NCBI GenBank assembly: GCA_001687465.1
Contig: LVLI01000118.1
Coordinates: forward strand, 62,001 to 126,000
Source: Halocafeteria seosinensis
Taxonomy: Eukaryota
Length of the DNA stretch: 64,000 bases
Reading direction: 5' to 3'
Shown here: positions 1 through 64,000 of the stretch, one piece after another
How positions within the stretch are numbered: the first letter of the stretch is position 1
How the letters are laid out: the number at the start of each line of letters is the position of its first letter
Position numbers and translations under genes: made by a program
Notes under the pieces: generated by a model
Database searches by the model: none
Seen by the model: the letters and a program-made list of their open reading frames with translations, nothing else
What the model was told of the DNA's origin: nothing

Positions 1-1871
1 ACGGCACTGCCTCCGGAGCAGCCAAACGAGATGGCAAGCTAATCAAAGAGGAAGAATCAGAAAAGGGTAATGTTTCGAAAAAGGTTTATCTGGCCTATGG
101 AAGAGCCACGGGAGGATGTCTAGCTGTTACCATACTCTTTCTGTCTTTTGGATTCTACTCGGCTATGAATGTAATGGTTAATTGGTGGCTTTCCTATTGG
201 AGCGACCATGCTCCTGAAACCGATGACTCAGGGGATGGGAAGTCGAATTTATACTATTACCGTATATACGTCGGGCTGTCTTTTGCTGCAATTTTCCTAC
301 TTATTGTATCGCGTTTCTTCGTCGCGTTGCTAGGAATTCGTGCATCGAATGCTCTTCATGAACGTCTCATTCGGGTTATTTTGCATGCAATGCAAAGCTT
401 CTTTGACACTACACCAGTGGGTAGGATTCTTAACAGATTTTCTCAGGATATCTATACCGTGGATGAGCGACTCCCAACAACGTTTTCGACGTTCCTTATG
501 GTCTCTTTGAATGTGATCTCTACGCTAGTGGTTATTTCCACAATTACTCCGTGGTTTCTCGTTGCTCTGGTGCCTATTTTGGTTGTGTATATTTATATCC
601 AAAGGTTTTACGTGACCACATCTCGAGAACTACGCAGATTGGACTCCGTTTCCAAATCTCCCATTTTCGCCAATTTTAGCCAAACTCTAAACGGGTTCGT
701 AACGATTCGCGCCTATAACGAAAATGACAGGTTTATCCAAAGAAACGACGACTCATTAGACCGGAACCAACAGGCATATTTTATGTATACAACATCTAAC
801 CGTTGGCTGGCTGTGCGTTTAGAGTTGATTGGTGCTCTAATCGTAGGGGGCTCGGCCCTCTTTGCTGTCATTGCCCGCGGTACAATCAACTCATCACTCG
901 CTGGTTTGAGCATTAGTTACGCCTTGGGCATTACTCAAGCATTAAACTGGGTAATACGTATGGCTGGACAAGCGGAAACGTACATCGTCGCGGTTGAGCG
1001 TATCAACGAATATAGTTCTGTGGTAACGGAATGTGACCCAGATGAAACTCCGGAGGAAGCCTTAGAGGTTGCTGCTCAGGTCGGAGTGGACCAAACATGG
1101 CCGCAGAAAGGAGAAGTTTCAGTGAGAGATCTATCTTTGGCCTACAGAAGAGATGGCGACTATGTTTTGCATGATATTTCGTTCAAGATTCGTGGTTGTG
1201 AAAAAGTTGGTATCTGCGGCCGGACTGGTGCTGGAAAATCGAGCCTCGTATCTGCACTCTATCGGTTGGCGGATGTCCAAGAGGGCACTATCACTATCGA
1301 TGGCATAGACATCAGAACTATCCCCTTGAACGTTCTGAGGTCAAGAATTTCTATCATTCCTCAGGATCCCACCCTATTCAGTGGAACCCTCCGGCGCAAT
1401 CTGGATCCTTTGGAGAGACACAGTGATGCTGAGATTTGGAGGGCTCTGAGCCAGGTATCACTTGAAGAGCCAGTCCGAAAAGCGAATGAGCAGCTGAATA
1501 GTCCAGTAAGCGAAGGTGGAGAAAACTGGAGCGATGGACAAAGGCAGCTTATTTGTATGGCGCGGGCGTTACTCCGCAACTCTAAAATCATCATTCTAGA
1601 TGAGGCAACAGCTTCTGTTGACGTGGAAAGCGATGCCATTTTACAGCAAACAATACGGAACCAATTTAAAAACAACACTGTTATCACAATTGCGCACAGG
1701 GTACATACCATCTTGGATTCAGATAGAGTGATGGTACTGGATGACGGTGAAATCGCAGAGTTTGATTCACCATCCAGGCTCTTATCGAAATCAGGCTCAC
1801 TGTTCAGTGAACTGATGAAGTCAAGTAAGCAAGCGGCCGAGAAAGCACAAGAACAAGGCGGCGAAGAGTGA
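1..1871 (+). CDS. ABCC: ABCC/MRP-type ABC transporter, C-terminal half (TMD2 + NBD2); 5' end lies outside the window
   Basis: Frame is open from position 3 (GKLIKEEESEKGNVSKKVYLAY, typical ABCC linker). Motifs FFDTTPVGRILNRFSQD, NRWLAVRLE, Walker A GRTGAGKS, signature WSDGQRQL, Walker B ILDEATASVD, IAHR. Confidence 0.96.
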   Translation, partial: GTASGAAKRDGKLIKEEESEKGNVSKKVYLAYGRATGGCLAVTILFLSFGFYSAMNVMVNWWLSYWSDHAPETDDSGDGKSNLYYYRIYVGLSFAAIFLLIVSRFFVALLGIRASNALHERLIRVILHAMQSFFDTTPVGRILNRFSQDIYTVDERLPTTFSTFLMVSLNVISTLVVISTITPWFLVALVPILVVYIYIQRFYVTTSRELRRLDSVSKSPIFANFSQTLNGFVTIRAYNENDRFIQRNDDSLDRNQQAYFMYTTSNRWLAVRLELIGALIVGGSALFAVIARGTINSSLAGLSISYALGITQALNWVIRMAGQAETYIVAVERINEYSSVVTECDPDETPEEALEVAAQVGVDQTWPQKGEVSVRDLSLAYRRDGDYVLHDISFKIRGCEKVGICGRTGAGKSSLVSALYRLADVQEGTITIDGIDIRTIPLNVLRSRISIIPQDPTLFSGTLRRNLDPLERHSDAEIWRALSQVSLEEPVRKANEQLNSPVSEGGENWSDGQRQLICMARALLRNSKIIILDEATASVDVESDAILQQTIRNQFKNNTVITIAHRVHTILDSDRVMVLDDGEIAEFDSPSRLLSKSGSLFSELMKSSKQAAEKAQEQGGEE

Positions 1872-2106
1872 GTGACGCGCGAAAAGCCTGCGGCCTCGTA
1901 GTTTCGCTTGTATAGACACTTGTGAAACCAGAAAATACACTCTTTCTGGCTGACGTGAAGCCAAGAGTTACCAACCCAAGTTGAAGTACATTGAATGATT
2001 ACTACATTCCCTTCTATTGGGTTGTTTTCACCCAGTGTATATATGAACGCGTGAATGTATCGAGTTGCACAATACTTCCTCCTTCGTCACTGTTAATGAC
2101 GCAATC

Positions 2107-5100
2107 ATGGCTGAAGATGAAGGCCATGTCATTTGCCCCTCCATTGACGCCGTCTACCTCAGTCAATTACGGCGCATCATTCATACAGCTACATATCACG
2201 TGTCTGATATAAGCCCAGGATCTGCTCAGAGATTGCTCGATAAAGTAAGTCTCTACCAGTTCTTGTATCTGCTGGCTGGTCTTTGGTTTACGCTCTGTAT
2301 GTGTGTACCAGCTCGACCAAGGGGGAGATGACCAAGTCTCACAGAGAATTGGCGTCGTGAAGCGCTGTCTGGATTTGGTACTATGTTTGGAGGGCAAACC
2401 AGGGTCGTCAAATATTGTCCCTGGTGGAACAAGAATCAGGAAACCGAATCGAAGAGACATGGAATCGTCGCAGAGAATGGAAGCGCGATACTCACGAATG
2501 GTTCAGCAGCAGCAACAGGAAGCGAAGCACGACAAGACTCCCATACTGGATTGGTTTGATTATACTCTCGGTCTTTTGACGGTATCCTTTTATGACAGGG
2601 ACCAAATTTTCCTTCAGAATTCATCAGTCATTTGCGCTAATGTAAGTCATCCTTCCAACTTTACAAAGTGGGTGAGATCCGTTTTGAGTCGAAATCGGAA
2701 AGGATACCCTCTGTGGTGTGGTGATGTATCGCTGGATGGCCCAATATTAACAGTTATCAGAGATTCTATCACACGACAAGGAGCACCCGAATCTGCCAGA
2801 CTTGACGACGAGAACAAAGCAAGTAGTCGATCCATACAGCTTGCAAAGTTGGGGGAAGTTATATCCTCGAAGTTTCGGAGACGACTCTCCGGGCACATTG
2901 ATCTTTTAACTTTAATGTCATTTGTTGAAGCGTATCCTCAGTTTCAAGTTATCTCAGCAAGTACTAAGTCAGAAGTATCCGTAACGAAAGTGCTACAAGG
3001 TTACTGTGAATGTGGTGCTCCCCACAAACCTGCCGTGACATCAAGATACCAGCGTCGTCATCTTTCTCAGGTTTGCTCCCGAACCCTATCCAAACTCAAT
3101 GTCAGATTTCGACGATGGATTCGGAAAACCCAACTATACAAGTCTCAATTATCGTTTGTTGCTGCGGATATGCCGAACGAAGGATTCGTTTCCTCAGCGT
3201 GGAGTGGCTATGCTGTCGATAGTGAAGATCACACTGCCTGTTTCAGCAACGACTATTCCCGTGCGACGGAAGACACGAATGAGCTTAGTCGTATAAGAAG
3301 TCGATATCGCCGTCCTTTTGCAAACAATTTCTCGGAACTTCTTTTACCTCAGCATATTTCCGAATATGTTGCTTCCGTGAGTAGTACCGCACAATCAGAG
3401 ACATGGAAAGTCATGAGGTTACAGCACTATTTTGCATCGCTGGCCTTCTACTGTTCACAATATGTAGGACGTTCAATAAGTGTGACTTTGTCTGAAGGCA
3501 AATACAATGTCGCCTCTGTTTTGGTGATGAATTCATTTTTGGCGGAAGCATACGATAAGAGTTCCGGCATAGAAATTCCTCTTCAGACATTTCCTTTTGC
3601 TACCTTGAACCGGATGGTGGACTTCATCTTTCAGGAAAAGTGGCTGACAACAGCTGGGAACCACTCATCCGATCATTTGTTGAAGTTGTGCCAATACAGG
3701 AAAGAGGACAACAGCAAGCTGATGTGTTGTTGCGTTAGCAGAGTAGGTGACAGTCCGACGTTGACGCAGGATGTGGCATCCGAGTCTCTTGCGCAGAGCA
3801 TGTCTACAATAAAAGGGCTACAAACGTTTCCATTGGAAAAGAATAAAGATGACATTGATTGGAGAGTCTACCTTCTCTTGGTTTATTGCGCTGTTACAAA
3901 ACTCGCATCGGAAAATTCAAAGGATGGTATCGGTGTAAAGCTTAGGCTACGGCAACTTAGGGGCTACCTCAATGATAGAAAAATCAAGTGTCCCGGAAGC
4001 TTACCGGGTGTTCGAGAAGACCTTGTGAAATCACTCACATTTACATTTATTATGGATTCGTTACCGTTCGTAGAGCTACATCAGGAACAAAAGCCATATA
4101 CAGTTGAGTTAAAGCAGCAACCGCTTCGCTTGGGTCGTGATCTGAATATTATGCTTGAAGCATCGAGCGATGAAACTCAATTGCGCCACGCAGTATATTC
4201 CGAACTACCGAACGATGATAAGCAAGTAATTGAAGAATGGTTTCAGACACTTTGCCGGCAACTGCTGCTACTCTCCACTCCTCTTTTCCAGGATAAACAT
4301 AACATCGAAAATGTTAAAAAAGTTGCTTTAGAGCGGGTAAGAAACATTGATGCTAGAGGAGGCGAACCACTCTTCCTTGACGATATCGGCGCTTCAAGTG
4401 TGGTCTTGGTAACTTTAGTACAATCGCTCGAGAATTCCGAAGCGCGCACGTGGTTAAAGTTGAGCAGTGTAGAGGAGACATTACAAGGATCCTGTCGTAT
4501 AACATTTCCACGGGACAGGAAATTGGCAGATTTTATACACAATTATTGCCACCGTCGGCTTGAAATCTGTGAAGAAAAGAACGAAGCTTTCGTTCGATCT
4601 CGCCCGCTTCACTTTTCTTCGGACTCTGCCACATTTCTACCAGGCGAAATCTCTGTGAAGCCTCCAATGGGAGAGCAAGACGTTCTTGATACATTTTGCG
4701 GCTTTTTAAGGAAGCTCCGCTTGGATGGAAGCCATGGCGTCTTCATTGAATCGTTATTATCACTTGCACTTGGAGGAGAACTCGACATGAATGCTTGGGC
4801 TAATGTATATGAGTGGGTGACACAACAGCCATGGTGCCATTTGTCGTTTCCCACGAAATCCTTCTGCTCAGCATCAGTGGTATTGTTTTCTGAACATGCG
4901 CTGAGTTCTGTACCGCAGTCGTTTCGTGAGGTTGGTAGAGGAAGTGGCGGTGAACCGAATGCAACTTACGAAGGCGGCCATGCGACGGAACAGACTGTTC
5001 TCTCTTCCACTGGTTTACCTTCGAGATATTATATTTATGGGGAAGGAGTCGGTATTGAAGAAGATCTCCATCACGAATTCAAGGGAGGTTTTACAGGTGG

Positions 5101-6208
5101 TGTTCACAAGGCTATACTAAACATTGCACCTAGATACGTAGTGGCGTACCTGAATGCCTCCGGAGGAACGCTGTACTTTGGAATCACTAATGAAGGCACT
5201 GTTCACGGGGTAAAACTCTGTCGTGCAGATAAGGACGCAATAAATTTGGCGAAGGACTCGATAGCGCAGGTATGTATTGTATTCGCTGATTCGGTGGGAG
5301 TTTTATGACTGATCTACATGAACTTGGTTCTGTGTTTGCGCAGAGAATAGGGCCTCAGGGAGTACTTTACCTAATAGACCATCCTGTTTTCATGCCCGTC
5401 TTTCGCAGGCTGTCCCACGCGAGTCAAGACGGCAGTTACTTTGAGGGACTACCAAACACTTATGTGATCGAACTGAATGTTAGCGCCAGTCCGAACCCTA
5501 GTGTACTTCACTATGAAATACGATCCAACGTCCCTAAGCGTTCGGGGAAGGACATCAAAGATTCAGCATATGTTTACTGGGTACGACAGGCGGCTAGCGT
5601 TCGCGCCATGAGCGACCCGCAAGAGATCGCGGAGTGGGCATTTGGTAGAGGAAGAACCTACGGTGGTGCTACAGATAGACATAGTCTGCATATCTCCCGA
5701 TTGAACGAAGCGCCGACCAGTCTTCCCGGTAATAGCACTTTACAAGAAACGTCCACCACGACGAATGCTGAGACGAAGTCTTCTTTGCCTTTATCCCCGG
5801 ATGAGAGTAATCCGCAATATCGAGAAGTTGACATTGCGCTTGCCCCGGAACACGGGGTTGCTTGGCAAGTGCCGTCCGATAAAAGGCTCAAAGACAGCTT
5901 TGGTAGCAATACAGTGCTGACTCTACGATTATCTCAAACTCCATTGAAGAATGTAGGTGCATTATTCCGCAAACATTATCTGAATCAACTTTATTCACTC
6001 CTGGTTGTGTCCACAGGGAGTTGGACTGGTCGTAGAATCGTTAGGTGGAATTCTATGTAAGACCCAGATTATTTGCTCGGGTGCACTACTGTTGGAAGTA
6101 AATGGCGAAAGCGTGGAGAAACTAAGGTTGAATAAAATCCGGAAAATTCTGGCTCCCGGGAAGATAAGAAGACTTAGATTTTTATCACCCTTGCCTCGAG
6201 AATCGTAG
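2107..6208 (+). CDS. ~1298-aa protein with winged-helix/LOTUS-like repeats, a Schlafen/AlbA_2 domain and a C-terminal PDZ-like region; exons 2107-2244, 2312-5269, 5344-5952, 6017-6208
   Basis: Three phase-0 GT-AG introns join four ORF-track fragments in frame. AlbA_2 motifs: EEDLHHEFK, YVVAYLNASGGTLYFGITNEGTVHGV, YVIELNV, YWVRQAAS. C-terminal LLLEVNGESV..L..IRKIL resembles PDZ. Confidence 0.8.
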
Positions 6209-6445
6209 TTATGCAGTGCGGAGAGCGACCGTCAATTTTCAGCAGTCTGTGGGCACCTGACCAAGTAGAGTGGGTAGAAGAGTCGAATCGGGTATTCTGC
6301 TCCTCCCTAACGGGACAAACAAATAGTACAAACCCTTCGTATATTCCTGGAAATTCTGGCTCGCGGAAAACAGCTAGACTTAAATATTTATCGCGTGTAC
6401 TTGGGGAATCTTAGTTGTGCATTATGGAAAAGGACCTGTCAACTT

Positions 6446-7228
6446 TCAGCAGTCGGGCCAACAGAACGAAAAAACACGACAAATTATTCGTGGAATCAAC
6501 GTGCCAATTAAGAAGCCCATCCTGAGCAACTCCATCGTCGCTAGTAAAAGAATATCTACAAATACATACCTGTCGCATATCCTTAACTTTCGAACCACCG
6601 GAAAGACGTACGACAACACATGTAAAAAATATGCATCCGCGCCATTGGGATGGGTCTTTGCGTTTCCGTACATATGGTTGATACTGGAATTCAGAAGCAA
6701 CACCGTAAAGTACAAAATATTTTGCGCATACTCCCGAAACAACCGCGAAACACAACGTTGAAAGTACGAAGCCAACCCATCCGGATTTGTCTGAGCTTCT
6801 TGGGACATATATTGGATTCCCACTGTCGCTTTGTCATCAGCGCTTGTGGAGATGTCTCTTCGTCCATCGCACCTCGAATCTCGCTGTTCCTGGCGTGCTC
6901 TTGAGGCACGTACTAAATGTCGTACAGTTCCATGCGATGCAAACGGCGAAGGAAGAGGTCTTCTAGGGGTAGGAAGAGGTCTTTTAGGGGTACCAGTAGG
7001 ACGAGGTCTTATAGGGGTTGGACGAGGAGTTGACTGGCTTGGTCCAGAATTTTCATTCAAACGCTGATGCTCTGACCCTTCGTGTGAATCGCGACGACGA
7101 CGAAAATGTGTTTCTTCGTCTTCACTGCTTAGAGAAGTATCACTCTCGGGCGAGATACCCACGCATCCAAACATGTCACTCGGACGTGCAAATAATGGAT
7201 CCGTTTGATCTTCTCCTATGCTGTCCAT
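6446..7228 (-). CDS. Hypothetical protein with acidic/Pro-rich N-half and hydrophobic C-terminus (first ATG 7228; frame open to 7501)
   Basis: Long ORF filling the space between neighbours; low-complexity S/E/P-rich segment followed by hydrophobic helices. No family recognised. Confidence 0.55.
   Translation of the reverse strand: MDSIGEDQTDPLFARPSDMFGCVGISPESDTSLSSEDEETHFRRRRDSHEGSEHQRLNENSGPSQSTPRPTPIRPRPTGTPKRPLPTPRRPLPSPFASHGTVRHLVRASRARQEQRDSRCDGRRDISTSADDKATVGIQYMSQEAQTNPDGLASYFQRCVSRLFREYAQNILYFTVLLLNSSINHMYGNAKTHPNGADAYFLHVLSYVFPVVRKLRICDRYVFVDILLLATMELLRMGFLIGTLIPRIICRVFSFCWPDC
6951..7027. repeat. Imperfect 21-bp tandem repeat (GGAAGAGGTCTTNTAGGGGTA-like, about 3.4 copies) encoding Pro-rich repeats on the minus strand
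   Basis: Units at 6951-6971, 6972-6992 and 6999-7019, plus a partial unit at 7020-7027. Confidence 0.85.
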
Positions 7229-7798
7229 TATGCACCTGTTGACCAGTCCTACACACTGTAATTGTTGTTGTTGGTTTTTTTTTTGTTTTTGGTAACTCTC
7301 ACGCTGTAACCAGGGTAGGATAGTCGAATCAGGTACTCTGCTCTGGAGCGTGGGAGAAAGAAATTGTACAAACTCTCCGCTTGATCGAAAGTAGAAGAGT
7401 GGCTGGCCCGCGTACAACTCTGCGCTCGCGCAGTGGTCGCAAGTCCGGTCGCAGCAGGTTCTGTTTATACTGGCTATCCTACGAGCATTGTAATACGACA
7501 CGGAATCATTGCAAACGGATAAGATTCGTAACGTTTCTTGGTAGCTTTTGGCTTGAAATTAGAGGCAGAAGAGTGCCACAACAAGCTAGAGACGACCTCA
7601 GTCGCAGCAGCACCCATTGAGTGTAGGGGTGCATGCCTCCATCGCGTGCCAGCGTTGATTAATGCTCCATGGTAGCAGTGGTGGTGCATTAGAAATCAAT
7701 GACATCGGTGAAGAAAAGCATGTTCAGGACTCGTTGAACAGCTGTAGTGTGGAAGGCAAAGCGCTTCACCCGCGCTCCCCAACGGAACTATTTGAGCC

Positions 7799-9334
7799 AT
7801 GGATGGATTCCTGCTGTTTTCAGCGGTCAGTGGAAGCTTAGTATGGCACTTTGTAAGTCAAAGTTAAAGGATTACATATAAGTCGTGGAAATTTTGAATC
7901 TTTGGGCATCCCTACAGCCTATCAGCGTGAACTATGGACTGCCATACTGTCCTGAAGAATTGTCAAGAACTACCAACGGGGTGCAACACAAGGAAGAACT
8001 TAACCTAGGCTCGTTTCTTTATGCGGTGCAAGCGTACGCATCTGATATTTTCACAGAAAGTGCTAGCGAGCTTACCATAACGGAGGAACCGTCCATGCGA
8101 ACTGTAGATCTTCAAGGGAAGCGGATCGTCTTTTTTTCGTATGTCGCAACTGGCGAGTCGTGCTTGGCCCCAGGTCTCTCCAAACAAATTACAGAGTGGG
8201 ATCAAAAGCTGGAAGGATGTCATGCTAGCGTGTGTATGTCCGCAAGTCTCATTCTTGACCCAACCAGCCAATGAAGGATTAAGGACTGTACTATCTCAAG
8301 CAATGGGGTTACTTCTAGAATACGTTCAACAATATCCGCAACACGTTTTCGGAAAACGGATAAAGCGCACCCTCATAGACCATTTTCTGGGAACCCTGCC
8401 TTTGCAACTGTTAAGCTGTTTGAGAAAAAAAGTATCTGATGCTTTTCTACCAAATTTCTCACGTTCAAGTGAAAACGAAACCGTATCCGACCGTAGCGGG
8501 TGGGAAAACGTACGGAGTGCTGAAACTGTTGACGGTACCGATGAAGCAGTGCAAGCATCTGATACGTGTTCTACTCCCCCAACTCTAAAAAAGTGCATTG
8601 GAGCTATAATGGAAGACCATAGAGAAGCTTTGAATGAGACTGATCCTAGCAGGCAGTTTCTGGTTGTAGTGCTAAATGAGTCAACCATGAGAAGCAGTGT
8701 GCAGAGTCTGCTGCAATCAGCACAGCGTCCTTCCGAAGGATCAAGTGTTCTTCCAGCTCGCCCTGGAAGAATAGTTAGAGCCGGAAGAAGGTTCAAAAAC
8801 ATGTTCACCGTCTTCAGATCGAGGGATAAGGCTTCTGGCGAGAATGCTTCCTCTGCTGCACACTTCAGGAATCAGAAACTGTCGCTGCGGCCTCGAATTG
8901 AACTCGTGCAGCAGCAGAATGACATGAAAGAGTTTACACGTACAGCGCTAAATGGGATGGTCTCCCTCGATGCCCGATGGAGTGAGGTCGTCGACTTTAT
9001 CTCCTCGAAATTCCCTGTCATCCAGCAGCTACTAACAACGAAGCTGAGAACTTCTGTACCAGCTAGTGAAGTAGGGTGCCAGTACCACCTACTCATTTTC
9101 CCTGATGTTAATTCGTCGCTGCTTGTTGAACCTGTGCTGGTGATAAAATCGACACATTGGATCATCGTCACGTTGGACCGATCAGTTATGGAAATGAGCC
9201 TAGAAACAATTAATGAGGATCCGTTGATAAGGATTCCAAATGGTCAAAAATTGAGTTTAAATTTCCTATACAGTGAGCTTGACGCGATAGGCGACATGAC
9301 AAGCAACTGTTTCAAGTTAGGGAGATTGTTGTGA
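7799..9334 (+). CDS. Protein with longin-like N-terminal domain; exons 7799-7852, 7918-~8152, ~8229/8247-9334
   Basis: Exon 1 MDGFLLFSAVSGSLVWHF|gtaagt splices in frame to PISVNYGLP. The strand-turn-strand start, helix NLGSFLYAVQAYA and strands MRTVDLQGKRIVF fit a longin pattern. Second intron boundaries are uncertain. Confidence 0.6.
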
Positions 9335-9420
9335 TATCAATGTAACTAATGAAATGTATGGACTAGCCGTGCACTTATAGGAGAGTCCGTTTTGGCTTCA
9401 GAAGAGGTACTTTACTCAGG

Positions 9421-10697
9421 CTACTCCCTGGAAGTTGTTCCATCTTCTCTAACTACAAATTTCCTGGGTGCGGACTTTGTGGTGGCGTGCTCTGGCTTCG
9501 TATCTTGTGGCGGATTATCACTAGGTTCGCTCTGATGGACGAAATCGTAAGACTCATCAGACTCTACGTGAGCCTTGGATGCATGCTCTGCTGGTCTGTA
9601 CTTCGTTGAGTACACCTCCCCAAATTCTTTCAGTAGATCTTCAGTGTCGTCCGCCCCTGAGTAAGTCGTGGTCGGTGCTCCCTGTGGGTCATATGATGCC
9701 ATTTCCGCCTCCAGGCCGCTAATTTGAGCAAATTCTTCGGAGGCAATATGTAAAGCCTCACTGAGTGTTTCAGCCTCCTTTTTATATTGTTCCATCATGG
9801 CTTCAGCCCTCTCTTTGGTTCCAATCTCTGAACGCCATTTGGAAATAGCTTGTTGTGCTTGGTTTTTCGAATTGGCAGCTTTCTGAATCATACAGGAGTT
9901 GCACCATAATGCTAGCTTTTGAATAAGAGCATCGGGTTGCTTTTCCTTACCTTTTGTTCAGCTTGCACTGTCGCCTCCAAACGCTGCACTTCCGCGGTGT
10001 ACGATTCTTCGAGGATGCCGAAGAGAGAACGGGCATTCAGTAAACGAGCAATCGCGAGCACGGAGGTATCTGTAAGTGTACCCATTGAACAGGCGAATGA
10101 GTGTCATCCAACATAGCGTACAGCCATGTCGCCGTAGGAAGTCAACTTACGTAAGAACCACTTGGAATTCCACATCCTCGTTAAGAACAAAATAATTCCT
10201 AAGAGGGCGCACAGTTGTCGAAGTACTAACCATTTCTTGGACTCCGACGTAGTTGCCATGATAATAGCAGTGAGAACAATATCGAAAACGCATACCAAAC
10301 TTGAAACGTAGCCCAGTAGATATAGCGGCCAATCCAACACGAGAAAAGTCTTTTCCAAATATGATGAATCTGTTTCACGACTCAGCGAGTGTACTTTCAG
10401 TACAAGCCAAACCATAGTTCCAAGAAGATCCAAAATAACGAAGGCTACCGTCGTTTGCTGCCATCCAATAGATTGTGCTACAGTTCCAAGTTTCTGCAAA
10501 AAACTCTCGTCGCTGCTATCGTCATCATCCTTCTCTTCTGGTGCTTCGTCTTTCGTGTGATGGTCCTTCAGACTGGTGCGTTTCCTCTGGCGAAGTTGGG
10601 AAGAAGACGGAGCCTCAGTCTCCCTTCCGGCTGCACTGGGTGCAGCAGAGCCATTCTCTTGCTCCGCTGAACTCTTTTCTGTAGACACTTTCTCCAT
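9421..10697 (-). CDS. 4-TM voltage-sensor-like (Hv1/TMEM266-like) protein with C-terminal coiled coil; exons 10697-10151, 10069-9951, 9882-9421
   Basis: Phase-consistent introns 10070-10150 and 9883-9950. S1 WQQTTVAFVILDLLGTMVWLVL, S4-like VLAIARLLNARSLFGIL, then a heptad-rich helix. The start may lie further upstream. Confidence 0.6.
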
Positions 10698-11302
10698 AAG
10701 TGTTTTCAAATCTGTATTTCCAGCGCTCCAGTGCTCCTCTGCAGTGTAACCCGTTGCTTTCTACCAACAGCGGTAGTAGTGCCAACCAAGCACCGTGGAT
10801 TAAGAGGCCTTTTCCAATAAATTAACTACAATATACTTTGTTTCTATACACAGAAAGAGAATTTCATTACATGCGTCTAGCAGTGGAACGTAGCAATTAC
10901 TTCGTATTGCAGTACGGCAGATCAAGTAACCAACCAGTCCTACCACGCAGTTCCCATCCATACACAACTTAAAACTACCGAGCAAAGAAAAGCATGAAGA
11001 AAAAATCACTTCCATTCATTCATTCATATTCTGTCATAGCCTACTCATAGGGCTGATTTTGTTGAAGTTGGGCAATTTGGGGTTCATTGTCCGGCCCGGC
11101 CGGCACCGTCCGGGAGAAAGGCCCGGACCGGCCCTGAGACGTTCTTAAAGGTCCCTTATTGTGTAGGTATTGTTCTCTACACGTTTCTGGGTCATTTACG
11201 GTGCTCGTTCGTAGAAAGACACGTTCGGTCATCTGTACGTTACTGCGTAGAGGCTGTCCTATAGAGGAAACTCTGGTTCTGAAGAGTGGAAAACGCTAGA
11301 GA

Positions 11303-14300
11303 ATGGAGAAAGAGGGGGAATATAGCGCCCAAGATACTGAGTTTCTACGGGCTATATCAGCTCTTGCTGATATCCATTTGAGTATTCAACCTGCTCAAAA
11401 GAAAAAGCTTTTCGGTCTTTATAAGCAGGCCATGGAGGGGGATGTCGGAGAGTCTCCACCGGCTAATAATGTGATCGAAAGACGTGAATATGAGGCCCGC
11501 GTTGGCTTCCGCGGCATGAGAAAAGAAGAAGCGAAGCAGCAGTATATTGATACTGTCGACGGATTAGTGAAAGAGTTACACGGTGGAGACAGTCGTGGGA
11601 TCCAGGAGTATTCTACGACGATCGATGGGGAAGAGAAAGCAGGTGATGAAGCCGAGGAAGAAGGAGAAGATGCCTCCGACGGCAATGGTGCCAGCATACC
11701 ACCAGGGGAACATGTCATGCGGCGAATATCGGATGCGGTCTTTCACGAACGTCCAGAGGAGCATGAACGATCCGACAGGCCTCTCTCTAAGGAGGGTATT
11801 CTGTACAAACAGAGAGACGTCCGAAGTGTGTGGGCAGAAAGGCTTTTTGTACTGAAAGGGAAGAGCCTGTCCTACTATCGAAGCACCAAACAGAAAGAGC
11901 CAACGAAAAAATGGATTCTTGGCTCTACCTGCAAAGTGCAAGAGCTGCCACGAGAGTTCTCCAAGTCTATGATAAAAAAGAAGTACGGCAAGTTTTTCCC
12001 CTTTGCCGTCTCCCAGCACGACATGGTTCCTCCAATGCGATTAGCAGCAGCCTCCAAAGATGAACGGTATTCTTGGATGAAAGTTATCCGTCGCGCAGCG
12101 CAATCGACAGCGGATGGACCCGCCACTCCTACCAAAAGGAACGAAGGCACAAGCGTCCCATTTTCTGACCGTCCTAACGGTACTGCGAACAAGGATAACA
12201 AGTATGCATACACCCATGAAGAGACGAACGTTGTGTCAAACGCTGAGCAAACAAGTGCAGAAATCGTTGATTCACCAATGTCAGGTGGAAGCGAAGCGCA
12301 AAATGAGGTATATCATTGCACCCTGGAAGAAATTGCGGCCCCTTATCCTCCAGAACCGTACACTAAGGACGCACAAAAAATGATGAATGATTTACAGAAA
12401 CTTGAAAAATCAAAAACAGAATGGAAGTACAGCAAAGAAAGGAAAGGAGTATATTGTTACCATGGAACCGGAGATCTCGCCGGTGCGAAGGGGACTGGAT
12501 TCGTCAATTTTTCACGCCGTGCAATACGAGACATGCTTGTCGATCTTGAAAAAAAGCCTCTTACAGATAGTAAATTTGACGATGGTCGTGTGATTGAGCG
12601 TTTGGACTCCAGATCCACCGTCACATACATGCGATACAAGGCTGTGATGCCAACTTCGGCGCGGGACTTCTGTAACTTCACCCACTGGCGTGTTGCTACC
12701 CCTTCGGAGGAAGAAGGAGGTACCTTGTATATTGCTGCCAAGAGTGTCAAACACCCCGAATGCCCCGAGGATAAGGATTGTGTACGAGCAGACTTGAAGA
12801 TCGGTGGGTGGGTAATCCGCCCTATCAAGGGGAAGAAAATTGCAGAGGAACGAGCCGCCGCGAGATCCAGAGGAGAGGATCCCGGACCATGGCCAACCGA
12901 TGTGGATATTGATTCTGAGGGATGCGAATGTACTTACTTGGTTTTAATCGATCTCTGTGGCGACATACCGGGTTTCGTCGTTGGGATAGTTACTCAGCAA
13001 CAAGCGCTTCTCGTGGCTGCTTTGCGTGAAGCCTTAGAAAAAGAATGGAAAGGAAAAGACTCGGAAATGCGGCGAATTCCAACCATTCATAACTTTGACA
13101 AAGATGATAATCCTCCGGTTGTTGCCCCTGCAAAGTCGGGCACCAAGAACCCAGGTCCCAAGAAGTCGGAAACGGAACCGGCGGGAACACTCAAGGATGG
13201 AGGAGGAGTGCATTCACAACAAAGTAGCAATGCTCCGGAAGCTGTAGGAACCGAAACCTCAGACTTAAACATACCCGGTTTGACTCAACCTCTTCCGATC
13301 GAACGGCCGCCTCATCAAGTCTCTGTATTTAGTGCCTTGGTTCTCTTGGTTCCGGCAGTGCTGGTCTACGCCTACGGTGAAATGCCATATCACTACCGTG
13401 AACAGTACCTCACTCCATTGAATTTCTTAATTTTCTTAGGCGTGATCTCGATATTCTGCTTGTTATTGTTTCGACGTCTCTGGGTCGGACCCTCCAATAT
13501 GTCTATTCGGAGAAAATTGACCATCGCCACATGGACCGCCCCGCAAGAAGGTAGGCTCACCCGTTCGTGACTAGTTCCTCTCACGATGGTGGTGACGCTT
13601 TGATTCTTTACTGGTTTGCAGGGAACATCTATGGCGCATTATCAGTGGATGTAGGGAAGGCGCGGCAGTACATCGAGGACGTTCGCACAAGGACAGGAAC
13701 GAAAGTAACAATGACCCATTTAGTGGTCAAGGCACTGGGTACAGCGCTCAGAGCATGTCCAGCGATAAACGGGTACGATACTGTCTTGCGAAAGGATGCC
13801 ATTGGCAATGTTTCATTACCTTGCTTTTCTCTTACTGCGATTACAGAAGAATTGTTGATAACGAGTACATTGAAGCTGGGCGAGTTGATGTGTCATGCCT
13901 GATCAATATCCAAGCTGAGGGAGATTCGTCGCAGCAGTTTCAAAGCCAACGCAAAGCAGACTTGGGCAATGTAAAAGTAACTGATGTGGATCAGAAGACA
14001 GTCGTAGATATTGCTCAGGAGCTTTCAGAAAAGGCTAAGAAACTACGAGCGGGCAAGGACAGCGATTTCGAGAAGACGAAGACTGCGTTGAAGGTGCGTC
14101 GGTACTACTTTTATTTCAATTCGGCGGGACTAGATTGATAGGTCCTGTAATCCTCTTGTGAACAGATGCTTCCGGTTGGTGTACTGAGATACGTAGTATC
14201 TACTGCCGGCTACCTCGGGTCTCAGCTAGGGTGCACAATACCGTTCCTAGGCGTTCGACCGTATCCTTTTGGAACTGCATGCGTCAGCTCGATTGGATCC

Positions 14301-14570
14301 CTAGGCCTGGATTTCGGCTGGGCACCGTTTACTCCCTTCGCTAACGTCCCCGTGTTAATCACTGTTGGTGCCATAAAAGATTCGGTGGTCGCTGAAAAAG
14401 GCTCGCCTGTTGTACGGCCCATTATGATGATAAGCGCTACACTAGATCACAGATATATGGACGGTTCCCAAGCGGCACTCCTCGGAGATGTTTTCAAGCG
14501 TTCTTTGGAGAATCCTTCTGAGGTAATGGAAAAATCCTCACCACCAATAGGCTCCAGCATTGGTACGTAG
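11303..14570 (+). CDS. 1016-aa fusion: acyl-CoA-binding (ACBP) + PH + START + TM + 2-oxoacid-dehydrogenase E2-type acyltransferase catalytic domain; exons 11303-13550, 13622-13772, 13847-14093, 14166-14570
   Basis: ACBP LFGLYKQAMEGD...GMRKEEAKQQYI; PH KEGILYKQ...WAERLFVL...ERYSWMKVI; START SARDFC...DCVRA...GGWVIRP...IDLCGDIP; E2 VTMTHLVVKA, GTACVSSIGSLG, ATLDHRYMDG. Three GT-AG introns (71-74 nt) keep frame; total 3051 nt. Confidence 0.9.
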
Positions 14571-14587
14571 AAACTTATATCATATAA

Positions 14588-15766
14588 TCAAACGCCATCA
14601 TACTGGTCTGAAAGTCTATCCCTGGCACGCTTCTTCTCTCGTAGTTCTTTTTGTATTTGAGAGACACTCCGCTTGTCTCTCCGAGGGAACATCGGCTGTA
14701 GTGTTTCTGCTTCTCGTGCATGTTCGTTCATGGCTTCTTTGGCTTTTAAAGCATCTTGCTTCTGATACTTCCTCCTTTCTTTTGCCTTTTGCGCAAGCTC
14801 TTCTTGCTGTTTCCGTATCTTTTCTGCTTCGGCTTCCCTCAGCTTTTCCTCTTCGTCTTCCTCTTGTTGCTCTGGTGGTGGATGATCCGGATGGAAAATG
14901 ATTACATGGCGTTGATCTCCCGCACCTTCAGACCTCGTGAGTAAACCGAGAGCTTCAGCCTCATCATGAATATAGTATCTCCAAAATTTATCTGTCGGGG
15001 GCATGCGGAGGATGTATCCATCACGGGGAAAGCTAGCCTGCCCTGTCCACCTTCCACACCACATGGTGGCCACAGAGGTATTTAAACCCATGCATACTAT
15101 TATATCGGAACCGATTCCACACAGAACCAGGGGATCCTTCAACTTTTCCGTGTCAATTACTTCGCAGTCTGCTGTTTCTTTTGTCCTCCTATAAGCTGAA
15201 TCAACCAAAAAATTGTTCAGTACGTATTGTAGCTTCTCATCGCTACGAGCTGAATAGCGCGACCCATGTCCCGCTTTTCCCTCTAACACCTCCTGGCACC
15301 TGTCTTTAACCACTCGCTTGAATAATTTGATCGCCTGCTGTTGTCTTGCCTCTGGTGTCTGCGGAGGCAGAGCCCTGAGCTTCGGAAGTTCTTTCGTGGC
15401 GGTGCTCGNACTGCCACCACCNCTACCCCTGGCTGATTGTACGTCGGACTGAGGAGCAGTAGCAGCACGTTTCAAGTGCTCAATCTCATTACTCGAGAGC
15501 TCCGAAGGTGGTTCATAACTCGAAACCCCTCTGGAAATATCAAAGAAGTATATTTTCCCGGTGGAACGCGATACTGCTGCTTTCCAATTCCCGATGACTA
15601 AGCCCTCTCCTGTTCGATTTCCGCTTCCACTGTTAGGAACGGTGCTTGATGAACCTTCTTGGGTGTTCTGCTGGTTACCAAGTGCTTCTGTGTCATCGTG
15701 ACGAGTCCTTTGAGCATCATAATGACAACTATTCTCAGCCTTGGTCGCCGACGGCATGTTCTTCAA
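14588..15766 (-). CDS. SPAG7: SPAG7-like R3H-domain protein with an N-terminal WW domain
   Basis: WW: NWKAAVSRSTGKIYFFDISRGVSSYEPP. R3H: PPTDKFWRYYIHDEAEALGLLTRSEG..RHVIIF. C-terminal RRDKRSVSQIQKELREKKR resembles the SPAG7 tail. A possible in-frame intron near 15030-15110 is unresolved. Confidence 0.7.
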   Translation of the reverse strand: MKNMPSATKAENSCHYDAQRTRHDDTEALGNQQNTQEGSSSTVPNSGSGNRTGEGLVIGNWKAAVSRSTGKIYFFDISRGVSSYEPPSELSSNEIEHLKRAATAPQSDVQSARGXGGGSXSTATKELPKLRALPPQTPEARQQQAIKLFKRVVKDRCQEVLEGKAGHGSRYSARSDEKLQYVLNNFLVDSAYRRTKETADCEVIDTEKLKDPLVLCGIGSDIIVCMGLNTSVATMWCGRWTGQASFPRDGYILRMPPTDKFWRYYIHDEAEALGLLTRSEGAGDQRHVIIFHPDHPPPEQQEEDEEEKLREAEAEKIRKQQEELAQKAKERRKYQKQDALKAKEAMNEHAREAETLQPMFPRRDKRSVSQIQKELREKKRARDRLSDQYDGV

Positions 15767-15944
15767 CCTCTTGTTCTAGCCACCTCACGCATTAAATATC
15801 AGCTAACCTATCTAGATTCTAGCCATATATTGTCCCATACCAACATATCTAACTATTCCTATTGCTTTTAATCGATTTGCAGGCTCGAAAACACGCCGTA
15901 TGAGAAGTGAACGAATTGTTTGCTGTCTTCGCATGAAGGCATAA

Positions 15945-17217
15945 TGAAGTACTCACGATGGTTCAATGGTGTACTTTTCGTATGTTACTCAAGCTCTTCT
16001 ATTGTTGTTGTTATAACTCTGAGTAGCATCATCAGCTTGATGGGAATTACAGGTTTGTTAGGAGGAGCATCGAAATTGTCATTGGCGCTACTGACGTGGT
16101 TCACGCTCAGTGTTATAATGGCTATAGTAAGGCATCTACAGCGATTACCACATTATGGGAAAAAGATAGTCTCCTATACTCGGCCCTGGATCTCCAGTGC
16201 TTGGAATGGCACACCTGCACTCGTGGATATTTCGTCAATCGGGTCGACAAGGGACTGGAAATCTGCGGCAGATGCAAGTGTGAACCTCTTCCTAGGTAGT
16301 TTTATTGCGTTGACTGGGGCTACCTCAGCTCTGGCTTTTGCAGAGGGCGACGACAAGTCAAATGACAAGGATTCTACAGCCGATGAGCCCCCAACCTCCA
16401 GAGAAAATGGCAAAGAGGAGGAGGACCCATTGTACGTCGAAAGCGCCCATAAAGGAAAGGCCAGGGCGAAGTACTTACGTACACTTCCACCGCGAGTCTC
16501 TGGGTCTTCGCTTGAAACTCTTCCCAAAACCTACCAGAATGGTGATCAGCTGGACTTTGATTTAAAGAGCCTAGTCTCGAGTATGCTTGACATATATGCC
16601 ATGAACCCGAAGGAGCAATACTTCAAGGATATGTACACTCATGATGCTGTTTTCGAGGACCCATTGATGAGGTTATTAGGAAGGAAGATGATTAAATTTG
16701 GATTTAAAGGTGGGTGATTGTTAGGTGTACACAGTGCCGAGCGATTGACTGTTTGCTTTGGTGCGACCGTGACCGTCCATACTTCTTGAAAGACTTATGC
16801 TAAGCAATTGTTGTTGCAGGTATCGAAAAAGGGTTTAAACAAAGCAGGACACTGCAATGGCATGTCCAGTTGATAAAATACAATCAAGATGGAGCTGTAT
16901 ATAAAGAGCAACGCAATCAGGAACCGTCTCCTTCGTGGTATAAGCCTAGTCATCCGACAAACCGCGCTGTGATACTATGGCTGCATCATTTGTATGAGCC
17001 AAAAGTTCTACGAACCCCTTTTGAAATGGTTACTGCCGTCAGGTTATATATCGACAAAGATGGGAAAATTGTCAGGCATGAGGATCTTTTCTACGGAGTA
17101 GAACTACCGAATTTCTCGAACAGTGGTATCCTTGGTGGTCTATCTCAGCTAATGCGGTTCGTCAATGGATACCTATACTCCTTGTTTTACATAATCTTTT
17201 GTGATCTATGGGAGTAG
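15945..17217 (+). CDS. Membrane-anchored SnoaL/NTF2-like fold protein; intron 16710-16819
   Basis: YTHDAVFEDPLMRLLGRKMI and LYIDKDGKIVRHEDLF are SnoaL-like motifs. A phase-1 intron joins the two ORFs. Hydrophobic N-terminus; start is 15945 or 16039. Confidence 0.75.
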
Positions 17218-17283
17218 AGCCGTAATACATGACTGATTCGAAATCTCAAAACCCCAAAACCTGGCACCCCGAAAAGAAGCTAG

Positions 17284-17812
17284 CTACGGCGAAATGCCGT
17301 GCCATTTGACAAGCGCCACGTCGCGACTGGAATGTACAGGTATACGGTTACCTGGCCTATTGAGTAATAGGTGCTTCTGCGCCTTAGCCATGTATACAAT
17401 GATATGGCTGTGGCAGTGCTCCATGACCTGCTTCCAGCGTGGCACTGACTCAAGACACAAATTGAGCGCTGGCTCTTTTTCCAGCATATATTTCACGTTT
17501 ATTGTTGACAACTGTTGCGATTCCGCGGGAATATCTTCCACCAGCGCATACTAGGTACCGCTACAAAGAATGCACAAGAACATCAGATGCGCAGTAATAT
17601 AGCGCGTGTACGCTGTCGAAGCGGTCCCTGCCGGTCATATACCCGGAGACATACGTCAGCCGCTTCCACCTATCCCCGTCAAGGGCGCCCCTCACGTACG
17701 ACTCTCACAGGCCCCAAGAGCAGCCAAGCAAGAAAACCTTGTCGCCAGGGGTCCGATTCCAATTGCAGTTTGCAGATCGACTGAATTGATGTTTGCTGCT
17801 ATTTTCTTTCAT
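17284..17812 (-). CDS. Possible small multi-exon hypothetical protein
   Basis: An 85-aa terminal ORF preceded by plausible splice sites. Exon structure not resolved. Confidence 0.3.
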
Positions 17813-18138
17813 CTAGAACAGTGCTAGTAATATTCTATTCACCTGGTTGAAACAGGAATGGAAGAGGAGACATCGGGCTAGCGCATCTAGATTGTGTAAG
17901 ACACCTTTTTTCTCCCCTAACTGTATGTATCATGTTCTGTGTGCTGTCTGTGTGTGTATATACCATATTAGACTGTTGTATAGGCCTTGTGAAGGGGTGT
18001 ATTGAGCGTGGTTTTCGTTGCGTTTCCTCTTGAGGGGAATGGGGGAAAGGAACTCAACGCTTTGGGTCGAAGTTGAACCCTTTTGAACCCTGTTTTTTTA
18101 TCCTTTTCCCCCCCGTCTGATTCTCACCCTATGGGATC

Positions 18139-21100
18139 ATGTATGTTATATTGAACTGTCATCATGCAGAAGGAGATAATCACTGGATAAGCCTTGGTGA
18201 CAGAAAAGCAGCTTGTTTGGCGAACACCTGGAAGTTCAACAGAATGAATGAAGAAAATGCAACTTCTCCCTTGAAAATACGCGCCCAGCACCATACAAAT
18301 GATGACAATGAGAGCCATTCGCACTCGCGCCATTCTTTGAGAGCGGTCCATTCAGCGGGATGTATGGAATGGGGAAGATCACCTGAGAGTCGGAACCTGC
18401 GTGTGCAGGGGCGGAGTGCCTCGACGCCTGCCTCAACTCATGAGACGTACTCGCGTCCTTTGCATGTTACGCGGATCGATGGGGAGAAGGAGGAATCGTA
18501 TACCATACTGGAGTCTGAGAGTGACGTGTCATGCAACCTGGAGGAGATAGACCCGGTAACATTACGAGGCAAACTACTGGAGGTACTGCGGAAGTACCGG
18601 TCTATGAGGCATTTACAGCAAGCAACTCGTAGTATTACAGGAGCCGGTGTGGTTGGGGGCGTGAGCAGTCAAGATTTGGCCTTGGAACGAGTAATCGACG
18701 CAGCTTCAGAGATCATGAAGGCAGAGCGCATCGTACTGTTTCTGCTGGATCAACACTCCCACGAGCTTCATTCGGCGCTTTCCAACTGCCCGGACCATGA
18801 AGTATGTTAATCAAGCAATGGAAGTTTCGCCTTTACTTATTGAAACTCCTAGTGGTTGCTCTATTTTACAGGGAATACGCATATCGATGTCAGAAGGACT
18901 TGCTGGCTATGCTGCGCGCACGGGGAAAATAGTGTGCTCCGAAAGTAGGCAACTGTCGCTGTATGTTACGTTTTGCGACATCGACCAGATTTTTGCCCGC
19001 CGCAGACGCACAAAAGAACCGAGAATATAATGAAAAGCTCGACAGACTGTGTGGCTACCATACTCAATCGGTTTTAGCTATGCCTGTCACCGATGAACAT
19101 GGCCATACGCTGGGAGTTATTCAGGCGGCGAATCGGATTAACGACGTCGGTGAAAGAAGTGGATTCAACGAGCACGATATTTACCTACTAGATGGGGTCG
19201 CTTCAGTAGCTGGCAATGTATGTCTAAACTATTCGCGGCTCAACGTGCTCGTTGGGTTATACGAGTATGACGTTCTCTCTGCAGGCTCTTTCCAAGTTAA
19301 AACTATACCTCGATGCGAAAAGGGCAGCTAAGGTTCAATCAAAAATGCTTCAACTAACTAAGGACCTCGCTGCGGAAGTTGATCTATCTCGGATAATCAA
19401 GACTGCCAAGAAGGGGATATTCTCTCTTTTAAGCGTCGAGTTCGTTAAGGTGTTTTTGGTGGACTCACACGCTTCTCGTGTCTTCCTCCTAGATGTCGAT
19501 GAAAAACGACAAGACGAACGTGTTATGATAAGACGATCGTTCGAGGTGCCCAGAGGACTCGTTGGGACTGCTGTGGACTATCGACAGACTGTGTGCGTTG
19601 ATTCTGCCCCCACGAGGCCTGATTTTGATGAAGAAATTGATGGAGTTTTGCCGGAACCCGAGAGTGTTGACGGTACCACTCCTGAAGGGTCTCCAGGATC
19701 AGGTCTTAATGTCTCTTCATGCGTATGTGTACCCGTAAAGGACCCGAATGGAAAAGTGGTCGCCGTGATTGAGGTCATAAACAAAAAACAAGAGAAGGTG
19801 TTGCCCCGAAGGGCATCTCACGCCACTAACAAAGATAGTCCAATGCATATGGACGAAGGTAGCAAGGGTCTCCCGGTGGTAGCCTTTAATAGGAATGATA
19901 TTGAGCTTCTAGAAAGCATCGCTGCGTCTTCAGGTGTTTGTTTGGACAAGGCCATGATGTTTGCCGAAATCAGTAAGGCTCATAGGAGAACAGCTACTCT
20001 TCTCGAAATCATTAAGACCACCTCTATGCAAGCTGATCTATCTCGCTTTGTGCGAAGGATGATACAGTCGCTGTACAAGGCCATCCATGCTGATAGAGTT
20101 ACTTTGTTTCTAGTGGATAAGCCAAGAAACGCATTACAGGCCGTGGAAAGCCGAGATATTAGAGGGCAAAGACTATCATTGAAGCATGGAATCTGTGGAT
20201 ACGTCGCGCGCACTGGACATGAAGTAGTAGTCCGTGATGCTTACCAGTCCCAGTATTTCAACGCTCGGGTAGACAAAGCCACGAATTATATTACAAGGAG
20301 TGTTCTTTGTCTACCGATACTTGATAGGTCTGGAAGAGTAATGGCCGTACTGCAAGCGCTGAACAAGATCCCTCCTGGCAGGACCAACCAGACCGATTCC
20401 TCTGTGAAACGAAGCACTTCCATGAAAAATGCGCGGTTTTCTACAGGGACTCCAACCGCCCATTATTTCAGAGATGATAGGTCTCCGCGAGTACAGCGGT
20501 TTTCGGATACTCTCCCTAAACCAAGGGGTCGGTCCGGAAGTACTATTGGGCCGTTAGAGAACGCTCGTGATTCTTTTAATGGATTGCTAAGGTCGTGTTC
20601 TATGCATTCTGATGGTAGTTATCCCGGTTCTTCGGGGCGCGCCGCCGAGCCATCTAGCAATCACCAAGTTTATTCAAGCCCGGGAGAAGGGTCCAGTGGA
20701 TTCAGTCCAGCATCCGGACCAAAGACAACAAGAATCCGCGCGGAAGACAAGGCGGCTTCATTCAATGATGTCCAGTTTTCTACAAGTTGTTCAGCACGCG
20801 ACGAGACCCTGCGGACTGTAAACTCAGTTGCTTCGATGTCACCAGAGATATCACCAGCCACGCGACCTAATGTTGGCTTCAATGACCCACCGGTCTTCTC
20901 TCTTCGCGAGGATCAGGGACGAACGCGCCAACGATCAGGTTCAATGCTGGAAAACCCCGCTACCCGTGCCAAGATTCAAGGGTACAGTTCAGGCAGGAGA
21001 CGTACCAGCTCGGAAAGCGATGAATACCTAAGTGCTCCTTATGATACGGCCTCTCGTAGTGATGTAGGTGAGTCAGACCTTGGCACCGGTAGAGACTTCG

Positions 21101-23166
21101 ATTTAGTATGCAATGGTATCTTCAATTATTTAGACGTGAAAGAAACATCGGAATATAATGCTTTTGGATCTGAGGATGTCGCAATTGCCAAAGCCTGTTG
21201 TGTTGAACTTGCTCAGCGGTTTTCTCAGAGTGCACCTGAAGAAATTCTCTTCGAACTACGGGCGCTAGGTGAGGGTCCGCAGAAAGGCGAGAACACAGGT
21301 ACTTCTAGACAAAACAGTCCCACTTCTGTAGGAGAAACAGCGTTAAACAAACTGACATCGCTATTTGCGTCATACACGTCCGGGGGAGGAAGCTCGGGGG
21401 CGTCGAAAAATACTGGCAGAATGCACCGTTCGCGCTCCGTTGCTCCGGCGTATGAGGATCACCCGGCTTTTCAAGATATTCCAGAAGACGCAGAATCACA
21501 TGTCTCCGTACCCACCAGGCGTAAGCGACTGTCGTTCAAAGACAAGATTAAGCCTCTTCATAAAAGCTACAACGGAAGTGCACCTTTTGATCAGAGCTTG
21601 TGCTCGGATATTCAAGTCGTCAGTGTTTCTTCGGGGCCTGTCTTATCCACTGAGAGTGTCAGCATGGGAGACCACGCTGACTCCGTAGATAGTATTCAAA
21701 CTTCTTCTGCTGAAGCTGGACCTACAGTGATCGAGCAGGCTGACCCCCCTTTAGCACCTGTGAGAAATTTACGGTTTCGATGCCCCGCCAACAAGGCTGC
21801 CCTGCCGTCACCAGTGTTTTCCACGGAAAGAGCTGCTACGTTCTACGACGCGGACATTATCGTAAAGTTTGCAAATGACGTAAACGAAGCTTGTTTAAAG
21901 AGGATTCTGAACACAGGCCAGGAAAAGGATATCTACCAGGCGCTATTAACAGAGGATCAGAAAACCTTGTTGGTACAAGAGGTAGAGATGCAGGCCAGCC
22001 GAGATGAACAGTCTATGCAGTCCGCCACTGCTACCGTTGACGATAGCAGCTCAAACCCTGCTGATTTCTACCCGCTGCCGTCCCTACGGTCGGAAGAATT
22101 GGAGTCGTTTTCGTTCGACGTCTTCAGTAATCCAGCGCGGATATTTGTACCTTCGGTTCTCCTAATGTTGCATCGGTTGGGTCCTCTGTCTCGGCTTGGA
22201 AAAATAAAGAGCCACCGAATTATCGATTTCGCAGCCCGTATTGGACATCTATACCGTCCAGAGGAAATTTGTCCATTCCACAATTTTATGCATGGGTTCA
22301 GTGTTTGCCAGTTCACGTATGCACTGCTTTTAAGAATGAATCCTGAACAGATGCTATTACCCATCGAGCAGCTGTCGTTGATGCTCGCCGCTCTGGCGCA
22401 TGATGTTGATCATCCGTCAGTAAGCAACAGCTTCCTAGCTAGTGCTGATTCAGAATTGGCTCTACAGTACAACGATTGTTCAGTGCTTGAGAACTATCAT
22501 GCTTCAATTGCTTGCCGCGTCATCAAGGAAGTTAAGTTGCTAGAAGATATACCGAAAGAGGATTCTCGGCGAAGTAGGAATATTATCATCCAGTCTATTT
22601 TAGCTACCGACATGAGTAAGCACTTCGATTTGATCAAGGACATAAAGCAGTGGCTGTCACCTCTTTCTACTAGTGGGCTAGATCTAACGGACGATGCTGG
22701 AGACTCTACGGATTCTCTGTCTTCAGCAGAAGCTTCTGCAGCTCTTGAACGGTCAGATGCGAATCCTGACGCAAAAAATCCGGAATTTCCGACGCCCGAA
22801 GAGCGAACTAAATTATGTGAAGTCCTTTTACATTGCGCAGACCTCTCTGGGCAAGTTATGCCCATGCATTTGGCAAAGGAATGGTCGGGGAGAATCACGG
22901 CTGAGTTTGCCCGCCAAAGTGTGCTAGAGAAGAAGCTGAACATAGAAGAAACACCTCATATGCGTGGATTAGAAACTGAGAAGGCTCAGCAAGAGCTCCA
23001 AATCGGCTTTTGTGACTACGTTGTTGCCCCGCTTTGGCGAGCTCTCAGCGATGTATGTCCAGATGTCTGCCCGTGTGTTGCCCAACTAGAGCGTAACAGC
23101 GAGGAATACAAACGACTAACTGAATTGTGTAAGAACGCAGAAGAACAACCCGAATCCAGTCAGTAG
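18139..23166 (+). CDS. Class I cyclic-nucleotide phosphodiesterase with three N-terminal GAF domains; exons 18139(or 18244)-18801, 18872-18944, 19006-19217, 19285-23166
   Basis: GAF motifs GLAGYAARTG, GYHTQSVLAMPV, GICGYVARTG, TRSVLCLPI, ALNK. PDE motifs FHNFMHG, AHDVDHP, LENYHA, ATDM, HCADLS, QIGFCDYVV. Introns are phase-consistent. Confidence 0.95.
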
Positions 23167-23230
23167 TGATATAATGTACATAAGCGTGCATCATTTCAAT
23201 ATTCATCAAGAGTAGTTTGCTGTTGGGACG

Positions 23231-23755
23231 TTACTTATCACGGTTGTGCATTCTGTCTTCTTGTTTGGGGTCTCTCCGCTCCCATTTATTGTGATGATAC
23301 ACTTGCTTGTAGTGCTCCTTCAATTGTTCCTCACTCATTTGTACCACCCCTTCATTAGGGTCGAAATTTTGTCGAAAAAGTGGCGGTCCATCGATATCTG
23401 TGAGAGTATTGATAGCAACCCATCCCCCTAGAAATAGTACAATCAGTGGTGAGAACTGCATGAGTTGGTACGAATGGTTGAATGAGCATCAACCACAGAA
23501 GACTTTCTGTGGGCGGAACAAACTTACCCGCTTGAAATGATACTTCCACGAGAACGTATCCTGTGTTTCCTCCTTACTACCGTCACTTGTTGTATCAGCA
23601 TTAGCGTTAGCCCTGGGAGACTTATTATTCGCCTTCGTTGGGGAGGTTGCGTTGCTGCTTTTTCCTTCTGAACTAGATAATGTCCGCAAAAACGGGGTAT
23701 GCAGAGACGCTCTCCGTAAAACTGGCCTCACTGGTACCAATCTTGTCAACCACAT
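23231..23755 (-). CDS. Small single-TM protein with mitochondrial-type presequence; intron 23456-23527
   Basis: MWLTRLVPVRPVLRRASLHTPFLRTLSS is Arg/Ser-rich and acid-free. Splice KYHFKR|FSPLIVLFLGGWVAI gives one TM segment. Confidence 0.7.
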
Positions 23756-24094
23756 GATGGGAAAGACTTCGGTATAATACAAAATACGCGGCTTGAGATA
23801 CCACTTCACATGTTCCTTTCTCCTTTTCCAGTCATTTAGAGAGGGAGAAGAGTGTTAACCACTACTCCAAACTATATATAGACTATTTCACAATACATTT
23901 TCTTGAATTCACTTCGCCAAATAGATAGTGTATTATACTCTCCATACCGTAATAAGACCCCAAATTGAAGTTGGGAGGGCTTGAACTGACCCCACTGTGT
24001 TCATTCCTATGCTCCTGTGTTGTTGCCAACATCGCGTTCAAGAAAAAAAAAAATAAATGCCGGTCTTATTGAATATTTTCGTTGCTTGTCCATC

Positions 24095-25082
24095 ATGTGT
24101 GCTCGTGTGAGTGGTGAGAAACGTGAGCACGGCGAGGAATCAGCGGCGTTCCCGGTCCCGCTCACCAAGAAACTCAAGGAGAAGCTGTCCTCTAATCTTA
24201 ATGAGCAAGTAGCGGCTGGGCCCAGTAATTTTGCTCGGAAACAACTGGAGAAATTTGGGTGGAAAGAGTACGTGTCCCTCCCTCCCATGGCTATGAGTGT
24301 TGTCGCTTCTCTGCCGGCTAGGGGTTGTAGTTCCATCGACAATTGATCTATGTATATGTATGCAGTGGAATGGGACTAGGCAAACAGAATCATGGACGTA
24401 GTTCCCATGTAAAAATCGATAAAAAAGAAGATTGCGAAGGTGTACGTATTTGTCCCGGGTTGTCTGGCCCTCTAGGGCCCGTGGTTCATTCTGGTTCTCG
24501 AACCCGCAGGTAGGGTTTAAAGAAAGCAAGCGTAGTGAATGGACTGACCAATGGTGGTATTCCGCGTATCAGTCCTCTCAGCTTAAAAATATTGGCGCAA
24601 GCGATTCGTCGAGTGATTCTGACAGCTCAGATTCGGAAACAGAAGAATCAAAACGACGGAAGCACAAGAGGAAGCATGCGCTCCATGCAGTCCCGACGGA
24701 CGAAGAACTGTTCCAAGCACTTGGAGGAGCTCGGTTCGGAATGAGGGCGCAATCTTCTCAGGCAGGAAAAATAAAGAGGTCGGAGGAATTATTTGAGTCA
24801 AATTACGCCAGCCAGAGTCGTCAATCGTCACAGATTGAAAACGGTACAACCACCGATGGGGGTCAAAGCACTTCAGCTGCTGGTGACAATCCCGAAACAC
24901 ATTTGGAGAAGCCTAAGAAGAAGAAGAAGAAGGGTAAGAAAAGAGAACTTACAAAGATCGATGAAGACAGTACGCAAAAGAGTGAGAAAACTACCTCAAA
25001 GATGAGGAAGAAAAAAAGGAAGAATGAAGATAAGAGAGCAACGAAGAACTTAGGAAAGCAGCAAGTCGCTGCAAGTTTGTAG
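24095..25082 (+). CDS. GPATCH4: G-patch domain protein, GPATCH4-like; exons 24095-24267, 24366-24441, 24510-25082
   Basis: Spliced G-patch NFARKQLEKFGWKDGMGLGKQNHG, then QWW..AY, TDEELFQALGG and a Lys-rich tail. Confidence 0.85.
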
Positions 25083-25273
25083 ACTGGAAAGATAATTTCT
25101 CACTTCTTAGATAGAGTATAGAGCAGTAGAACTGCGTTTCAGGATGTGGACAACCACGCATTGCATATACTGACAATAGGGAAGGATGAGCGAACACTGC
25201 GGAACAGTCTGTCTGATTACGCAAGGCAAATATATTCTCTTCGTGTTTGTGTGTGCATTTAAAGTCTACGATT

Positions 25274-28072
25274 CTATTCATTCTGTTGTAAAAGCTGCAC
25301 ATATCTGTTAAACCCATCTTCTCCGTAAAACACTTCCAGTCCAGTTGATGAAGTGGTAGGATCTGAAGACCTTAAGCCCTCGGAACCTGTTACCACCCAG
25401 AATTCTTTGCATACATCTTTTAGGAGGTCCTGATCGTGACTAATCAATAGAACAGCACCTGGGTACTCTTTAAGAGCTATTTTCAAGGCCTCGCGTGAAT
25501 CCATGTCCAAAAAGTTAGTAGGCTCATCGAGTAAGAGAATATGAGGACGGCTACAACTCACATCTGCGAAGACAACCCGAGAAAGTTGTCCCCCCGACAA
25601 CGTTCCCATAGGCCGGGTCGCTATTCCAGGGTGAACACCAAAAGCTGCGAGCTCAGCTCTTGCAGTTTGCTCGGATAAGTCGTGCTTCTGCTGAATGTGC
25701 TCAAGTGGAGTTTTATCCAACTGTAACCTATCGACATGGTGTTGCGCAAACATTGCCACACGAAGACTTGGTGGACAGTATACCTCCCCTTCTGTAGGAA
25801 ACAGCGTTTGTCGTATGAGATTGAGCAGTGTCGTCTTGCCCGAACCATTAGATCCAAGTATACCGATGCGGGAGTTGCGAGACAATGACGTATCTACCCT
25901 CCGAAATAAGTAAGGGCTATTCTCGTTCCAGCGGAAACTGACTTCGCGAATCTGAAGTAAAGGAGTGGCAGCGTCGGCCACATGTGAATCAGGAACACCA
26001 CTACCTGGGAACGAGAAACGAATCTCCGAGTCCACATGTTCTCGAACAGAACCAGCTGACATTTTCCCATTCTTCCAGCCGCCAGCATTGTCTGCTGCGG
26101 ATCCTAACCGTCGGGAGTGCTTTTGACCATTGAACTTTTTACCGTCCTCCGTTTTATCTAGTCCTACATGGAGCAATCGCAGTTTTCGTTGTCCCGCCTG
26201 CTTTAACTTTTTCTCATCACCTTTGGCTCGGGATAACTTCGTGCCTCCCGCTGTCACTTTTGCCTTATTCTTCACCGAAGCTGCCTTAGTCATCTTCTCA
26301 ATGGATGACTCCATTTGAGCTTTCCTCCGATCAAGATTATCTTGTAAGCGGTCCATCTTCTTTATCTTGTCTTCACGAGCTTTTTCGAAATCCGAATAAT
26401 TGCCAGGGTAGTACTTGAGTTGGTTCTGCTGCAAGTGAATAGTTTCTTCCACAACGGTATCTAGGAAAGCCCGGTCATGAGACACAACCACGACAGTGCC
26501 TTCATAATCGTTCAGATAGTCCTGAAGCCATAGTATGCCCTCAAGATCCAAGTGATTTGTCGGCTCATCTAGTAGCAGCACATCTGGCTTAATAAATAGC
26601 GCTTGTGCCAATGCCAGTCGCATTCTCCAGCCACCAGAAAGATTATTGGTTGGTGCACTGATCATGTCGGAAGTAAACCCCAACCCCCGTAAAATCATTT
26701 GTGCATCGCGGTCTTCCTCTTCTTCCGTCCGGAAAACTGCAAGTTTGTCCATCAGAACCTCGAGTTGCTGGGAAGATTCCGATGCAACATTTTCATTCTC
26801 CGTGCGGGAAGCAATTTCCATAAGACGCTCAACCTCGGCTTCTATCGCAGCTTTCCGGGAATCCGACGATTTTACCGATTCAAGAGTGGAAAGTTCCAAA
26901 GGAAGGGCCTCTTGTTGCACAAGCTGAATTCTAAGCTCTCGGGAGATACCCGGTACTTGATGTGCTGCTAAACGTTGCAACAATGTAGTCTTGCCTGCAC
27001 ATGTAGATTGAGAATTGAATATGATACTTGCATACTGTATAACATGTCTGCAGGTATACCTGTTCCATTGCGTCCTACTAGTCCATAATGGGTTCCATAG
27101 TGCAATCGTAGTACAGCCTGAGTTAGCAGCTCCGTAGGGCCATGCGTCAAAGTCAACTGGTGAACACAAATCTGCGAGCATCGGATAATAATGTGTCCAA
27201 AGTTCTTGCCAAAGCAATTATCAACCAATACAATCAAAGTAAACACAGCTTAAACGATAAGGTCTCTGTTCACGAATTATGGGTAAACAATATGTCTCTC
27301 TTACCTCTCTACTGTCACCACCAGCAGCCCCGTGTACTTCGCCACGCCAAGCTCCAGCAACAACTCCTTCTGTTATACCACCGTTCTCATCCTCAACAAT
27401 TCCCATTCGGCCATCGTTGCTGGACATTACTTCGGCACCTAATAGAGCGGCGCGCTTCATCTCTTCTGCGCTGACTGAAATTGTATGATGTCCTTCTTTC
27501 GTGCTTGCTAATACGGGAGCTGTGTCGCTATCACTACTTGAACTTGTAGTCTCCTGTTGGCTGTTCTTTCTCGCATGGCGCTCGACTCTCTCTTGCCTTT
27601 TCTTCTTCTTCAATTCCTCCTTAGACATGGCAGGCTTTTGCAGGGTATCATTGACAATGGCCTTCCCTGTAGCAGGGTTGACCCTAGCGAAACCCGAGGC
27701 TAAACCTGCGGAGTTGTTGAGCGGACTTGCTGTGGAACTAACCGAAGCCATTGATATCGATACTTTCGAGTTGGCATCAACGCTCTGACGCACGTTTGAT
27801 TGCTTGTGTGGAGCAACGTGATCTTTCGGTGATTCAGAACGATACACTATCCCAAGGAGTTTGTTAGCGATTTCTTCTCTGTCATCCGTCCTATCCTCCA
27901 GAAACATAGTGGCAGCTAGGATCTCGTCTAAGACTTGTTGGCGATTCATGGATTCTGTCTTGGTGCATTCTTGAATCTCAGAAAGCATTTCTACCATATA
28001 GTCGACTACCACCTCGTCGGCCTCAGGCGCCGCTGTTTCGAGTACACTTCTCACCTCTATCGAGGACGCCAT
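25274..28072 (-). CDS. ABCF: ABC-F family ATPase (GCN20/ABCF3-like), two NBDs and no TMD; exons 28072-27305, 27171-27060, 26994-25274
   Basis: Splicing restores Walker A YGLVGRNGTGKTTLL. Also LSGGWRMRLALA and LLLDEPTNHLD; second NBD GSNGSGKTT, LSGGQ, LDEPTNFLD. Confidence 0.95.
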
Positions 28073-29177
28073 GATTCTCTCTCCAATCAAAAGATGCGCT
28101 TCTTACTACTTCTTTTTTTGTCTCTTTCGCCTCTACTTATTGCCAAACCTAAACACGCTACGTGCTGCGAACACCCTAATCTGAACAATCCAGATTATAT
28201 CACTAATACTGTCCATAAGATAGGGTATCTCCGGCAACTTCAACATACAACTTTTCACACACGTGACACCTGACACACCTCGGCGTTACACGCCACATGA
28301 GGAGTTTACTTTCGTCGTAGCCTTCAAGTGAAAGGCGGTACGAACGTGGGACTCTTTGGCCCGTAAAATGGCGTTGGAATGGAAAGGATCAAGGAAGTAT
28401 CGAGAGAGTAAACGCTGGCTCATTTCGGTGCAGTGCTACTGGAGCTCGCTAACTTCACATAACTTGCAGTCCACGCTGTTCGTAGCAGACTATCAACTCT
28501 CTACACCAAGAAATACACTTCCTAGTCTATTTCGACGTATTTTTGTGTGCTGTAATGCTAGGTACTCATGGTTCGTACTTCCAAGGACCAGGACCGTCAT
28601 TCATCTATCGGTGTTACTCTGGCGGAGTTGGTCGCTAACAAGAGTGCATTGACCGCTTCAAAGAGTGCAATCTAAGAAACCGGCATGTATATAGCTAGTC
28701 GTATAGGTCTTGTTCTGTGCATTTTCGTCCTGAGCATTGTCACTCCACGGATGCTCCTGTAGCGTTGGTGGAAGTCTCATGAGTGTCCAATCAGGTGTGA
28801 TCACAAAGGAACGAAGATCTTGCGTGTATCTGCGAAAGCCACTTCCGATGGAATACCACAAACTGGCCTCAAATGTGCATTCCTAAGGGTTGGACCATTC
28901 CCAACAAAGTAATCAGCTACGAAAGCTCCAAACTTGCGGGGTAGATTCGAAGTCGACGGAAAGATTGCTGCAAGGTTATTCGCAAAGGAGGATATATGCC
29001 TCTCCTCTGTCTTATCCAGGAACCATTGAGCATGTTGACATACTTTCTATGTTCTTTATGTGCTTCTGTTCTATTTGTGTATATGGGTGGAACTCCTCCC
29101 GGGAGGTCATACACATGGGAGAGCAAGAAAACAAGCTCTTCCACGTTCTACGTTATTCTGCTGTATATTAGACCACT

Positions 29178-31073
29178 ATGAGCCATTCTCAATCGAGTGG
29201 TGATCAAAAGAGTGAGGCACATACATCTACTGTAGACACAGATAGGAGTGAAACAACTGAAAACAGCATGGCAAACTACAGTAATGGTACTAGCGATGTA
29301 TCTCAGGGAAAAGCCGCTCGTGGCAAAGAGGAGGATGACGGGAAGTCCCATGGTTCAGATACCGTTAGTACCACTATGTCCATCATGGCAGCACTATTTT
29401 ACGGTAGCATGTCTGTGTCTTTGTCCCTGGTCAACAAGGTACGTTGGGATATCGACTTTACAGCTCTTGTCCCCAGGGCACTCTTGGTGATGCTTACGCT
29501 TAAAACTTTTCGTTTAATGTCGAATGCAGTATATACTAACAAACTTTAGGTTCGATGCCGTGTTCACACTATTTGCTTTACAAGCTTTCATGGTCGTTGC
29601 GTTTCTATCGGCTGTCAAGGTAAGTTTTCGTGACGAGATATTCGTATGTCGCAGGCGACTAACACTTCTGTCAATTTGCAGGTGGTGGCCAAAATAGTTC
29701 AACACTTCTCCAAAACAACAACTCTAAAAATCATTGATGATTTCCTACCGCCACTGAACCTGAACTTAAGCAAAGAGGCGGTCTTGCCGGCTCTCTGTGC
29801 CGCCAGTAACACTATTCTTAGTCTAGTTGGATATAGAATCTCCTCTATTCCGGCATTCCAAGCAGTGCGGCGGACAAGTCCTTTGTTTACTATGGTAATC
29901 GGCGCAATCTTTTTCCGGAAGAACTCGATGAACATTTCCGGAGGGTAAGTACTGATGTGCCGTAGTCGTGGTTGACAACGAGGAAGTATCTTGCATTTCT
30001 GGGATATGCAGTGTAGCTATTGCGATGTTGGTCATAGGTGCATATTTAGGAGTTGATGATTCGTTTCGCGGTGGCTATCATGGAGTCGTGTGTGCTCTAG
30101 CCAACAATGTTATGACATCGTTAACATTTTTGATGGTCAAGAAGCTGACCGATCGGACTAGTCTCTCGGCACTGGGGGTTTGCTACTATAACTCAGCCAT
30201 TGCGTTCCCGTTTGCCGTCGTAGCTTTGTTCTTTTTCGACGAGCACACGTATTTAGCTGACTATTTAGCTCAAAACGACGGAACTACAGAAGATGTACGT
30301 GGGCTAGTCTTACAGTGAGACTGTTAATGTGGGTGACTTGATACTTGTATAGTTTGCAGGGATTCACACTAACTATTCTAACATCATGTCTATTCGGACT
30401 CCTTCTAAACTTGAGCTCTTTTATCTGTGTCATGTATACAAGTGCCTTGGCTACTACTGTTGTTGGATGCGTGAAGGATATGGCACTAACCAGCTTAAGT
30501 AAGCGTGCATCTAAGAGGATCTGCTCTTCAGGGGCTTACTTGCACTATACCAATTGTCCTGCAGGTATACTGTTCTTTTCTGATTTTGTTCCGACATGGA
30601 TAAACACGTTCGGACTTTCACTCTCATTCGTAGGAAGTGGCATCTATGGCTGGGCACGTTACAATTCTGGTGAACAACAAAAAGACAGTCCTGCGCCCCT
30701 CACTGCCTCTTACGATGGTTATGAAGAAGATGTGGAAAACGTACCGTTCCTTGATAAAGACCCAGGGGTATCCAAGGGAGATACGAAGGAAAATACTTCC
30801 GAAGCACCTCGTCGCAGCCCGGATGATGGCTACGTCGCCTACTTAGTGGACTCTCTATCAGACTGCCACTTATGGTCGGGGAGTGAACCCAGAAAGCAAC
30901 GGAGATACCCGAAGCATAACCGCAACAGATCCGATGAGCAAAGGTTTGCGGAATTTGAATCCTCGGATTACGAGGAAGGCGGTCCACAATTACGTTATCG
31001 CCACTATGGTGACTCTGATGCCGCTGAGGTTACAGCACCGTCTACGCAAGCATCAGAGCGGATTAGCCCCTAG
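29178..31073 (+). CDS. Nucleotide-sugar transporter (SLC35D/TPT-like DMT family); exons 29178-29438, 29530-29619, 29682-29944, 30012-30294, 30360-30498, 30565-31073
   Basis: Spliced ALFYGSMSVSLSLVNKYILTNFRF, SIPAFQAVRRTSPLFTM, YYNS, TSALATTVVGCVKD, GLSLSFVGSGIY. All five introns are phase-consistent. Confidence 0.9.
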
Positions 31074-34000
31074 GCTTCTGCGAAAGTGTTGACGTATCTG
31101 TCAAAAACACTTGGAGACCTGCCTGCTTGCTCGTTCGTTGCATCCTTTACTGGAGACCTGGACGACATTTTGCTAGTCGCTCCTGGCAAGCCATTTTTCG
31201 AGGAGCTACTACACTTGGGTGGGTTTATGTTTTTCAGGCGAGAACGTTGAAGCGCGTTTTGACGTACGGCCTTCCGCGTTAGACCTACACCGTCAGCGAC
31301 GTCTGTAGGAGGCAAGCATGGCTCTGTTGCTCCCCCTTCTGGTGCAGGGGGACCGGCTGGAGACGTGTATACCAATGATGAGACAGTTGCAGCGACGCTC
31401 TGTAACCAAGTCGGTCCTCTCGTATGATGCTCCCGTGTGTCCGAATTCACACGCGTCGATGTAGAAGAGGTTTTTTCTCGTTCAGTGACGTAACCAAGCT
31501 CCTTTCTGAGTTGGGAAGCTTGAGTCGGAGAAAACTCTTCGTTTGCTTCCATCTCGTCGACGAGCTGGGTAGCTGTTTTGCCTCTGTCATTAAGTGCGTT
31601 GACGTCGGCTCCAACTTCCAATAGTGTTGATATTGCTGAGATGTTGTTTGCAGTGACTGCTATATGTAAAGGACAGTCACCTTCCGAGTTCTTTAGATTC
31701 CTATCACAACCGCTTTTAGCCAGCGCACGAATGCATTCTCTATTGCCCTCGGAAAATCGCTTGTTCAGAACAAGAATGTGAATACCACCATTTCCTAAAG
31801 AATCTAACGCGTTCAGAGCACGAAGCAAAATTTCCTCTCCATTCTTTTTTCTTTCTGCCGCTATGAGCGCCTCCAGTATACCCGGATCCCCTTTGAAGCA
31901 CACCGTATGGATCGGATTCATATTGCGCTGTCCCTCATCCACACAGTCACTCAGCGGTGGAAGCGTGGGTGATGCAATCAGTGCGTTGATTTTTGTCACT
32001 TTTCCTTGTTTGATTGCTTTCCGCAGCTTTTGTATACATCTCTTTCTATCTTCAGCACTTTCAGGATAGAGGTCCGCTTCACTAGGCCGTTGTTGTTCCC
32101 GCTCCGCTACTTTGCTGAAAAAGGTTGTCCATATTTCTAATTGTCGATTTTCCTTCCCCAATTCGACGGCCTTTTCCACTTCCTTGACGTTCTCTGGCCT
32201 CTCTTGTGGAACTCCAATAGTATCATCTCCGGATACCTCTGACGTTTCCCTAACACTTGCTTCCGGAAGATACCACACTGACTCCTCGGTATCACAATTC
32301 CAGTAGTAAAGCTCGTCGTCAGCTGTTAAGCACCCTATCCACGGATGGAGGTTCATATTGTGTTCGACTAAATAATCAAGTTGAGCAGATTGGAAATTAT
32401 CAAGGATGCCGTTCTTGCGTAGCATTACGTCAACAATTTCCGATGGTGTAGTCATAGCAACAACAAATGGGTCTGCAGGGGTATCGGCTCCTTCACCTGG
32501 ATACGCCCAGTGTTTATCACAGACACAGTTAGGGAACGAAAATCGGCGCTTGGGGACTCCTCGAGGCCCAGTGAACAACGATTCCTCGTAGCCACCAGTT
32601 GAGTTCCCCGGAAAACTGGTCCCAATGCTAGTACTCGGAGCCACTGACATCATCTCCACGGTGGTACAAAGGTGCAGATTTGATGCTTCTGGAAGTGCTT
32701 GTTCTCTTAGCTGAACCACATCAATGTTTTCTTCGCAACAAGAAATCCTACCAAGTTTCCGTAACTGATTGTTACTTGCAGTTTCCCGGTCTTGCAAAAC
32801 GTCGGCGGCAGCGTCGATGGCAGTAACGAGATGGGTGCTACGGTCTAGTTTCTCTCCTTTAGGAGGAACATACTGGAATATCCCAACACTTTCCAGTTCC
32901 AGAATAGGGTTGTATGGAACAATACTACAGTGGCCAGTGCTTGATAAGGACAGACCTCGTACACTACTTTCACCAATGTGACGCCTCTCACTATCCGGTT
33001 CATGATTAGTAGGCAAGATAGAGAGGTCTGAGTCAGGTGCGTGACAACGAGATAACAATTTTCCCGTATTAACGTTTTTATTTTCGCTGAAAAGCGATTT
33101 CCTGATTTCAAGTCTGCTAGCGCCGCCAAACTCGGACTGCGATCTGTCCAGATGGTGCGTTTCGTGGTCCTGACATACGAGAAGTAGCAAGGCGCTACGG
33201 TTCAGATTGAATGCCAGACTTGCGGATGTAGCACCATCAGACGCAGAAATTTCAAACCGCGCGCCTTGCTGAATGAGGAACTCAACCACTGTTTTCTCGT
33301 TGAGTACCATTGCCAGGTGTCCCGGAGTAACTCCGTACGTACATGCAGTGTTGACTCCTACCCCGCACTGTATAAGGAAGGATAGTTCCTGGATAATTTC
33401 CTCTGGATCCTTTCCTGGAGTAAAAATATGCTTGGCAAGTACCCCCATTATAGCGTTAGATCCTTGTATAGTCAACGCTGAAACATCAGCGCCGTGATAG
33501 TGCAGTTGACGAATTAAGTGCTCTGAATAGTCGCTGAGTAAAGTAGCAGAAATAAATGTAGTGGATCCGCTACAGTCGATTCCATTGATTGCCGCTCCGT
33601 TACTGCATAGAATATCGATTCCCTGCATATATGCTCCTCTCACAGCATATTGCAGAGGAGTATCTCCTTGATCGTTCACAGCTGTAACGACAGCTCCTCG
33701 ATGAATCTCATCCAATATAGCTTCCTCAGACACGTACCCGTAGCTCGTGAGAGCATGCAATCGAGAGTCGCCGGGAACAAATGACACTGGAGGGTTATTA
33801 GCAACGATGTACTGGTATGCCAAATTATGTAAACAGTGGAAGACGGAAGGAGACACTTTGGCGACTTCGTCTGGAACGAGCGTTCGAGCAGCATTTTTCG
33901 ACGCCTCTGATGTTAACGATCCATCAGCTCTTGATTCACGAGTGAGTAGTGAAGAATTATACGGCGCCTTCTTTCTCAATTGGTTAGTGGGTCGTGGAGA

Positions 34001-34300
34001 AAGCTTCCGAGGGTGTATCGCATTTGATACGACATGCCGCTGCTTCCGGGGCCGAGGTGTGTTATTCAGCGGAGAGTAAAACGTCTCCTTCAAAGTGGGG
34101 CTTGCAGACGAATACGGGCTATAAAACTGCTCCGAACTAGCCCCAGGTGTGAATTCCATTCCATTATTTAAGGGAGAGTGCGTCGGGGTCAAAATCCTGT
34201 CGTCATAGTGGTACCCAGCGTTGTAGCCGTTGCCATTATAGGAATGTAGATAGTCGGTTGTCGATGCCGACGAAGCAGCAGACCAGGGCGAACTGTTCAT
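31070..34300 (-). CDS. Ankyrin repeat - WW - ankyrin repeat protein
   Basis: Ankyrin motifs GDTPLQYAV, GVTPGHLA, GDCPLHIAV, GADVNALN; central WW PWIGCLTADDELYYWNCDTEESVWYLP. First ATG at 34300. Confidence 0.9.
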   Translation of the reverse strand: MNSSPWSAASSASTTDYLHSYNGNGYNAGYHYDDRILTPTHSPLNNGMEFTPGASSEQFYSPYSSASPTLKETFYSPLNNTPRPRKQRHVVSNAIHPRKLSPRPTNQLRKKAPYNSSLLTRESRADGSLTSEASKNAARTLVPDEVAKVSPSVFHCLHNLAYQYIVANNPPVSFVPGDSRLHALTSYGYVSEEAILDEIHRGAVVTAVNDQGDTPLQYAVRGAYMQGIDILCSNGAAINGIDCSGSTTFISATLLSDYSEHLIRQLHYHGADVSALTIQGSNAIMGVLAKHIFTPGKDPEEIIQELSFLIQCGVGVNTACTYGVTPGHLAMVLNEKTVVEFLIQQGARFEISASDGATSASLAFNLNRSALLLLVCQDHETHHLDRSQSEFGGASRLEIRKSLFSENKNVNTGKLLSRCHAPDSDLSILPTNHEPDSERRHIGESSVRGLSLSSTGHCSIVPYNPILELESVGIFQYVPPKGEKLDRSTHLVTAIDAAADVLQDRETASNNQLRKLGRISCCEENIDVVQLREQALPEASNLHLCTTVEMMSVAPSTSIGTSFPGNSTGGYEESLFTGPRGVPKRRFSFPNCVCDKHWAYPGEGADTPADPFVVAMTTPSEIVDVMLRKNGILDNFQSAQLDYLVEHNMNLHPWIGCLTADDELYYWNCDTEESVWYLPEASVRETSEVSGDDTIGVPQERPENVKEVEKAVELGKENRQLEIWTTFFSKVAEREQQRPSEADLYPESAEDRKRCIQKLRKAIKQGKVTKINALIASPTLPPLSDCVDEGQRNMNPIHTVCFKGDPGILEALIAAERKKNGEEILLRALNALDSLGNGGIHILVLNKRFSEGNRECIRALAKSGCDRNLKNSEGDCPLHIAVTANNISAISTLLEVGADVNALNDRGKTATQLVDEMEANEEFSPTQASQLRKELGYVTEREKTSSTSTRVNSDTREHHTRGPTWLQSVAATVSSLVYTSPAGPPAPEGGATEPCLPPTDVADGVGLTRKAVRQNALQRSRLKNINPPKCSSSSKNGLPGATSKMSSRSPVKDATNEQAGRSPSVFDRYVNTFAEA

Positions 34301-34658
34301 CTTCCCTTTTTGTTGGTAATAGCACGCACTCTTGGACAATTCTTGAAGCAATGTAGTGACAATCAACGGCCGTAACGAACTTGAAGATCATCACGATTCA
34401 TGAGTTACTCTGAGCTTACTCATGAGTCATAACTTATTTCACAACGAAATTCACAGTGCCGCATACCTCGGATCACGATTCTCAAAGTCCCCTGTTTAAT
34501 TTCATCTAACTATCAACTCATTGGGGGCTAGTGGACGGTAATTGAGAATTTTAAAGGATAAAGTATCGAAGTAAGTCATTGCATTCACTGCTACATAGAA
34601 ACAAATTTTCCGCTAAGCGAGAATCCTTGCCAGACGTGATGCTGAGTGAAGGTAGTGT

Positions 34659-35732
34659 TTACGCATCGGCCATGAAATCCTCCAACGGAGGAGTTCTAGG
34701 CCGTACTGGATTGTCGGACTTCTCCATTCGCGGTTCTCTCTCCATAGTTCGTTTGCTTTTATACAAGCTACTCTGAGAAAAGTGCTCCGCTCTCTCGCGT
34801 TCTCCAAAAGGTGATGAAATGTATAAAATCTTCGGCGAATGGTCTGCTGACCATTCAACTTGATTAGGTTTCCTTCTTACTGTCGCGTTATTTGACTTTC
34901 TTCTACTGCGAAGTAACTCATCGAGTGCTCTATAGCTAAATGGACGGACCGTGGGAGACATACTGCTGGTTGCATTCGTTAAATTGCACTTCCCAAACTT
35001 GGTGCCTCCATCTTTGTCAAAGTCGTCATACACTTTAAGTCCTTTCATACTGTTGTTCAAATATTGTCTGTAGGAGCGTCTATGTTTCTTGAATTCCGAA
35101 ATCATTTCTCTGCACTCTTTCTTATATTGCTCAATTTTGGTGTCTTTGGCAATCCCTGGGCGCATGCGAGCAATCATTCGCTGTGTCTGCAGAATGTTTT
35201 GCTGATCTATGAAAGCCTCTGATACCTGACTCCCTTCAGAAGGGTTCTTGGTGTGTGGTATGCAATTCAGGTACTTCTGGACTCGGGACGTGTAGTGGTG
35301 TGGCTCACGCTTTTCTGAGGGACTTTTGTCGTTCTTCCGTTGAGCATTGGAGTATCTGCCTACTACGTCAACGTAATCCTCTTCTTCTTCATCTGCTTCC
35401 GTTGATGACTCAGAGTGTACCTCTTCTTCGACTAATGAGTGTCGCAAGTCTTCATCAACTCCATTTAGCAGTTGATCTTGCAGCCACTCGTTGAATTCTT
35501 TATCCGGGTCAACAGGATAGTCATTCTTTGAAGAGCTATTTGGTCTGCTCTTACGTTGAGATTCGCGTGGTCCGTCGCTTTGGACCTCAGGTTTGATGGG
35601 GGTAAAGTTTAGAGGCTTGATTAGGCTCTCCTGAAGGTCTTTGTCTACACCGCTCAATAGTTCAGCTTTGAGGGACTTTATATAGTTTGGACTAAGGGCT
35701 TTCTTTCTCTTTGGAGTACGCGAGTGGTCCAT
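34659..35732 (-). CDS. Hypothetical hydrophilic protein (357 aa) with a duplicated helical motif
   Basis: Intact ATG-started ORF; motif LxxxLLxGVDxDLxxSL occurs twice. Confidence 0.75.
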   Translation of the reverse strand: MDHSRTPKRKKALSPNYIKSLKAELLSGVDKDLQESLIKPLNFTPIKPEVQSDGPRESQRKSRPNSSSKNDYPVDPDKEFNEWLQDQLLNGVDEDLRHSLVEEEVHSESSTEADEEEEDYVDVVGRYSNAQRKNDKSPSEKREPHHYTSRVQKYLNCIPHTKNPSEGSQVSEAFIDQQNILQTQRMIARMRPGIAKDTKIEQYKKECREMISEFKKHRRSYRQYLNNSMKGLKVYDDFDKDGGTKFGKCNLTNATSSMSPTVRPFSYRALDELLRSRRKSNNATVRRKPNQVEWSADHSPKILYISSPFGERERAEHFSQSSLYKSKRTMEREPRMEKSDNPVRPRTPPLEDFMADA

Positions 35733-36014
35733 GATTTCTGCCTATGTAGCCGGTGTCAACGGTCCGTTGTTGCCTCCGAAGGCTACAGATTTGGTATTAC
35801 GAAAGAACCATAGTGGTAAAGACAGTTGTGTTGTTGCTGGGAAGGTTGACCTTAAATTCCGTCTACAAACTGCTGAAATTAGACTCATTGAAGAGGATTT
35901 CCACGATGACGTTGCTATACGGTAGTGCTACCCAACTTCACAACTACAAAAAATGAAGCTACGCCGGGACGTGACGTCCAGAACTCCGGACTCTATAGGG
36001 TGTAAAATATTAGG

Positions 36015-37067
36015 TCAAATATCCACAATTACGTATATGTCTACTCTTTCCGATTTCGGGTCATCCCAACCATGAATTTGCATGTTACTATAGGTAATTG
36101 CTTTGATTTCCGCTCCTTGGGAGTGCTTCGATAAATCGAATCGTTCGCCTTTGCTGGAAGCATCGATGGAAACACACTCATAAAAGCACATACCAAAGCG
36201 CTACGCCGCAAATCACTTACCACGCAACGCGAATCTTCCAGTTTGCGCTTCCTGATGCTTCAGGATCCTGCAGCTCGAGCACGTTACAGTCCACAACAAC
36301 TCTGTCAGTCGTGCTAAATATATAAAGCAATTCATCTAGGATATTGTATGTCAATGAAAGTAGATCATGTCCCTCCGTTTCAGCAATAAAGCTAGAGTCT
36401 TCATCTATGCCCACATCGTCAATGTTGGTCATGTAGCCAAACATCGACACTATAAGCTGTGACATTGCTTCTTTTAAGTTACGCCCCCCTGTATGTAGCA
36501 AACAAAAAACTGATTTGTTCCCAAAACGACTGAATGGGACGGAGCTCGTAACAGGACATACATGAATGAAGCTGAACATCGGCCGTATGGTCAAGATCTG
36601 CAACAGCAGGCAAGCCAAGATATAGTGGAACACGTGCCCAACAGCTAATTTAGAGCCATAATTTGCATACATTCATAGCTCCGATTTTCTACTGTAACAT
36701 TACGGTCGAATGCACGGTTTGCTTCGTCTCGTGTGTTCTCCAAATAGGCTTCATCCGAATCCCGGTCAGATTCTACGTCAAGAGATTCCCCTGGAGCTTG
36801 GGAGGGAGTAAATTTTGACTGGAGGTTTGCAAATCGAGGGAAACAAACAAGGCTGAATATGATGGCGATTACATGAAGGCTAAAGCGAGCACGTACGATA
36901 GAGGATTCTTCGCCAGTAGCCGCTGTTGCACGAGCGCTGTCGGCTACATCACTCGTATTGTCGTCACCAGCGGCGGCATCGCCTACACGAGTGCGTTTCT
37001 TGCGCTCTCTCTGAGGAAGAGCGTCGGGCGAACTTGTACTAGTATTTTCTGCTTCCGTCTTATCCAT
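36015..37067 (-). CDS. ZBTB8OS: Archease (RtcB tRNA-ligase cofactor) with N-terminal extension; exons 37067-36897, 36818-36671, 36597-36562, 36488-36221, 36153-36015
   Basis: Splicing rebuilds YEYLDHTADVQLHSWG, SMFGYMT, GHDLLSL, GERFDLSKHSQGAEIKAITYSNMQI and the terminal IYVIVDI*. Total 762 nt in frame. Confidence 0.97.
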
Positions 37068-37490
37068 AAGATTGGAATGTATATGGTAGTTTCTCCAGAG
37101 AAGGATGAGGACGTCGGATTGCGACGACAAACCTAGAAGAGCCCACTTGTTTTCACGGCTATTTCACAGGACTTCAATCTCGATCAGAAATAGCAGAGAC
37201 TGTTGCAATCCAACTTCTGCTAGTCCAATCATCTATGATCTGGAGTATAACCTACCGTACATCGACCTGACGCGGGATTGGAATTCGTGGACGTCTGTGA
37301 AGATTGGCGAATCTCACAAATGTTTGTTTTTCGGCAACACCTGTCGTCTGCGAATGTTCAACTATGGCAAAACTCCAAAGAAGTCAAGTGTAATTGAAAC
37401 CCTATGAAAGCGTAAAGTTTCACTGATAATTTTTGTTGTCAATTCGCAAGTTTTGGATGCTGAGTATAGCAGTCGTGGACTGCTTCCAAG

Positions 37491-39813
37491 ATGAAAAGTA
37501 CGTGAATTCTTCGATAGGGAACGCCTACGCCCTTGGAGGCAACAAAAAAGGGGTGGGTCGCTGCGTAGAGAGAAAACACTGGGGGGAGGGATGTATGGGA
37601 AATACCTGTGTGCTTCAACTTCAATGTTGCAACACGTGCACTTTTATTGTGATAGCACGCTGATTGTACACTCAACCCTGATAATAAGTCCCTCATGTTT
37701 CAACCCTTGGTGCAGACCGAAAGCGTTCGGCTAACCAGACTGAGCCGGATGGCACGGAGGAGGCGAGTGCTCCTACAGGCCATTCGAAGACTGCTGGAAA
37801 ACGCGTCGAGAGAAGGCTACAGAGGAACAGAAAATCTGCGGCACTTCACAGGGAAAGACAAAAAGCGCTTGTTGATGGTCTAGTTGGTCGTGTGACCTCT
37901 TTAACTGTGGAGCGTGATGCTCTCAGGTATGTTTCGAGCTTAACCGAGTTATAGAGCGACACCCCGTTTTCACAGTGTATTCAATTCTTCTGTACAGACA
38001 AGAGCTCGAACGAGTGAGAAAGGAATACAATATTAAAGTACACTTTCCCCCGGAAGCGGAGCAGCCTCCGCTAGTACCTCAAAGCGACCTAGAGAAAGGG
38101 GTTTCGCCGGATGGAGATGGAAGTGCAAGCGCCTTGACCGAGAAAATAGCCGCCTTGAAGCGTGATCTGGCTCGTAAACAACCCCATTTTCAAGTAGACG
38201 GGGTGAAAATTGATCCGTCCAAACACTCCGAAGATGACGAGGGCAAAACCTGTGGCTCAGAAAACGAAGAACCAACGGAGCTTCCCGACTTCAGTTCTTG
38301 CCACAAGAAGCAGCATCATTCCGGAAGTAGCTACTCGGGAAACAACACCAGTGACGCCGAAAGCATGCACTCATCGGACTCAGAGATTACGGGGGAATAT
38401 GCGACTGCCCGTGCCCCTGAGCGCAGTATCCACAATCACGTAGATTTGTCGTCTCACTTGAAGAACGACCACTTTTCTGGAACTGAACAAGATGAAACTC
38501 GTTCGTGGCGCGATTTTGATAAAATGGACGAATCAGGAGACACTCTGGAGGAAATCCCTGAAGGGGAATACCCTGATCACCTGTCCGATGTTGATTTCTA
38601 TTCAAACTCCTTGTTCAACGGAGAGGAGTTGCCGTTCTTGGGCAACGAATTGGATGATAATTGGAACGGCAACCAGTCTTCGTTCTTTGGAGAGTTTGGA
38701 TCTCTGAGTCCACTGGACGTTGTACAAGAAGAGCAAAGCCGCGTAAAACGAGCGAGGATGGATAATACAGAGGATCTTAGGTCACATAGTGGCATGAGTG
38801 GCAGAGCTAGTGGCGTTGGTTTTGCTGGCATCTTCCCTGCTGTGATATTTGGACTTGCATGTCTGGTGTGTCTTGCTTCTTTGCCTACACTTAAGGATCA
38901 TGGTCAAAGCCAGGGAATTCAGAGCTACTCCGTGGGTGAAAGATCCCTCATGAGCAGTGTCACTAATACCACTACAGTCTCTCAGCCACTGTTGGATTTG
39001 CTCCAGATTACGGAAGCAAATAGTAGTAACGGGTTGGAACAACTTAATGCCGCAATTTCCAGACACGGACGCAATTACACTGCATCGGGAAAGAATGGTT
39101 TACGCGGAACGAAAAAGTACAACAATGCGCCTGCTGTGTTCCAGGATGACACGAATTGGAAGAACAAAGCGTTCTTGTCGGGAAGCGTCCATGGACAAGA
39201 CTCTGCAAGAGCTTTGTCGCAGTACCTTGTAGATTTTCTGAACTCCGATGATCCTCAGTTCCCACAGCAAGGAGAGCTTCTCGAGCACTTTGTACCAGAA
39301 CAGCACATAACAGATGATAATGATGTCAGCTTTTCACAGCTCCACACCGATGCAGCACTCTGGTCATACAGCACGGAGCTACTCTCGATACTTGGTGATT
39401 CTGACATCGTAACAAGACGCCAGCGTGAAGCATTAAAGAAGTCTCTTGTGCCATTCCAGTCGAGTGAAGAATTGGTAGCGCAATCGTCGGAGGCTGAAAA
39501 GTGTCCTCGGGACACCAGCAGCAACAAGGGGGTGGTTGGCATACCCTTCAGAAGCGAGCTCGTCCGTCGTATTGGACGATTCGCCGCATCTTCACGCGAG
39601 AGTGAATCAGAAGGATCCTCCTTGGAGGGACCCTTGTTGAGGTTCATGGTTCCTGATAATTCTCAGAATGAAAGCCAAGCGGTGCTTTTCGCCGATCCGG
39701 AATTTAGCGAACATGAGGAACTGAAGGAGGGGAGCGGTTTTCTCGTCCCCTTCGAAGGAAATTGGTACGACTTAACGTGCCGAATTGAGAAAGTATCTCA
39801 CCGAATGTTGTAG
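37491..39813 (+). CDS. Membrane-tethered bZIP transcription factor (ATF6/bZIP28/CREB3-like layout), ~677 aa; exons 37491-37497, 37716-37926, 37998-39813
   Basis: An exon absent from the ORF track encodes RRLQRNRKSAALHRERQK plus zipper LVGRVTSLTVERDALRQEL. One TM FAGIFPAVIFGLACLVCLASL, then RSLM and a luminal-type domain with N-x-S/T sequons. The first micro-exon is less certain. Confidence 0.85.
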
Positions 39814-39817
39814 CTGC

Positions 39818-41158
39818 TCACTCGCGCGCTTCAATCTGCCTATCGATTTCCGGTATCAATTGTTCTAATGTCAGCCGCTCATGTGGTTTAACCCGTAGCA
39901 TGTCGGTAACAAGCCGTTGAAACATCTTACTGTATCTTGTGTCAACCCACGATGGAAATCTCCACTTGCCAATAACCCGCAGATGTGTGGGAGTTACTAT
40001 ACGAGGAGAGTCAGAGTTATTCCATTCTACCTCGAACGGGGAATACCCAAATGCAAGTGCATAAAGCGTGCAACCTAATGACCACAGGTCGCTCTTAAAC
40101 GTCACCGTAGCACCTATTTCGGGTTGAAACAGTTCTGGAGCCCTATATGGCATCGAGCTGCGAAAAATGTATTAAAATACAAAAAAAAATATACTATGTT
40201 TGCGTAGTTATTCGTACCAGTTGTTTTCAGCGTGATCTTGTACCGCAAGTACATCCGAGCGATTTCTTATAGGCTGGTTTCCAGAAGTTGTAGACCCAAA
40301 GTCCTGGAAAAAATAGAGGGAAACACATTTCGATAGATCACCCTAGTGATGATGTAACGACATTGCTCACCAAAAGAATGGGATTCTTGTGATCATCTAA
40401 CAGTATGTTTCCTGGTTTTATGTCTCGATGGGCCCACGGTGGTTCATGAGTATGGAATTGATATATTCCATGAGCAACTCCCTTGATGATCCTCAGGCAA
40501 TCTTGTTCGCTAAAGTATATCTGCTTGTCCCGGCAACTGCGGATTGTGTACCAACATCAATGCAGAGTCTGTTTCTCTAACTGTCTTCAGTTATGGACAC
40601 TAACCTATCTAGATAGTTTTGGCACGTCCCTTTAGGATAGAATGGAAAAATAAATGCCGCCTGCTGCGATTCATCAGTAGAAAGTTTGATAAAGTCTTTG
40701 CGAAGCAGAGGAATCAGATTCGGATGATCGAATTCTGAATAGACACCCATTTCAAAACGACATTGTTCGATTTGTTCAGAGGTTTGACATCTAGCGAGCT
40801 TCATAGCATAGCGGAGCGTGGTTTCCGTATCCTCCACTAAGTAGACGAACGAGAATCCGCCTTCGGCAAGCTTGTGTAAGAGTCGGTATTGGCGTCCATC
40901 GACGACCACACACGGGCTTGCTAACTCCTGGAACCATGTAATTCCGGTGCACTCGTACGCAGCGCTGGCCGCATTCCTAGCGCAACTTTTGAGAGCAACT
41001 ACCGCAGTTTCAATCAAAGAAAACAATGGTGAATCCAAATTACCAGTTTCATCGTCCTCTTCTGACCCTTGGGACTTGGAAAGCAAATTCTGCTCCACAT
41101 CCGCCTCCGAATGCTCTTCCTCTCCCACCGAAGCTGCTTCGTCTTTCCTAGATTTCAT
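39818..41158 (-). CDS. STK16: NAK-family Ser/Thr kinase, STK16-like; exons 41158-40605, 40536-40371, 40303-40218, 40157-39818
   Basis: LAEGGFSFVYLV, YAMK, AHRDIKPGNILL, DFGS, CSMPYRAPELF, DLWSLGCTLYALAFGYSPFE. Confidence 0.93.
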
Positions 41159-42081
41159 CGTCCCTCCACGTCGAGGCGGGATATGTCATGTGTGGAGTCA
41201 AAGCAATGGACAATTTACAAAGAATGTTGTGTATTGTATTATGACGGTGGCGTAGTCGCTTGAAGTTGAAGATCCACTGATTCAATCATTCAATGACACT
41301 CAGACTGTGGTTGACAGCACATATGATAATCAAGCTTGGGTTGTGTGTATTCAACTTCAACTATAGTAAGTACCCGTTAGCCGAGGCTACGCCTCCCTTC
41401 ATACGCCGTATTGGGCATTACCAAATGCAACCACTTGCGCAGCGTTCTGCAGTTGCTCGCCGCACCGAACAGCTTACTAAGCTGAGCTTAGGCGCAATCG
41501 AAGATCCCTGACAAACAAGACCGGATCCGTTACCCTTAGATTAGACGGCCTATCATACAGCTCCATGATAATACCATTTCATAAATTACCCTATGGTACT
41601 TGTAAACCAGTACTAAAAAATACACAGGAGTTGGTTTACTCAAAGCTCATGATACTATGCCAAATGAGCTACAAACACAGTTTCGGGCTCCGGCATTGGG
41701 AGATTCGGAATTCAATGAATCAATTCTCGTGCTCGCAGACGAGCCGTAGGCAAGCAGTCCAATCAAAAAATTGACACAGATTAGCAGGGGGCAGGGGTGG
41801 GCTTCTTGAGCAAAATAGCGCAAGGCCTTCGTACAGAAAACAGTGTATAGGAGTTCACACGCGTCCGATAATACAAATAGGGTCATTACCGCATGATTGT
41901 AGTAGAGACGTTTCCGTGCAATGGGGAGTTGTCTGTATTCGCCTGATTCAATGGTTCATATAGATCAAAGTGTCATTGATAGTACTCCACCTTTTCTTGA
42001 GTTGATAGCCATGGATAGGTTCGTCCAAGATTCGCTGCGGGTTACTCTTCCGGTAAGTAATACCAACAGATGGGCAACCAG

Positions 42082-43969
42082 CTAGTCATAGCGGCCCAGC
42101 AGGCCATCGATGAATGCTCCATTCAGACGATGTTCCCTCTGAAAGTTTGCGTATTCGTGTACGCGCAGCTCAACGTCGCTTACAGACGATCTGATGAAGA
42201 CGTCATAGAGTAAGTAGCCACAGCCGGTGCGTCGAATATCCATGAGAGATATGCGAAAATCACCAGTACAACTCACCCACTTCGGTTTGACCATATCCAG
42301 AGTGACTAGCATTGTCTTGTCGATAATTTCTTGGGAGATCATAATGTTGGATTGCATTAGTTTCTGTCTGTAAACCCATTCCAAGTCGGACCTGCTCAGG
42401 TAACCATCGTCGTCGAAGTCCAAAATCCGGAACCAATACCCGATACTGTGGACACTCATTGCATCTTCATGGGCAAAGAAGAACAAAAGAAATTTTTCAA
42501 AGCCAGCCCCATTCCCCGTTAGCGGAAGAACAGTATCTAATATCCTCGGATGAAGATCAAGATTCTCCACTAGTGTCAGGCTATCCTTGGTGATGATTGA
42601 TTGCTGGCTCCACTCCCCCGCCTTCTCTGAAACAAGAGCATTGCAAAAAGTCCCATAAATTGTCTCGAATCTGACGACGTTAAATGCTGGTAATTGGGAC
42701 AGCCGATTCACGGCGCACTGGTAAAAGATATCCACTACATTGCTTTGAGACAGCTTGTGTAAGGTCGTGAATTTGGTCGACACCCCTTCAAGAGAAGACA
42801 GTATACTCACGAGTACATACTTGATATAGGCTTTTCGCTTCGTAGGCTGTTTTCTAAGGGATGCTAAGTCAGGATGTCTGTCAATCAGGGCCTCGATGAA
42901 TGGCTTTAGATGCCTCCGATCAATTCTTTCCCATTTCCATTCCTCGGCAATTTTGGAACATTGGTATATTTCGTGTCCTTGACTTGTTTCTAGTGACAAG
43001 ATTTCGTCCTTTTGTGGCTCATGAATCAATTTAAGGAACTTTTCTCTTGCATTTGCACTGCAAAAATCGTCTGTGCAAAATCTCAAGAAATCTCTGAGTC
43101 CTATTCGATCATTTTCTGAAGAATTTGGGGGCTCACTATTCTCATCTTCATCCTCTGGGATCCATGGAGCTTCTCTAAATTCTAGCACCTTCTCTTGGCA
43201 CAATTGTTGAATAACGGACTTGTATTGCTTGATTCGTTTGAAAAGCACAACTCCAAAATATGCAGGGAGACGGCAGTATTGCTTGACTAGATCGCGGAAG
43301 CCCTGACACGTGGAGGAAAGCCGCCAGGAGTTCTCCCGAAAGACGGTCAACACAAACTTTGGTATATCAGTAAGATATCTCGGAACGCAAGTTTGTTCTG
43401 ATGGAAGTCCCGCGGCTCTCGGGTAAATTCTAGTTAGTTCGCGCCTGGCAACACAAACGGCCTCAATACAGCTCGTAAGTGTTTCATGCAACATTTTGGT
43501 GGTAGCACTTCTTCGTTTGACTAAGCAATGCAAGTCGGCATTCAAAAATGGGCGATTTCTGGTCGAAGGTATGATGCCAATTCTCATGTGTGTTCGCGCT
43601 TCCGCTCGATCCTGTAAAATACAAAACAGCGGCATATGTTGGAAAACGCACATGGAAAATCATGGCTAACGCCTTCTTTACCTTGCTGATAGAGACCATC
43701 GATTCCAGTACAGCCGATGACTGACAATCCACGACGTCGTACACGAATAGGACTGGCCACAGGTCAACCGGTGATCCGAGGTGTTCCGTTTCTTCTTTGA
43801 GTTCTTCTGAATTCTTGGCAACTTGGAGTATCAGAGGTAATGTTTTTGCAGCCTCCTGGTAAAGCGGTATGAGCTCCGTAGAAGCGAACAGGATCACCTG
43901 AAGTACACTCTCTCCCGAAGATGTCTTCGTCTGCATACGTGAGGAAACAGGCCGGGAATCGGACGGCAT
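42082..43969 (-). CDS. PP2A B''-like (PR72/PPP2R3-family) EF-hand protein, paralog A; exons 43969-43682, 43611-42082
   Basis: CRLPAYF, LKPFIEALIDRHPDL, FEKFLLFFFAHED, SIGYWFRILDFDDDGYLS, DMVKP...ISLMDIRR match B'' motifs in divergent form. Confidence 0.82.
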
Positions 43970-44812
43970 ATCTGCCTATTTCTCTTTAAAGACTAAAGTG
44001 AGGAGCTTCTACGTCAAGGGTTACGAGGATGTAATTCCGAGCTTCAATTAGCCTCATGCCGCGTAATTTGGGCAGCATGCTTCCTATTCACTTGACTTGG
44101 GTCAGTTCCACGGGGTTTCCAGGATACCGGTACAATGACCGCAGAGGCGACTCTCTTTTTCAATAGACCAGAACGAGGCAAATAAGGCACCATGTAAGCT
44201 AAACTAATGAGTTGTTCTCAATAAAGTAGGCTGGTTTCCCAGGTCCCGAGAGCTTCTTTGGGACAAAGACCATAAAGTCAGCCTCCGAGGAGTGGAACAG
44301 GTGTTCTCCACAAGCCCCCTGCAGACCGGATACTCCCGATAGCAGTACAAAGAAGACTTGCCTGTACTCGTGCAATTTGTATGCGCTTGACAATCCCAAA
44401 ATATTCAGCCCCAACAAGCGAGAAAGTGGTTTGGGAGTGTGACGTTATTTTGTTTCCGGCGCGGGGCCGCGGACTTTGCTACTGCCATCTCAGGTATTGG
44501 CTACTACCACACTTAACAGTGGCACTTGCTGCCGTGAATAGCCAGCCCATTTATCAGCAATTGGGGTAGCCACCCGTGTGAAAATGAAAACGACAGCGGC
44601 TACTATTCACTACGGCAGAGATTGTGTTAGCTGCCAGCTGCAGTGCAGTTTCCTGCGGACTTGTCAAAAACGTGCCAGCCGACGGACCTTCAACGTTCGC
44701 TGCGCTGCATGGTACGGATGCCGCAAATACTGTATGTAGTGCAGCCAGCAGGTGGTGGTTGTTACGTCTTTGTAATTGTGTTTATTTCGAAAATCGAATG
44801 GAGTCGCATCCC

Positions 44813-46967
44813 CTATTCGGCTGTCGCTGCTGGAGTCACTGGACAAGCAAGGAATTGACTAGGTGGTCGCGTTGGAATAATTACTTGCCTTTCAAGCGGC
44901 TGCAATGACGAAGAAACAAACAAATCAAATACCACAAACCCCGCTCCACTCTTCCTGATCTCAAAAGGGGATATGCGGAACTCTCGAGAAGATTGGTTGG
45001 TCACAGGATGAATAGCATCCATAAGCTTGCACATCGCGTTATGCCCCAACGTCGACGCTTGTTCAGAGGAAACACCGGCTGCAATGAGCTTCTCTCGATA
45101 AACCACCTCGAGATCCTGACGACTAAGATACCCATCATCATCTATATCCAAGGCTCGGCACCAATATTCCACACTAAGGTCGCGCATGCGGTCTTCTTTC
45201 GCTAGTAAGAACCACATGTAGTCTTCAAAATCTAATCTTCCCTGTTCACTAGTATTCAGAAGCTTAACATTGGAACGAAAAATTCTTTCCAGCACAGTGT
45301 GAGTTATGGGAAGACTCATTGCGGACTGTAGTCCTTCACGGTGTATCGTTGCATTGACTTCCTGCGTCTGTTGGCTACAGCCGGATGCTTGGCTATTAGA
45401 CAAGGCTCTCTGAAACACCTCGTGTGCCTCTTCGAAATATCTTAGGCTAAAGGGTAATACCTGGGACAACTTGCATGTAGCACACTTATAAAAGAGGTTA
45501 GCAACTCCTGACTCCCTTAGGTGCCGAGTGGGAACGCATCCCTGGCAAAAGCCGTTTAAAGAAGCAAACACACTGGTCAACACACATGTAACATATCTGC
45601 TCTTGCGCTCGGCATCCTCCCTAAGTTGTCGAAGATCGGGATGCCTTTCCACCAGTGCTTCTACCAAAGGTTGAAGATCTTCCATATAAACTCGATTCCT
45701 ACTCAAAGATGGCAGTTTTCCTCGAGTTGACGAGGAATCGTCGGTTTCCATTTCCAAAACCGTTTCGCAACTCGGTGGTATGACAGCTCTAAGAAACCTT
45801 GACATGCGCCCGCTGTACCTGACCGCTGGGGTCCAAAACCTTAGAAAGTCCCTCAAACTGATAGCAGAAGGATCCTCGGTGCTTTGCTTCCTGGTATTTG
45901 GAAATCCGGGAACACTGTCTAGACTGGTGGGAGCAAGAGACCCTCGCTCTATTAGTTGCTGTGTTAATGAGCGATACTGTTGGATGCGTCGAAATACCAA
46001 GCTGTCGAAATAGGCAGGGAACTTGCATGCTTGCTTCAAAAGTCGCCGAAAACGTGGATCTTCTGCATGTAGCTTTTCGCTTCCGTCTCCTCCGAATGAT
46101 ACGACAACCTCCTCGGGTATCTCCGCTAGGTATGATGGAGTCACCTCGCTTACTGGTGTACTCGTGGGATCTTCGACATCCTGGGCATTCATATCTACTT
46201 TCTCAATTGAGGGCGACTGAGACATTGAGATCGTGCGAGAGGGCCGAGGAAGCTCTCCACTTCCTGATGGGCTGGTGGCATCCACTTCGCCGACGTTCGG
46301 GGTCTCAATAGGTTGCAATGAGCCCATACCTTGAGACATGTTTTCCCCATGTCTACTATCGGAATGATCGCCACCTGGGTTATTAATCTGGGATTTTAGG
46401 CAATGAAGCACTACACCTCTGATATCATGCTCCGTTCGCCGAACGAGAACTCGCTCGTTAGGATGCCAGTCGTTTCTACCTGTGGACGAAATGACCCACC
46501 GTGACGCTGGAGAAACGTTCTCCTGTCCAACATGTTCAAAAACCATAAAAAATTGAATGCGTCAGAACAGCTGTATTCACCATACTCAATCTTACCTTGA
46601 CCATCTCTATCATCTGTGGAATGGCATATCCGCAACTTGGGTCGTCAATTTCGAACAAAAACACGCAGTTGGGTGGAACAGACTCAAGTAAGCATCGCAG
46701 TTCGTTGACCGATGATGCCCCTACAAGGCATACGGAGAGGTCACGGCAAACATGTGAATAATATTGTAAGAGGTCGCGGGAGGAAATAATGACCGCCGTA
46801 GGGGTATTCTCCTCGTTTATAGTTCTCGGACTTGCTTCTCGATGCGGAAACGATGGTAAACACGTGGCACTGCGGCTGCCGCTGAGGCGCTTCTCCTGTT
46901 TCGAAGCTGTATCTGACGAACCACCAAAGTTCAGCAAACGCTTAGCAGTATCTCTTAGTCTCCCCAT
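44813..46967 (-). CDS. PP2A B''-like (PR72/PPP2R3-family) EF-hand protein, paralog B; exons 46967-46596, 46522-44813
   Basis: CKFPAYF, DLQPLVEALVERHPDL, LDFEDYMWFLLAKED, SVEYWCRALDIDDDGYLS, ISPFEIRKSG. Intron position matches paralog A. Confidence 0.85.
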
Positions 46968-48470
46968 TTCACTCAAGCTTTCAAGCAGAATCCACGATTA
47001 CGCGTACACTACACTGAGTATACACAGTACCTGCGGAGCATCTGCCGGATCGTGTACCGTTGCGCTGCAAAGATCAGTGTAATCCAGATAAACGAAGGAA
47101 GTCATATTAGATTGTCGGAAACAAACATTAACAGTGGCACAGTAGTGAGTCACTGCTATAGTATCTTGCTGCTGACTCGGCCCACAGCAGGAGACGGTCG
47201 CTTCCACTCACAACTCCGGTCCGCCATTTCGCCATCCGTCCATCGGATGTAGAAATAACCCTTGCGTACACTGCTCAATGGACTCAAATGACTCTTCCCA
47301 AACGCAAAGACCAAGAAAGAGAATTTATAGCGAAGTAATTGGAATGTTCAATACCGTCACCGGCGGACGCGTTACCTGAGCCGAGAGGCTCGGCGAGGGT
47401 CCGCAAACTTACCGGTATAAGTTCAAGTTAAGAACAGTAAAATAGAAACCAGCAGTCACAAGGAGCCGACACCGTGGCGCGTAATATACGGATTCACGTG
47501 TGACCCAGGCAATCGTATCAACGGGATCTTCCTCTGGTGTGCACACAGGCCCCAAGCTGCAGAAAGTGTTCCCAGTACGAGGTAGCGGATCTCCGAGAGT
47601 GAGTTTACGCCAGCAGAAGGGTATAGTATAGAGCAGAACCGTTCAGTAGTTTTCCGGCTCACATGCGCAAAGCTGGTCTCTCGACACAGATTATGTAAGC
47701 GTTCTGTAGCGTGTCGGCGTCTGAAGGGGTAGCGTACATTGACAACACATTCTGACGTAACAGGATTCTTCGCTTCTGGACACCTCGCACCCGAGGCTCA
47801 AGGCCCTCGCCGTTATGCGCTGCCGAGTTCACCTGAAGCCTACCTAAGATACCCTCAGCGCAATACTATGCATGAAGTCACTATACTTCAGAGCAGTGGG
47901 ATACGTTTTTACTGTACCTCGGCGGCGACGAAAATCACCTTCATTTTACAAACTGGTTGTACAAGCACGGAGCTTGCAATAACACGTTACGGCCGCCGAA
48001 GCTGAGCGACCGATAGCTACTTCATGCTATCCACTTTTACTTGATTAGTTTTGAGTTTCAACAACAAAAGTCATGAGACGTTGTTTACATCCAAGACTTT
48101 CGTTTTTAGTGCATGACGGGAATTCTTGATCCTCTTAGCGAAGAACTACCAATCTCCCGGGCGCGAAGTGGTGGTAGCTAGCTAGTAACGTACAACGGCG
48201 ACAACAACTTGCTGTAGAACAAGGAGAAAAATGAAGAATAGCTCGAAAGGCAATGTGGAATGCGAGGAAGGACTAGGTACTGTAGATGGGCAATGTGAAA
48301 GAACAACTTGACCTCATCGTGATATTACGATGGTTGAGCCTTAACAACCACCGCCGTTGCAACTACAATCCCGATTATGGATTACCACTTTTCTCTGCCA
48401 AAATTGTAGATCTAAACTATCCATTGTATTGCTTCTTTTCACTGCTACATCCACCCACTCACTTCAAGAG

Positions 48471-51400
48471 TTACTGCGACGACGGCAATTGCGTCTGTCT
48501 TCGTGCATTACGCCGAAGAGATGTACCCGCGGACGATGCCTGGGCGCTCTTCTTGGAGTTTGCATTGTTCTGTGCTTCTTTAGTGCTCCTACCTCTTTTC
48601 TTCCGGTTTGTCTGCATTTGTGGAGTGGTCTCACGTCCNGCGGGATACGATACCCCCTCCGCCGAAACAGGAACCGCCGCAGGACTGTAGTCATTAGACT
48701 GAGAAGTTTGCGCAGCAGCGACAGTTGCAGTGGCCGAGTTAGCCGACGAACACGTCGCAGCATAAGGGGTTCTTGCTTCAACGGACACTGTGTAAGTGGA
48801 CTCCACAGAAAATGACTCTGTGCTCACTACGGCAGAGCTATTTGTAGCAACCGTGGAGGCAGTTGCGCAACGAGCGACCTCCGTCGAACTTGCTGCTGTA
48901 TCCGCAGGAGTCCTAGCACCCGTTGACGATTTAACAGCATGGAGAGCAGTGGTTTCAGCACCAGAACCACGACTATTTGCATCAGTATCAGTTCTTGGCT
49001 TCTTCCCCGTCCGCATTGTTTCAGATAGCCATTTGGTTGCTTCTGTAGCAGCGCGACGCTTCCCTCGGCCACCTGAAGGCGTAGGTTCACTAACTTCTGG
49101 TTCCATAATTTCGATGGTATTGTCGTCCTTCTTTCTGACTTCATTAGCAGCAATTTGGTCTCTCAATGCTCTCTGCTTCATCCAAAAGTCTCTAGCTTGG
49201 CGTAAGTGCTCTTTATTCACGTTGTGTCTCATACTATCCCACAGTTTCCATGGTGGAGTGTTGTACGGCGAACCGAAGATCCCCCCTGCACCTCCTACAT
49301 TGAAATGGGTGCGACGAATTTTGTCTTCTCTATTAACAGTGAATCCTCCAGTGAACGGATTGTATTTCCGCACAAGCGCATGCCCGTTGATTCGAATGAT
49401 TTGAAGAGCCGCATATGCCGTCCCATCGACGCCTTTCATTCCTTCGCCTGCGTCTGAGCCAAGCAAGGGTGGCAGTCCCTTTTCTTCGCGGGCTTTGTTA
49501 GCAGCCTGATACAGAGCCTGTCGGTCAGTTATTCCTTCAATAGTAGGAAAGAAGACATCGTCACCTCTGTAACCCCATAGGGAAAACAAACCTCTCCAAG
49601 GTGCGAGGCGTGGCTCACACCACGGGCACCAGATGTCTCCGCGAGCGTCTACAAGGACATCGGTAACTGAGTGATAGTACCATTCACCTTCTTCAGGATT
49701 TTTGCCCCCGTTCCGTATTTGCTCTTGGGTGGCAGGTTCTAGTCCCAAACAGTGGAAATGAAACCATTCATCACATGATGAACAAGCAATCATGGGGGAT
49801 GCATCGTTAAGGTACGGCTTCCGGCACACGCAGAGAGGTACGCGGTCTTCCTCAGAAGTATTCCGCACAATTTGCTCGCCCTTCTCATTGGTGTGAATGA
49901 CTACCAGATCCGCTTTAGAGCGACTTTGGGAGCTGCTTTGAACAGTAGCAGGAGCAGAGCCGGTGTTGTACGCGTTAGCTTGACCTTTAGACTTCTTGTG
50001 ACCTGGGCTCACTATCGACTGCCAATCCATGACTATGTCGTCTACACATCCATATTCCCGGGTCCATCCTCGCGCTATTTGTTCCATCTTCTTTGCAGCT
50101 GCAATAAACGCTTCCGGTGTTAACTTCGCTGGACAGAAGGGAATGAGATCGGTCCCCAGTAACCTGCTTCGCCAGTACGAATCCGTATTCTTAGGTACGT
50201 TCACATTTCCTGAAGACTTGCCCCCACTCCAATGAAATGAATGAGGGTCGCTATACATAGGCTTCAAAGGGAGATACAGCAACTCCCCTTGTCTTCTTCC
50301 ACGAACTGAAACTTGTCTCAATACAAATTCGCCAGCCTTGGGAGTGGTAGGAGGCTGCTTCATACGCTGCTCCTTTTGCAGCTCAACTTCAGGATTACCC
50401 AGGGCGGAGCGAAGAAGAGACGGTTGCTGCAACAACACCTGAATACGCTGATATGCTCTTTCACAAAGCTCTCTTGGAAAGAGATACAATGGAATACCGG
50501 GAAAAAAATGTACCAGAACATTCACTGGTTCGAAGTCTTGCGAACTTCTATCGACTTTTCGTCCGTGAGAGCTTGTTTGCGATGCTTGGGACTCGTCGGA
50601 GAAACCGGGGTAGCCTAAAAATTGCTTTAGAGCATTAATTCCGGGGAGTTCGAGCTCTTTCTCTGCATTGCGCACAGAACCCCCTTTTTCGCGTGAGGAT
50701 CTCGTCGTCTTCGATAGCTCAAATTTCTCCAGCAATTTGTTCTTCCAGTCATATCTGGGCGCACCTGACTTCCGCCGCGCGTTTCGGAAGTTGTCCTGAT
50801 GAGACTTCTCCCGTTGCTCTTGAAGTGCGGCAGAAAGCCGCAGTTTTTGAACCGGCTCTTTGCTCTCTGCAGTTGGCTCGCGACAGTTCGTACAAAACAC
50901 AAGCAGAATTGGGGATTCTCCACTTAGCGCCCTCTCTGCCACACTCGTCGCAGCCGCCCTGGCAGAGCTGGATGGGGTATATAACCATTTCGGAGCCTTT
51001 TCCAGGTCCGAGGAAGGGGGGTTCATATCAATAGTAATGTCGTTCTTCCGCAGGGCATCCACTGCTTCTGGTGAGCATTCAATAGAACTCTGTAAGAATG
51101 CTCTAGCGAGATCCTGACTTGCAACAAGAGGAGCAGTAGACCTAAACCCTTTAGTATCTTTCCTTAGAGTTCGTCCAGCGTTTCCCATGGTGCATTCCTC
51201 CAAATACTTCTGCCACATTGTAATATACTCTTCTTTGGCATGTGCTCCAGCCACCAACAAGCCACGGGCCAAAGCACAATAAGGATGCACATTATGAGAA
51301 CATCCTGGAGTCTGACAAGGAACGCAGAGCCCTTGCTGCAGCTTACAAACGCTACAAGTAGCCGGTTCCGAACAGTAAACGTTCCGAGCAAACCAACCTT

Positions 51401-54400
51401 TCATTGAGTTTGGCTCGACCCCTCGAATAGGCTCCATACTGGAAGAAGCAGGCACCACAATAGGACATGCGTCACGAACCACTCCTTTTTTGCACGCATG
51501 CACGCGGCTCATACGAGACTGATACCGCACATGGGCAACTGGTCCTTGTGTTATGCCGGCGAGCCGGGCGCAAACAACGTGGATCCAATTCCTTCGACCT
51601 TCCGCAGCATCTGTAGCTTTCATTGCTCCACGGCTAACGCCACAGGCCACACAAGGAATATGCAGGGGAGTGTGACGTTGAAGGGCGGCTTTCGCTCCAC
51701 CAGCTGCGGCACACACATCACAGAACCAATCTCCCTCGGGAATGGCTATAACTCCATAACATCGTTGGTGTACCGCCAAGTTGCAACTCTCACAGAAGAC
51801 TATCTGGTTCGCCGGGTGGCTATCTCCACCATGACAAATAGAGCATACCGCATCAAGATCTTCTTCAGCTTGTTGCATGGCACGCTGACGTTCGATAGCA
51901 CGGCGCCGAGCCTCACGTTTCCATGCGCGCCAAGCCCTCCGATAGAACGAGCGGGTCTTCCATTGTGACTCTTCTTCATTAGTCTCCCGGTCCACTGTAG
52001 ATACAAATTTCCACGACTTAGTGTCGTTCCTGTGCATTAAGCTACGCAACTCATTCTGGAGAACAGAAATCTCGTCAGCTATTTCATCCTCTTGGACTCC
52101 CTGGGCAATATCCGTAATACCGGTGTCAGGCTTCTCTTTTTCATTACAACGGCTCTCTAGATCTTCCACTCCAAGGTGCACCGTGCGCAGAATGCGATCG
52201 CTCTGCAAGTGTAAGTGTAAAGGTACATATCGTGAACTGTTAGCATGAGCACGAGGAACTGCAGCTCTAGAAGGGCAATTGCCTGTTTGGGAACCTGTCG
52301 GATCATTGTCTATGGGACTACCCCGGGGGGAATCTTCAAACTCCGTGTCAACCTCTTCTTCGCCCAAGTTTTTTGAAGCATTGTTCTCTACGGGAGACAT
52401 CTCCCGGATTCCGACATGGAGCATACCGCCATGGCCACCCGCACTATTCTCTTCTTGTGTCTCCGCGGGATTAGTGTCAGATCCCTCAAGAGCTCTCTGA
52501 TGTGCCTCATCCACGCTCATGGTCGTCGGGTGCATATTGAAAATGCGCAAGTAGTATTCCACTGCCTCAGGTGTGCTATCACATAAAGCCGATGTTATGC
52601 CAACGCATAGAGCATGTTGGCAAGCAAGTGCAAACAAGAGGGTACCAGTTCTCGGCTCACTGCCCGGGTTGGATGCCGCTGCATTCTCTGTAGACTGTGT
52701 AGGGTGCCTTTCTTTAGGCGTAGGAAAATTGCATGTCAAGTCGCTATGAGATTCATCCTTCACAGCCTGGAGAGTAGCAACATACATCACCCGTTCTGGA
52801 GGTGGCCTCTTTCCTGCCCCAAGCTTGGATTGAGAAAACCACATAAAGTAGTAGTTAATAAAACCTACCAAATGGCCTTCCCGTTCCGCGACCAAAGTGA
52901 ACTCGTTCTTAGTCTCGAGTGAAGCTTGGAAATCTGCAGCGCAAGTAAACGCCTTGTTAACTCTGTTGATGACGTTAAGAAGAGATGAATCGTGCACCCT
53001 TGCATCTTCCTCCGAATCCAGCTTGATTTTCCTAGTACGAGAGGTAGCAAAGCGGAATTCAGTGTTCTGACATACACCCTTGTTCTTCGCCGCATTAAGC
53101 ATCTGGAGTAACGGAGGATAGGCATCTAAGTCTGCTACGTAGCTTTGACGCAGGTGGGAAAAATCATCTCCTTGTCCCCATCCGGCAAAGTGATTCGTAG
53201 TCGTAGTAGTAAATTCGCGAGGAGTATCTGATGCTTTGTAAGCACCACCGAATTTTCGTTCGAGTGACTCCACTGGCAGCGCATGCATTTCAGTGGCTTC
53301 TGAGGTAGACGAAGCGGAAGGAAGACTTACCCCCATGCTAAGCCTGGACGCGGCTCGTCTTGAAGACCCACGGTCCGAGCTGAAAAGCGATACATTGCAC
53401 CCGTCATACTCCATTTTCCTCCCAGCAGCATCGTCTTCTTCTTTCCATAGTTGCGTGAAATGCTTTCCCAAGGGTCTGGGCGGCTGAAAAGCCGTATCGT
53501 TACGGTCATGGGCTCGTGTCTTCATCTCATCACTTCGTTGTAGCGATTCTTCGGACCCGCGACTCCGGTCTTTCGGCTCCACCGGATACTTGTAACTCCT
53601 CTGGACTTCAAAATGAGTCAACCTATAATTAGCCAATTGGTTAACTAATCGTTGCTTTAAACTTCCTGATTCTGACGTGAGATCGTTAGCGGCAGAACGG
53701 AACGTTAGGGCACCTGCGGGACTTCCTCCTCCGCCTAGTTCTAGTCGTCGAAACTTCCTATTAGCCCCATGATGTTGTTCATCGTCAATTAGACGAAATC
53801 GCTTCCTTAGCGAGCGAGGAAGATTTCTTTCACAGCCATCCGTCAACACATGCCCCCATAGGAGTTCCTGATGGAACGCTTTTCTGGATCGTGCTTCATA
53901 AGCGAGCAAACTGGAAATCGGAGCGAGAACACCTTGTTTATCGACATACGGGTTACTGTAGTTCCGGTTAGAGGCAATGCCTTCGCACTCAAGTTCGACG
54001 TTAGCAACTACCTCTTCAAGAATTTTCGCTATGTCAGGATCGACAGGTGCATTCCTGCGATCACTCATGCCCCCTGTCTCATTGCCGCCTTCCTCGCACC
54101 GTTCCCGGCCACAGTAGAACAAAGAGAGCTCAGGTCTCTGAACGTCACCCTCCACAGAGTCCTGACTAGAGCTTCTGCGGAGCTTCGGCTCAGCAGCCAT
54201 CAGTGTGGCTATTCCACGCCGATTAGCCTTTTGAATTTCCTGCAAGAACTCGTAGCAGCGGATGTAGAACGGTGGTTGCAACGCGTGAAGTGGTGTTCCC
54301 TGGGCTGCGCTTAGCGATCTAATTTCGTGTCCATATCCTGATTTCAAACATTCAGACTTAGCCGTTCTGAACGTTATTCGCGTTTCCTGTGATGAATGCT

Positions 54401-57170
54401 GATGATTTTCAAGGGGGATGTCAGGTAAACCATTCTGAGAAAACCGACGCCACGGAAGTACTGATCTAATGCATTTCTTAGCAACATCAGTGTTTACGGG
54501 GATGAAATAAGGGCATAGGGCTGGCCAGATATCGGCAGCCACTCTCGGTCTAATGACCAATGAAAGGGTCCCTTCGGATTCATCAACGTCTTCTGGCAGA
54601 GGAGTATTCGGTGTGGCGCCTCCAGACTCGCTCTTTCGTTTGCGTGGACGAGAAAAACGCGACTTGTCTCTATGTCGATCTGCATCATACGCCGCGCTCC
54701 TCTTATCCACCATATATCGCACTAAGGAGGGAACACTACCATCCCACTCCTCATCACTGCTTTCATCGCCACACTCGTCGAACCCTCCAACAGCACTATG
54801 GAGCGAATCAGTAGACGAACTGCTAGTGCTGGCCCCATCACTATTATCCGAGTCACTATCTTCACTTGGAGCTACCATACTAGACTGCCTACCCATATCC
54901 ACACGACTCCCGCTATGCGATGTATGCCGAATGAGACGATTTAGAAGAGCTCCCAGTTCTTCTCGACGTTTGCTAATCAATTTCTGTTGCTTATTTTGAG
55001 ACATCCCTTCACCCTTTTCAGCACACAAGCGCATACCTTTCGTCTCGTATCGTCGTTTCCGCAAATAGTTTTCCCGCTCGAGAGCTTCTAATTTTCCACG
55101 ACGATCTTTGCCATCTCTCGGGTCATCTTTGGTACAGTACAACATGAATCGTCCGAGCAACTCCGGGATGTTATTCTGATCGATCCACTCGAACCTTAGG
55201 CAATGACCGTTGTTCTGGGCACACGTGACATGGAATGCCCGACCACAGGTGCCATAATTGCACTGAACACACGCTCCACGCTTTTGCCGACAGATCAGAC
55301 ATTTCAATTCAAAACGCCGGACATCTACTTTCTTGACATTGTGTACAGGAGATAGCAACTTTGGGTCTGGAAATTTTGGCTCCGGAAAATAAGTCGCACA
55401 TTGCGTATGTATCCAATATTTTGGAGGCCGATCACATCTGCTAGGCGCATTGAGTAAAGCCCACACCTTGAACTGATTCTTCGTCATGGAGGACAGTTCA
55501 GCATCAGGATCCGAATTCTGCAAGTCAGCAGCCACTGCTAACTCTACCATATCAATAAGCGATCCCATAACACTTGTCGCCTCATCTTCAATAGCGCCTT
55601 CACTGGTTTGAAACGATCCTCCTCGATACCTCCGTTCATCAATTTTTGCCGCTCGAAACGACTGCTTCCCTTTCTTTAATAGTTTCGCAACATCTGTTTC
55701 CTCTTTGCTATCAACGGCTTTGAAACAACCACTATATTGGGGGCATAGACAGCATGGTATCTTGCTGGACTGTATACCGTACCGGCAAGGATCGCAGTAC
55801 CAGGTACGGAAGCGTTTACCTGACTCCACATTCCTAGCGGGACAATGTCCCCGAAGTAACGCCTCCCCAAACGCATGATGTGGAGTAAGTTTGGACACCC
55901 GTGGCCATGCGTTGTCCAGGTAAGTCATAGACTTTCCGGAGCTAAGAGGGACTTTGTCTTCCTGCTTTAATTCTCCTGTCAGTATCCAATGTACTTCAGA
56001 ATTCGAGACCCCAGCACATCGCTGATGGACACAGATGCCACAGGCACAACACTGCAGAAGAGGATCATCCTGAAAACTACGGCTATCTCCACATCCCGTG
56101 CATGACGGCCCCTCCAAGTTTAATAAAGCGATTGTTTCACGACTCTGTTCAGTCTTCTCCAGTTGTTTCATTCGTTTCGTTCTCTCGTAAGGGTCCTCAC
56201 CAAAAAGTATTTCCAGTTGCCGCGAGGAGAGACCCTGGTTCTTCAACGTTTTGAAGGTTTGAAACGAAATAATACTCTGAACGAAGCGTGGAAGGTATCC
56301 GTATTCCTGCTCTAGAGTGAGGTTACTGCTCGGAGATTTAACTATAGCATTGTATACGGGAGCAGAATTTGGCTTTGTGGAAGTTTTGCAACCGTGAGCC
56401 TGTTGTTGCGTACATTCTCCATTTGTGGAAGACTGGGCATCCTCAGCTGTAGAATCTCGGTTCAAGGGTGACAACTTCGAGGCTCTGTTGGCAGAAGACC
56501 GGTTGGAACTCGGGTTATGGCGTAACCGCCTGGCCTTAGTGAGAGTGTCTCTCGCCTCCTCCGGGACTCTGGATACCAAACAGTCTAGTAATAGTAAGAA
56601 ACTCTTCTTATACAAACCAAAGATATAGCATGCCTCATACCTATATACTGGGGGTGTTTGCGTCTCCGCGAGATGGCCTGCAGAGAGGAGAACTGTGCAA
56701 GCACGCTTGTAGTTGGTTTGGAAGTAGACTAACTTACTTTTCTTTTCATCAACGAATTGGTCGATATTTGGCAAAGTTGCGTCCATTAGCTGTCTTGCAT
56801 TTGTGTACATAGGACTTCCAGGTCGATAGTATTTCATGGCGTTGCGGATAATGCGTCGTACATCCTGCCGCATGTCTTCCAGACCCTCTTGGGTTTGCGT
56901 ATACATCCCTCTTTCTAATTTCTGTGGGATTCATAAAATACTGACGACGTACTCTTTCCCTGACTACCATTAGCAACACCAAATACATACTTTTGCCATC
57001 CAATAGAAGCACATTGGTTCTTGGATACAGCGATAGTACTCGGGATCTTGCTCCGGGGAGGGAACAGTGTTAAACACGTTACTCTTGTCCCCAGTTTGAA
57101 CGGCATTGTGGAGTAGCCTCCTGGCTGCTTCATGAATTTGCTGCATATCCAGTTTCCTTTCCCGTCGTTC
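48471..57170 (-). CDS. ~2900-aa chromatin protein: bromodomain + PZP + ADA3-like motifs + GNAT-like domain + PZP + PHD; exons (>=57170)-56991 and 56921-48471; true start unresolved
   Basis: Spliced bromodomain PEYYRCIQEPM...DVRRIIRNAMKYY. PZP1 CTGC..LLQCCACGICVHQRC..WYCDPC..CCLCP..WIHTQC..CLIC..GACVQC..FHVTC; PZP2 CSICHGGD..IVFCESCNLAVHQRCYG; last PHD LCVCRKPY..MIACSSCDEWFHFHCLG. Confidence 0.9.
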
Positions 57171-58167
57171 CTGATACAAAACTAGTTAGAATTCTCGCCT
57201 AGTCCTGGCGCTTTCGCTCCTACTTATTGACCCCGGTTATACAACCAAATCGGCATCTCTCACTAAGGATAAGTCGATACCACTATTTTCTTGCCTGCAA
57301 CTTCATAGAAAACGCAATTAGGACTCTCGATACAGCAAGAATGGGAGCCCAGAGACGACCATTCCTGCACGTGTTTTTTTTTTGAAACACACGACAATAG
57401 CAAAAAGGTTTTCCCGGGGACTCCAAAAGGGAGGGCGAGGACCCGGCGAAAAAGCACGAAGTCACTAGAACCACCCTCTCGTACAGACGTATGAAGACAA
57501 CAAATGCTCTTTTAGGGTATTCATACAAAAGAGTAGACAATGCAGATTCACGGAAGCCCACAGAAACATTGAATCGTGCACTTACGACGGTAAATAGGGA
57601 CGATATTCCGTGTTGAGGGACGTGGACGGCAGGCCCAATCAAAAGTAAAATAGCTATTTTATACAAGCGCACGGCTACCTTAACCCTTATCGCCCTATGA
57701 TCACTTTTTGTTGATTCCCTTGCACCATATGGGATATTCTGACAAATCAACGCTGGATAATTTTTGTATACTCTGGCATGATCATTGTGTATTCAGGTTT
57801 GTGATTTCAAATGACCTCTTCCGGGAGCTACAAACATTGTAAAATGGTAGAAGTTCCTAGACACTAGGAATGTGTTTGTGTGCATTGTATGAGAATAGGG
57901 ATGCAATTTTTGTCTTGGTAGGAACAGCAAGCTGCCATTTGCCAACAGATTCTCAGTAATCCTCAATGGTTTGCTGACTTCTGCGATAGAGATCAATTGA
58001 ATTACAATTATGAATACATTAGCCTACCAGAACAGAAATGGGGAGAACTTGGAGACTTCCACCCATTGCTGCGGCACATCGTACATACACTCAGGTGTGG
58101 CACTGTAACTTCAGTGACTTTGTACTACCAGGTACCCACAGTACAGTCATGCAGCACTTCCTCGTGC

Positions 58168-58462
58168 TGTTCTTCCTCTTGAAATATCGCCTTAGCGCCG
58201 ACATACATGGACATACCTACCTCTCTGTTCCAATGCTTGCTAATTGAATGAATGCCCCACGGTGAGAGCAGAATCTGTTGTACAATTGTACGTAATTGTA
58301 CAACTGTACTACAGCACTACAGGACTGTGTATATACTGTACGTGTCGGTAACGCAGCAATTCGTCGACGAATCGTCGTTTTGTTCCTCCTCTTGAAATAT
58401 CGCCTTAGAATCGACATACCTACCTCCCTGTTCCAATGCTGGCTGAATGAATGAATGCCACC
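58168..58462. repeat. Pair of ~80-90-bp diverged direct repeats
   Basis: CCTCTTGAAATATCGCCTTAG...GACATACCTACCTC.CTGTTCCAATGCT...TGAATGAATGCC occurs at ~58168-58258 and ~58381-58462. Confidence 0.85.
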
Positions 58463-58472
58463 GGAAATAGTG

Positions 58473-58508
58473 GAGGTCCCGTTGTCGATAGAGGTCCCGT
58501 TGTCGATA
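58473..58508. repeat. Perfect 18-bp tandem duplication GAGGTCCCGTTGTCGATA x2
   Basis: Units at 58473-58490 and 58491-58508. Confidence 0.95.
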
Positions 58509-58946
58509 GAGAAGGGAACAATAGTAAGTACATAGATGTTGGGTCCAAGTACGTCGCGAATCTTCGACTTCTTTCTTCACAGGTGCCTCGAAAGGAGGTC
58601 AAGGGGTTGATAACGTTTACCTTGGAATATCCATGGAACCACGTTGAGAAGAGAATCCGAATTCCATTGCGTATGATGTGAATCCATTTCGCACTACAGC
58701 ATCTTTGTTGAAGGAGCCCTCAAAAGTGTTTTGCAACGTTCATCAAGGAATTATGAGATCACTGGGAGTTGTAATCAGCATTGTGCACTGAATGATCTTA
58801 GTCTACCCACAACAACAAAGAATCTAGTGTTTATGTTCTTCTCCATATGCTAAAACCAGTCTGTTTTCAGCGGAAAAAGAAAACATCCGTTGAACGAACT
58901 TTACAAGAAAGCTTCCTAAACACAACTCGACAATGCACAACTGACA

Positions 58947-61709
58947 ATGAGTAGTCCGCCGAAGAAGAGATCGAGAAGGCCGAAGCGGTACCGATCATAT
59001 TCCCGGGGGCAGGAAAAGCTACTACGCGGGGGTCTAGATGTTTGTCCAGACCAAAGGTATCGTGGATTCTCTAAGTCCTCTCGTTCGACACATCTTTTTT
59101 TCTCCGATGACAAAGATGATACTACTGAGATTGGTGAGACTGTAACGCCCTCGGAAACAATATTCACCACGGGTGGGGAAAACAGTGAGGTGAGCGCGGG
59201 GGAATCACAAAGGCTTTCAGATAGGAAAAAGTTTCCCAGCGCTACAGAAGTTGATATAGGAAATGGACGCGAGGGTAACGCCAATGCAAACCAAGAACAG
59301 ACTTTGGTTCGTAGGGGGAGAAGTAATGCCGAAGCGGGCTGTAAAAAGAAGCAGAAGAAAGGCCCAATTGACATTGAAAAAGCAAGTCCCTTCTCAGCTT
59401 CGGTGACTAAAACTCGGAACCCTGCAAACGCGAACAAGGGACATAGCTCAAGCAATCCAAAAACTGTTGAACATTCTGAAGGAGCAAACTCAGATAAACT
59501 CGGCTTAATCCAACGACGGCAGGAAAATGGTTCGCCAGTTACTGCCGCTCCTCCCCCAACGAGCACGAGCTCCGCTACTCTACACTCGAGAGGGAAGGGA
59601 TTGTTGGTAACCCAAGACGAAAAGTATGAGGATACAAGTGAGTATCGGATAGAGGTAGATGTATGACAGTTTAGACTTTGTCCCTTCACCGATGCGTTTG
59701 TGCCCTGTGGTATGTCTTGTACAGGTCGCAAAGCAGCGTTGTTGAACTGTTTGGAAGAAACCCAGGATGTCACTCGGTACCCGAAATTACAGCTCACTTC
59801 CGAAGACAGGGGGGCAATAGAGGAGATGATCAACAACAGTGACGATGACTTAACGCATACGCGTTTTAGTGATTTCCAGTCTTTCAAATTCAGCATCCAA
59901 AGTGCAGTGGAGAGTCGGGAGAATCAGATGGTAGCGACTCTTGTTGCAATCGAGTTGTGGGAAAGAATCCTGAAAAAGATACCATCAACGCCACCAGGGA
60001 TACCTTTGGAGGCAGGTACGTTGAACTCTAAGAAGGGGAAACCAGAGTTCTTGTGAGGAGTTCTATCTTAGGTTGGTCTTGCAGGCGACAAGGGTTTCGT
60101 GAAGTTCGTCCAGAGTGTGAGACAGATGCCATACACGAAGCACGTGAAGTACCTGTCGCAATGCCAGATATGGGGAGCAGGCAATCTTCCCGATGGAAGG
60201 TTGTATGTTCGTCCGGTATATCGCAAGCTGTACAAAGTACTACGTGATGAGCCAGCTTCTACGTTGTTTACCATCGAAGGAACTCCTGGAATAGGGAAGA
60301 CTACGATGATTCCCTACATGATTTGGCGTTTATTAAGGGAGACCCCGCCACCAGAAAACATTTTCTTTTGTCCCCAGCAAGAAAACAAGCATTTCCTTCG
60401 CATTGCTAGAACTGGAGCAATAACCCGCGTCACCAAAGTAGAGCTCAAGAATCAACTGCATCCTGGCGATTATGTTCTCATCGATGGAGAAGTCGGAAGC
60501 TCTATGGGGAGCGTTTCTGGATATGCCATACGCCTGGAAAGGGTCAAAATGGTTGCCTTCATCTCCCCTCGGAAACGTAACAGGCAGTGTTTTGGAAACG
60601 AACGGCTGAAACGGAAACTAATGCCACCATGGGGGATTCAGGAACTTCTTGATTGCCGCGAACATGTGTATAAGACCATACCAAGAGAAGATGTCCTGAA
60701 TCGCTTCAAACAAGCTGGTGGTGTCGCGCGGTATGTGTTTCGTGACGGAGACTGGACACTCATCAAGTCTGAGCTATCGAAACTGGATTTGTCGACGATC
60801 CTCCACTACACGGGCGAGATACGAGAGTCGACATCAACAGACGATGGGAGGTTTCGTGTTCTGCATGCATGGCCAGATGCTGCTCATTCCTGTCCGTTTC
60901 AGTTTGAAGCGGGTATTATCCGATTTGCTTCAACTGCTGTCCAGAATTATGTGTTGACAAAGTGGGACCAACAGCAATGGCTGGAGATCCTTGAAGAGTT
61001 ATGGCAGAATACAGGAATCGAAATACAAGGATACAGGAATCTGTTCGAAACAGCATGTCACAAACTTTTGCCTCAGACGGAACCACACTCGAAACCGTTA
61101 AGATTAAAATACCAGGCTCTGGAGAAGCACCCAGGGGGATGGACACGAAGTGGGAAGAAAGCCAAGTTGCGTTTACTTAAGGCTGAGATGGTCGATTTTG
61201 GCGGCTGTACTGCCATCGATAGGCTTGTGGAGAAGTCTCGAAACATGGCCGACTTTGAAGGTGTATATGCGGACCCCCTTGAGGGGCGTTACCCTTCCGT
61301 TGACGCAGTTATCATTCCCAAAGATTTAACGCAAGCGCCGATTCTCTTGCAGTATACGGTAGGTGAAGATCGCTTATTGGACATGTATGGGGTGTTAGGG
61401 GTCTGGGAGAGTCTTAGTGGTCACTTCTCGAAACTCCCGGTATTCTACTTCGTGGTGCCTGATCATCGCCTTGATACCTTTCAGCCAAAACTTCCTAAGT
61501 ATTCGCATGGAATCAAGCAAGCAGCGGTGAAAGATCTGTTCAAGAAAATGCAATTTTACATTGTATCCCTCTGTCATGGTAAGGTTGCACTTATCCACGG
61601 TTGCCCCAGTAGCATGTTACACCTGTTCTGTCCTGCAGACAAGCTGAAGAAGCGACTCATAGATGGTACGGCTGGAAACGGAGGAACACCGTCCAGTACT
61701 AGAAGATGA
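58947..61709 (+). CDS. Crinkler/RHS-type (CR) protein: P-loop NTPase + PD-(D/E)XK-like nuclease, ~848 aa; exons 58947-59637, 59725-60015, 60085-61578, 61639-61709
   Basis: LYVRPVY, Walker A IEGTPGIGKT, MPPWGIQEL, GGVARYVF, FAS, LFETACH, YPSVDAV, LLQYTV, FYFVVP. Introns are phase-consistent. Confidence 0.85.
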
Positions 61710-62061
61710 AGGTGTGACAACAAGGGGTACTCACTACCCGTTTGGGAGTTTCCGTACAGCGATTAACCGAGTTGGGGTAACCCTTCAGTCAGTGATGCAC
61801 TGTAGCGCCACATATGCTGTGATAGCAGTCATAACCGAAAGCGAAGCGACACACACACATACTAGTATGCTGTACATATATACGTTCTTGTGTGTGGAGT
61901 GCATAAGGGTCTCATAATGGAACGTGTGCAATAAAACACTTCTTGTTCGGTTCCCTGTGTTGACAGGGGTGTATTAGTAGGGCTCCTACCTGAGTCTTAG
62001 ATCGTGGTCACCAGTTCCTAATTTTTTACAACCATTGTAGTCGCCCACAAGTCATATCGCA

Positions 62062-62227
62062 GAAATTAAAATTGCAGTGCACTGAAGCAGTGCACTTTCT
62101 GATACCAGCTCCACTGTTAAGAATCCCCAACATTAACTTAAACAATTGCGGAAATTAGAATTGCAGTGCACTTTCTGACACCAGCTCCATTGTTAAGAGT
62201 CCCCAACATCAACTTAAACAATTGCGG
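62062..62227. repeat. Two tandem ~77-90-bp direct repeats
   Basis: GAAATTA.AATTGCAGTGCAC...TTTCTGA.ACCAGCTCCA.TGTTAAGA.TCCCCAACAT.AACTTAAACAATTGCGG occurs twice; copy 1 has an internal GCAGTGCACT duplication. Confidence 0.9.
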
Positions 62228-62339
62228 GTAGTCACCAGTCTACAGGGTCTACGTTGACGTTGCAGTGTCACAGTGTCACACATCCAAGGATAGCAGGGGA
62301 AGGCGGAGAAAGCGAAACGCACGCAATAGCCGACGACGA

Positions 62340-63050
62340 ATGTGTGTGTGACCGACGGCCCACCGCCGTGCCACCGGCAGTTGGATGTGAACCGCTACAC
62401 TTAGGTAGCAGCTGGCGCCCGTGTCTGGCAGCAACGGGCCCGCTGTTCCACCACAAGAGCGGCAGCGCAAACGAGGGAATTCAAAGCATTGACGCAAACC
62501 CGTACAGTACTTCAGCAATCATTTCCTTGTCCCCATGTCGGTACACCCACGTGGCTAGCTAGCAGTGCATTGCTTGATAGGATTGGGACGTTATTGTTGT
62601 TTGTGTCCTCTTGCACGTACAAGTTGCTTGCTCTTCGGCTGGTCTCGTTTCTCTCACACACACATATGTGACAGATAGCCCACCGGCCGGGGAGTTGACC
62701 GCATCCTAGCGGTATGCGCCCGTGTTAAGCAGTGACGGGCCCGCTGTTCCTGCAGCCTTGCTGACATGTGGGAACACAACCCTGGTTTTGCTCAGGAGGC
62801 ATCGGGGGTGCCATGCCTGCGCCAACGATGTCAGGATTACCAAGGCTCACGTATCTGGTTTCCATCCGAGATGTTCTATCCGTCTCGCGGTATGACGCCC
62901 AGCTTCTCTCCTGGCTTTAATGTGCGGCTTCCAAATGCTCCTTCCCGTCTGCGTCTCGTCGTTTCTCCCCAGTCTCGGCGCACCCGCATGGCTAGCTAGC
63001 AGTTCATTGCTTAGTCGGATGGGGAGGAAATTGTTTGTGTCCTCTTGCAG
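62340..63050. repeat. Diverged tandem duplication with two shared blocks and unrelated middles
   Basis: Block A GCGCCCGTGT..GCAG..ACGGGCCCGCTGTTCC near 62415-62449 and 62716-62750. Block B CACCC.C.TGGCTAGCTAGCAGT.CATTGCTT...TTGTTTGTGTCCTCTTGCA near 62544-62615 and 62981-63049. Confidence 0.8.
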
Positions 63051-64000
63051 AACAGCAGCAGTAGACGGTTTAGCGTTCTGTGCTGCTTGTAGTAGCGACC
63101 TTGTCGTAACTTACTCGTAAGTATTGGAGGGATGGATAGAAGTTTCACATCCCAGAGCAAAGTTGCAATTCCAGAAGCAACCTCGATTGAGGTCGTGGAA
63201 GCTCTTCTGTGGAATTTCAATTTAGCCAACCCGACACTGAGTAACAGGGGAGATGCGGAACTTTCGCAAGCTGATGACGGCCAAACTGTCAGTCACGTTG
63301 ATGCGCCACAACGTGAAGATGTGTGTGTGAAGATGTTGGAGCGGTTCGGGGTAGGGGGTCACATACGTGTGTGTTACCCCTCACACCGTGTAGCGTACCC
63401 TGTAGCATACAGGTCGTCCGGTAGGAGCAATACTAATACAGACCGAGTCAGTGTGTGTATCGCAGCACTTCCGCTATGCGGTGCTGTCAAATACACAGTT
63501 TCTCCAGACGCTGCGGCAATGCGTTACCACAGGGATAGAAATCAGTTGTGCTGTTGTGCATGCATCGAAATCAAACGGGGACTTCGCGCAGCATGCATGG
63601 AACGGGAGTCTGTGATCAAGTCTGTGCACAAGAGCAAACTCTCCCTGCAATAAATCTCTGACGTTATGACAGTAGCAGTGCTTTCTCTTTAGATAAAAAG
63701 CAATTCCTTCTCGCAGGTTCCCACTTGCCAAGGTCTTGAAGTGGTGAATGGGGGCGACTCGGGAGTTTGCAGCAGAGCTAATAAGTTGTAGCTCAAATAT
63801 ACCAATGATGTGCTCTTCTCAATATCCATATCGACGCAACCAAGAAGACTAGAAACTTGTAGTCCCCAACCGGTAGAATGACACAGGCCTTGTTGAAGAA
63901 GGCTCCTTTCCTTCCCTTTCTTCCGAGCAACTTATTTCGGTTCAACGTCCTGGTTCACACACACTGTACTCGGTTGAGTTGTTCAGCGTGTGTTACACCA

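Follow-up and report, generated by a model that had tools for sequence, protein, structure and literature searches.

What kind of protein is encoded where a Schlafen-type (SLFN) nuclease domain follows a long string of putative nucleic acid-binding modules, and what might it do? The question is raised by a four-exon gene at positions 2107-6208 (plus strand) of a 64,000-nucleotide stretch of Halocafeteria seosinensis contig LVLI01000118.1 (the window). An earlier note had proposed a single gene at these positions, and the four exons (Table 1) indeed form one gene encoding one polypeptide. The spliced product has 1298 amino acids and one terminal stop, and its three introns (67, 74 and 64 nt) are all of the GT..AG type. 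All three joints are found in three of the four sequencing runs compared; in runs X2 and X3 a single contig of 5022 nt carries all four exons, and run X1 shows the unspliced form. These four runs belong to one study and none is recorded as RNA; we infer that the contigs are transcripts because they are spliced. EukProt protein P0001, also 1298 residues long, is a 100% match across both exon 2 and the SLFN region; the AlbA_2 tree of PMC12680541 drew on EukProt and may therefore already include this sequence. The runs differ from one another at very few coding sites, and three of the four differences are synonymous. The neighbouring genes are ordinary, and no paralogue of the Schlafen gene is found in the 64-kb window.

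The same contigs continue past the stop into an adjoining minus-strand ORF and can therefore merge transcripts, so that the fusion might be regarded as an artefact of joined neighbouring genes. This is refuted, and we leave it next to no probability: exon 2 is a single frame of 986 codons comprising W1-W5 and half of the SLFN domain, the exon joints are in frame, the relative P0007 holds all parts in one ORF, and the ORFs of relatives stop at the same intron positions.

Table 1. Features of the Halocafeteria Schlafen gene and its product (positions in the window; pLDDT, model confidence; Z, structural match score)
Feature	Position	Strand	Residues	Remarks
Exon 1	2107..2244	+	1-46	Without family match
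Exon 2	2312..5269	+	47-1032	N-terminal region and first half of SLFN domain
N-terminal block	2336..2473	+	55-100	Fold unassigned; 36/46 identical to P0005; P0007 match E 1e-7 (one-sequence search)
W1, candidate winged helix	2741..2983	+	190-270	Conserved, fold not established; includes 2830-2955
Basic block	3041..3373	+	290-400	Fold unassigned; 69/110 identical to P0005; two local P0007 matches
W2, candidate	3401..3658	+	410-495	Positional counterpart of the P0007 Pfam OST-HTH/LOTUS domain
W3, predicted winged helix	3860..4111	+	563-646	Block pLDDT 67-87
Helical segment W3-W4, predicted	4133..4357	+	654-728	pLDDT 76-79 in first half, under 50 in second
W4, predicted winged helix	4379..4606	+	736-811	Block pLDDT 45-69; best structural matches LOTUS
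W5, winged-helix element order	4673..4885	+	834-904	Low confidence; pLDDT 43-58; 6btc_B Z 6.4
SLFN/AlbA_2 domain	5021..5646	+	950-1133	Single copy; split by intron 5270-5343
Catalytic motif E963-x4-E968-x-K970	5060..5083	+	963-970	EDLHHEFK; intact; aligned to SLFN13/11/12 chains
N1006	5189..5191	+	1006	Aligned with third carboxylate (rat SLFN13 D248, human SLFN11 D252)
Exon 3	5344..5952	+	1033-1235	Second half of SLFN domain, linker, start of PDZ-like tail
PDZ-like tail	5815..6190	+	1190-1293	Split by intron 5953-6016
Exon 4	6017..6208	+	1236-1298	Stop; remainder of PDZ-like tail

The presence of an SLFN fold with its catalytic motif is established by profile comparison. An intron-split AlbA_2 core at about 5050-5640 with the motif E-x4-E-F-K had been claimed, and both coordinates and motifs are as written: Pfam SLFN_AlbA_2 (PF04326) matches residues 963-1103 of the spliced protein over profile positions 1-114 of 118 (E 4.1e-11; 43.9 bits against a cut-off of 25.3), and YVVAYLNASGGTLYFGI lies downstream of EDLHHEFK. 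The best PDB sequence matches of the domain are Schlafens (5yd0, E 5e-6, over half the domain). The E-x4-E-x-K motif is kept in all three relatives that cover the site, P0005 and P0007 included. Identity amounts to 76 of 85 residues for the half-domain compared with P0005 (the upstream blocks are roughly 30-80% identical each), to 93 of 187 for the domain in P0007 (whole protein, 28%) and to 28-29% for the three bacterial relatives compared. The protein possesses one SLFN domain and no second lobe; neither an NTPase/Walker A motif nor a clear membrane helix was found in it.

The earlier note does not mention that an Asn takes the place of the third carboxylate. This residue is Asn in P0001 and P0002/P0005, and Asp in P0007 and the three bacterial relatives; the residue following it is acidic in all relatives. 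Published mutations bear on this position in different ways. In SLFN11 the E/E/K residues are essential and D252A is without loss of activity, according to the portion of PMC9482658 available; in rat SLFN13 mutation of the third carboxylate lowered activity (PMC5862951); and in Avs9 D45N, which may concern the residue equivalent to N1006, abolished toxicity (PMC12680541). The natural Asp/Asn difference among relatives offers a test of whether the third carboxylate matters. Taken as a whole, the protein is likely a metal-dependent endoribonuclease. Alternatively, activity in this lineage may be weak or lost, as the Asp-to-Asn exchange in P0001 and P0002/P0005 could suggest, with the protein serving as an RNA-binding scaffold or as the non-catalytic partner of another SLFN protein in the manner of the inactive subunits of PUCH, a complex assembled from three single-SLFN proteins (available part of PMC10567574). 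We consider this unlikely, given that E/E/K is intact and known inactive Schlafens miss one of these three residues (PMC9482658, same portion), that an acidic residue directly follows the N1006 position in all relatives, and that P0007 retains the Asp.

Upstream of the nuclease an array of winged helices is predicted. Up to four had been claimed; an AlphaFold model of residues 555-910 displays three such units, W3, W4 and, weakly, W5, at moderate confidence (best of five models, pLDDT 59, the others 49, 43, 38 and 38; built from three sequences), and W1 and W2 remain candidates, the model of residues 61-915 (two sequences; mean pLDDT 32.6) being unusable. Of the two segments quoted as examples, that at about 4450-4600 holds up as a predicted winged helix, with LOTUS domains as its best matches, and that at about 2830-2955 is conserved in relatives but yielded no usable fold model. 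W1 aligns to P0007 with a score reached by 9 of 1000 shuffles. W3, which is predicted to carry a short additional helix between helices 2 and 3, is kept in P0007 (hhalign 97.6%); its predicted wing is followed by a helix at the place of the eLOTUS extension. A further candidate, W2, had been overlooked; its alignment to the P0007 LOTUS domain contains an insertion, lacks the G of the LOTUS motif and is by itself not significant (176 of 1000 shuffles). Neither blastp nor hhalign detected similarity between segments or internal repeats, and a search of the ESM Atlas with the N-terminal region gave no usable match.

Whether the array is of the LOTUS type, as had also been claimed, is answered in part by W4 and in part by a relative. 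Ranked against 48,161 chains, W4 has LOTUS domains as its top three matches (Z 8.6, 8.6 and 8.3; TDRD5 LOTUS, Z 8.6, rmsd 2.5, 70 residues aligned); the matches listed include the LOTUS domains of Oskar, TDRD7 and MARF1, and LOTUS accounts for at least seven of the best 50. The P0007 segment, scanned by itself, passes the Pfam OST-HTH (PF12872) cut-off with 24.3 bits against 23.8 (whole protein, 21.8). The Halocafeteria sequence itself has no LOTUS match: Pfam detects none in P0001 or P0005, in whole proteins or segments. A LOTUS profile of our own, built from 30 of 38 matches of one bacterial phylum and too narrow (it scores 3.5 bits on the P0007 domain), gave no match in P0001 with hmmsearch, a best sliding hhalign probability of 4.7% (residues 565-649) and no segment clear of shuffles (best 3/30). 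In the list of structural matches, which W4 fills, there is no LOTUS entry for W3. LOTUS domains carry a Ghxph motif in the insert that precedes helix 3 (PMC2848206). The P0007 segment has this motif; in the aligned Halocafeteria segment its Gly is replaced by Pro, and inspection of W3-W5 reveals none; we therefore use the label LOTUS-like. A Pfam match of W4 to Enhancer of rudimentary (E 0.004, 31 residues, below cut-off) was rejected as conflicting with the model.

The missing motif also leaves room for winged helices that bind DNA or protein and have no relation to LOTUS, in a protein acting on chromatin or on nascent Pol III transcripts. The top structural matches of W4 are all winged helices; that of Polycomblike ties with LOTUS at Z 8.3, and those of Cdt1/ORC, Pol III and ESCRT-II (Z 7.5-7.8) lie within 1 Z of it. 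Foldseek gave no match at E <= 0.001, its best rows (E > 0.02) being tandem winged-helix proteins of the Cdt1, TFIIIC, Pol III C82/C34 and ESCRT-II type. Nonetheless, LOTUS domains occupy ranks 1-3 on W4 and recur among its best 50 rows, and the P0007 segment exceeds the OST-HTH cut-off, such that we regard a non-LOTUS array as very unlikely.

The C-terminal tail is likely a PDZ domain, judging from sub-threshold profile matches (Pfam PDZ_6, E 0.009, 16.1 bits against a cut-off of 27; PDZ, E 0.025, below cut-off). A consensus PDZ aligns to it with E 0.95, and the P0007 tail, 42% identical, aligns to the Erbin PDZ with E 2.3. No clear carboxylate-binding loop of the GLGF type is seen by inspection. 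The domain had been assigned to the last exon; it probably begins in exon 3, at about 5815.

P0007, a distant full-length relative, was recovered with the N-terminal part alone, using a profile without SLFN (two matches in 1.84 billion), and carries SLFN, OST-HTH and tail in the same order in one ORF. Across four sequence types the layout is collinear and slow-changing. When clusters of the Atlas are compared by features, the nearest consist of SLFN_AlbA_2 proteins 156-298 residues long, two of the top three being eukaryotic, mostly from molluscs, and the closest bacterial relatives found have varied fusion partners, in one case a receiver domain. The viral, phage, plasmid, metagenome and genome searches gave no sign of recent horizontal transfer: one of ten viral candidate stretches matched, over 12 residues only; no phage match was found; the plasmid searches returned two weak SLFN matches each; and three of 147 metagenome and one of 228 genome candidates matched, all distantly. 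NCBIfam has no match for the eukaryotic proteins, and PADLOC (library from 2023) assigned no family to any of five proteins at E <= 0.1.

Vertebrate SLFN proteins possess a two-lobed Slfn core, a linker and, in the long forms, an SF1-like helicase. The Halocafeteria protein shares the E-x4-E-x-K motif with mammalian SLFN11/12/13/14, its best PDB sequence matches, and differs from vertebrate SLFN5/11/12/13/14 in the missing second lobe, helicase and Walker A motif and in its Asn. SLFNL1 and the PUCH subunits TOFU-1/2 and SLFL-3/4 likewise have one SLFN fold per chain; by comparison the protein described here is much longer, with a predicted winged-helix array, a PDZ-like tail and no clear membrane helix. 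RorSlfn5, Cash, Avs9 and SAMD9 also join a single SLFN/AlbA_2 effector with this motif to fused modules, whereas the Halocafeteria gene has introns, an ordinary neighbourhood and no known sensor or STAND NTPase. In its predicted design the protein resembles MARF1 (Limkain b1), which combines an RNase domain with several LOTUS-type winged helices on one chain, and whose LOTUS part is required for RNA cleavage in the mouse (PMC6217404, available part). Its nuclease, however, is SLFN rather than NYN and follows the array, its tail is PDZ-like, and its predicted winged helices have diverged beyond Pfam detection; NYN and RRM, both present in MARF1, have no Pfam match in it or in P0007. Eukaryotic Tiamat is likewise a bacterial-defence nuclease with N-terminal LOTUS, found in aquatic eukaryotes, but is a GHL ATPase with a PD-(D/E)xK DNase; the available part of that preprint (10.64898/2026.09.30.754977) describes no Schlafen-LOTUS fusion, and none was found in the literature searched.

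The reading that we put forward, and which in our judgement stands about evenly between right and wrong, is a conserved, MARF1-like RNA-surveillance endoribonuclease with SLFN in place of NYN, steered to structured cellular RNA by three to five predicted LOTUS-like winged helices. All modules reside on a single spliced polypeptide. By analogy with SLFN11, SLFN13 and bacterial Schlafens, E963, E968 and K970 would cleave with the aid of a divalent metal; the predicted array would, as in LOTUS proteins, bind RNA or recruit a helicase; and self-association or a partner may build the RNA clamp missing from an SLFN domain on its own, on the model of PUCH, RorSlfn5 and Cash. The PDZ-like tail might serve as an anchor, which is the weakest step. 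Its most likely task would be to degrade or process, in a regulated way, RNA that is endogenous or comes from transposons. A tentative reading, which we think possible, makes the protein an equivalent of MARF1 and PUCH that arose within one lineage of protists: a Schlafen of the bacterial antiphage type under a LOTUS array and PDZ anchor, which would act in RNA granules and cut transcripts of transposons or viruses or the precursors of small RNAs.

Somewhat unlikely, in our estimate, is a latent antiviral tRNA/rRNA nuclease, in which array or tail would sense a viral product and the SLFN domain would become active through oligomerisation and halt translation, a mode of action seen in bacterial Schlafens, SAMD9 and SLFN11. 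The motif is that of phage-activated RorSlfn5 and Cash, which join a single SLFN to sensors (available parts of PMC13056530 and PMC13462974); the Tiamat preprint, in the part cited above, indicates that eukaryotic homologues of this antiphage system often acquired LOTUS arrays; and the varied fusion partners of the bacterial relatives fit as well. Mammalian antiviral SLFNs, on the other hand, evolve under positive selection with turnover of copies (preprint 2024.01.12.575368, available part), unlike the slow-changing, collinear layout here with no paralogue in 64 kb, and the gene has no NTPase or Walker A motif, no PADLOC match and ordinary neighbours. Because the nuclease domain is strongly conserved and apparently single-copy, a role in the regulated surveillance or processing of RNA seems to us likelier than that of a fast-evolving antiviral effector.

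Schlafen nucleases characterised in the papers found are those of mammals, worms and bacteria, and none is from a protist; the gene described here supplies a spliced, conserved protist Schlafen that carries putative targeting modules of its own within a single chain. If the LOTUS-like array does govern RNA cleavage by this protein, eukaryotes would have paired LOTUS arrays with nucleases more than once, namely NYN (MARF1), PD-(D/E)xK (Tiamat) and, here, Schlafen, and the protein would provide a single-chain system for studying the targeting and activation of an SLFN domain that stands alone. Should the granule-silencing reading be true, the protein would be the first enzyme to combine Schlafen with LOTUS, connecting Schlafen immunity to nuage-like silencing outside animals.

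The window consists of compact eukaryotic DNA (approximately 46% GC) with short introns. The stretch is present in four public sequencing runs, all from one study and with RNA status recorded for none of them. The three introns of the Schlafen gene are seen as GT..AG joints in three of the four runs, and in two, X2 and X3, every exon is joined on a single 5022-nt contig (the X1 contig is unspliced), which bears out the single gene at 2107-6208 proposed in an earlier note and argues against separate transcripts. The 1298-residue EukProt entry P0001 matches the queried parts at 100%, possibly from the same source material and hence not independently. The high gene density and sparse introns of the sequence, together with the EukProt source, suggest a protist.

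Features of the Schlafen gene and its surroundings (window positions, or aa of the encoded protein)
Feature	Position	Remark
Schlafen gene, exons	2107-2244, 2312-5269, 5344-5952, 6017-6208	translation 1298 aa
SLFN_AlbA_2 (Pfam)	aa 963-1103	E 4.1e-11, above cut-off
Predicted winged-helix unit 1	aa 563-646	AlphaFold pLDDT 67-87
Predicted winged-helix unit 2	aa 738-809	AlphaFold pLDDT 45-69
Predicted winged-helix unit 3	aa 834-904	AlphaFold pLDDT 43-58
Predicted helix after wing of unit 1	4133-4160 (aa 654-662)	at place of eLOTUS helicase-binding extension
ABC transporter, 3′ part	3-1871	ABC_membrane, ABC_tran; adjoins Schlafen gene upstream
Last codons and stop of Schlafen gene	6138-6247	gapped 74% identical copy at 6345-6454, 207 nt downstream
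68-nt piece	6272-6339	75% copy at 7313-7379, ~1 kb on
370-codon ORF	6446-7558 (-)	Pro/Arg-rich repeat at 6950-7027; no Pfam match
Separate spliced gene	7614-9600 (+)	intron 7853-7917; main ORF without Pfam match; one base fewer at ~8131 in two of four runs
Single ORF	11300-13570	acyl-CoA-binding, PH and START domains
Adjoining paralogue-like ORFs	42082-43659 (-), 44813-46561 (-)	EF-hand-like motifs (by eye)
P-loop protein	60072-61709	weak NPHP3_N and nSTAND3 matches

The two pairs of copies in the 3′ region of the Schlafen gene are old local duplications. The 370-codon minus-strand ORF shares the spliced Schlafen-gene contigs as far as 7253; probably it belongs to a convergent transcript that the assembly joined to them. 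The P-loop protein resembles protist CRN/RHS-type mobile NTPase-nuclease genes.

Word-based searches returned two matches each, and found P0002 (46% over exon 2) and the exon-3 pieces P0003 and P0004. P0002/P0005 and P0004/P0006 lie on contigs of matching length and are therefore likely one gene; their ORFs stop where introns 2 and 3 of the window's gene start. An N-terminal profile without the SLFN domain matched two of 1.84 billion representatives, P0002 and P0007 (E 1e-5), the latter a distant relative of 1922 residues, which carries Ala/Pro-rich insertions and is collinear with the window's protein along its length. The two share 48% identity in the SLFN domain (E 2e-61) and 42% in the tail (E 1e-21), and five of ten N-terminal blocks match locally at E < 0.001. 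The layout thus goes far back in some lineage yet is seldom found, with four sequence types altogether.

The protein possesses one SLFN domain; a search of it for a Walker A motif found none. Schlafen chains account for 14 of the 16 PDB sequence matches, including the best. The Pfam match and E963-x4-E968-x-K970, the same motif as in SLFN11 and bacterial Schlafens (PMC13056530), confirm the AlbA_2/SLFN domain with an E/E/K motif that had been read from the DNA. The third carboxylate, D248 of 5yd0 (numbers converted using E205/E210 of PMC5862951), aligns with N1006; Asn is also found in P0002/P0005, and Asp in P0007 and three bacterial relatives. SLFN11 loses activity in each of E209A, E214A and K216A but becomes slightly more active in D252A (PMC9482658), while mutation of D248 lowers the activity of rat SLFN13 (PMC5862951), so the site is probably competent, with the Asn as a caveat.

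Upstream, the earlier note had described LOTUS-like winged-helix repeats. AlphaFold modeling of aa 555-910 from three sequences (best pLDDT 59; others 49, 43, 38, and 38) gave three units ordered helix-strand-helix-helix-strand-strand. Foldseek of this model yielded no match at E ≤ 0.001, its top rows being mostly tandem winged-helix proteins. Compared with 48,161 chains, where rows less than 1 Z apart are tied and Z < 8 possibly reflects a common arrangement, aa 736-811 ranked TDRD5 first (Z 8.6, rmsd 2.5, 70 aligned), then Tejas (Z 8.6), TDRD7 (Z 8.3), and the Polycomblike WH (Z 8.3), with Oskar (Z 7.7), MARF1 (7.1), and NE0665 (6.7) further down; TDRD7 LOTUS 2-3 (Z 7.5) covers two units at rmsd 24. 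At aa 546-604, P0007 matches the Pfam OST-HTH/LOTUS family, exceeding the cut-off if the segment is scanned alone, and contains Ghxph, the defining motif of OST-HTH (PMC2848206). This segment pairs with aa 410-495 of the window's protein by position and gapped alignment, which is not significant alone (score reached by 176/1000 shuffles; 700/1000 for P0005). Pfam scans of the window's protein gave no LOTUS match, and its segments lack Ghxph. Winged helices are likely in the N-terminal region, the earlier note's first example (aa 220-260) being a candidate, and LOTUS ancestry is probable for at least some; any function they have is putative.

The PDZ-like reading of the last exon stands in part: the conserved tail block already begins in exon 3, at approximately aa 1188, and P0003 and P0006 carry it almost unchanged. 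Exon 4 alone matches PDZ_6 (E 0.009), PDZ (E 0.025) and, at E 0.95, a designed consensus PDZ; P0007 matches Erbin at E 2.3. Three weak, concordant matches, together with conservation, make a divergent PDZ likely.

The bacterial relatives found are only distantly similar: the three compared share 42-45 identities with the window's protein over 150-160 aligned residues, a comparison that excludes L003, whose match spans 32 residues. In terms of language-model features, the closest clusters comprise SLFN_AlbA_2 proteins from molluscs (0.94, 0.92) and from bacteria (0.93). The gene may have descended vertically from a SLFNL1-like eukaryotic ancestor or been acquired long ago from bacteria. The bacterial-type SLFN proteins L001:1474-2451 and L005:1226-2983 belong to the same subfamily; one carries a fused receiver domain, and the other (Pirellulales) follows ~430 residues without a Pfam match. 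Neither matched PADLOC.

Among the papers listed by literature searches, mostly outside subscription journals, none dealt with a fusion of Schlafen and LOTUS domains or with a Schlafen from a protist. The closest precedent is Tiamat, eukaryotic forms of which are described as often having LOTUS domains (preprint 10.64898/2026.09.30.754977). Since EukProt was searched for AlbA_2 in PMC12680541, the SLFN domain may be present in that tree in unnamed form. Every domain is of a known kind; their combination appears new.

Lone SLFN domains are described as working in multimers: three single-SLFN proteins make up PUCH (PMC10567574), RorSlfn5 forms a hexamer (PMC13056530), and Cash a filament-forming dodecamer (PMC13462974). 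MARF1 requires its LOTUS domains for RNA cleavage (PMC6217404); LOTUS domains bind RNA and extended LOTUS domains Vasa (preprint 10.64898/2026.03.28.715021); and eukaryotic OST-HTH proteins frequently have anchoring domains (PMC2848206). By analogy, the winged-helix array would bind either structured RNA or a helicase, RNA would be cut by the SLFN domain once it has self-associated, and the PDZ-like tail would anchor the complex.

That the winged helices are non-LOTUS and DNA-directed is the least probable alternative; the Polycomblike WH ties with the LOTUS chains, which hold the first three ranks. Scarcely less improbable is a non-catalytic role, on which the Asn at the third carboxylate and the intact E/E/K motif both bear. 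Virus-triggered translation shut-off deserves more weight than either, though we consider it unlikely; the gene has evolved slowly and collinearly and sits among ordinary neighbours, with an ABC transporter upstream, which leans softly away from it. The same soft evidence inclines us toward constitutive RNA surveillance or processing, to which we give an about even chance of being the protein's role.

Follow-up and report, generated by a model that had tools for sequence, protein, structure and literature searches.

A START-fused, membrane-anchored E2-type protein of Halocafeteria seosinensis as a putative acyltransferase for hydrophobic acceptors

Introduction

In enzymes of the E2/CAT fold, a histidine deprotonates the acceptor, the acceptor attacks the CoA thioester, and a serine steadies the oxyanion. 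Members of the CAT superfamily such as WS/DGAT and PapA5 use a His-x3-Asp arrangement for lipid acylation and are two-lobed monomers with an HHxxxDG motif; more generally, the folds known for membrane lipid acyltransferases are few (MBOAT, PlsC/DGAT2, LCAT/PDAT and WS/DGAT). Lipid-binding domains of the START type occur in different settings. CERT is a soluble protein bound to the ER via an FFAT motif, with no enzyme domain or transmembrane (TM) helix, whereas GRAMD1/Aster and the yeast Lam/Ltc proteins combine a PH-like domain (GRAM), a StARkin domain (VASt) and a C-terminal membrane anchor, with no catalytic domain. In ACOT11/ACOT12 (Them1), an acyl-CoA-using enzyme of the hot-dog thioesterase fold is fused to START, with no TM hairpin, PH or acyl-CoA-binding (ACBP) domain.

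Here, we analysed a window of 64,000 nucleotides from the protist Halocafeteria seosinensis, in which an earlier note, made from the sequence alone, had proposed a lipid acylation machine in one polypeptide. The protein shares with the dihydrolipoamide acyltransferases E2p, E2o and E2b (PF00198) the fold, the DHRxxDG motif and the oxyanion Ser/Thr, and perhaps, by prediction, the trimer, but it has no lipoyl or E3-binding domain and carries a family-specific insert, an invariant Trp744 and a TM anchor, and belongs to a separate clade. Like CERT (STARD11) and STARD10, it has PH followed by START; unlike CERT, it has two TM helices, and a simple, crude FFAT pattern matched 0 of 30 rows, this protein included, so that the “CERT-type” layout assigned earlier is weakened beyond the domain pair. 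GRAMD1/Aster and Lam/Ltc resemble it in the PH-like domain, the lipid-binding StARkin domain and the membrane anchor, and the Pfam families GRAM and VASt had no match on its transcript-derived version, P0001. The combination of an acyl-CoA enzyme with START is shared with ACOT11/ACOT12, which differ in fold and in the TM hairpin, PH and ACBP. Compared with WS/DGAT, the motif here is DHRYMDG, and no WS/DGAT Pfam match was found. The tetronate O-acetyltransferases AbmA4, Agg4, ChlD3 and QmnD3 likewise use a stand-alone E2-type domain (280 aa in AbmA4) to acylate a hydroxyl (PMC5819245); unlike the present protein, they are soluble enzymes of secondary metabolism encoded in gene clusters, a comparison made by description.

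Titles and abstract openings in the open-access literature contained no report of this architecture, and in the main text of a review of ACBD proteins (PMC7057175) the terms START, pleckstrin and 2-oxo do not occur. The passages on the diatom PtACBP in two secondary accounts (PMC12227789, PMC13235166) give no domain layout, and lipid trafficking in stramenopiles is largely unexplored according to a 2026 review (PMC13235166).

Results

The locus is one eukaryotic gene, from which removal of three GT-AG introns yields a product of 3051 nt with a single terminal stop, encoding 1016 residues (Table 1). An open frame also results from 580 other GT/AG combinations in the same intron regions and is therefore weak evidence for splicing; the decisive evidence consists of external contigs and a transcript-derived protein. 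Exactly the three intron segments are absent from the contigs of three of four public runs (X2, X3 and X4; the four cover at most three samples of a single study, and none is recorded as RNA), those of X1 being unspliced and perhaps the source of the window. The EukProt protein P0001, derived from assembled transcripts, agrees with the splice product in 1015 of 1016 positions; the sole difference, Q29L, reflects an A>T change at 11388 that is present in X3 too. Thus, the four fragments that the earlier note had joined do form one polypeptide: the junction 13550/13622, which it had singled out for checking, is read through in three of the four runs, and neither finding that it had named as adverse was seen, that is, transcripts that end near the 13570 stop with separate transcription of the E2 part, or nesting of the domain among ordinary E2s combined with a lack of lipid acylation. 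Unspliced, the exon 1 frame ends at a stop at 13568-13570, which removal of intron 1 eliminates. Two further versions are P0006, the same protein with an N-terminal insertion of 8 aa, and P0005, which terminates at 850 aa and lacks the catalytic His.

Table 1. Features of the gene and its product, in positions of the 64,000-nucleotide window
Feature	Position	Strand	Remarks
Exon 1	11303..13550	+	aa 1-749 plus 1 nt: ACBP, PH, START, two TM helices, start of E2-type domain
ACBP four-helix domain	11327..11578	+	aa 9-92; Pfam (13-85) and model helices (9-92)
PH domain	11786..12100	+	aa 162-266 (Pfam)
START domain	12359..13045	+	aa ~353-581 in model; Pfam 407-558
Predicted TM helix 1	13325..13381	+	aa 675-693; hydropathy, model
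Predicted TM helix 2	13415..13486	+	aa 705-728; hydropathy, model; followed by basic flank (FRRL...IRRK)
First helix of E2-type domain (RRKLTIATW)	13496..13550	+	R737 and W744 (13532-13534) family-invariant
Intron 1	13551..13621	+	71 nt, GT-AG
Exon 2	13622..13772	+	E2-type domain
Intron 2	13773..13846	+	74 nt, GT-AG; kept in P0005, a transcript-derived version
Exon 3	13847..14093	+	E2-type domain
Helical hydrophobic insert, family-specific	14049..14267	+	aa ~868-916, spans intron 3; missing from solved E2s
Intron 3	14094..14165	+	72 nt, GT-AG; position identical in relative P0020
Exon 4	14166..14570	+	aa 883-1016 and stop
Ser923	14286..14288	+	aligns with Thr of E. coli SucB and Ser of AceF in T/S-N/S motif
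DHRYMDG with catalytic His977	14445..14465	+	residues 976-982

From the N terminus, the protein consists of ACBP, PH, START, two TM helices and the E2-type catalytic domain, a series proposed earlier on which Pfam, hydropathy and an AlphaFold2 model agree. The Pfam matches of P0001 all exceed their curated cut-offs: ACBP (43 bits, cut-off 28.3), PH (48 bits), START (50 bits) and 2-oxoacid_dh (77 bits, cut-off 23). The N-terminal 40 residues, with 5 R/K and 6 D/E, are in composition unlike a mitochondrial presequence, as had been noted. The ACBP domain retains YKQA, and its KWDAW motif has degenerated to EYEAR; three of the five binding residues (Phe7, Tyr30, Lys34, Lys56 and Tyr75; PMC9866449) are retained as F14, K41 and Y81, the altered ones being F37 and E62, so that Tyr30 (rice numbering) is replaced by Phe. 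Furthermore, ACBP is found in 2 of the 10 fusions with an intact catalytic His and in 7 of the 11 without it, although some ACBP domains may have been missed where gene calls are truncated at the N terminus. These observations weaken the proposal that ACBP feeds the acyl donor to the enzyme, and this domain is an optional part that is probably not essential in this copy. In the PH domain, K169 and R180 are retained and the basic residue at 178 is changed to Ala. START is flanked by low-confidence linkers (aa 271-344 and 588-661), and the R-x-x-W-D motif of STARD10 reads KPLTD. Its best PDB sequence matches are STARD10 (E 8e-5) and CERT (E 3e-4), and its fold fits CERT, STARD10 and STARD4 equally, STARD4 being as good by TM-score; hence, the acceptor class cannot be read from START.

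The report of an intact DHRYMDG motif proved correct to the exact coordinates. His977 and Ser923 align with their counterparts in SucB and AceF, Ser923 at the position of the E2 oxyanion residue. Across 42 of 42 rows, no variation is seen at D976, H977, R978, D981, G982, R737 or W744. In the tree set, His977 is retained in all 10 fusions of class A (see below), all 20 short relatives and all 11 bacterial relatives, and Ser/Thr923 in 9, 20 and 11 of these, respectively. Pfam lipoyl and E3-binding families were found neither on P0001 (E<=0.1), in agreement with the earlier note, nor on any of 35 relatives (E<=0.001). An insert of ~39 residues, which the solved E2s shown do not have, exceeds every other measured segment of the domain in hydrophobicity (mean H 0.34-0.41 vs -0.32 to 0.30 for the core helices); its amphipathicity is no greater than that of the core helices (moment 0.28-0.32 vs 0.29-0.48). 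The matches displayed by Foldseek, by which alone distant CAT-superfamily folds were compared, are E2 cores (E ~1e-16 to 1e-11, 15-23% identity), and the best score against NCBIfam E2 models is 49 bits vs a cut-off of 445. The tree places the domain apart from ordinary E2s (branch support 97/99), and its grouping with 9 bacterial E2s is rejected by the AU test (p=0.011) in a set that contains no mitochondrial E2s. By its sequence, this domain cannot be counted among the ordinary E2s.

The AlphaFold2 model (mean pLDDT 77.5, pTM 0.43) shows all four domains folded and the two helices adjoining hydropathy peaks that begin at residues 673 and 705; at this low pTM, a START-to-enzyme contact is not derivable from it. 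The helices are predicted to form a hairpin with both ends on the same side, which would be cytosolic judging from the basic flank after the second helix. This hairpin is conserved family-wide, the TM segments directly preceding the catalytic domain in both the fused and the short eukaryotic forms. The predicted assembly is a trimer whose active sites lie where subunits meet, with a score of 0.88 vs 0.00 for the best of 3 controls, agreement between runs in at least 74% of contacts and pLDDT of at least 78, values that possibly reflect memory of solved E2 trimers. Among microbial test cases, the mark applied is passed by 21 of 30 solved pairs and by none of 23 single chains; for eukaryotic cases, the corresponding figures are 17 of 29 and 0 of 30. 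In the predicted trimer, W744 contacts H977/R978 of the neighbouring subunit, and insert residues 878-893 lie within the interface.

The protein bears all hallmarks of a lipoyl-less family (an RRxxxxxTW start, the insert, FG.....S.G and DHR), is 29-49% identical to 41 members with 14 invariant columns, and scores 360 bits against the family HMM. The family takes three forms: bacterial proteins that stand alone (29-49% identical), short eukaryotic proteins with a TM anchor, and the fusions to START; the first two forms are devoid of START. The search for this architecture across eukaryotes was productive: a HMMER scan yielded 21 representative fusions, that is, 20 others, from several protists including Cafeteria, Mucochytrium, Aphanomyces, Epipyxis and Chromosphaera; by the E2-domain tree, the nearest named relative is P0017 of Cafeteria roenbergensis. 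Ten fusions (class A) possess the catalytic His, and 11 (class B) lack it. Class B is a clade (100/99) in which 0 of 11 members have His977 and Ser/Thr is missing too, yet PH-START-TM, the insert, the canonical PH basic residues and the ACBP KW/Y..W motif are retained; thus, catalysis is not required by the layout. Class A requires two changes on both trees, which therefore do not support a single origin of the fusion. The earlier suggestion that an E2 fold was repurposed as a membrane-anchored enzyme holds in that the domain falls outside ordinary E2s, keeps His and Ser, and follows a conserved hairpin; however, since there is a bacterial family that consists of the lipoyl-less domain alone, the repurposing is unlikely to have taken place in this gene. 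In one phylum, 59 of the 121 genomes that were searched contain the bacterial family, and a plasmid search gave no match.

At 50 of 52 bacterial loci, E1, E3 or lipoyl neighbours were not seen, the exceptions being two near-identical actinomycete loci (L010 and L011) where the gene lies directly upstream of PDH E1. Ordinary E2s coexist with the family members in three genomes (G001-G003), the full E2s being separate genes. No recurrent partner or lipid pathway emerged among the 52 loci, with flanks of ~1.5 kb at 40 of them and some loci being near-duplicates; neighbours may be missed, as ORFs were chosen by a GC heuristic and of the 78, 84 (of 89 listed) and 34 scanned many had no match. Lipid-related neighbours are scattered: an acyl-CoA ligase (L016), a fatty-acid hydroxylase (L038), acyl-CoA dehydrogenases (L040, L057, L061), GDPD (L062, L064), MMPL (L062) and PlsC (L011).

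Discussion

On balance, we lean towards the view that this protein is a putative acyl-CoA-dependent acyltransferase, anchored in the membrane, whose hydrophobic acceptor would be handled by START. The acceptor would be deprotonated by His977 and attack the CoA thioester, with the oxyanion steadied by Ser923. Because the second TM helix appears to continue into helix 735-743, the face through which lipoamide enters an ordinary E2 would be turned to the bilayer, and Trp744 together with the hydrophobic insert, in place of the docking site for a lipoyl domain, could form the entry for a membrane-embedded acceptor. START, on flexible linkers of ~75 residues, may fetch the acceptor from another membrane or remove the product, and PH might serve as a weak address label. 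The known E2/CAT channels accept short acyl groups, so that a long-chain donor is not implied. For acylation of a hydroxyl by a stand-alone E2-type domain, AbmA4 and Agg4, which O-acetylate their substrate, offer a precedent (PMC5819245).

The most serious competing reading, which we nevertheless regard as unlikely, is that of mainly a membrane-anchored lipid-transfer or tether protein of the PH-START-TM kind, comparable to GRAMD1/Lam, in which the E2-type domain is a platform for trimerisation, acyl-CoA sensing or membrane binding and any catalysis is secondary. The 11 of 21 fusions that have lost both catalytic residues while keeping the remainder of the layout are as this reading would have it, and so are the long linkers, flexible in the model. 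In the present protein, however, the pattern is reversed, with the catalytic residues intact and ACBP and PH eroded, and the His is invariant in 41 of 41 family rows of the tree outside class B. A little less probable still is an active enzyme that START switches as a lipid sensor, as it does in the thioesterases ACOT11/12, and that either hydrolyses acyl-CoA or transfers an acetyl or short-chain group. Such an enzyme would be independent of START, as the bacterial and short eukaryotic members imply, and the degenerate ACBP is in line with it. Also in its favour, those stand-alone E2-type enzymes that have been characterised act as acetyltransferases (PMC5819245). Against it, a membrane acceptor would fit the TM hairpin beside the active site and the hydrophobic insert. 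In chemistry, the sensor reading and the acyltransferase with a START-handled acceptor overlap.

Retention of E2 thiol-transacylase chemistry, with a thiol or a protein acting in trans as the acceptor (a free lipoyl domain, an acyl-carrier protein or a membrane protein), seems improbable. The catalytic set is E2-like and the two actinomycete loci beside PDH E1 would fit, but E1, E3 or lipoyl neighbours are found at 0 of 40 and 0 of 10 other loci, the genomes encode separate full E2s, and the N-terminal face of the domain, presumably the lipoamide side, is filled by W744 and the insert in the predicted interface. Finally, an ordinary dehydrogenase E2 gene beside a separate ACBP-PH-START-TM gene, joined by an annotation or assembly artefact, can hardly be the explanation: the unspliced frame does end at 13570, and the RNA-like contigs run on into the neighbouring convergent gene, so that contig continuity alone proves little, but the artefact is refuted by the spliced junction in three of four runs, the full-length transcript-derived protein and the 20 other fusions, and is further disfavoured by the missing lipoyl domain and the AU test.

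Returning to the preferred acyltransferase, we tentatively raise the possibility of an undescribed class of membrane lipid acyltransferases built on a trimeric E2/CAT core. Its members would be stand-alone in Myxococcota and some Actinomycetota and TM-anchored in protists; fused to START in stramenopiles and an ichthyosporean, one polypeptide might ferry a lipid across a contact site and acylate it, and one clade, including a chrysophyte, may have decayed into a pseudoenzyme acting as a lipid-transfer or acyl-CoA-sensing tether. If so, a membrane-anchored trimeric E2-type enzyme would be an additional lipid acyltransferase fold, and a bacterial family now labelled dehydrogenase E2 would gain a testable function. 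Transfer and modification of a lipid in one chain would bear on the directionality of contact-site transport, for which the His-intact and His-less versions of the same layout provide a natural comparison pair.

Gene structure and domain anatomy

The 1016-aa product is encoded by an open reading frame and three downstream pieces joined by three GT-AG introns (see table). Because 580 other GT/AG combinations also leave the frame open, the splice call rests on outside data. Contigs from three of the four public sequencing runs containing the stretch (X2, X3 and X4; all four from one study of at most 3 samples, none recorded as RNA) omit exactly the three intron segments, the fourth (X1) being unspliced, and the EukProt protein P0001, possibly derived from the same data and not counted as independent, differs from the spliced translation in just one of its 1016 residues. 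Intron positions recur in two relatives: P0012 ends in TWSAPQEG, where intron 1 lies, and in P0020 the site of intron 3 is marked by 23 additional residues. The single polypeptide proposed in the earlier note is upheld, and an artefactual join is exceedingly improbable.

The P0001 cluster has two further members, P0006 (+8 aa) and P0005, in which intron 2 is kept and the catalytic half lost. Translated, a P0005-type transcript would yield ACBP, PH, START and TM in 850 aa but lack the active site; it could represent either regulated splicing or a message whose processing is incomplete. A convergent R3H-domain gene ends 17 nt from the stop; since the spliced X2-X4 contigs traverse both genes, their 3′ ends appear to overlap.

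Features of the gene, its product, the surrounding window and bacterial loci
Feature	Location	Strand	Remark
First ORF	11303-13570	+	
Intron 1	13551-13621	+	71 nt, GT-AG
Intron 2	13773-13846	+	74 nt, GT-AG
Intron 3	14094-14165	+	72 nt, GT-AG
ACBP	aa 13-85		Pfam, above cut-off
PH	aa 162-266		Pfam, above cut-off
START	aa 407-558		Pfam, above cut-off
2-oxoacid_dh	catalytic domain		Pfam, above cut-off
Linkers	aa 271-344, 588-661		AlphaFold2, low confidence
Helices	aa 675-693, 705-728		AlphaFold2, predicted TM hairpin
R3H gene	14588-15775	-	convergent
Schlafen/AlbA_2 ORF	2249-5305	+	1019 codons
EF-hand_13 ORFs	42085-43659, 44816-46561	-	tandem
DUF3052/aceE loci	L010:5965-9579, L011:5965-9579		
DERxxDG family	L044:973-1848, L050:660-1631		

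Pfam recovers the expected ACBP, PH, START and E2-type domains and finds neither a lipoyl nor an E3-binding domain in P0001. AlphaFold2 was given 30 aligned relatives and models each of the four domains as folded (mean pLDDT 77.5); the pTM of 0.43 corresponds to no fixed arrangement among them. Given the two helices, their short loop and the basic flank after the second, the N- and C-terminal domains would lie on one side, probably the cytosolic one. Foldseek matches include E2 cores and the START domains of CERT, STARD10 and STARD4; the START fold is typical, its best matches (STARD10, CERT) being weak.

According to a review (PMC9866449), acyl-CoA binding by ACBP needs YKQA and KWDAW, and five residues are named. 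In P0001, YKQA and 3 of the 5 named residues are intact and KWDAW reads EYEAR, whereas ACBPs of class B (the His-less fusions described below) retain the Lys and last Trp of KWDAW. Within the basic motif of the PH domain, K169 and R180 are retained and position 178 is Ala, where most relatives have Arg. By its residues, then, this copy combines an intact catalytic set with an eroded ACBP and PH, the reverse of class B.

A lipoyl-less E2-type family

The closest relatives of the catalytic domain are stand-alone bacterial proteins of ~260-300 aa labelled E2, present in 59 of 121 Myxococcota and 12 of 151 Actinomycetota genomes searched (one of the 12 unpublished). P0001 shares 29-49% identity with 41 family members, and R737, W744, D976, H977, R978, D981 and G982 are invariant. 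S923 aligns with the Thr of SucB and Ser of AceF in the oxyanion motif; PDB titles of matched E2 structures cite Ser558 and His610 as studied residues. The family profile aligns with solved E2s in two pieces, with 48 profile positions between them where B. stearothermophilus E2p has only 9 residues. This family-specific insert is hydrophobic and helical in the AlphaFold2 model; its amphipathicity is nothing special.

Ordinary E2s also occur in the three bacterial genomes G001-G003. A careful 61-row tree (insert columns, 11 unclassified and 2 sister-family rows removed; no mitochondrial E2 included) separates 9 ordinary bacterial E2s with support 97/99*, and forcing P0001 among these nine is rejected (p-AU 0.011); the quick tree of all 74 rows likewise sets ordinary E2s apart. 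Thus, as the earlier note had supposed, the E2 fold here lies outside ordinary E2s: the protein is predicted to work like an E2/CAT acyltransferase, yet, judged by sequence, it does not belong with the E2 subunits, having no lipoyl domain, a clade of its own and scores far under the NCBIfam cut-offs.

PDH E1 lies directly downstream of the stand-alone gene in 2 of 52 loci; the others show no E1, E3 or lipoyl genes and no recurrent partner among neighbouring ORFs chosen by a GC heuristic, of which many had no match, so that some neighbours may be missed; flanks spanned about 1.5 kb in 40 of the loci, and some loci are near-duplicates. Those two, from actinomycete genomes, place the gene between DUF3052 and aceE, an arrangement absent from the 11 further actinomycete loci that were inspected. 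Another bacterial family of E2-like proteins, likewise lipoyl-less, has a similar insert and Glu in place of the catalytic His (DERxxDG), forming its own clade in the 74-row tree.

Fusions across eukaryotes

Among the best 150 representatives, 129 match the family HMM and 23 reach 550 aa; the analysis covered 21 of these 23, setting aside P0047, whose domain is partial, and P0115, which lacks a START match. Ten keep DHR (class A), eight with PH and START by Pfam; P0022 has START only by Pfam, and PH and START of P0018 are visible in the alignment alone. Class A includes Cafeteria roenbergensis P0017, Mucochytrium quahogii P0028 (full ACBP-PH-START-TM-E2, DHRYMDA), Aphanomyces stellatus P0022 and Chromosphaera perkinsii P0015. 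Class B is a single pseudoenzyme clade (support 100/99*) of eleven: P0042, P0056, P0061 (Epipyxis sp.), P0063, P0070, P0073, P0082, P0098, P0117, P0134 and P0145. Its ACBP/PH/START/TM plus E2-fold layout has PH and START in 11/11, His977 in 0/11 and no Ser/Thr923. ACBP is detected in 2/10 of class A versus 7/11 of class B. Class A is monophyletic on neither tree, so the fusion may have arisen once or more than once.

Short forms (~300-430 aa, some possibly fragments) have hydrophobic helices upstream and no START; Ciliophora and Myxococcota are the commonest taxa in 317-333-aa ESM Atlas clusters, which have few recorded members. P0016 carries two START domains ahead of the E2-type domain; in P0033, P0035 and P0044 the START region is matched in several stretches, P0033 with three START matches. 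P0161 and P0162, filed as Symbiodinium sp. KB8 fragments, share a 90% cluster with P0013, a protein grouped with stramenopile-like sequences; they are possibly contaminants of that assembly.

The architecture is real and conserved, and apparently uncharacterised. Our literature searches found no paper on it, term searches of PMC7057175 and PMC7168155 met no mention in the text covered, and database members bear automatic names, e.g., ‘PH domain-containing protein’. A stand-alone E2 domain repurposed for tetronate O-acetylation offers a precedent (PMC5819245). In PMC8100218, a stramenopile DGAT1 bears a PH domain, and an engineered ACBP-DGAT1 fusion is cited by reference title.

Predicted trimer and proposed mechanism

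Predicted as a trimer, aa 700-1004 score 0.88, against 0.00 for the best of 3 controls. The calibration was made on two copies and is thus unlike this case, and, E2 trimers being already solved, the score may reflect structures that the predictor has memorised. Runs share at least 74% of contacts with pLDDT of at least 78. The mark is reached by 21/30 solved pairs and 0/23 single chains in microbes, and by 17/29 and 0/30 in eukaryotes (1/7 without an older solved relative). In the predicted interface, W744 contacts the neighbour's H977 and R978, and insert residues 878-893 are listed with 731-757, which start three residues past TM2. As these family-specific parts sit in the interface near TM2, the acceptor entrance would face the membrane.

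We somewhat favour a mechanism whose observed parts are the structure of the gene, the order of its domains, the conservation of catalytic residues and the distribution of the family, hairpin and trimer being predicted. With His as the base, the acyl group of acyl-CoA would pass to the hydroxyl of a hydrophobic acceptor that reaches the site through the bilayer; START would bring in this acceptor or carry the product away. The data single out neither a donor length nor a class of acceptor. A transfer or tether protein with a secondary enzyme domain is rather unlikely. START might instead act as the sensor of an enzyme that transfers short chains or hydrolyses its substrate, which we consider unlikely, and a thiol or protein acceptor in trans is quite improbable.

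Elsewhere in the window, a long ORF has a C-terminal Schlafen/AlbA_2 match (E 1.6e-8), and the tandem EF-hand_13 pair is probably a local duplication.

Follow-up and report, generated by a model that had tools for sequence, protein, structure and literature searches.

A spliced bZIP gene and its neighbours

The plus strand of the window (the whole stretch of 64,000 nucleotides that was analysed) carries a gene for a protein of 677 residues, encoded by one open frame across three exons from an ATG at 37491 to a stop at 39813. Coding exon 1 (37491..37497) contributes ATG AAA A, and is placed by the splice joints and by the start of the protein P0004 (MKNRKR). It is followed by intron 1 (37498..37715; 218 nt, GTACGT..CAG), exon 2 (37716..37926), which carries the basic region and the larger part of the zipper, intron 2 (37927..37997; 71 nt, GTATGT..CAG) and exon 3 (37998..39813), which encodes the end of the zipper, a spacer, the membrane segment, the luminal domain and the stop.

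The gene is real and is spliced. Both introns are removed in contigs from three of four public runs (X2, X3 and X4), as joints 37497/37716 and 37926/37998, and contigs from X1 have neither joint and are unspliced. The four runs are of unrecorded kind and represent at most three samples (X2 and X3 being the same) of a single study; X1 is possibly the source of the window. Since all nine introns seen between 36000 and 41500 are skipped in X2–X4, these runs behave as RNA. P0004, a transcript-derived EukProt protein of 677 residues recorded as 'complete', is identical to the gene model at 675 of 677 residues. The preliminary description had proposed that the exon at 37716–37926, absent from its track of open reading frames, is spliced to the frame downstream, and had named the splice 37926/37998 in transcripts as a check; the joints in X2–X4 and the match to P0004 bear out the proposal, and the named splice is present in the contigs of all three runs.

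The spliced leader extends 5' at least to position 37382. It contains two upstream open reading frames, one of 3 codons (37404–37415) and one of 19 codons (37457–37734), the latter running across the main ATG in another frame. Their layout is ATF4-like; the leader has 2 upstream ATGs where 2.3 are expected by chance, and both contexts are weak.

The bZIP gene stands head-to-head with a spliced archease gene on the minus strand (37064 to ~36015; 253 residues, Pfam Archease, four introns seen as joints), with ~110 nt between the spliced contigs of the two. Archease is a cofactor of the RtcB ligase, which joins XBP1 mRNA. In a compact genome, such a head-to-head arrangement may be due to chance. 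On the other side, a spliced Ser/Thr kinase gene (39818–41185, minus strand) is convergent with the bZIP gene; its frame ends a few bases from the bZIP stop, and contigs span both genes. Next to it, 41336–41500 is a high-copy repeat with many loose ends, where the depth of X1 contigs reaches ~17000.

Elsewhere in the window, the ORF at 11300–13570 joins ACBP, PH and START domains, two adjoining ORFs at 42082–46561 (minus strand) with EF-hand_13 matches are apparently tandem paralogues, and the only match of the 1019-residue ORF at 2249–5308 is to a Schlafen/AlbA_2 domain, at its C-terminus. The 545-residue ORF at 60072–61709 has a P-loop (GTPGIGKT), and at E ≤ 1e-4 Pfam gives no match for it; on visual inspection, we take it to resemble a Crinkler/RHS-type P-loop protein.

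The bZIP domain and the probable cytosolic part

The protein is a member of the bZIP superfamily. Its bZIP domain (residues 32–84; 37802..38031, spanning intron 2) scores 34.2 bits with Pfam bZIP_1 (PF00170) against a cut-off of 27.6, so that the bZIP assigned to exon 2 in the preliminary description is confirmed. The N-x7-R pattern runs from N40 to R48, and the heptad positions of the zipper are L58, L65, L72 and V79.

Comparison by eye of the basic region, NRKSAALHR, with NRESAxLSR of ATF6 shows that S, A and L are retained, while E is replaced by K and S by H. The Arabidopsis genes AT2G40950, AT3G56660 and AT3G10800, which we take to be bZIP17, bZIP49 and bZIP28, also enter this comparison. 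In the bZIP table of supplement 1 of Jindrich & Degnan 2016 (PMC4736632), NRxSAxLxR is found in the ATF6 rows and in the three LSR rows of these Arabidopsis genes, and the S-A-x-L signature is found as well in rows of Mucor, Acanthamoeba, Dictyostelium, Ectocarpus and diatoms, in the last two as SAxLSR. The basic region NRxSAxL-H-R of our protein thus resembles the ATF6/bZIP17-28 signature. As the signature is spread over so many lineages, what it marks is a wide clade rather than attachment to a membrane.

The histidine had been singled out in the preliminary description as an unusual residue of the basic region. This does not hold, since three oomycete bZIPs have SAxLHRER too: the string LHRER is found in three rows of the same table (PMC4736632), all of them oomycetes. 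The closest basic region seen is that of the oomycete proteins PITG_09280, Ha_808215 and Ps_140472 (RRLxRNRxSAxLHRERxKA), which were compared on their bZIP domains alone. As these three oomycete bZIPs have LHRER too, the histidine is a subfamily trait, and its restriction to oomycete rows of the table lends independent support to a stramenopile affiliation. The protein probably falls within the wide basic-region clade of ATF6, HAC1 and plant group B, as part of a stramenopile subfamily with SAxLHRER.

Beyond the zipper, conservation was assessed with two independent relatives, P0005 (73% identical) and P0006 (50%); P0007 differs from P0006 by one residue and was not counted separately. The gene calls of P0005 and P0006 start at the last exon, without the bZIP exon, so the comparison covers exon 3. 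Over the three sequences, 73% of positions are invariant just past the zipper. The figure is 60% for the membrane segment, ~58% for the luminal core and 59% for the C-terminal 22 residues; it drops to 21% in the juxtamembrane spacer and to 12% in the linker that surrounds RSLM.

The segment that follows the zipper (residues 80–143; 38017..38208) shows the strongest conservation in the protein, with 47 of its 64 positions invariant, and it matches no known family in Pfam. It contains PLVP, which is reminiscent of the plant motif B1 at a level that is not significant. Farther along, residues 241–318 (38500..38733) form an acidic and aromatic stretch (27% D/E, 24% F/W/Y/L), a candidate activation region by composition. 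KRAR (38746..38757), which precedes the membrane segment on its presumed cytosolic side, is a putative nuclear or topology signal that is aligned as KRAR, KRAR and KRPR in the three sequences. The bZIP occupies the very N-terminal end, and 260 residues separate it from the membrane segment.

The membrane segment and the predicted luminal domain

A single transmembrane segment is predicted at residues 345–369 (38812..38886). Kyte-Doolittle windows of 19 residues exceed 1.6 only when they start at residues 343–355, with a peak of 2.47 and a next best value of 0.69; the single segment proposed in the preliminary description is therefore the sole region above 1.6. Each of the three sequences has a single hydrophobic segment, and in none of them is there a signal-like stretch at the N-terminus. 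By this hydropathy prediction, one membrane segment lies C-terminal to the bZIP and is followed by a long tail, which is the layout of ATF6 and plant group B. The conserved elements of the segment are FP, G and ASLP, and none of the S2P helix-break motifs (NP, NxxP, PxxP, GxxN) was found within it in any of the three sequences. Charges within 15 residues of the segment are near neutral and so do not fix its orientation.

Exactly 18 residues past the membrane segment, all three sequences have RSLM (38941..38952), a candidate site-1-protease (S1P) site, which the preliminary description had placed ~20 residues on. Its four positions are all invariant, as an island in a linker where the surrounding 26 positions are 12% invariant. 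A motif of the form RxL or RxxL is found in the first 45 luminal residues of 38% of shuffled sequences, and RxL[LMTKFR] in 6.8%. The S1P consensus is given as RxLx or RxxL (PMC4606518, PMC13082318); RSLM falls within RxLx and outside the stricter Rx[LIT][KL]. According to a review, the motif is too short for target identification, and in Arabidopsis it is S2P, not S1P, that cuts bZIP28 (PMC9237531). S1P (SBT7) is reported in all the eukaryotes sampled by one survey (PMC6713707).

The luminal part is 308 residues long; luminal tails of '>300 aa' are given for bZIP17/28 (PMC9237531). It contains a conserved core (residues 400–562; 38977..39465) with ~58% of positions invariant, the invariant Cys575 (39502..39504), the strand GPLLRFMVP (39628..39654), the sequon NES (39667..39675; NDS or NDT in the relatives) and, near the end, WYDLTCRI (39763..39786) with Cys667, invariant in all three sequences. 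For RVLM, which the preliminary description had named as an example of an S1P motif and which would be the site of bZIP28, the text of PMC9237531 and PMC4606518 has no occurrence.

The luminal sequons NTT, NSS, NYT and NES, at 38965, 39019, 39073 and 39667, lie where the preliminary description had put them. Their number is not in excess (4 against 2.7 expected from shuffles, P = 0.29). Each of the three sequences has four luminal sequons, and three of the four occupy identical columns. The presence of RSLM and of the sequons would not count by itself; it is their conservation in the relatives that makes them count, which is modest evidence from three sequences. A cytosolic sequon at residue 189 is also common to all three sequences, and this weakens the sequon argument for a luminal location.

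There are exactly two luminal cysteines per sequence, in identical columns in all three (Cys575 and Cys667). ATF6-alpha likewise has two conserved luminal cysteines, C467 and C618 (PMC10739154), which control its dimer state and transport (PMC10739154, PMC13266193). The likeness is one of number, positional homology being a separate matter. By analogy, it suggests that Cys575 and Cys667 may have a role resembling that of the ATF6-alpha cysteines.

The preliminary description had also compared the end of the lumen with that of ATF6. Seven published short motifs of ATF6 and plant proteins were scored on P0004, P0005 and P0006, with shuffles and 31–39 chunks of the window's other ORFs as controls; tests with such short motifs are of limited power. 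Scored against shuffles on the three sequences, the two ATF6-specific MEME motifs are at chance (MMQIDC-type, P = 0.44–0.99; RRxDT-type, P = 0.59–0.78), as is plant motif B6 (P = 0.29–0.67). The core of B7 (the last 18 of 32 positions) gives P = 0.11–0.55, with its best match elsewhere than WYDLTC. B1 (P = 0.05, 0.42 and 0.48) is not convincing, and B5 (P = 0.05, 0.61 and 0.31) has its best match away from RSLM. The Capsaspora ATF6 9-mer has its best match at the predicted place, GPLLRFMVP, with P = 0.005 in P0004, 0.005–0.009 in P0005 and 0.23–0.30 in P0006. The profile P is 0.003–0.004, and the score exceeds that of every one of the 33 control chunks; the 9-mer was picked after the likeness had been seen, and allowing for seven motifs P becomes ~0.02–0.04. 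Joint motif scores (P = 0.008–0.03) were rejected as independent support, as they are driven by the 9-mer. The likeness of the tail to ATF6 is thus weakly positive for the PLLRFMVP strand, which resembles the Capsaspora 9-mer in two of three sequences, and negative for the Cys-bearing strand, where the MMQIDC-type motif is at chance. That part of the earlier claim found no support.

The structural comparison of the tail that had been suggested as a check was uninformative: AlphaFold models from 3–4 sequences had mean pLDDT of 34.9 and 39.9, and Foldseek with the predicted model gave nothing at E ≤ 0.001. The second model has strands at LLRFMV and DLTCR, which were set aside because every residue there has pLDDT below 50. 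The luminal core (residues 400–562) has no match in Pfam, PDB or the Atlas. PDB sequence searches with the lumen gave no match, and an Atlas search with the lumen gave a best score of 0.83 and no lead. The top ESM Atlas clusters are bZIPs of 747, 328 and 597 residues at 0.91, a low recognition score that makes them a lead only. A Pfam PXB match was rejected, being below the cut-off (E ~0.005–0.008) and absent from P0005 and P0006. Word-based protein searches (3 of 5402, 3 of 1144 and 1 of 132 candidates) found nothing beyond the two close relatives; they are insensitive, with no other bZIP among the 132 candidates, and are no evidence of absence. Among metagenome contigs, 0 of 320 pattern matches were confirmed and there were 0 matches to the tail pattern.

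Relation to known membrane bZIPs and proposed activation

ATF6 is ~670 residues long, with its bZIP adjacent to the membrane segment. Our protein is similar in size, and resembles holozoan ATF6 (alpha and beta) in its NRxSAxL-x-R bZIP, its one membrane segment, an RxLx soon after it, two luminal cysteines and, weakly, the likeness of GPLLRFMVP to the Capsaspora 9-mer. It differs from ATF6 in having His in place of Ser before the invariant Arg, in a bZIP (residues 32–84) that is 260 residues from the membrane, in a membrane segment without NxxP, and in that the two ATF6-specific MEME motifs do not rise above chance. With plant group B (bZIP17/28/49) and the algal proto-B proteins it shares an SAxLxR basic region, probably a type II layout, and a luminal tail of ~300 residues with a hydrophobic terminal strand and a near-terminal Cys; unlike group B, it has no convincing match to B1, B5, B6 or the B7 core, and the juxtamembrane motif KTKKVAS was not seen by eye. 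CREB3/OASIS proteins are type II membrane bZIPs released by S1P and S2P, with shorter luminal tails. The top PDB match, which is not significant (E = 0.078), is 6iak, presumably chicken CREB3. The basic region of OASIS, however, is NKxSAxxSR (PMC4736632).

The gene, its splicing, the bZIP, the hydrophobic segment and the conserved positions of RSLM, the two cysteines and the sequons are direct observations, and a mechanism is read from this anatomy. We give an even chance to the reading that the protein is a type II bZIP of the ER whose activation follows that of ATF6/bZIP28, with a cut in the lumen at RSLM and then an intramembrane cut, most probably upon ER stress. The N-terminus would face the cytosol and the C-terminus the ER lumen, where the luminal domain would hold the precursor in a chaperone- or redox-gated manner. 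Under stress, the precursor would move to the Golgi, where an S1P-type subtilase would cut after RSLM and an S2P-type cut would then follow within the membrane segment. The N-terminal ~350 residues, with the bZIP, the post-zipper segment, the acidic stretch and KRAR, would be released to the nucleus, and the acidic spacer could activate transcription, with ER-chaperone genes as candidate targets.

The same proteolytic release could answer another signal, the lumen sensing salt, lipid or secretory load (compare bZIP17 and the CREB3 family). bZIP17 is chiefly salt-induced (PMC4606518), no ATF6 or plant motif and no entry of Pfam or the PDB matches the luminal core (residues 400–562), and, as a weak point, no ERSE or UPRE was found upstream of the bZIP gene. 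Yet the two-Cys layout and the basic-region signature follow those of ATF6 and group B, which are ER-stress factors, and we regard another signal as unlikely. XBP1, HAC1 and bZIP60 have an N-terminal bZIP followed by an acidic region. The order is the same here, with the bZIP at the extreme N-terminus, and an archease gene stands head-to-head; both would suit a bZIP60/XBP1-type factor, whose anchor is removed in RNA by IRE1 or by alternative splicing and in which RSLM is incidental. We consider this very improbable, as RNA-level release would need neither the long conserved lumen nor the invariance of RSLM, a rough scan of the mRNA for 7-nt CNGNNG loops on stems of at least 4 pairs gave 0 against 0.65 expected, and exon 3 has no internal joint in the three contig sets, from which rare forms drop out.

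It is also conceivable, if doubtful, that a stramenopile bZIP gained an unrelated lumen by convergence and is released by another route, be it another subtilase, a rhomboid, or ERAD and the proteasome as for Nrf1, the ATF6-like tail being due to chance. Six of the seven motif tests are at or near chance, the spacer between bZIP and membrane is long, the S2P helix-break motif is absent, and word-based searches limit the homologues to two close relatives. The last point is tempered by the insensitivity of those searches, and the ATF6/group-B basic region, the 9-mer match, the position of RSLM and the two cysteines all agree with one another and argue against convergence. We return to activation in the manner of ATF6/bZIP28, and file the protein as one that likely works like these factors, without assigning it to either family. 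Judged from its sequence, it is probably a stramenopile form of the membrane bZIPs released by proteolysis; we do not claim it as an ATF6 orthologue.

It is possible, and we hold it as a tentative reading, that PLLRFMVP...WYDLTC is the same small beta-rich, Cys-bearing module that ends ATF6 and bZIP17/28, and that the protein is a stramenopile descendant of an ancestral ER sensor. The proteolysis-released UPR branch, including its sensor domain, would then date to LECA and would not be a plant-animal convergence. The preliminary description had held that, if the luminal similarity is homology, ATF6-type sensors are older than usually assumed. This was overstated, since published work already places the clade deep: OASIS-ATF6, HAC1, plant proto-B and heterokont bZIPs consistently form one cluster, without meaningful bootstrap support (PMC4736632), Ostreococcus OtbZIP3 is placed in proto-B, and a membrane segment is given for all members of groups B and K (Correa 2008, PMC2492810). 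With heterokonts and OtbZIP3 thus included, an ancient origin of this clade is not a new idea, and the surprise is moderate because the basic-region clade was already known to include heterokonts.

In reviews, plant bZIP17/28 are treated as functional analogues of ATF6, and the branch is described as unidentified in protists, e.g. Dictyostelium (PMC6025073). A search of open-access titles and abstracts brought up none on a stramenopile membrane-tethered bZIP or on luminal homology of ATF6 and bZIP28, though figures and supplements may hold such material. A protein from a third supergroup with a bZIP, an anchor, an S1P-type site and two luminal cysteines makes the question of homology versus convergence testable, and the oomycete bZIPs with SAxLHRER are candidates for an undescribed ER-stress branch.

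Follow-up and report, generated by a model that had tools for sequence, protein, structure and literature searches.

A double-PZP chromatin protein of Halocafeteria seosinensis with an Ada3-type helix and an inserted GNAT-fold domain

Gene structure and domain layout

The window analysed is a stretch of 64,000 nucleotides of Halocafeteria seosinensis (assembly GCA_001687465.1, contig LVLI01000118.1), and positions below count from its first letter. Its reverse strand carries a coding sequence for a protein of 2824 amino acids (48471..57146), established from GT-AG spliced contigs and an exon map, with coding exons at 56991-57146, 56738-56921, 56641-56677 and 48471-56568 and an additional intron 5' of the start at about 57294-57584. 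One spliced contig of 8586 nt, with GT-AG joints, spans 48675 to 57752, and 2820 of the 2824 residues encoded by the spliced coding sequence are identical in the transcript protein P0002, so that the fusion is present in one mRNA. From the N-terminus the protein comprises a bromodomain, a PZP module, a W-motif, an IPxLG motif, a GNAT domain, an Ada3-type helix, a second PZP module and a PHD finger of the TAF3/DIDO type. This layout recurs among 49 diverged relatives found by HMMER search, and a fusion created by assembly or gene calling is ruled out by the spliced contig together with these relatives. Precomputed annotations report PHD and bromodomain matches only. The first-pass annotation had quoted eight ADA3-like and GNAT-like motifs between two PZP modules; all eight lie at the positions it gave in a single frame of the open reading frame 48471-56930 (-), and Pfam bears out their placement.

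Histone-reader modules

The N-terminal bromodomain (56793..57098, reverse strand, as are all features below) is interrupted by an intron at 56922-56990 and matches PF00439 with an E-value of 1.1e-14 on P0002. The first PZP module (PHD, Zn-knuckle and extended PHD; 55128..56102) contains long insertions and is recognized by the Pfam families zf-HC5HC2H_2, zf-HC5HC2H and PHD_2. The first finger of the second PZP module (51261..51845) is of the BRPF2/JADE/Nto1 type, with matches in the PDB to BRD1, Jade-1, BRPF1 and NTO1 (E 1e-14 to 1e-18). The C-terminal PHD finger (49611..49838) belongs to the DIDO1/TAF3/PHF2 type, with PDB matches to DIDO1, TAF3, PHF8, PHF2 and Spp1, and judged by its sequence is likely a reader of H3K4me3. 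BRPF-type readers thus stand in the same chain as an Ada3-type helix and a GNAT fold, as had been proposed. The BRPF, JADE and Nto1 scaffolds of MYST acetyltransferases share this PZP type and a bromodomain with the protein, which differs from them in its two PZP modules, the N-terminal position of its bromodomain, its Ada3 helix and its GNAT domain. The EPC/EPL1 region, which serves MYST, ING and EAF6, gave no Pfam match at E<=1, and a PWWP domain likewise was not matched.

The GNAT-fold domain

The GNAT domain consists of a conserved N-terminal extension (53052..53192; pLDDT 88-97), a core of NAT/RimI-type fold (52530..53051), which contains the quoted GNAT pieces (52551-52901), and a last strand (52206..52238; E426-431 of the model, with proline in 36/36 rows) that is separated from the core by an insertion of about 90 amino acids modelled with low confidence. 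When compared with known structures by VIA, the AlphaFold model reaches a Z-score of 13.8 (rmsd 2.3 A, 142/153 residues) and that of a compact relative, P0022, a Z-score of 14.5 (rmsd 2.4, 142 aligned). Foldseek returned 101 matches to the first model at E<=0.001, and among the matches listed all 38 of 38 are GNATs. The Pfam GNAT profile scores 19.2, under its cut-off of 20.7; single-sequence searches of the PDB with the GNAT domain, the helix or the 901-aa region gave nothing meaningful; GNAT profiles A4 and A8, the latter including a few misaligned PHD-sequence rows, found weak PDB matches only; and an Atlas search with residues 200-680 of P0012, GNAT families left out, gave scores all under 0.9. 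The GNAT assignment of the first-pass annotation stands on a complete fold, recovered in two AlphaFold models and by Foldseek as had been suggested, but not on the Pfam profile. Standard Pfam annotation overlooks this conserved domain, a candidate chromatin enzyme or reader.

The best structural matches are N-terminal acetyltransferases, namely Ard1/Naa10, Naa50, Naa60 and NatD/Naa40 (Z 13-14.5), and chains of this type head the VIA matches of both models. NatD gives the longest alignment among them (160-174 residues), aligns in part to the N-terminal extension through its own, and ranks first in the Foldseek search with the P0022 model; it is tied with the other NATs within about 1 Z in VIA and was not matched by sequence profile. 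GCN5 is absent among the best 50 VIA matches of either model, and GCN5/PCAF appear among the Foldseek matches of the GNAT model from rank 12 onward. By these models the domain appears nearer to N-terminal acetyltransferases than to GCN5. It differs from the former in showing only 10-21% identity to them, in its remodelled motif A and in being embedded in a chromatin reader.

Motif A of GNAT enzymes follows the consensus R/Q-x-x-G-x-G/A and motif B comprises a helix with A-x-x-[FY]-Y followed by G-[FM]. Here motif A reads S/A-E-P-x-T-G and is preceded by an insertion; over 41 rows its columns contain S22/A17, E37, P21, R17/Y8/K5, T39 and G40, such that the last glycine alone agrees with the consensus and two of three consensus positions are missing. 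Motif B follows its consensus (A22/S16, F28/Y13, Y38, G23, M30/F9 in the same 41 rows). Several polar residues are nearly fixed, including Y1383 (41/41), Q1388 (38/41), H1395 (38/39), D1451 (40/41), T1453 (39/41) and Y1460 (38/41). Identity across the GNAT domain is 87-91% to P0003 and 50-52% to P0004, and is lower in the first extended PHD (74% and 32%). The proposal that the segment fuses a SAGA-like acetyltransferase module to the readers is not supported, because the domain, with its remodelled acetyl-CoA loop, appears to lie nearer to the NATs than to GCN5; derivation of the GNAT from GCN5 is rejected as the default reading.

ADA3-like elements

The helix that follows the GNAT domain (51861..52103) has the pattern DE[IV]-x2-E[IL]-x3-Q-x2-L, contains the quoted EDEIADE motif (52038-52091) and adjoins the next PHD finger without a gap. 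It is recognized as an Ada3 domain by Pfam and by profile search of the PDB. When cut out it scores 26 and 24.8 bits, marginally above the Pfam cut-off of 24.5; within the whole protein it scores 21.8 bits, under that cut-off. The uncut relative P0007 reaches 24.9 bits, and uncut P0003 and P0004 give no Pfam Ada3 match. Among the helices of the family 10/23 match Ada3 at E<=0.1, any other Pfam family being matched by at most 1/23, and none of 8 control segments matches Ada3. A profile of the family helix, searched against 177,635 PDB sequences, found as its best two matches 6tbm_B (E 0.001) and 9ynv_O, ctAda3 (E 0.078), followed by designed coils at E>=0.23. The title of 6tbm_B we take to be that of fungal Ngg1/Ada3. 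The single helix sequence did not find Ada3 in the PDB, and the helix profile, run over 7988 candidates of 159-2000 aa in a large database, recovered 7 family members and no canonical ADA3 or SPC. The expected match to an Ada3 profile is thus obtained, marginally, and Pfam and the search of the PDB with the family profile agree on an Ada3-type helix in the reader chain. Such a C-terminal helix is common to this protein and to the ADA3/TADA3/Ngg1 subunits of SAGA, ADA and ATAC; ADA3 is not known to carry a PZP module, a bromodomain or a GNAT domain.

Upstream of the GNAT domain lie the W-motif (W-x5-PYF and the following helix, 54450..54539; quoted part 54504-54533) and the IPxLGxHY-x-W motif (53430..53495; quoted PPRPLG part 53433-53483), which may be ADA3-like, to judge by their look and order. 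Sixteen relatives extend for 300 aa or more upstream of the GNAT domain; the W-motif is found in 13 of them (shuffle mean 0.35) and the IPxLG motif in 14 (shuffle mean 2.1, maximum 6), with patterns that were drawn after the sequences had been seen. Identity in the IPxLG motif is 86% to P0003 and 41% to P0004. A shallow profile of the upstream motifs (7 rows, with L002 misaligned) matched nothing in the PDB at E<=10. The remaining quoted element, GSLKQRLVNQL (53634..53666), lies in a variable linker and is 27% identical to P0003 and 7% to P0004, the linker averaging 47% and 14%; it is likely a chance resemblance, and its lack of conservation in P0003 and P0004 rules it out as evidence for ADA3. 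An ADA3 motif of the GxLTQRL type has no conserved counterpart here. Of the four ADA3-like motifs first reported, the helix is upheld by its Ada3 match and GSLKQRLVNQL is lost. The accompanying caveat, that two motifs occur in swapped order, falls with it: the motif out of place shows no conservation, and the remaining three hold to a single order.

Relatives

The only one of the 49 relatives with a species name comes from a bigyran stramenopile. At least 250 aa follow the GNAT domain in 24 of the 49; 23 of these score with the helix profile, a circular count as the profile was built from the same rows, and in 20 a PHD CxxC comes right after the helix. Individual elements are missing in some relatives: P0016 and P0050 are without both upstream motifs and P0032 is without the Ada3 helix. 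A word-index search found no relative of 495-1577 aa; the HMMER search did find some. A metagenome scan with the single protein gave no match, and a scan with alignment A5 gave 2 loci.

Comparison with GCN5-ADA2 complexes

Double- or multi-PZP scaffolds belong to the GCN5-ADA2 complexes of plants and Toxoplasma, the latter containing two extra GNATs (PMC13601556), and PHD proteins occur in the GCN5-ADA2 complexes of Plasmodium and Tetrahymena (PMC8396726, PMC7339932). The plant protein SPC (At1g77800) has two PZP modules and is the scaffold of the PAGA GCN5-ADA2A complex, described as ADA3-independent (PMC13601556). Like the present protein, SPC is large and has two PZP modules (PMC13601556 supplement 1); the likeness concerns the PZP modules, to which the present protein adds the Ada3 match and the inserted GNAT domain. 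TgPZP1/2, TgPHD1, PfPHD1/2 and Tetrahymena Aap1-4 are multi-PHD or multi-PZP subunits found with GCN5-ADA2 and are likened to it by domain type; PfPHD1 also ends in a TAF3-type H3K4me3 PHD finger, as this protein does. TgGNAT1/2 are separate, divergent GNAT proteins, whereas here the GNAT domain shares its chain with the readers and the Ada3 helix. ADA3 is reported absent from the apicomplexan and ciliate complexes, whereas here an Ada3 helix is present.

Interpretation

The reading that best accounts for these features is an ADA3-type scaffold of a GCN5-ADA2 complex that itself carries a second site for acyl transfer, a reading to which a probability of roughly 0.55 is assigned. The W-motif, IPxLG motif and Ada3 helix would wrap ADA2 and GCN5 in the manner of ADA3, and the readers may keep the complex on nucleosomes by binding acetyl-lysine, the H3 tail plus DNA, and H3K4me3. 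The GNAT domain, inserted between the IPxLG motif and the helix, would bind acyl-CoA through its remodelled loop and acylate an amine of either a histone tail or a partner subunit. Recruitment of a separate GCN5-ADA2, as by SPC or TgPZP1, appears to fit the literature better than a self-sufficient enzyme. Within the scaffold reading, the chances of an active enzyme are put just above even, and those of a binding-only pseudo-enzyme just below.

It is conceivable, with a probability of about one in four, that the protein is an ADA3-type scaffold whose GNAT domain is a pseudo-enzyme, holding the N-terminus of a histone or a partner protein and leaving all acetylation to GCN5. Aligned to the loop of 1z4e, motif A has lost its R/Q and first glycine and gained a fixed glutamate, and the compact relative's closest Foldseek match, NatD, is a binder of H4/H2A N-termini. 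However, the last motif A glycine (40/41), the D-S-T and the tyrosine of the next helix (38/41) have persisted throughout a deep tree, as would be expected on the CoA side of a pocket in use.

An unlikely reading, that of the first-pass annotation, is a self-contained reader-writer whose GNAT domain replaces GCN5 and is activated in cis by the ADA3 parts. The ADA3-like motifs do flank the GNAT domain in an order constant across the family, and GCN5/PCAF do figure lower among the Foldseek matches, but the top matches of both structure models are NAT-type and the predicted structure, with a low pTM of 0.56, does not support a contact in which the helix packs against the GNAT domain. Moreover, ADA3 acts via ADA2 in known complexes (PMC10226619), and oomycete stramenopiles retain a normal Gcn5 (PMC5112689). 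If the protein were instead a MYST scaffold of the BRPF/JADE kind, with a generic coiled coil behind the Ada3 match, the affinities of the second PZP module and the marginal Ada3 scores would be accounted for, but this is improbable given the unmatched EPC/EPL1 region, an Ada3 family that alone is matched by many members, the two Ada3 chains at the head of the PDB search and the silent controls.

Implications

Both the PAGA complex of plants and the GCN5 complexes of apicomplexans have PZP/PHD scaffolds and are described as ADA3-independent. With an Ada3 match that can be measured in a double-PZP protein, one can test directly whether the missing ADA3 resides in those scaffolds. The fused GNAT domain of this protein recalls the extra GNATs recently described as free proteins in the Toxoplasma complex. 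More tentatively, the inserted domain may be an active histone acyltransferase, related to NatD but of a family not yet described, that forms part of an ADA3 subunit, which would give these stramenopiles a two-writer GCN5 complex and would make the ADA3-independent double-PZP scaffolds of plants and alveolates hidden relatives of ADA3.

Gene structure, transcript and reader domains

An open reading frame of 2819 codons on the reverse strand (48471-56930) contains the ADA3/GNAT region, and all eight motifs quoted in the first-pass annotation lie in its frame at the coordinates assigned to them. P0002, a transcript-derived protein of 2824 amino acids with a complete ORF, matches this frame, and splicing out three coding introns yields 2820/2824 identity to it, with the start at 57146. 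Among public contigs a single 8586-nt record reaches from 48675 to 57752 with four GT-AG introns removed; another run contains the unspliced form. The single spliced contig together with the match to P0002 indicates that the fusion is a real single transcript. Domains recognized by Pfam in the product include a bromodomain, two PZP modules (PHD, zinc knuckle, extended PHD) and a final PHD, the closest matches of the second PZP being BRPF2, JADE and Nto1 and those of the final PHD being DIDO1, TAF3 and PHF2. Two stretches on the reverse strand, at about 50030-50250 (preceding the last PHD in the protein) and about 49150-49670 (downstream of it), are well conserved with the close relative P0003, have neither a Pfam match nor a counterpart in the more distant P0004, and are possible unnamed domains. 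In the intergenic sequence upstream of the gene (about 58170-58510), some 70 bases are imperfectly duplicated in direct orientation, and there is also a short tandem repeat.

Several other loci were read in the window. Adjacent paralogous ORFs with EF-hand-like motifs (42082-43659 and 44813-46561, both reverse strand) presumably resemble PP2A B'' regulatory subunits, and a forward ORF (60072-61709), which has a P-loop motif and whose C-terminal region is nuclease-like, presumably resembles Crinkler/RHS-type NTPase-nuclease proteins. Also on the forward strand are a long ORF (2249-6060) that seems to continue beyond an intron, with a terminal segment we take to be Schlafen/AlbA-like; an apparent fusion of acyl-CoA-binding, PH and START domains (11300-13570); and an apparent GAF-GAF phosphodiesterase (19228-23166), the last two as read from sequence.

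The GNAT domain

The GNAT-patterned stretch scores 19.2 in Pfam, slightly below the cut-off of 20.7, and language-model features indicate GNAT. In an AlphaFold model of ORF residues 1144-1690, block pLDDT is mostly 88-98 across the extension and core and lower at insertions, and the Ada3 part forms a 74-residue helix. Foldseek returns 101 matches at E<=0.001 (all GNATs among the matches listed), and VIA aligns 142/153 residues to archaeal Ard1 (Z 13.8, rmsd 2.3 A), so that structure prediction bears out the proposed GNAT fold. For the compact relative P0022 (model mean pLDDT 85), NatD ranks first in Foldseek (E 5e-8), and in VIA the NAT-type enzymes are tied at Z 13.4-14.5 among the matches listed, with NatD giving the longest alignment of them. 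GCN5 appears lower down, from Foldseek rank 12 for the model of residues 1144-1690. Because sequence profiles of the GNAT found neither NatD nor GCN5, a NAT/NatD-type subfamily, suggested by the models, is a lead only.

Across 41 of 45 aligned rows (P0009, P0018, P0019 and P0045, misaligned or truncated, were dropped), many polar GNAT positions are nearly fixed, and conservation exceeds that of the first extended PHD. Motif A is remodelled: strand 4 is followed by an insertion, the loop has the sequence S/A-E-P-x-T-G, and profile matches align it with the G-rich loop of a bacterial GNAT. The last motif A Gly, a D-S-T and the helix Tyr are retained.

ADA3-like segments

The Ada3-like helix (51861-52103, reverse strand) reaches 26 bits against Pfam Ada3 as an excised segment, for which the cut-off is 24.5; within the complete ORF it scores 21.8. 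Ada3 is matched at E<=0.1 by 10/23 helices of the family, any other Pfam family by at most one helix; of 8 control segments of the window, none matches Ada3. A profile of the 23 helices searched against 177,635 PDB sequences places 6tbm_B first (E 0.001) and ctAda3 (9ynv_O) second (E 0.078); judging by its title, 6tbm_B is Ngg1/Ada3. Against these results stand several null searches: Pfam finds no Ada3 in whole P0003 or whole P0004, the single helix finds no Ada3 in PDB, and the helix profile retrieved neither canonical ADA3 nor SPC (At1g77800, the plant PAGA scaffold) among at most 7988 candidates of 159-2000 aa in a large database. On balance the helix is judged ADA3-related with fair confidence, and the ADA3 signature of the product is marginal but consistent.

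The W and IPxLG motifs upstream are tentatively tied to ADA3 by resemblance and order; a shallow profile of them found nothing in PDB. A further candidate, GSLKQRLVNQL (53634-53666), was dropped as ADA3 evidence, its identity being 27% in P0003, vs a mean of 47% for the surrounding linker, and 7% in P0004. The swapped motif order that had been reported falls with this poorly conserved segment, since the other three keep the ADA3 order of the first-pass annotation. The GNAT is placed between the second and third of them.

Relatives and recurring architecture

A search with the 901-aa inter-PZP region, at a threshold of E<=0.001, yields representatives of 49 clusters, most of them by far matched via the GNAT; a Pfam scan took in 40 of 47 new relatives. 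Long relatives are laid out as (bromodomain)-PZP-W-IPxLG-extension-GNAT-helix-PHD/PZP-PHD, some elements having been gained or lost. At least 250 aa follow the GNAT in 24 of the 49; the helix profile, made from the same rows that were scored, scores in 23 of these (P0026 is doubtful), and CxxC directly follows the helix in 20. In 16 of the relatives the GNAT is preceded by 300 aa or more; an upstream extended PHD is found in 12 of these, and search patterns drawn up post hoc, with the sequences already seen, recover an IPxLG-type motif in 14 (shuffle mean 2.1) and a W-motif preceding it in 13 (shuffle mean 0.35). Variants of these motifs occur at two metagenome loci. The architecture is real and conserved.

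Individual relatives vary. Metagenome locus L002 (475-5989, forward strand) encodes a bromodomain, W and IP motifs in highly compact form, a GNAT and an Ada3 helix (E 0.029); the next frame has a second bromodomain and a PHD, and no PZP was seen. P0025 (residues 206-289) and P0031 (261-353) carry a bromodomain inserted within the GNAT, in the loop between strands two and three; P0032 has a Tudor-like segment downstream of the GNAT and lacks the Ada3 helix; in P0012 the first PZP is missing and a zf-4CXXC_R1 finger is added. A tree built from 40 GNAT segments shows deep divergence: numerous branches are long, and the basal nodes lack resolution. The bigyran stramenopile Incisomonas marina is the one species-named cluster among 30 looked up; the large ENA clusters are, at a guess, Blastocystis-like.

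Comparison with described complexes and proposed mechanism

No combination of ADA3, GNAT and PHD in stramenopiles was found in the papers searched, which include few subscription sources, and the fusion is apparently undescribed. The parts seen of HAT surveys in oomycetes and photosynthetic eukaryotes contain no such fusion (PMC5112689, PMC5499015), and excerpts of four other papers give general background only (PMC6672047, PMC8071052, PMC7915528, PMC12265263). The Toxoplasma GCN5b-ADA2 complex is described as lacking ADA3 and including PZP/PHD scaffolds and two free GNATs, its TgPZP1 being compared to plant SPC, a double-PZP protein (PMC13601556); PHD partners of GCN5 are described for Plasmodium (PMC8396726) and Tetrahymena (PMC7339932).

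ADA3 itself is described as a mostly disordered chain whose helical pieces touch every HAT-module subunit (PMC10226619). Such a chain would fit a layout in which three short motifs are spaced by long, variable linkers, and it would tolerate an inserted domain. The first-pass annotation had proposed a self-contained reader-writer; such a replacement for GCN5 is judged less likely than a scaffold bridging ADA2 and GCN5. Beyond the architecture, transcript, fold, Ada3 match and conservation, which the data show, we infer that the bridging scaffold would link ADA2 and GCN5 to nucleosomes via four kinds of reader, and the predicted GNAT may add another site for acyl transfer or else a pocket that binds peptides. 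The architecture is best read as a variation on GCN5 complexes built around PZP scaffolds, and its GNAT is unusual.
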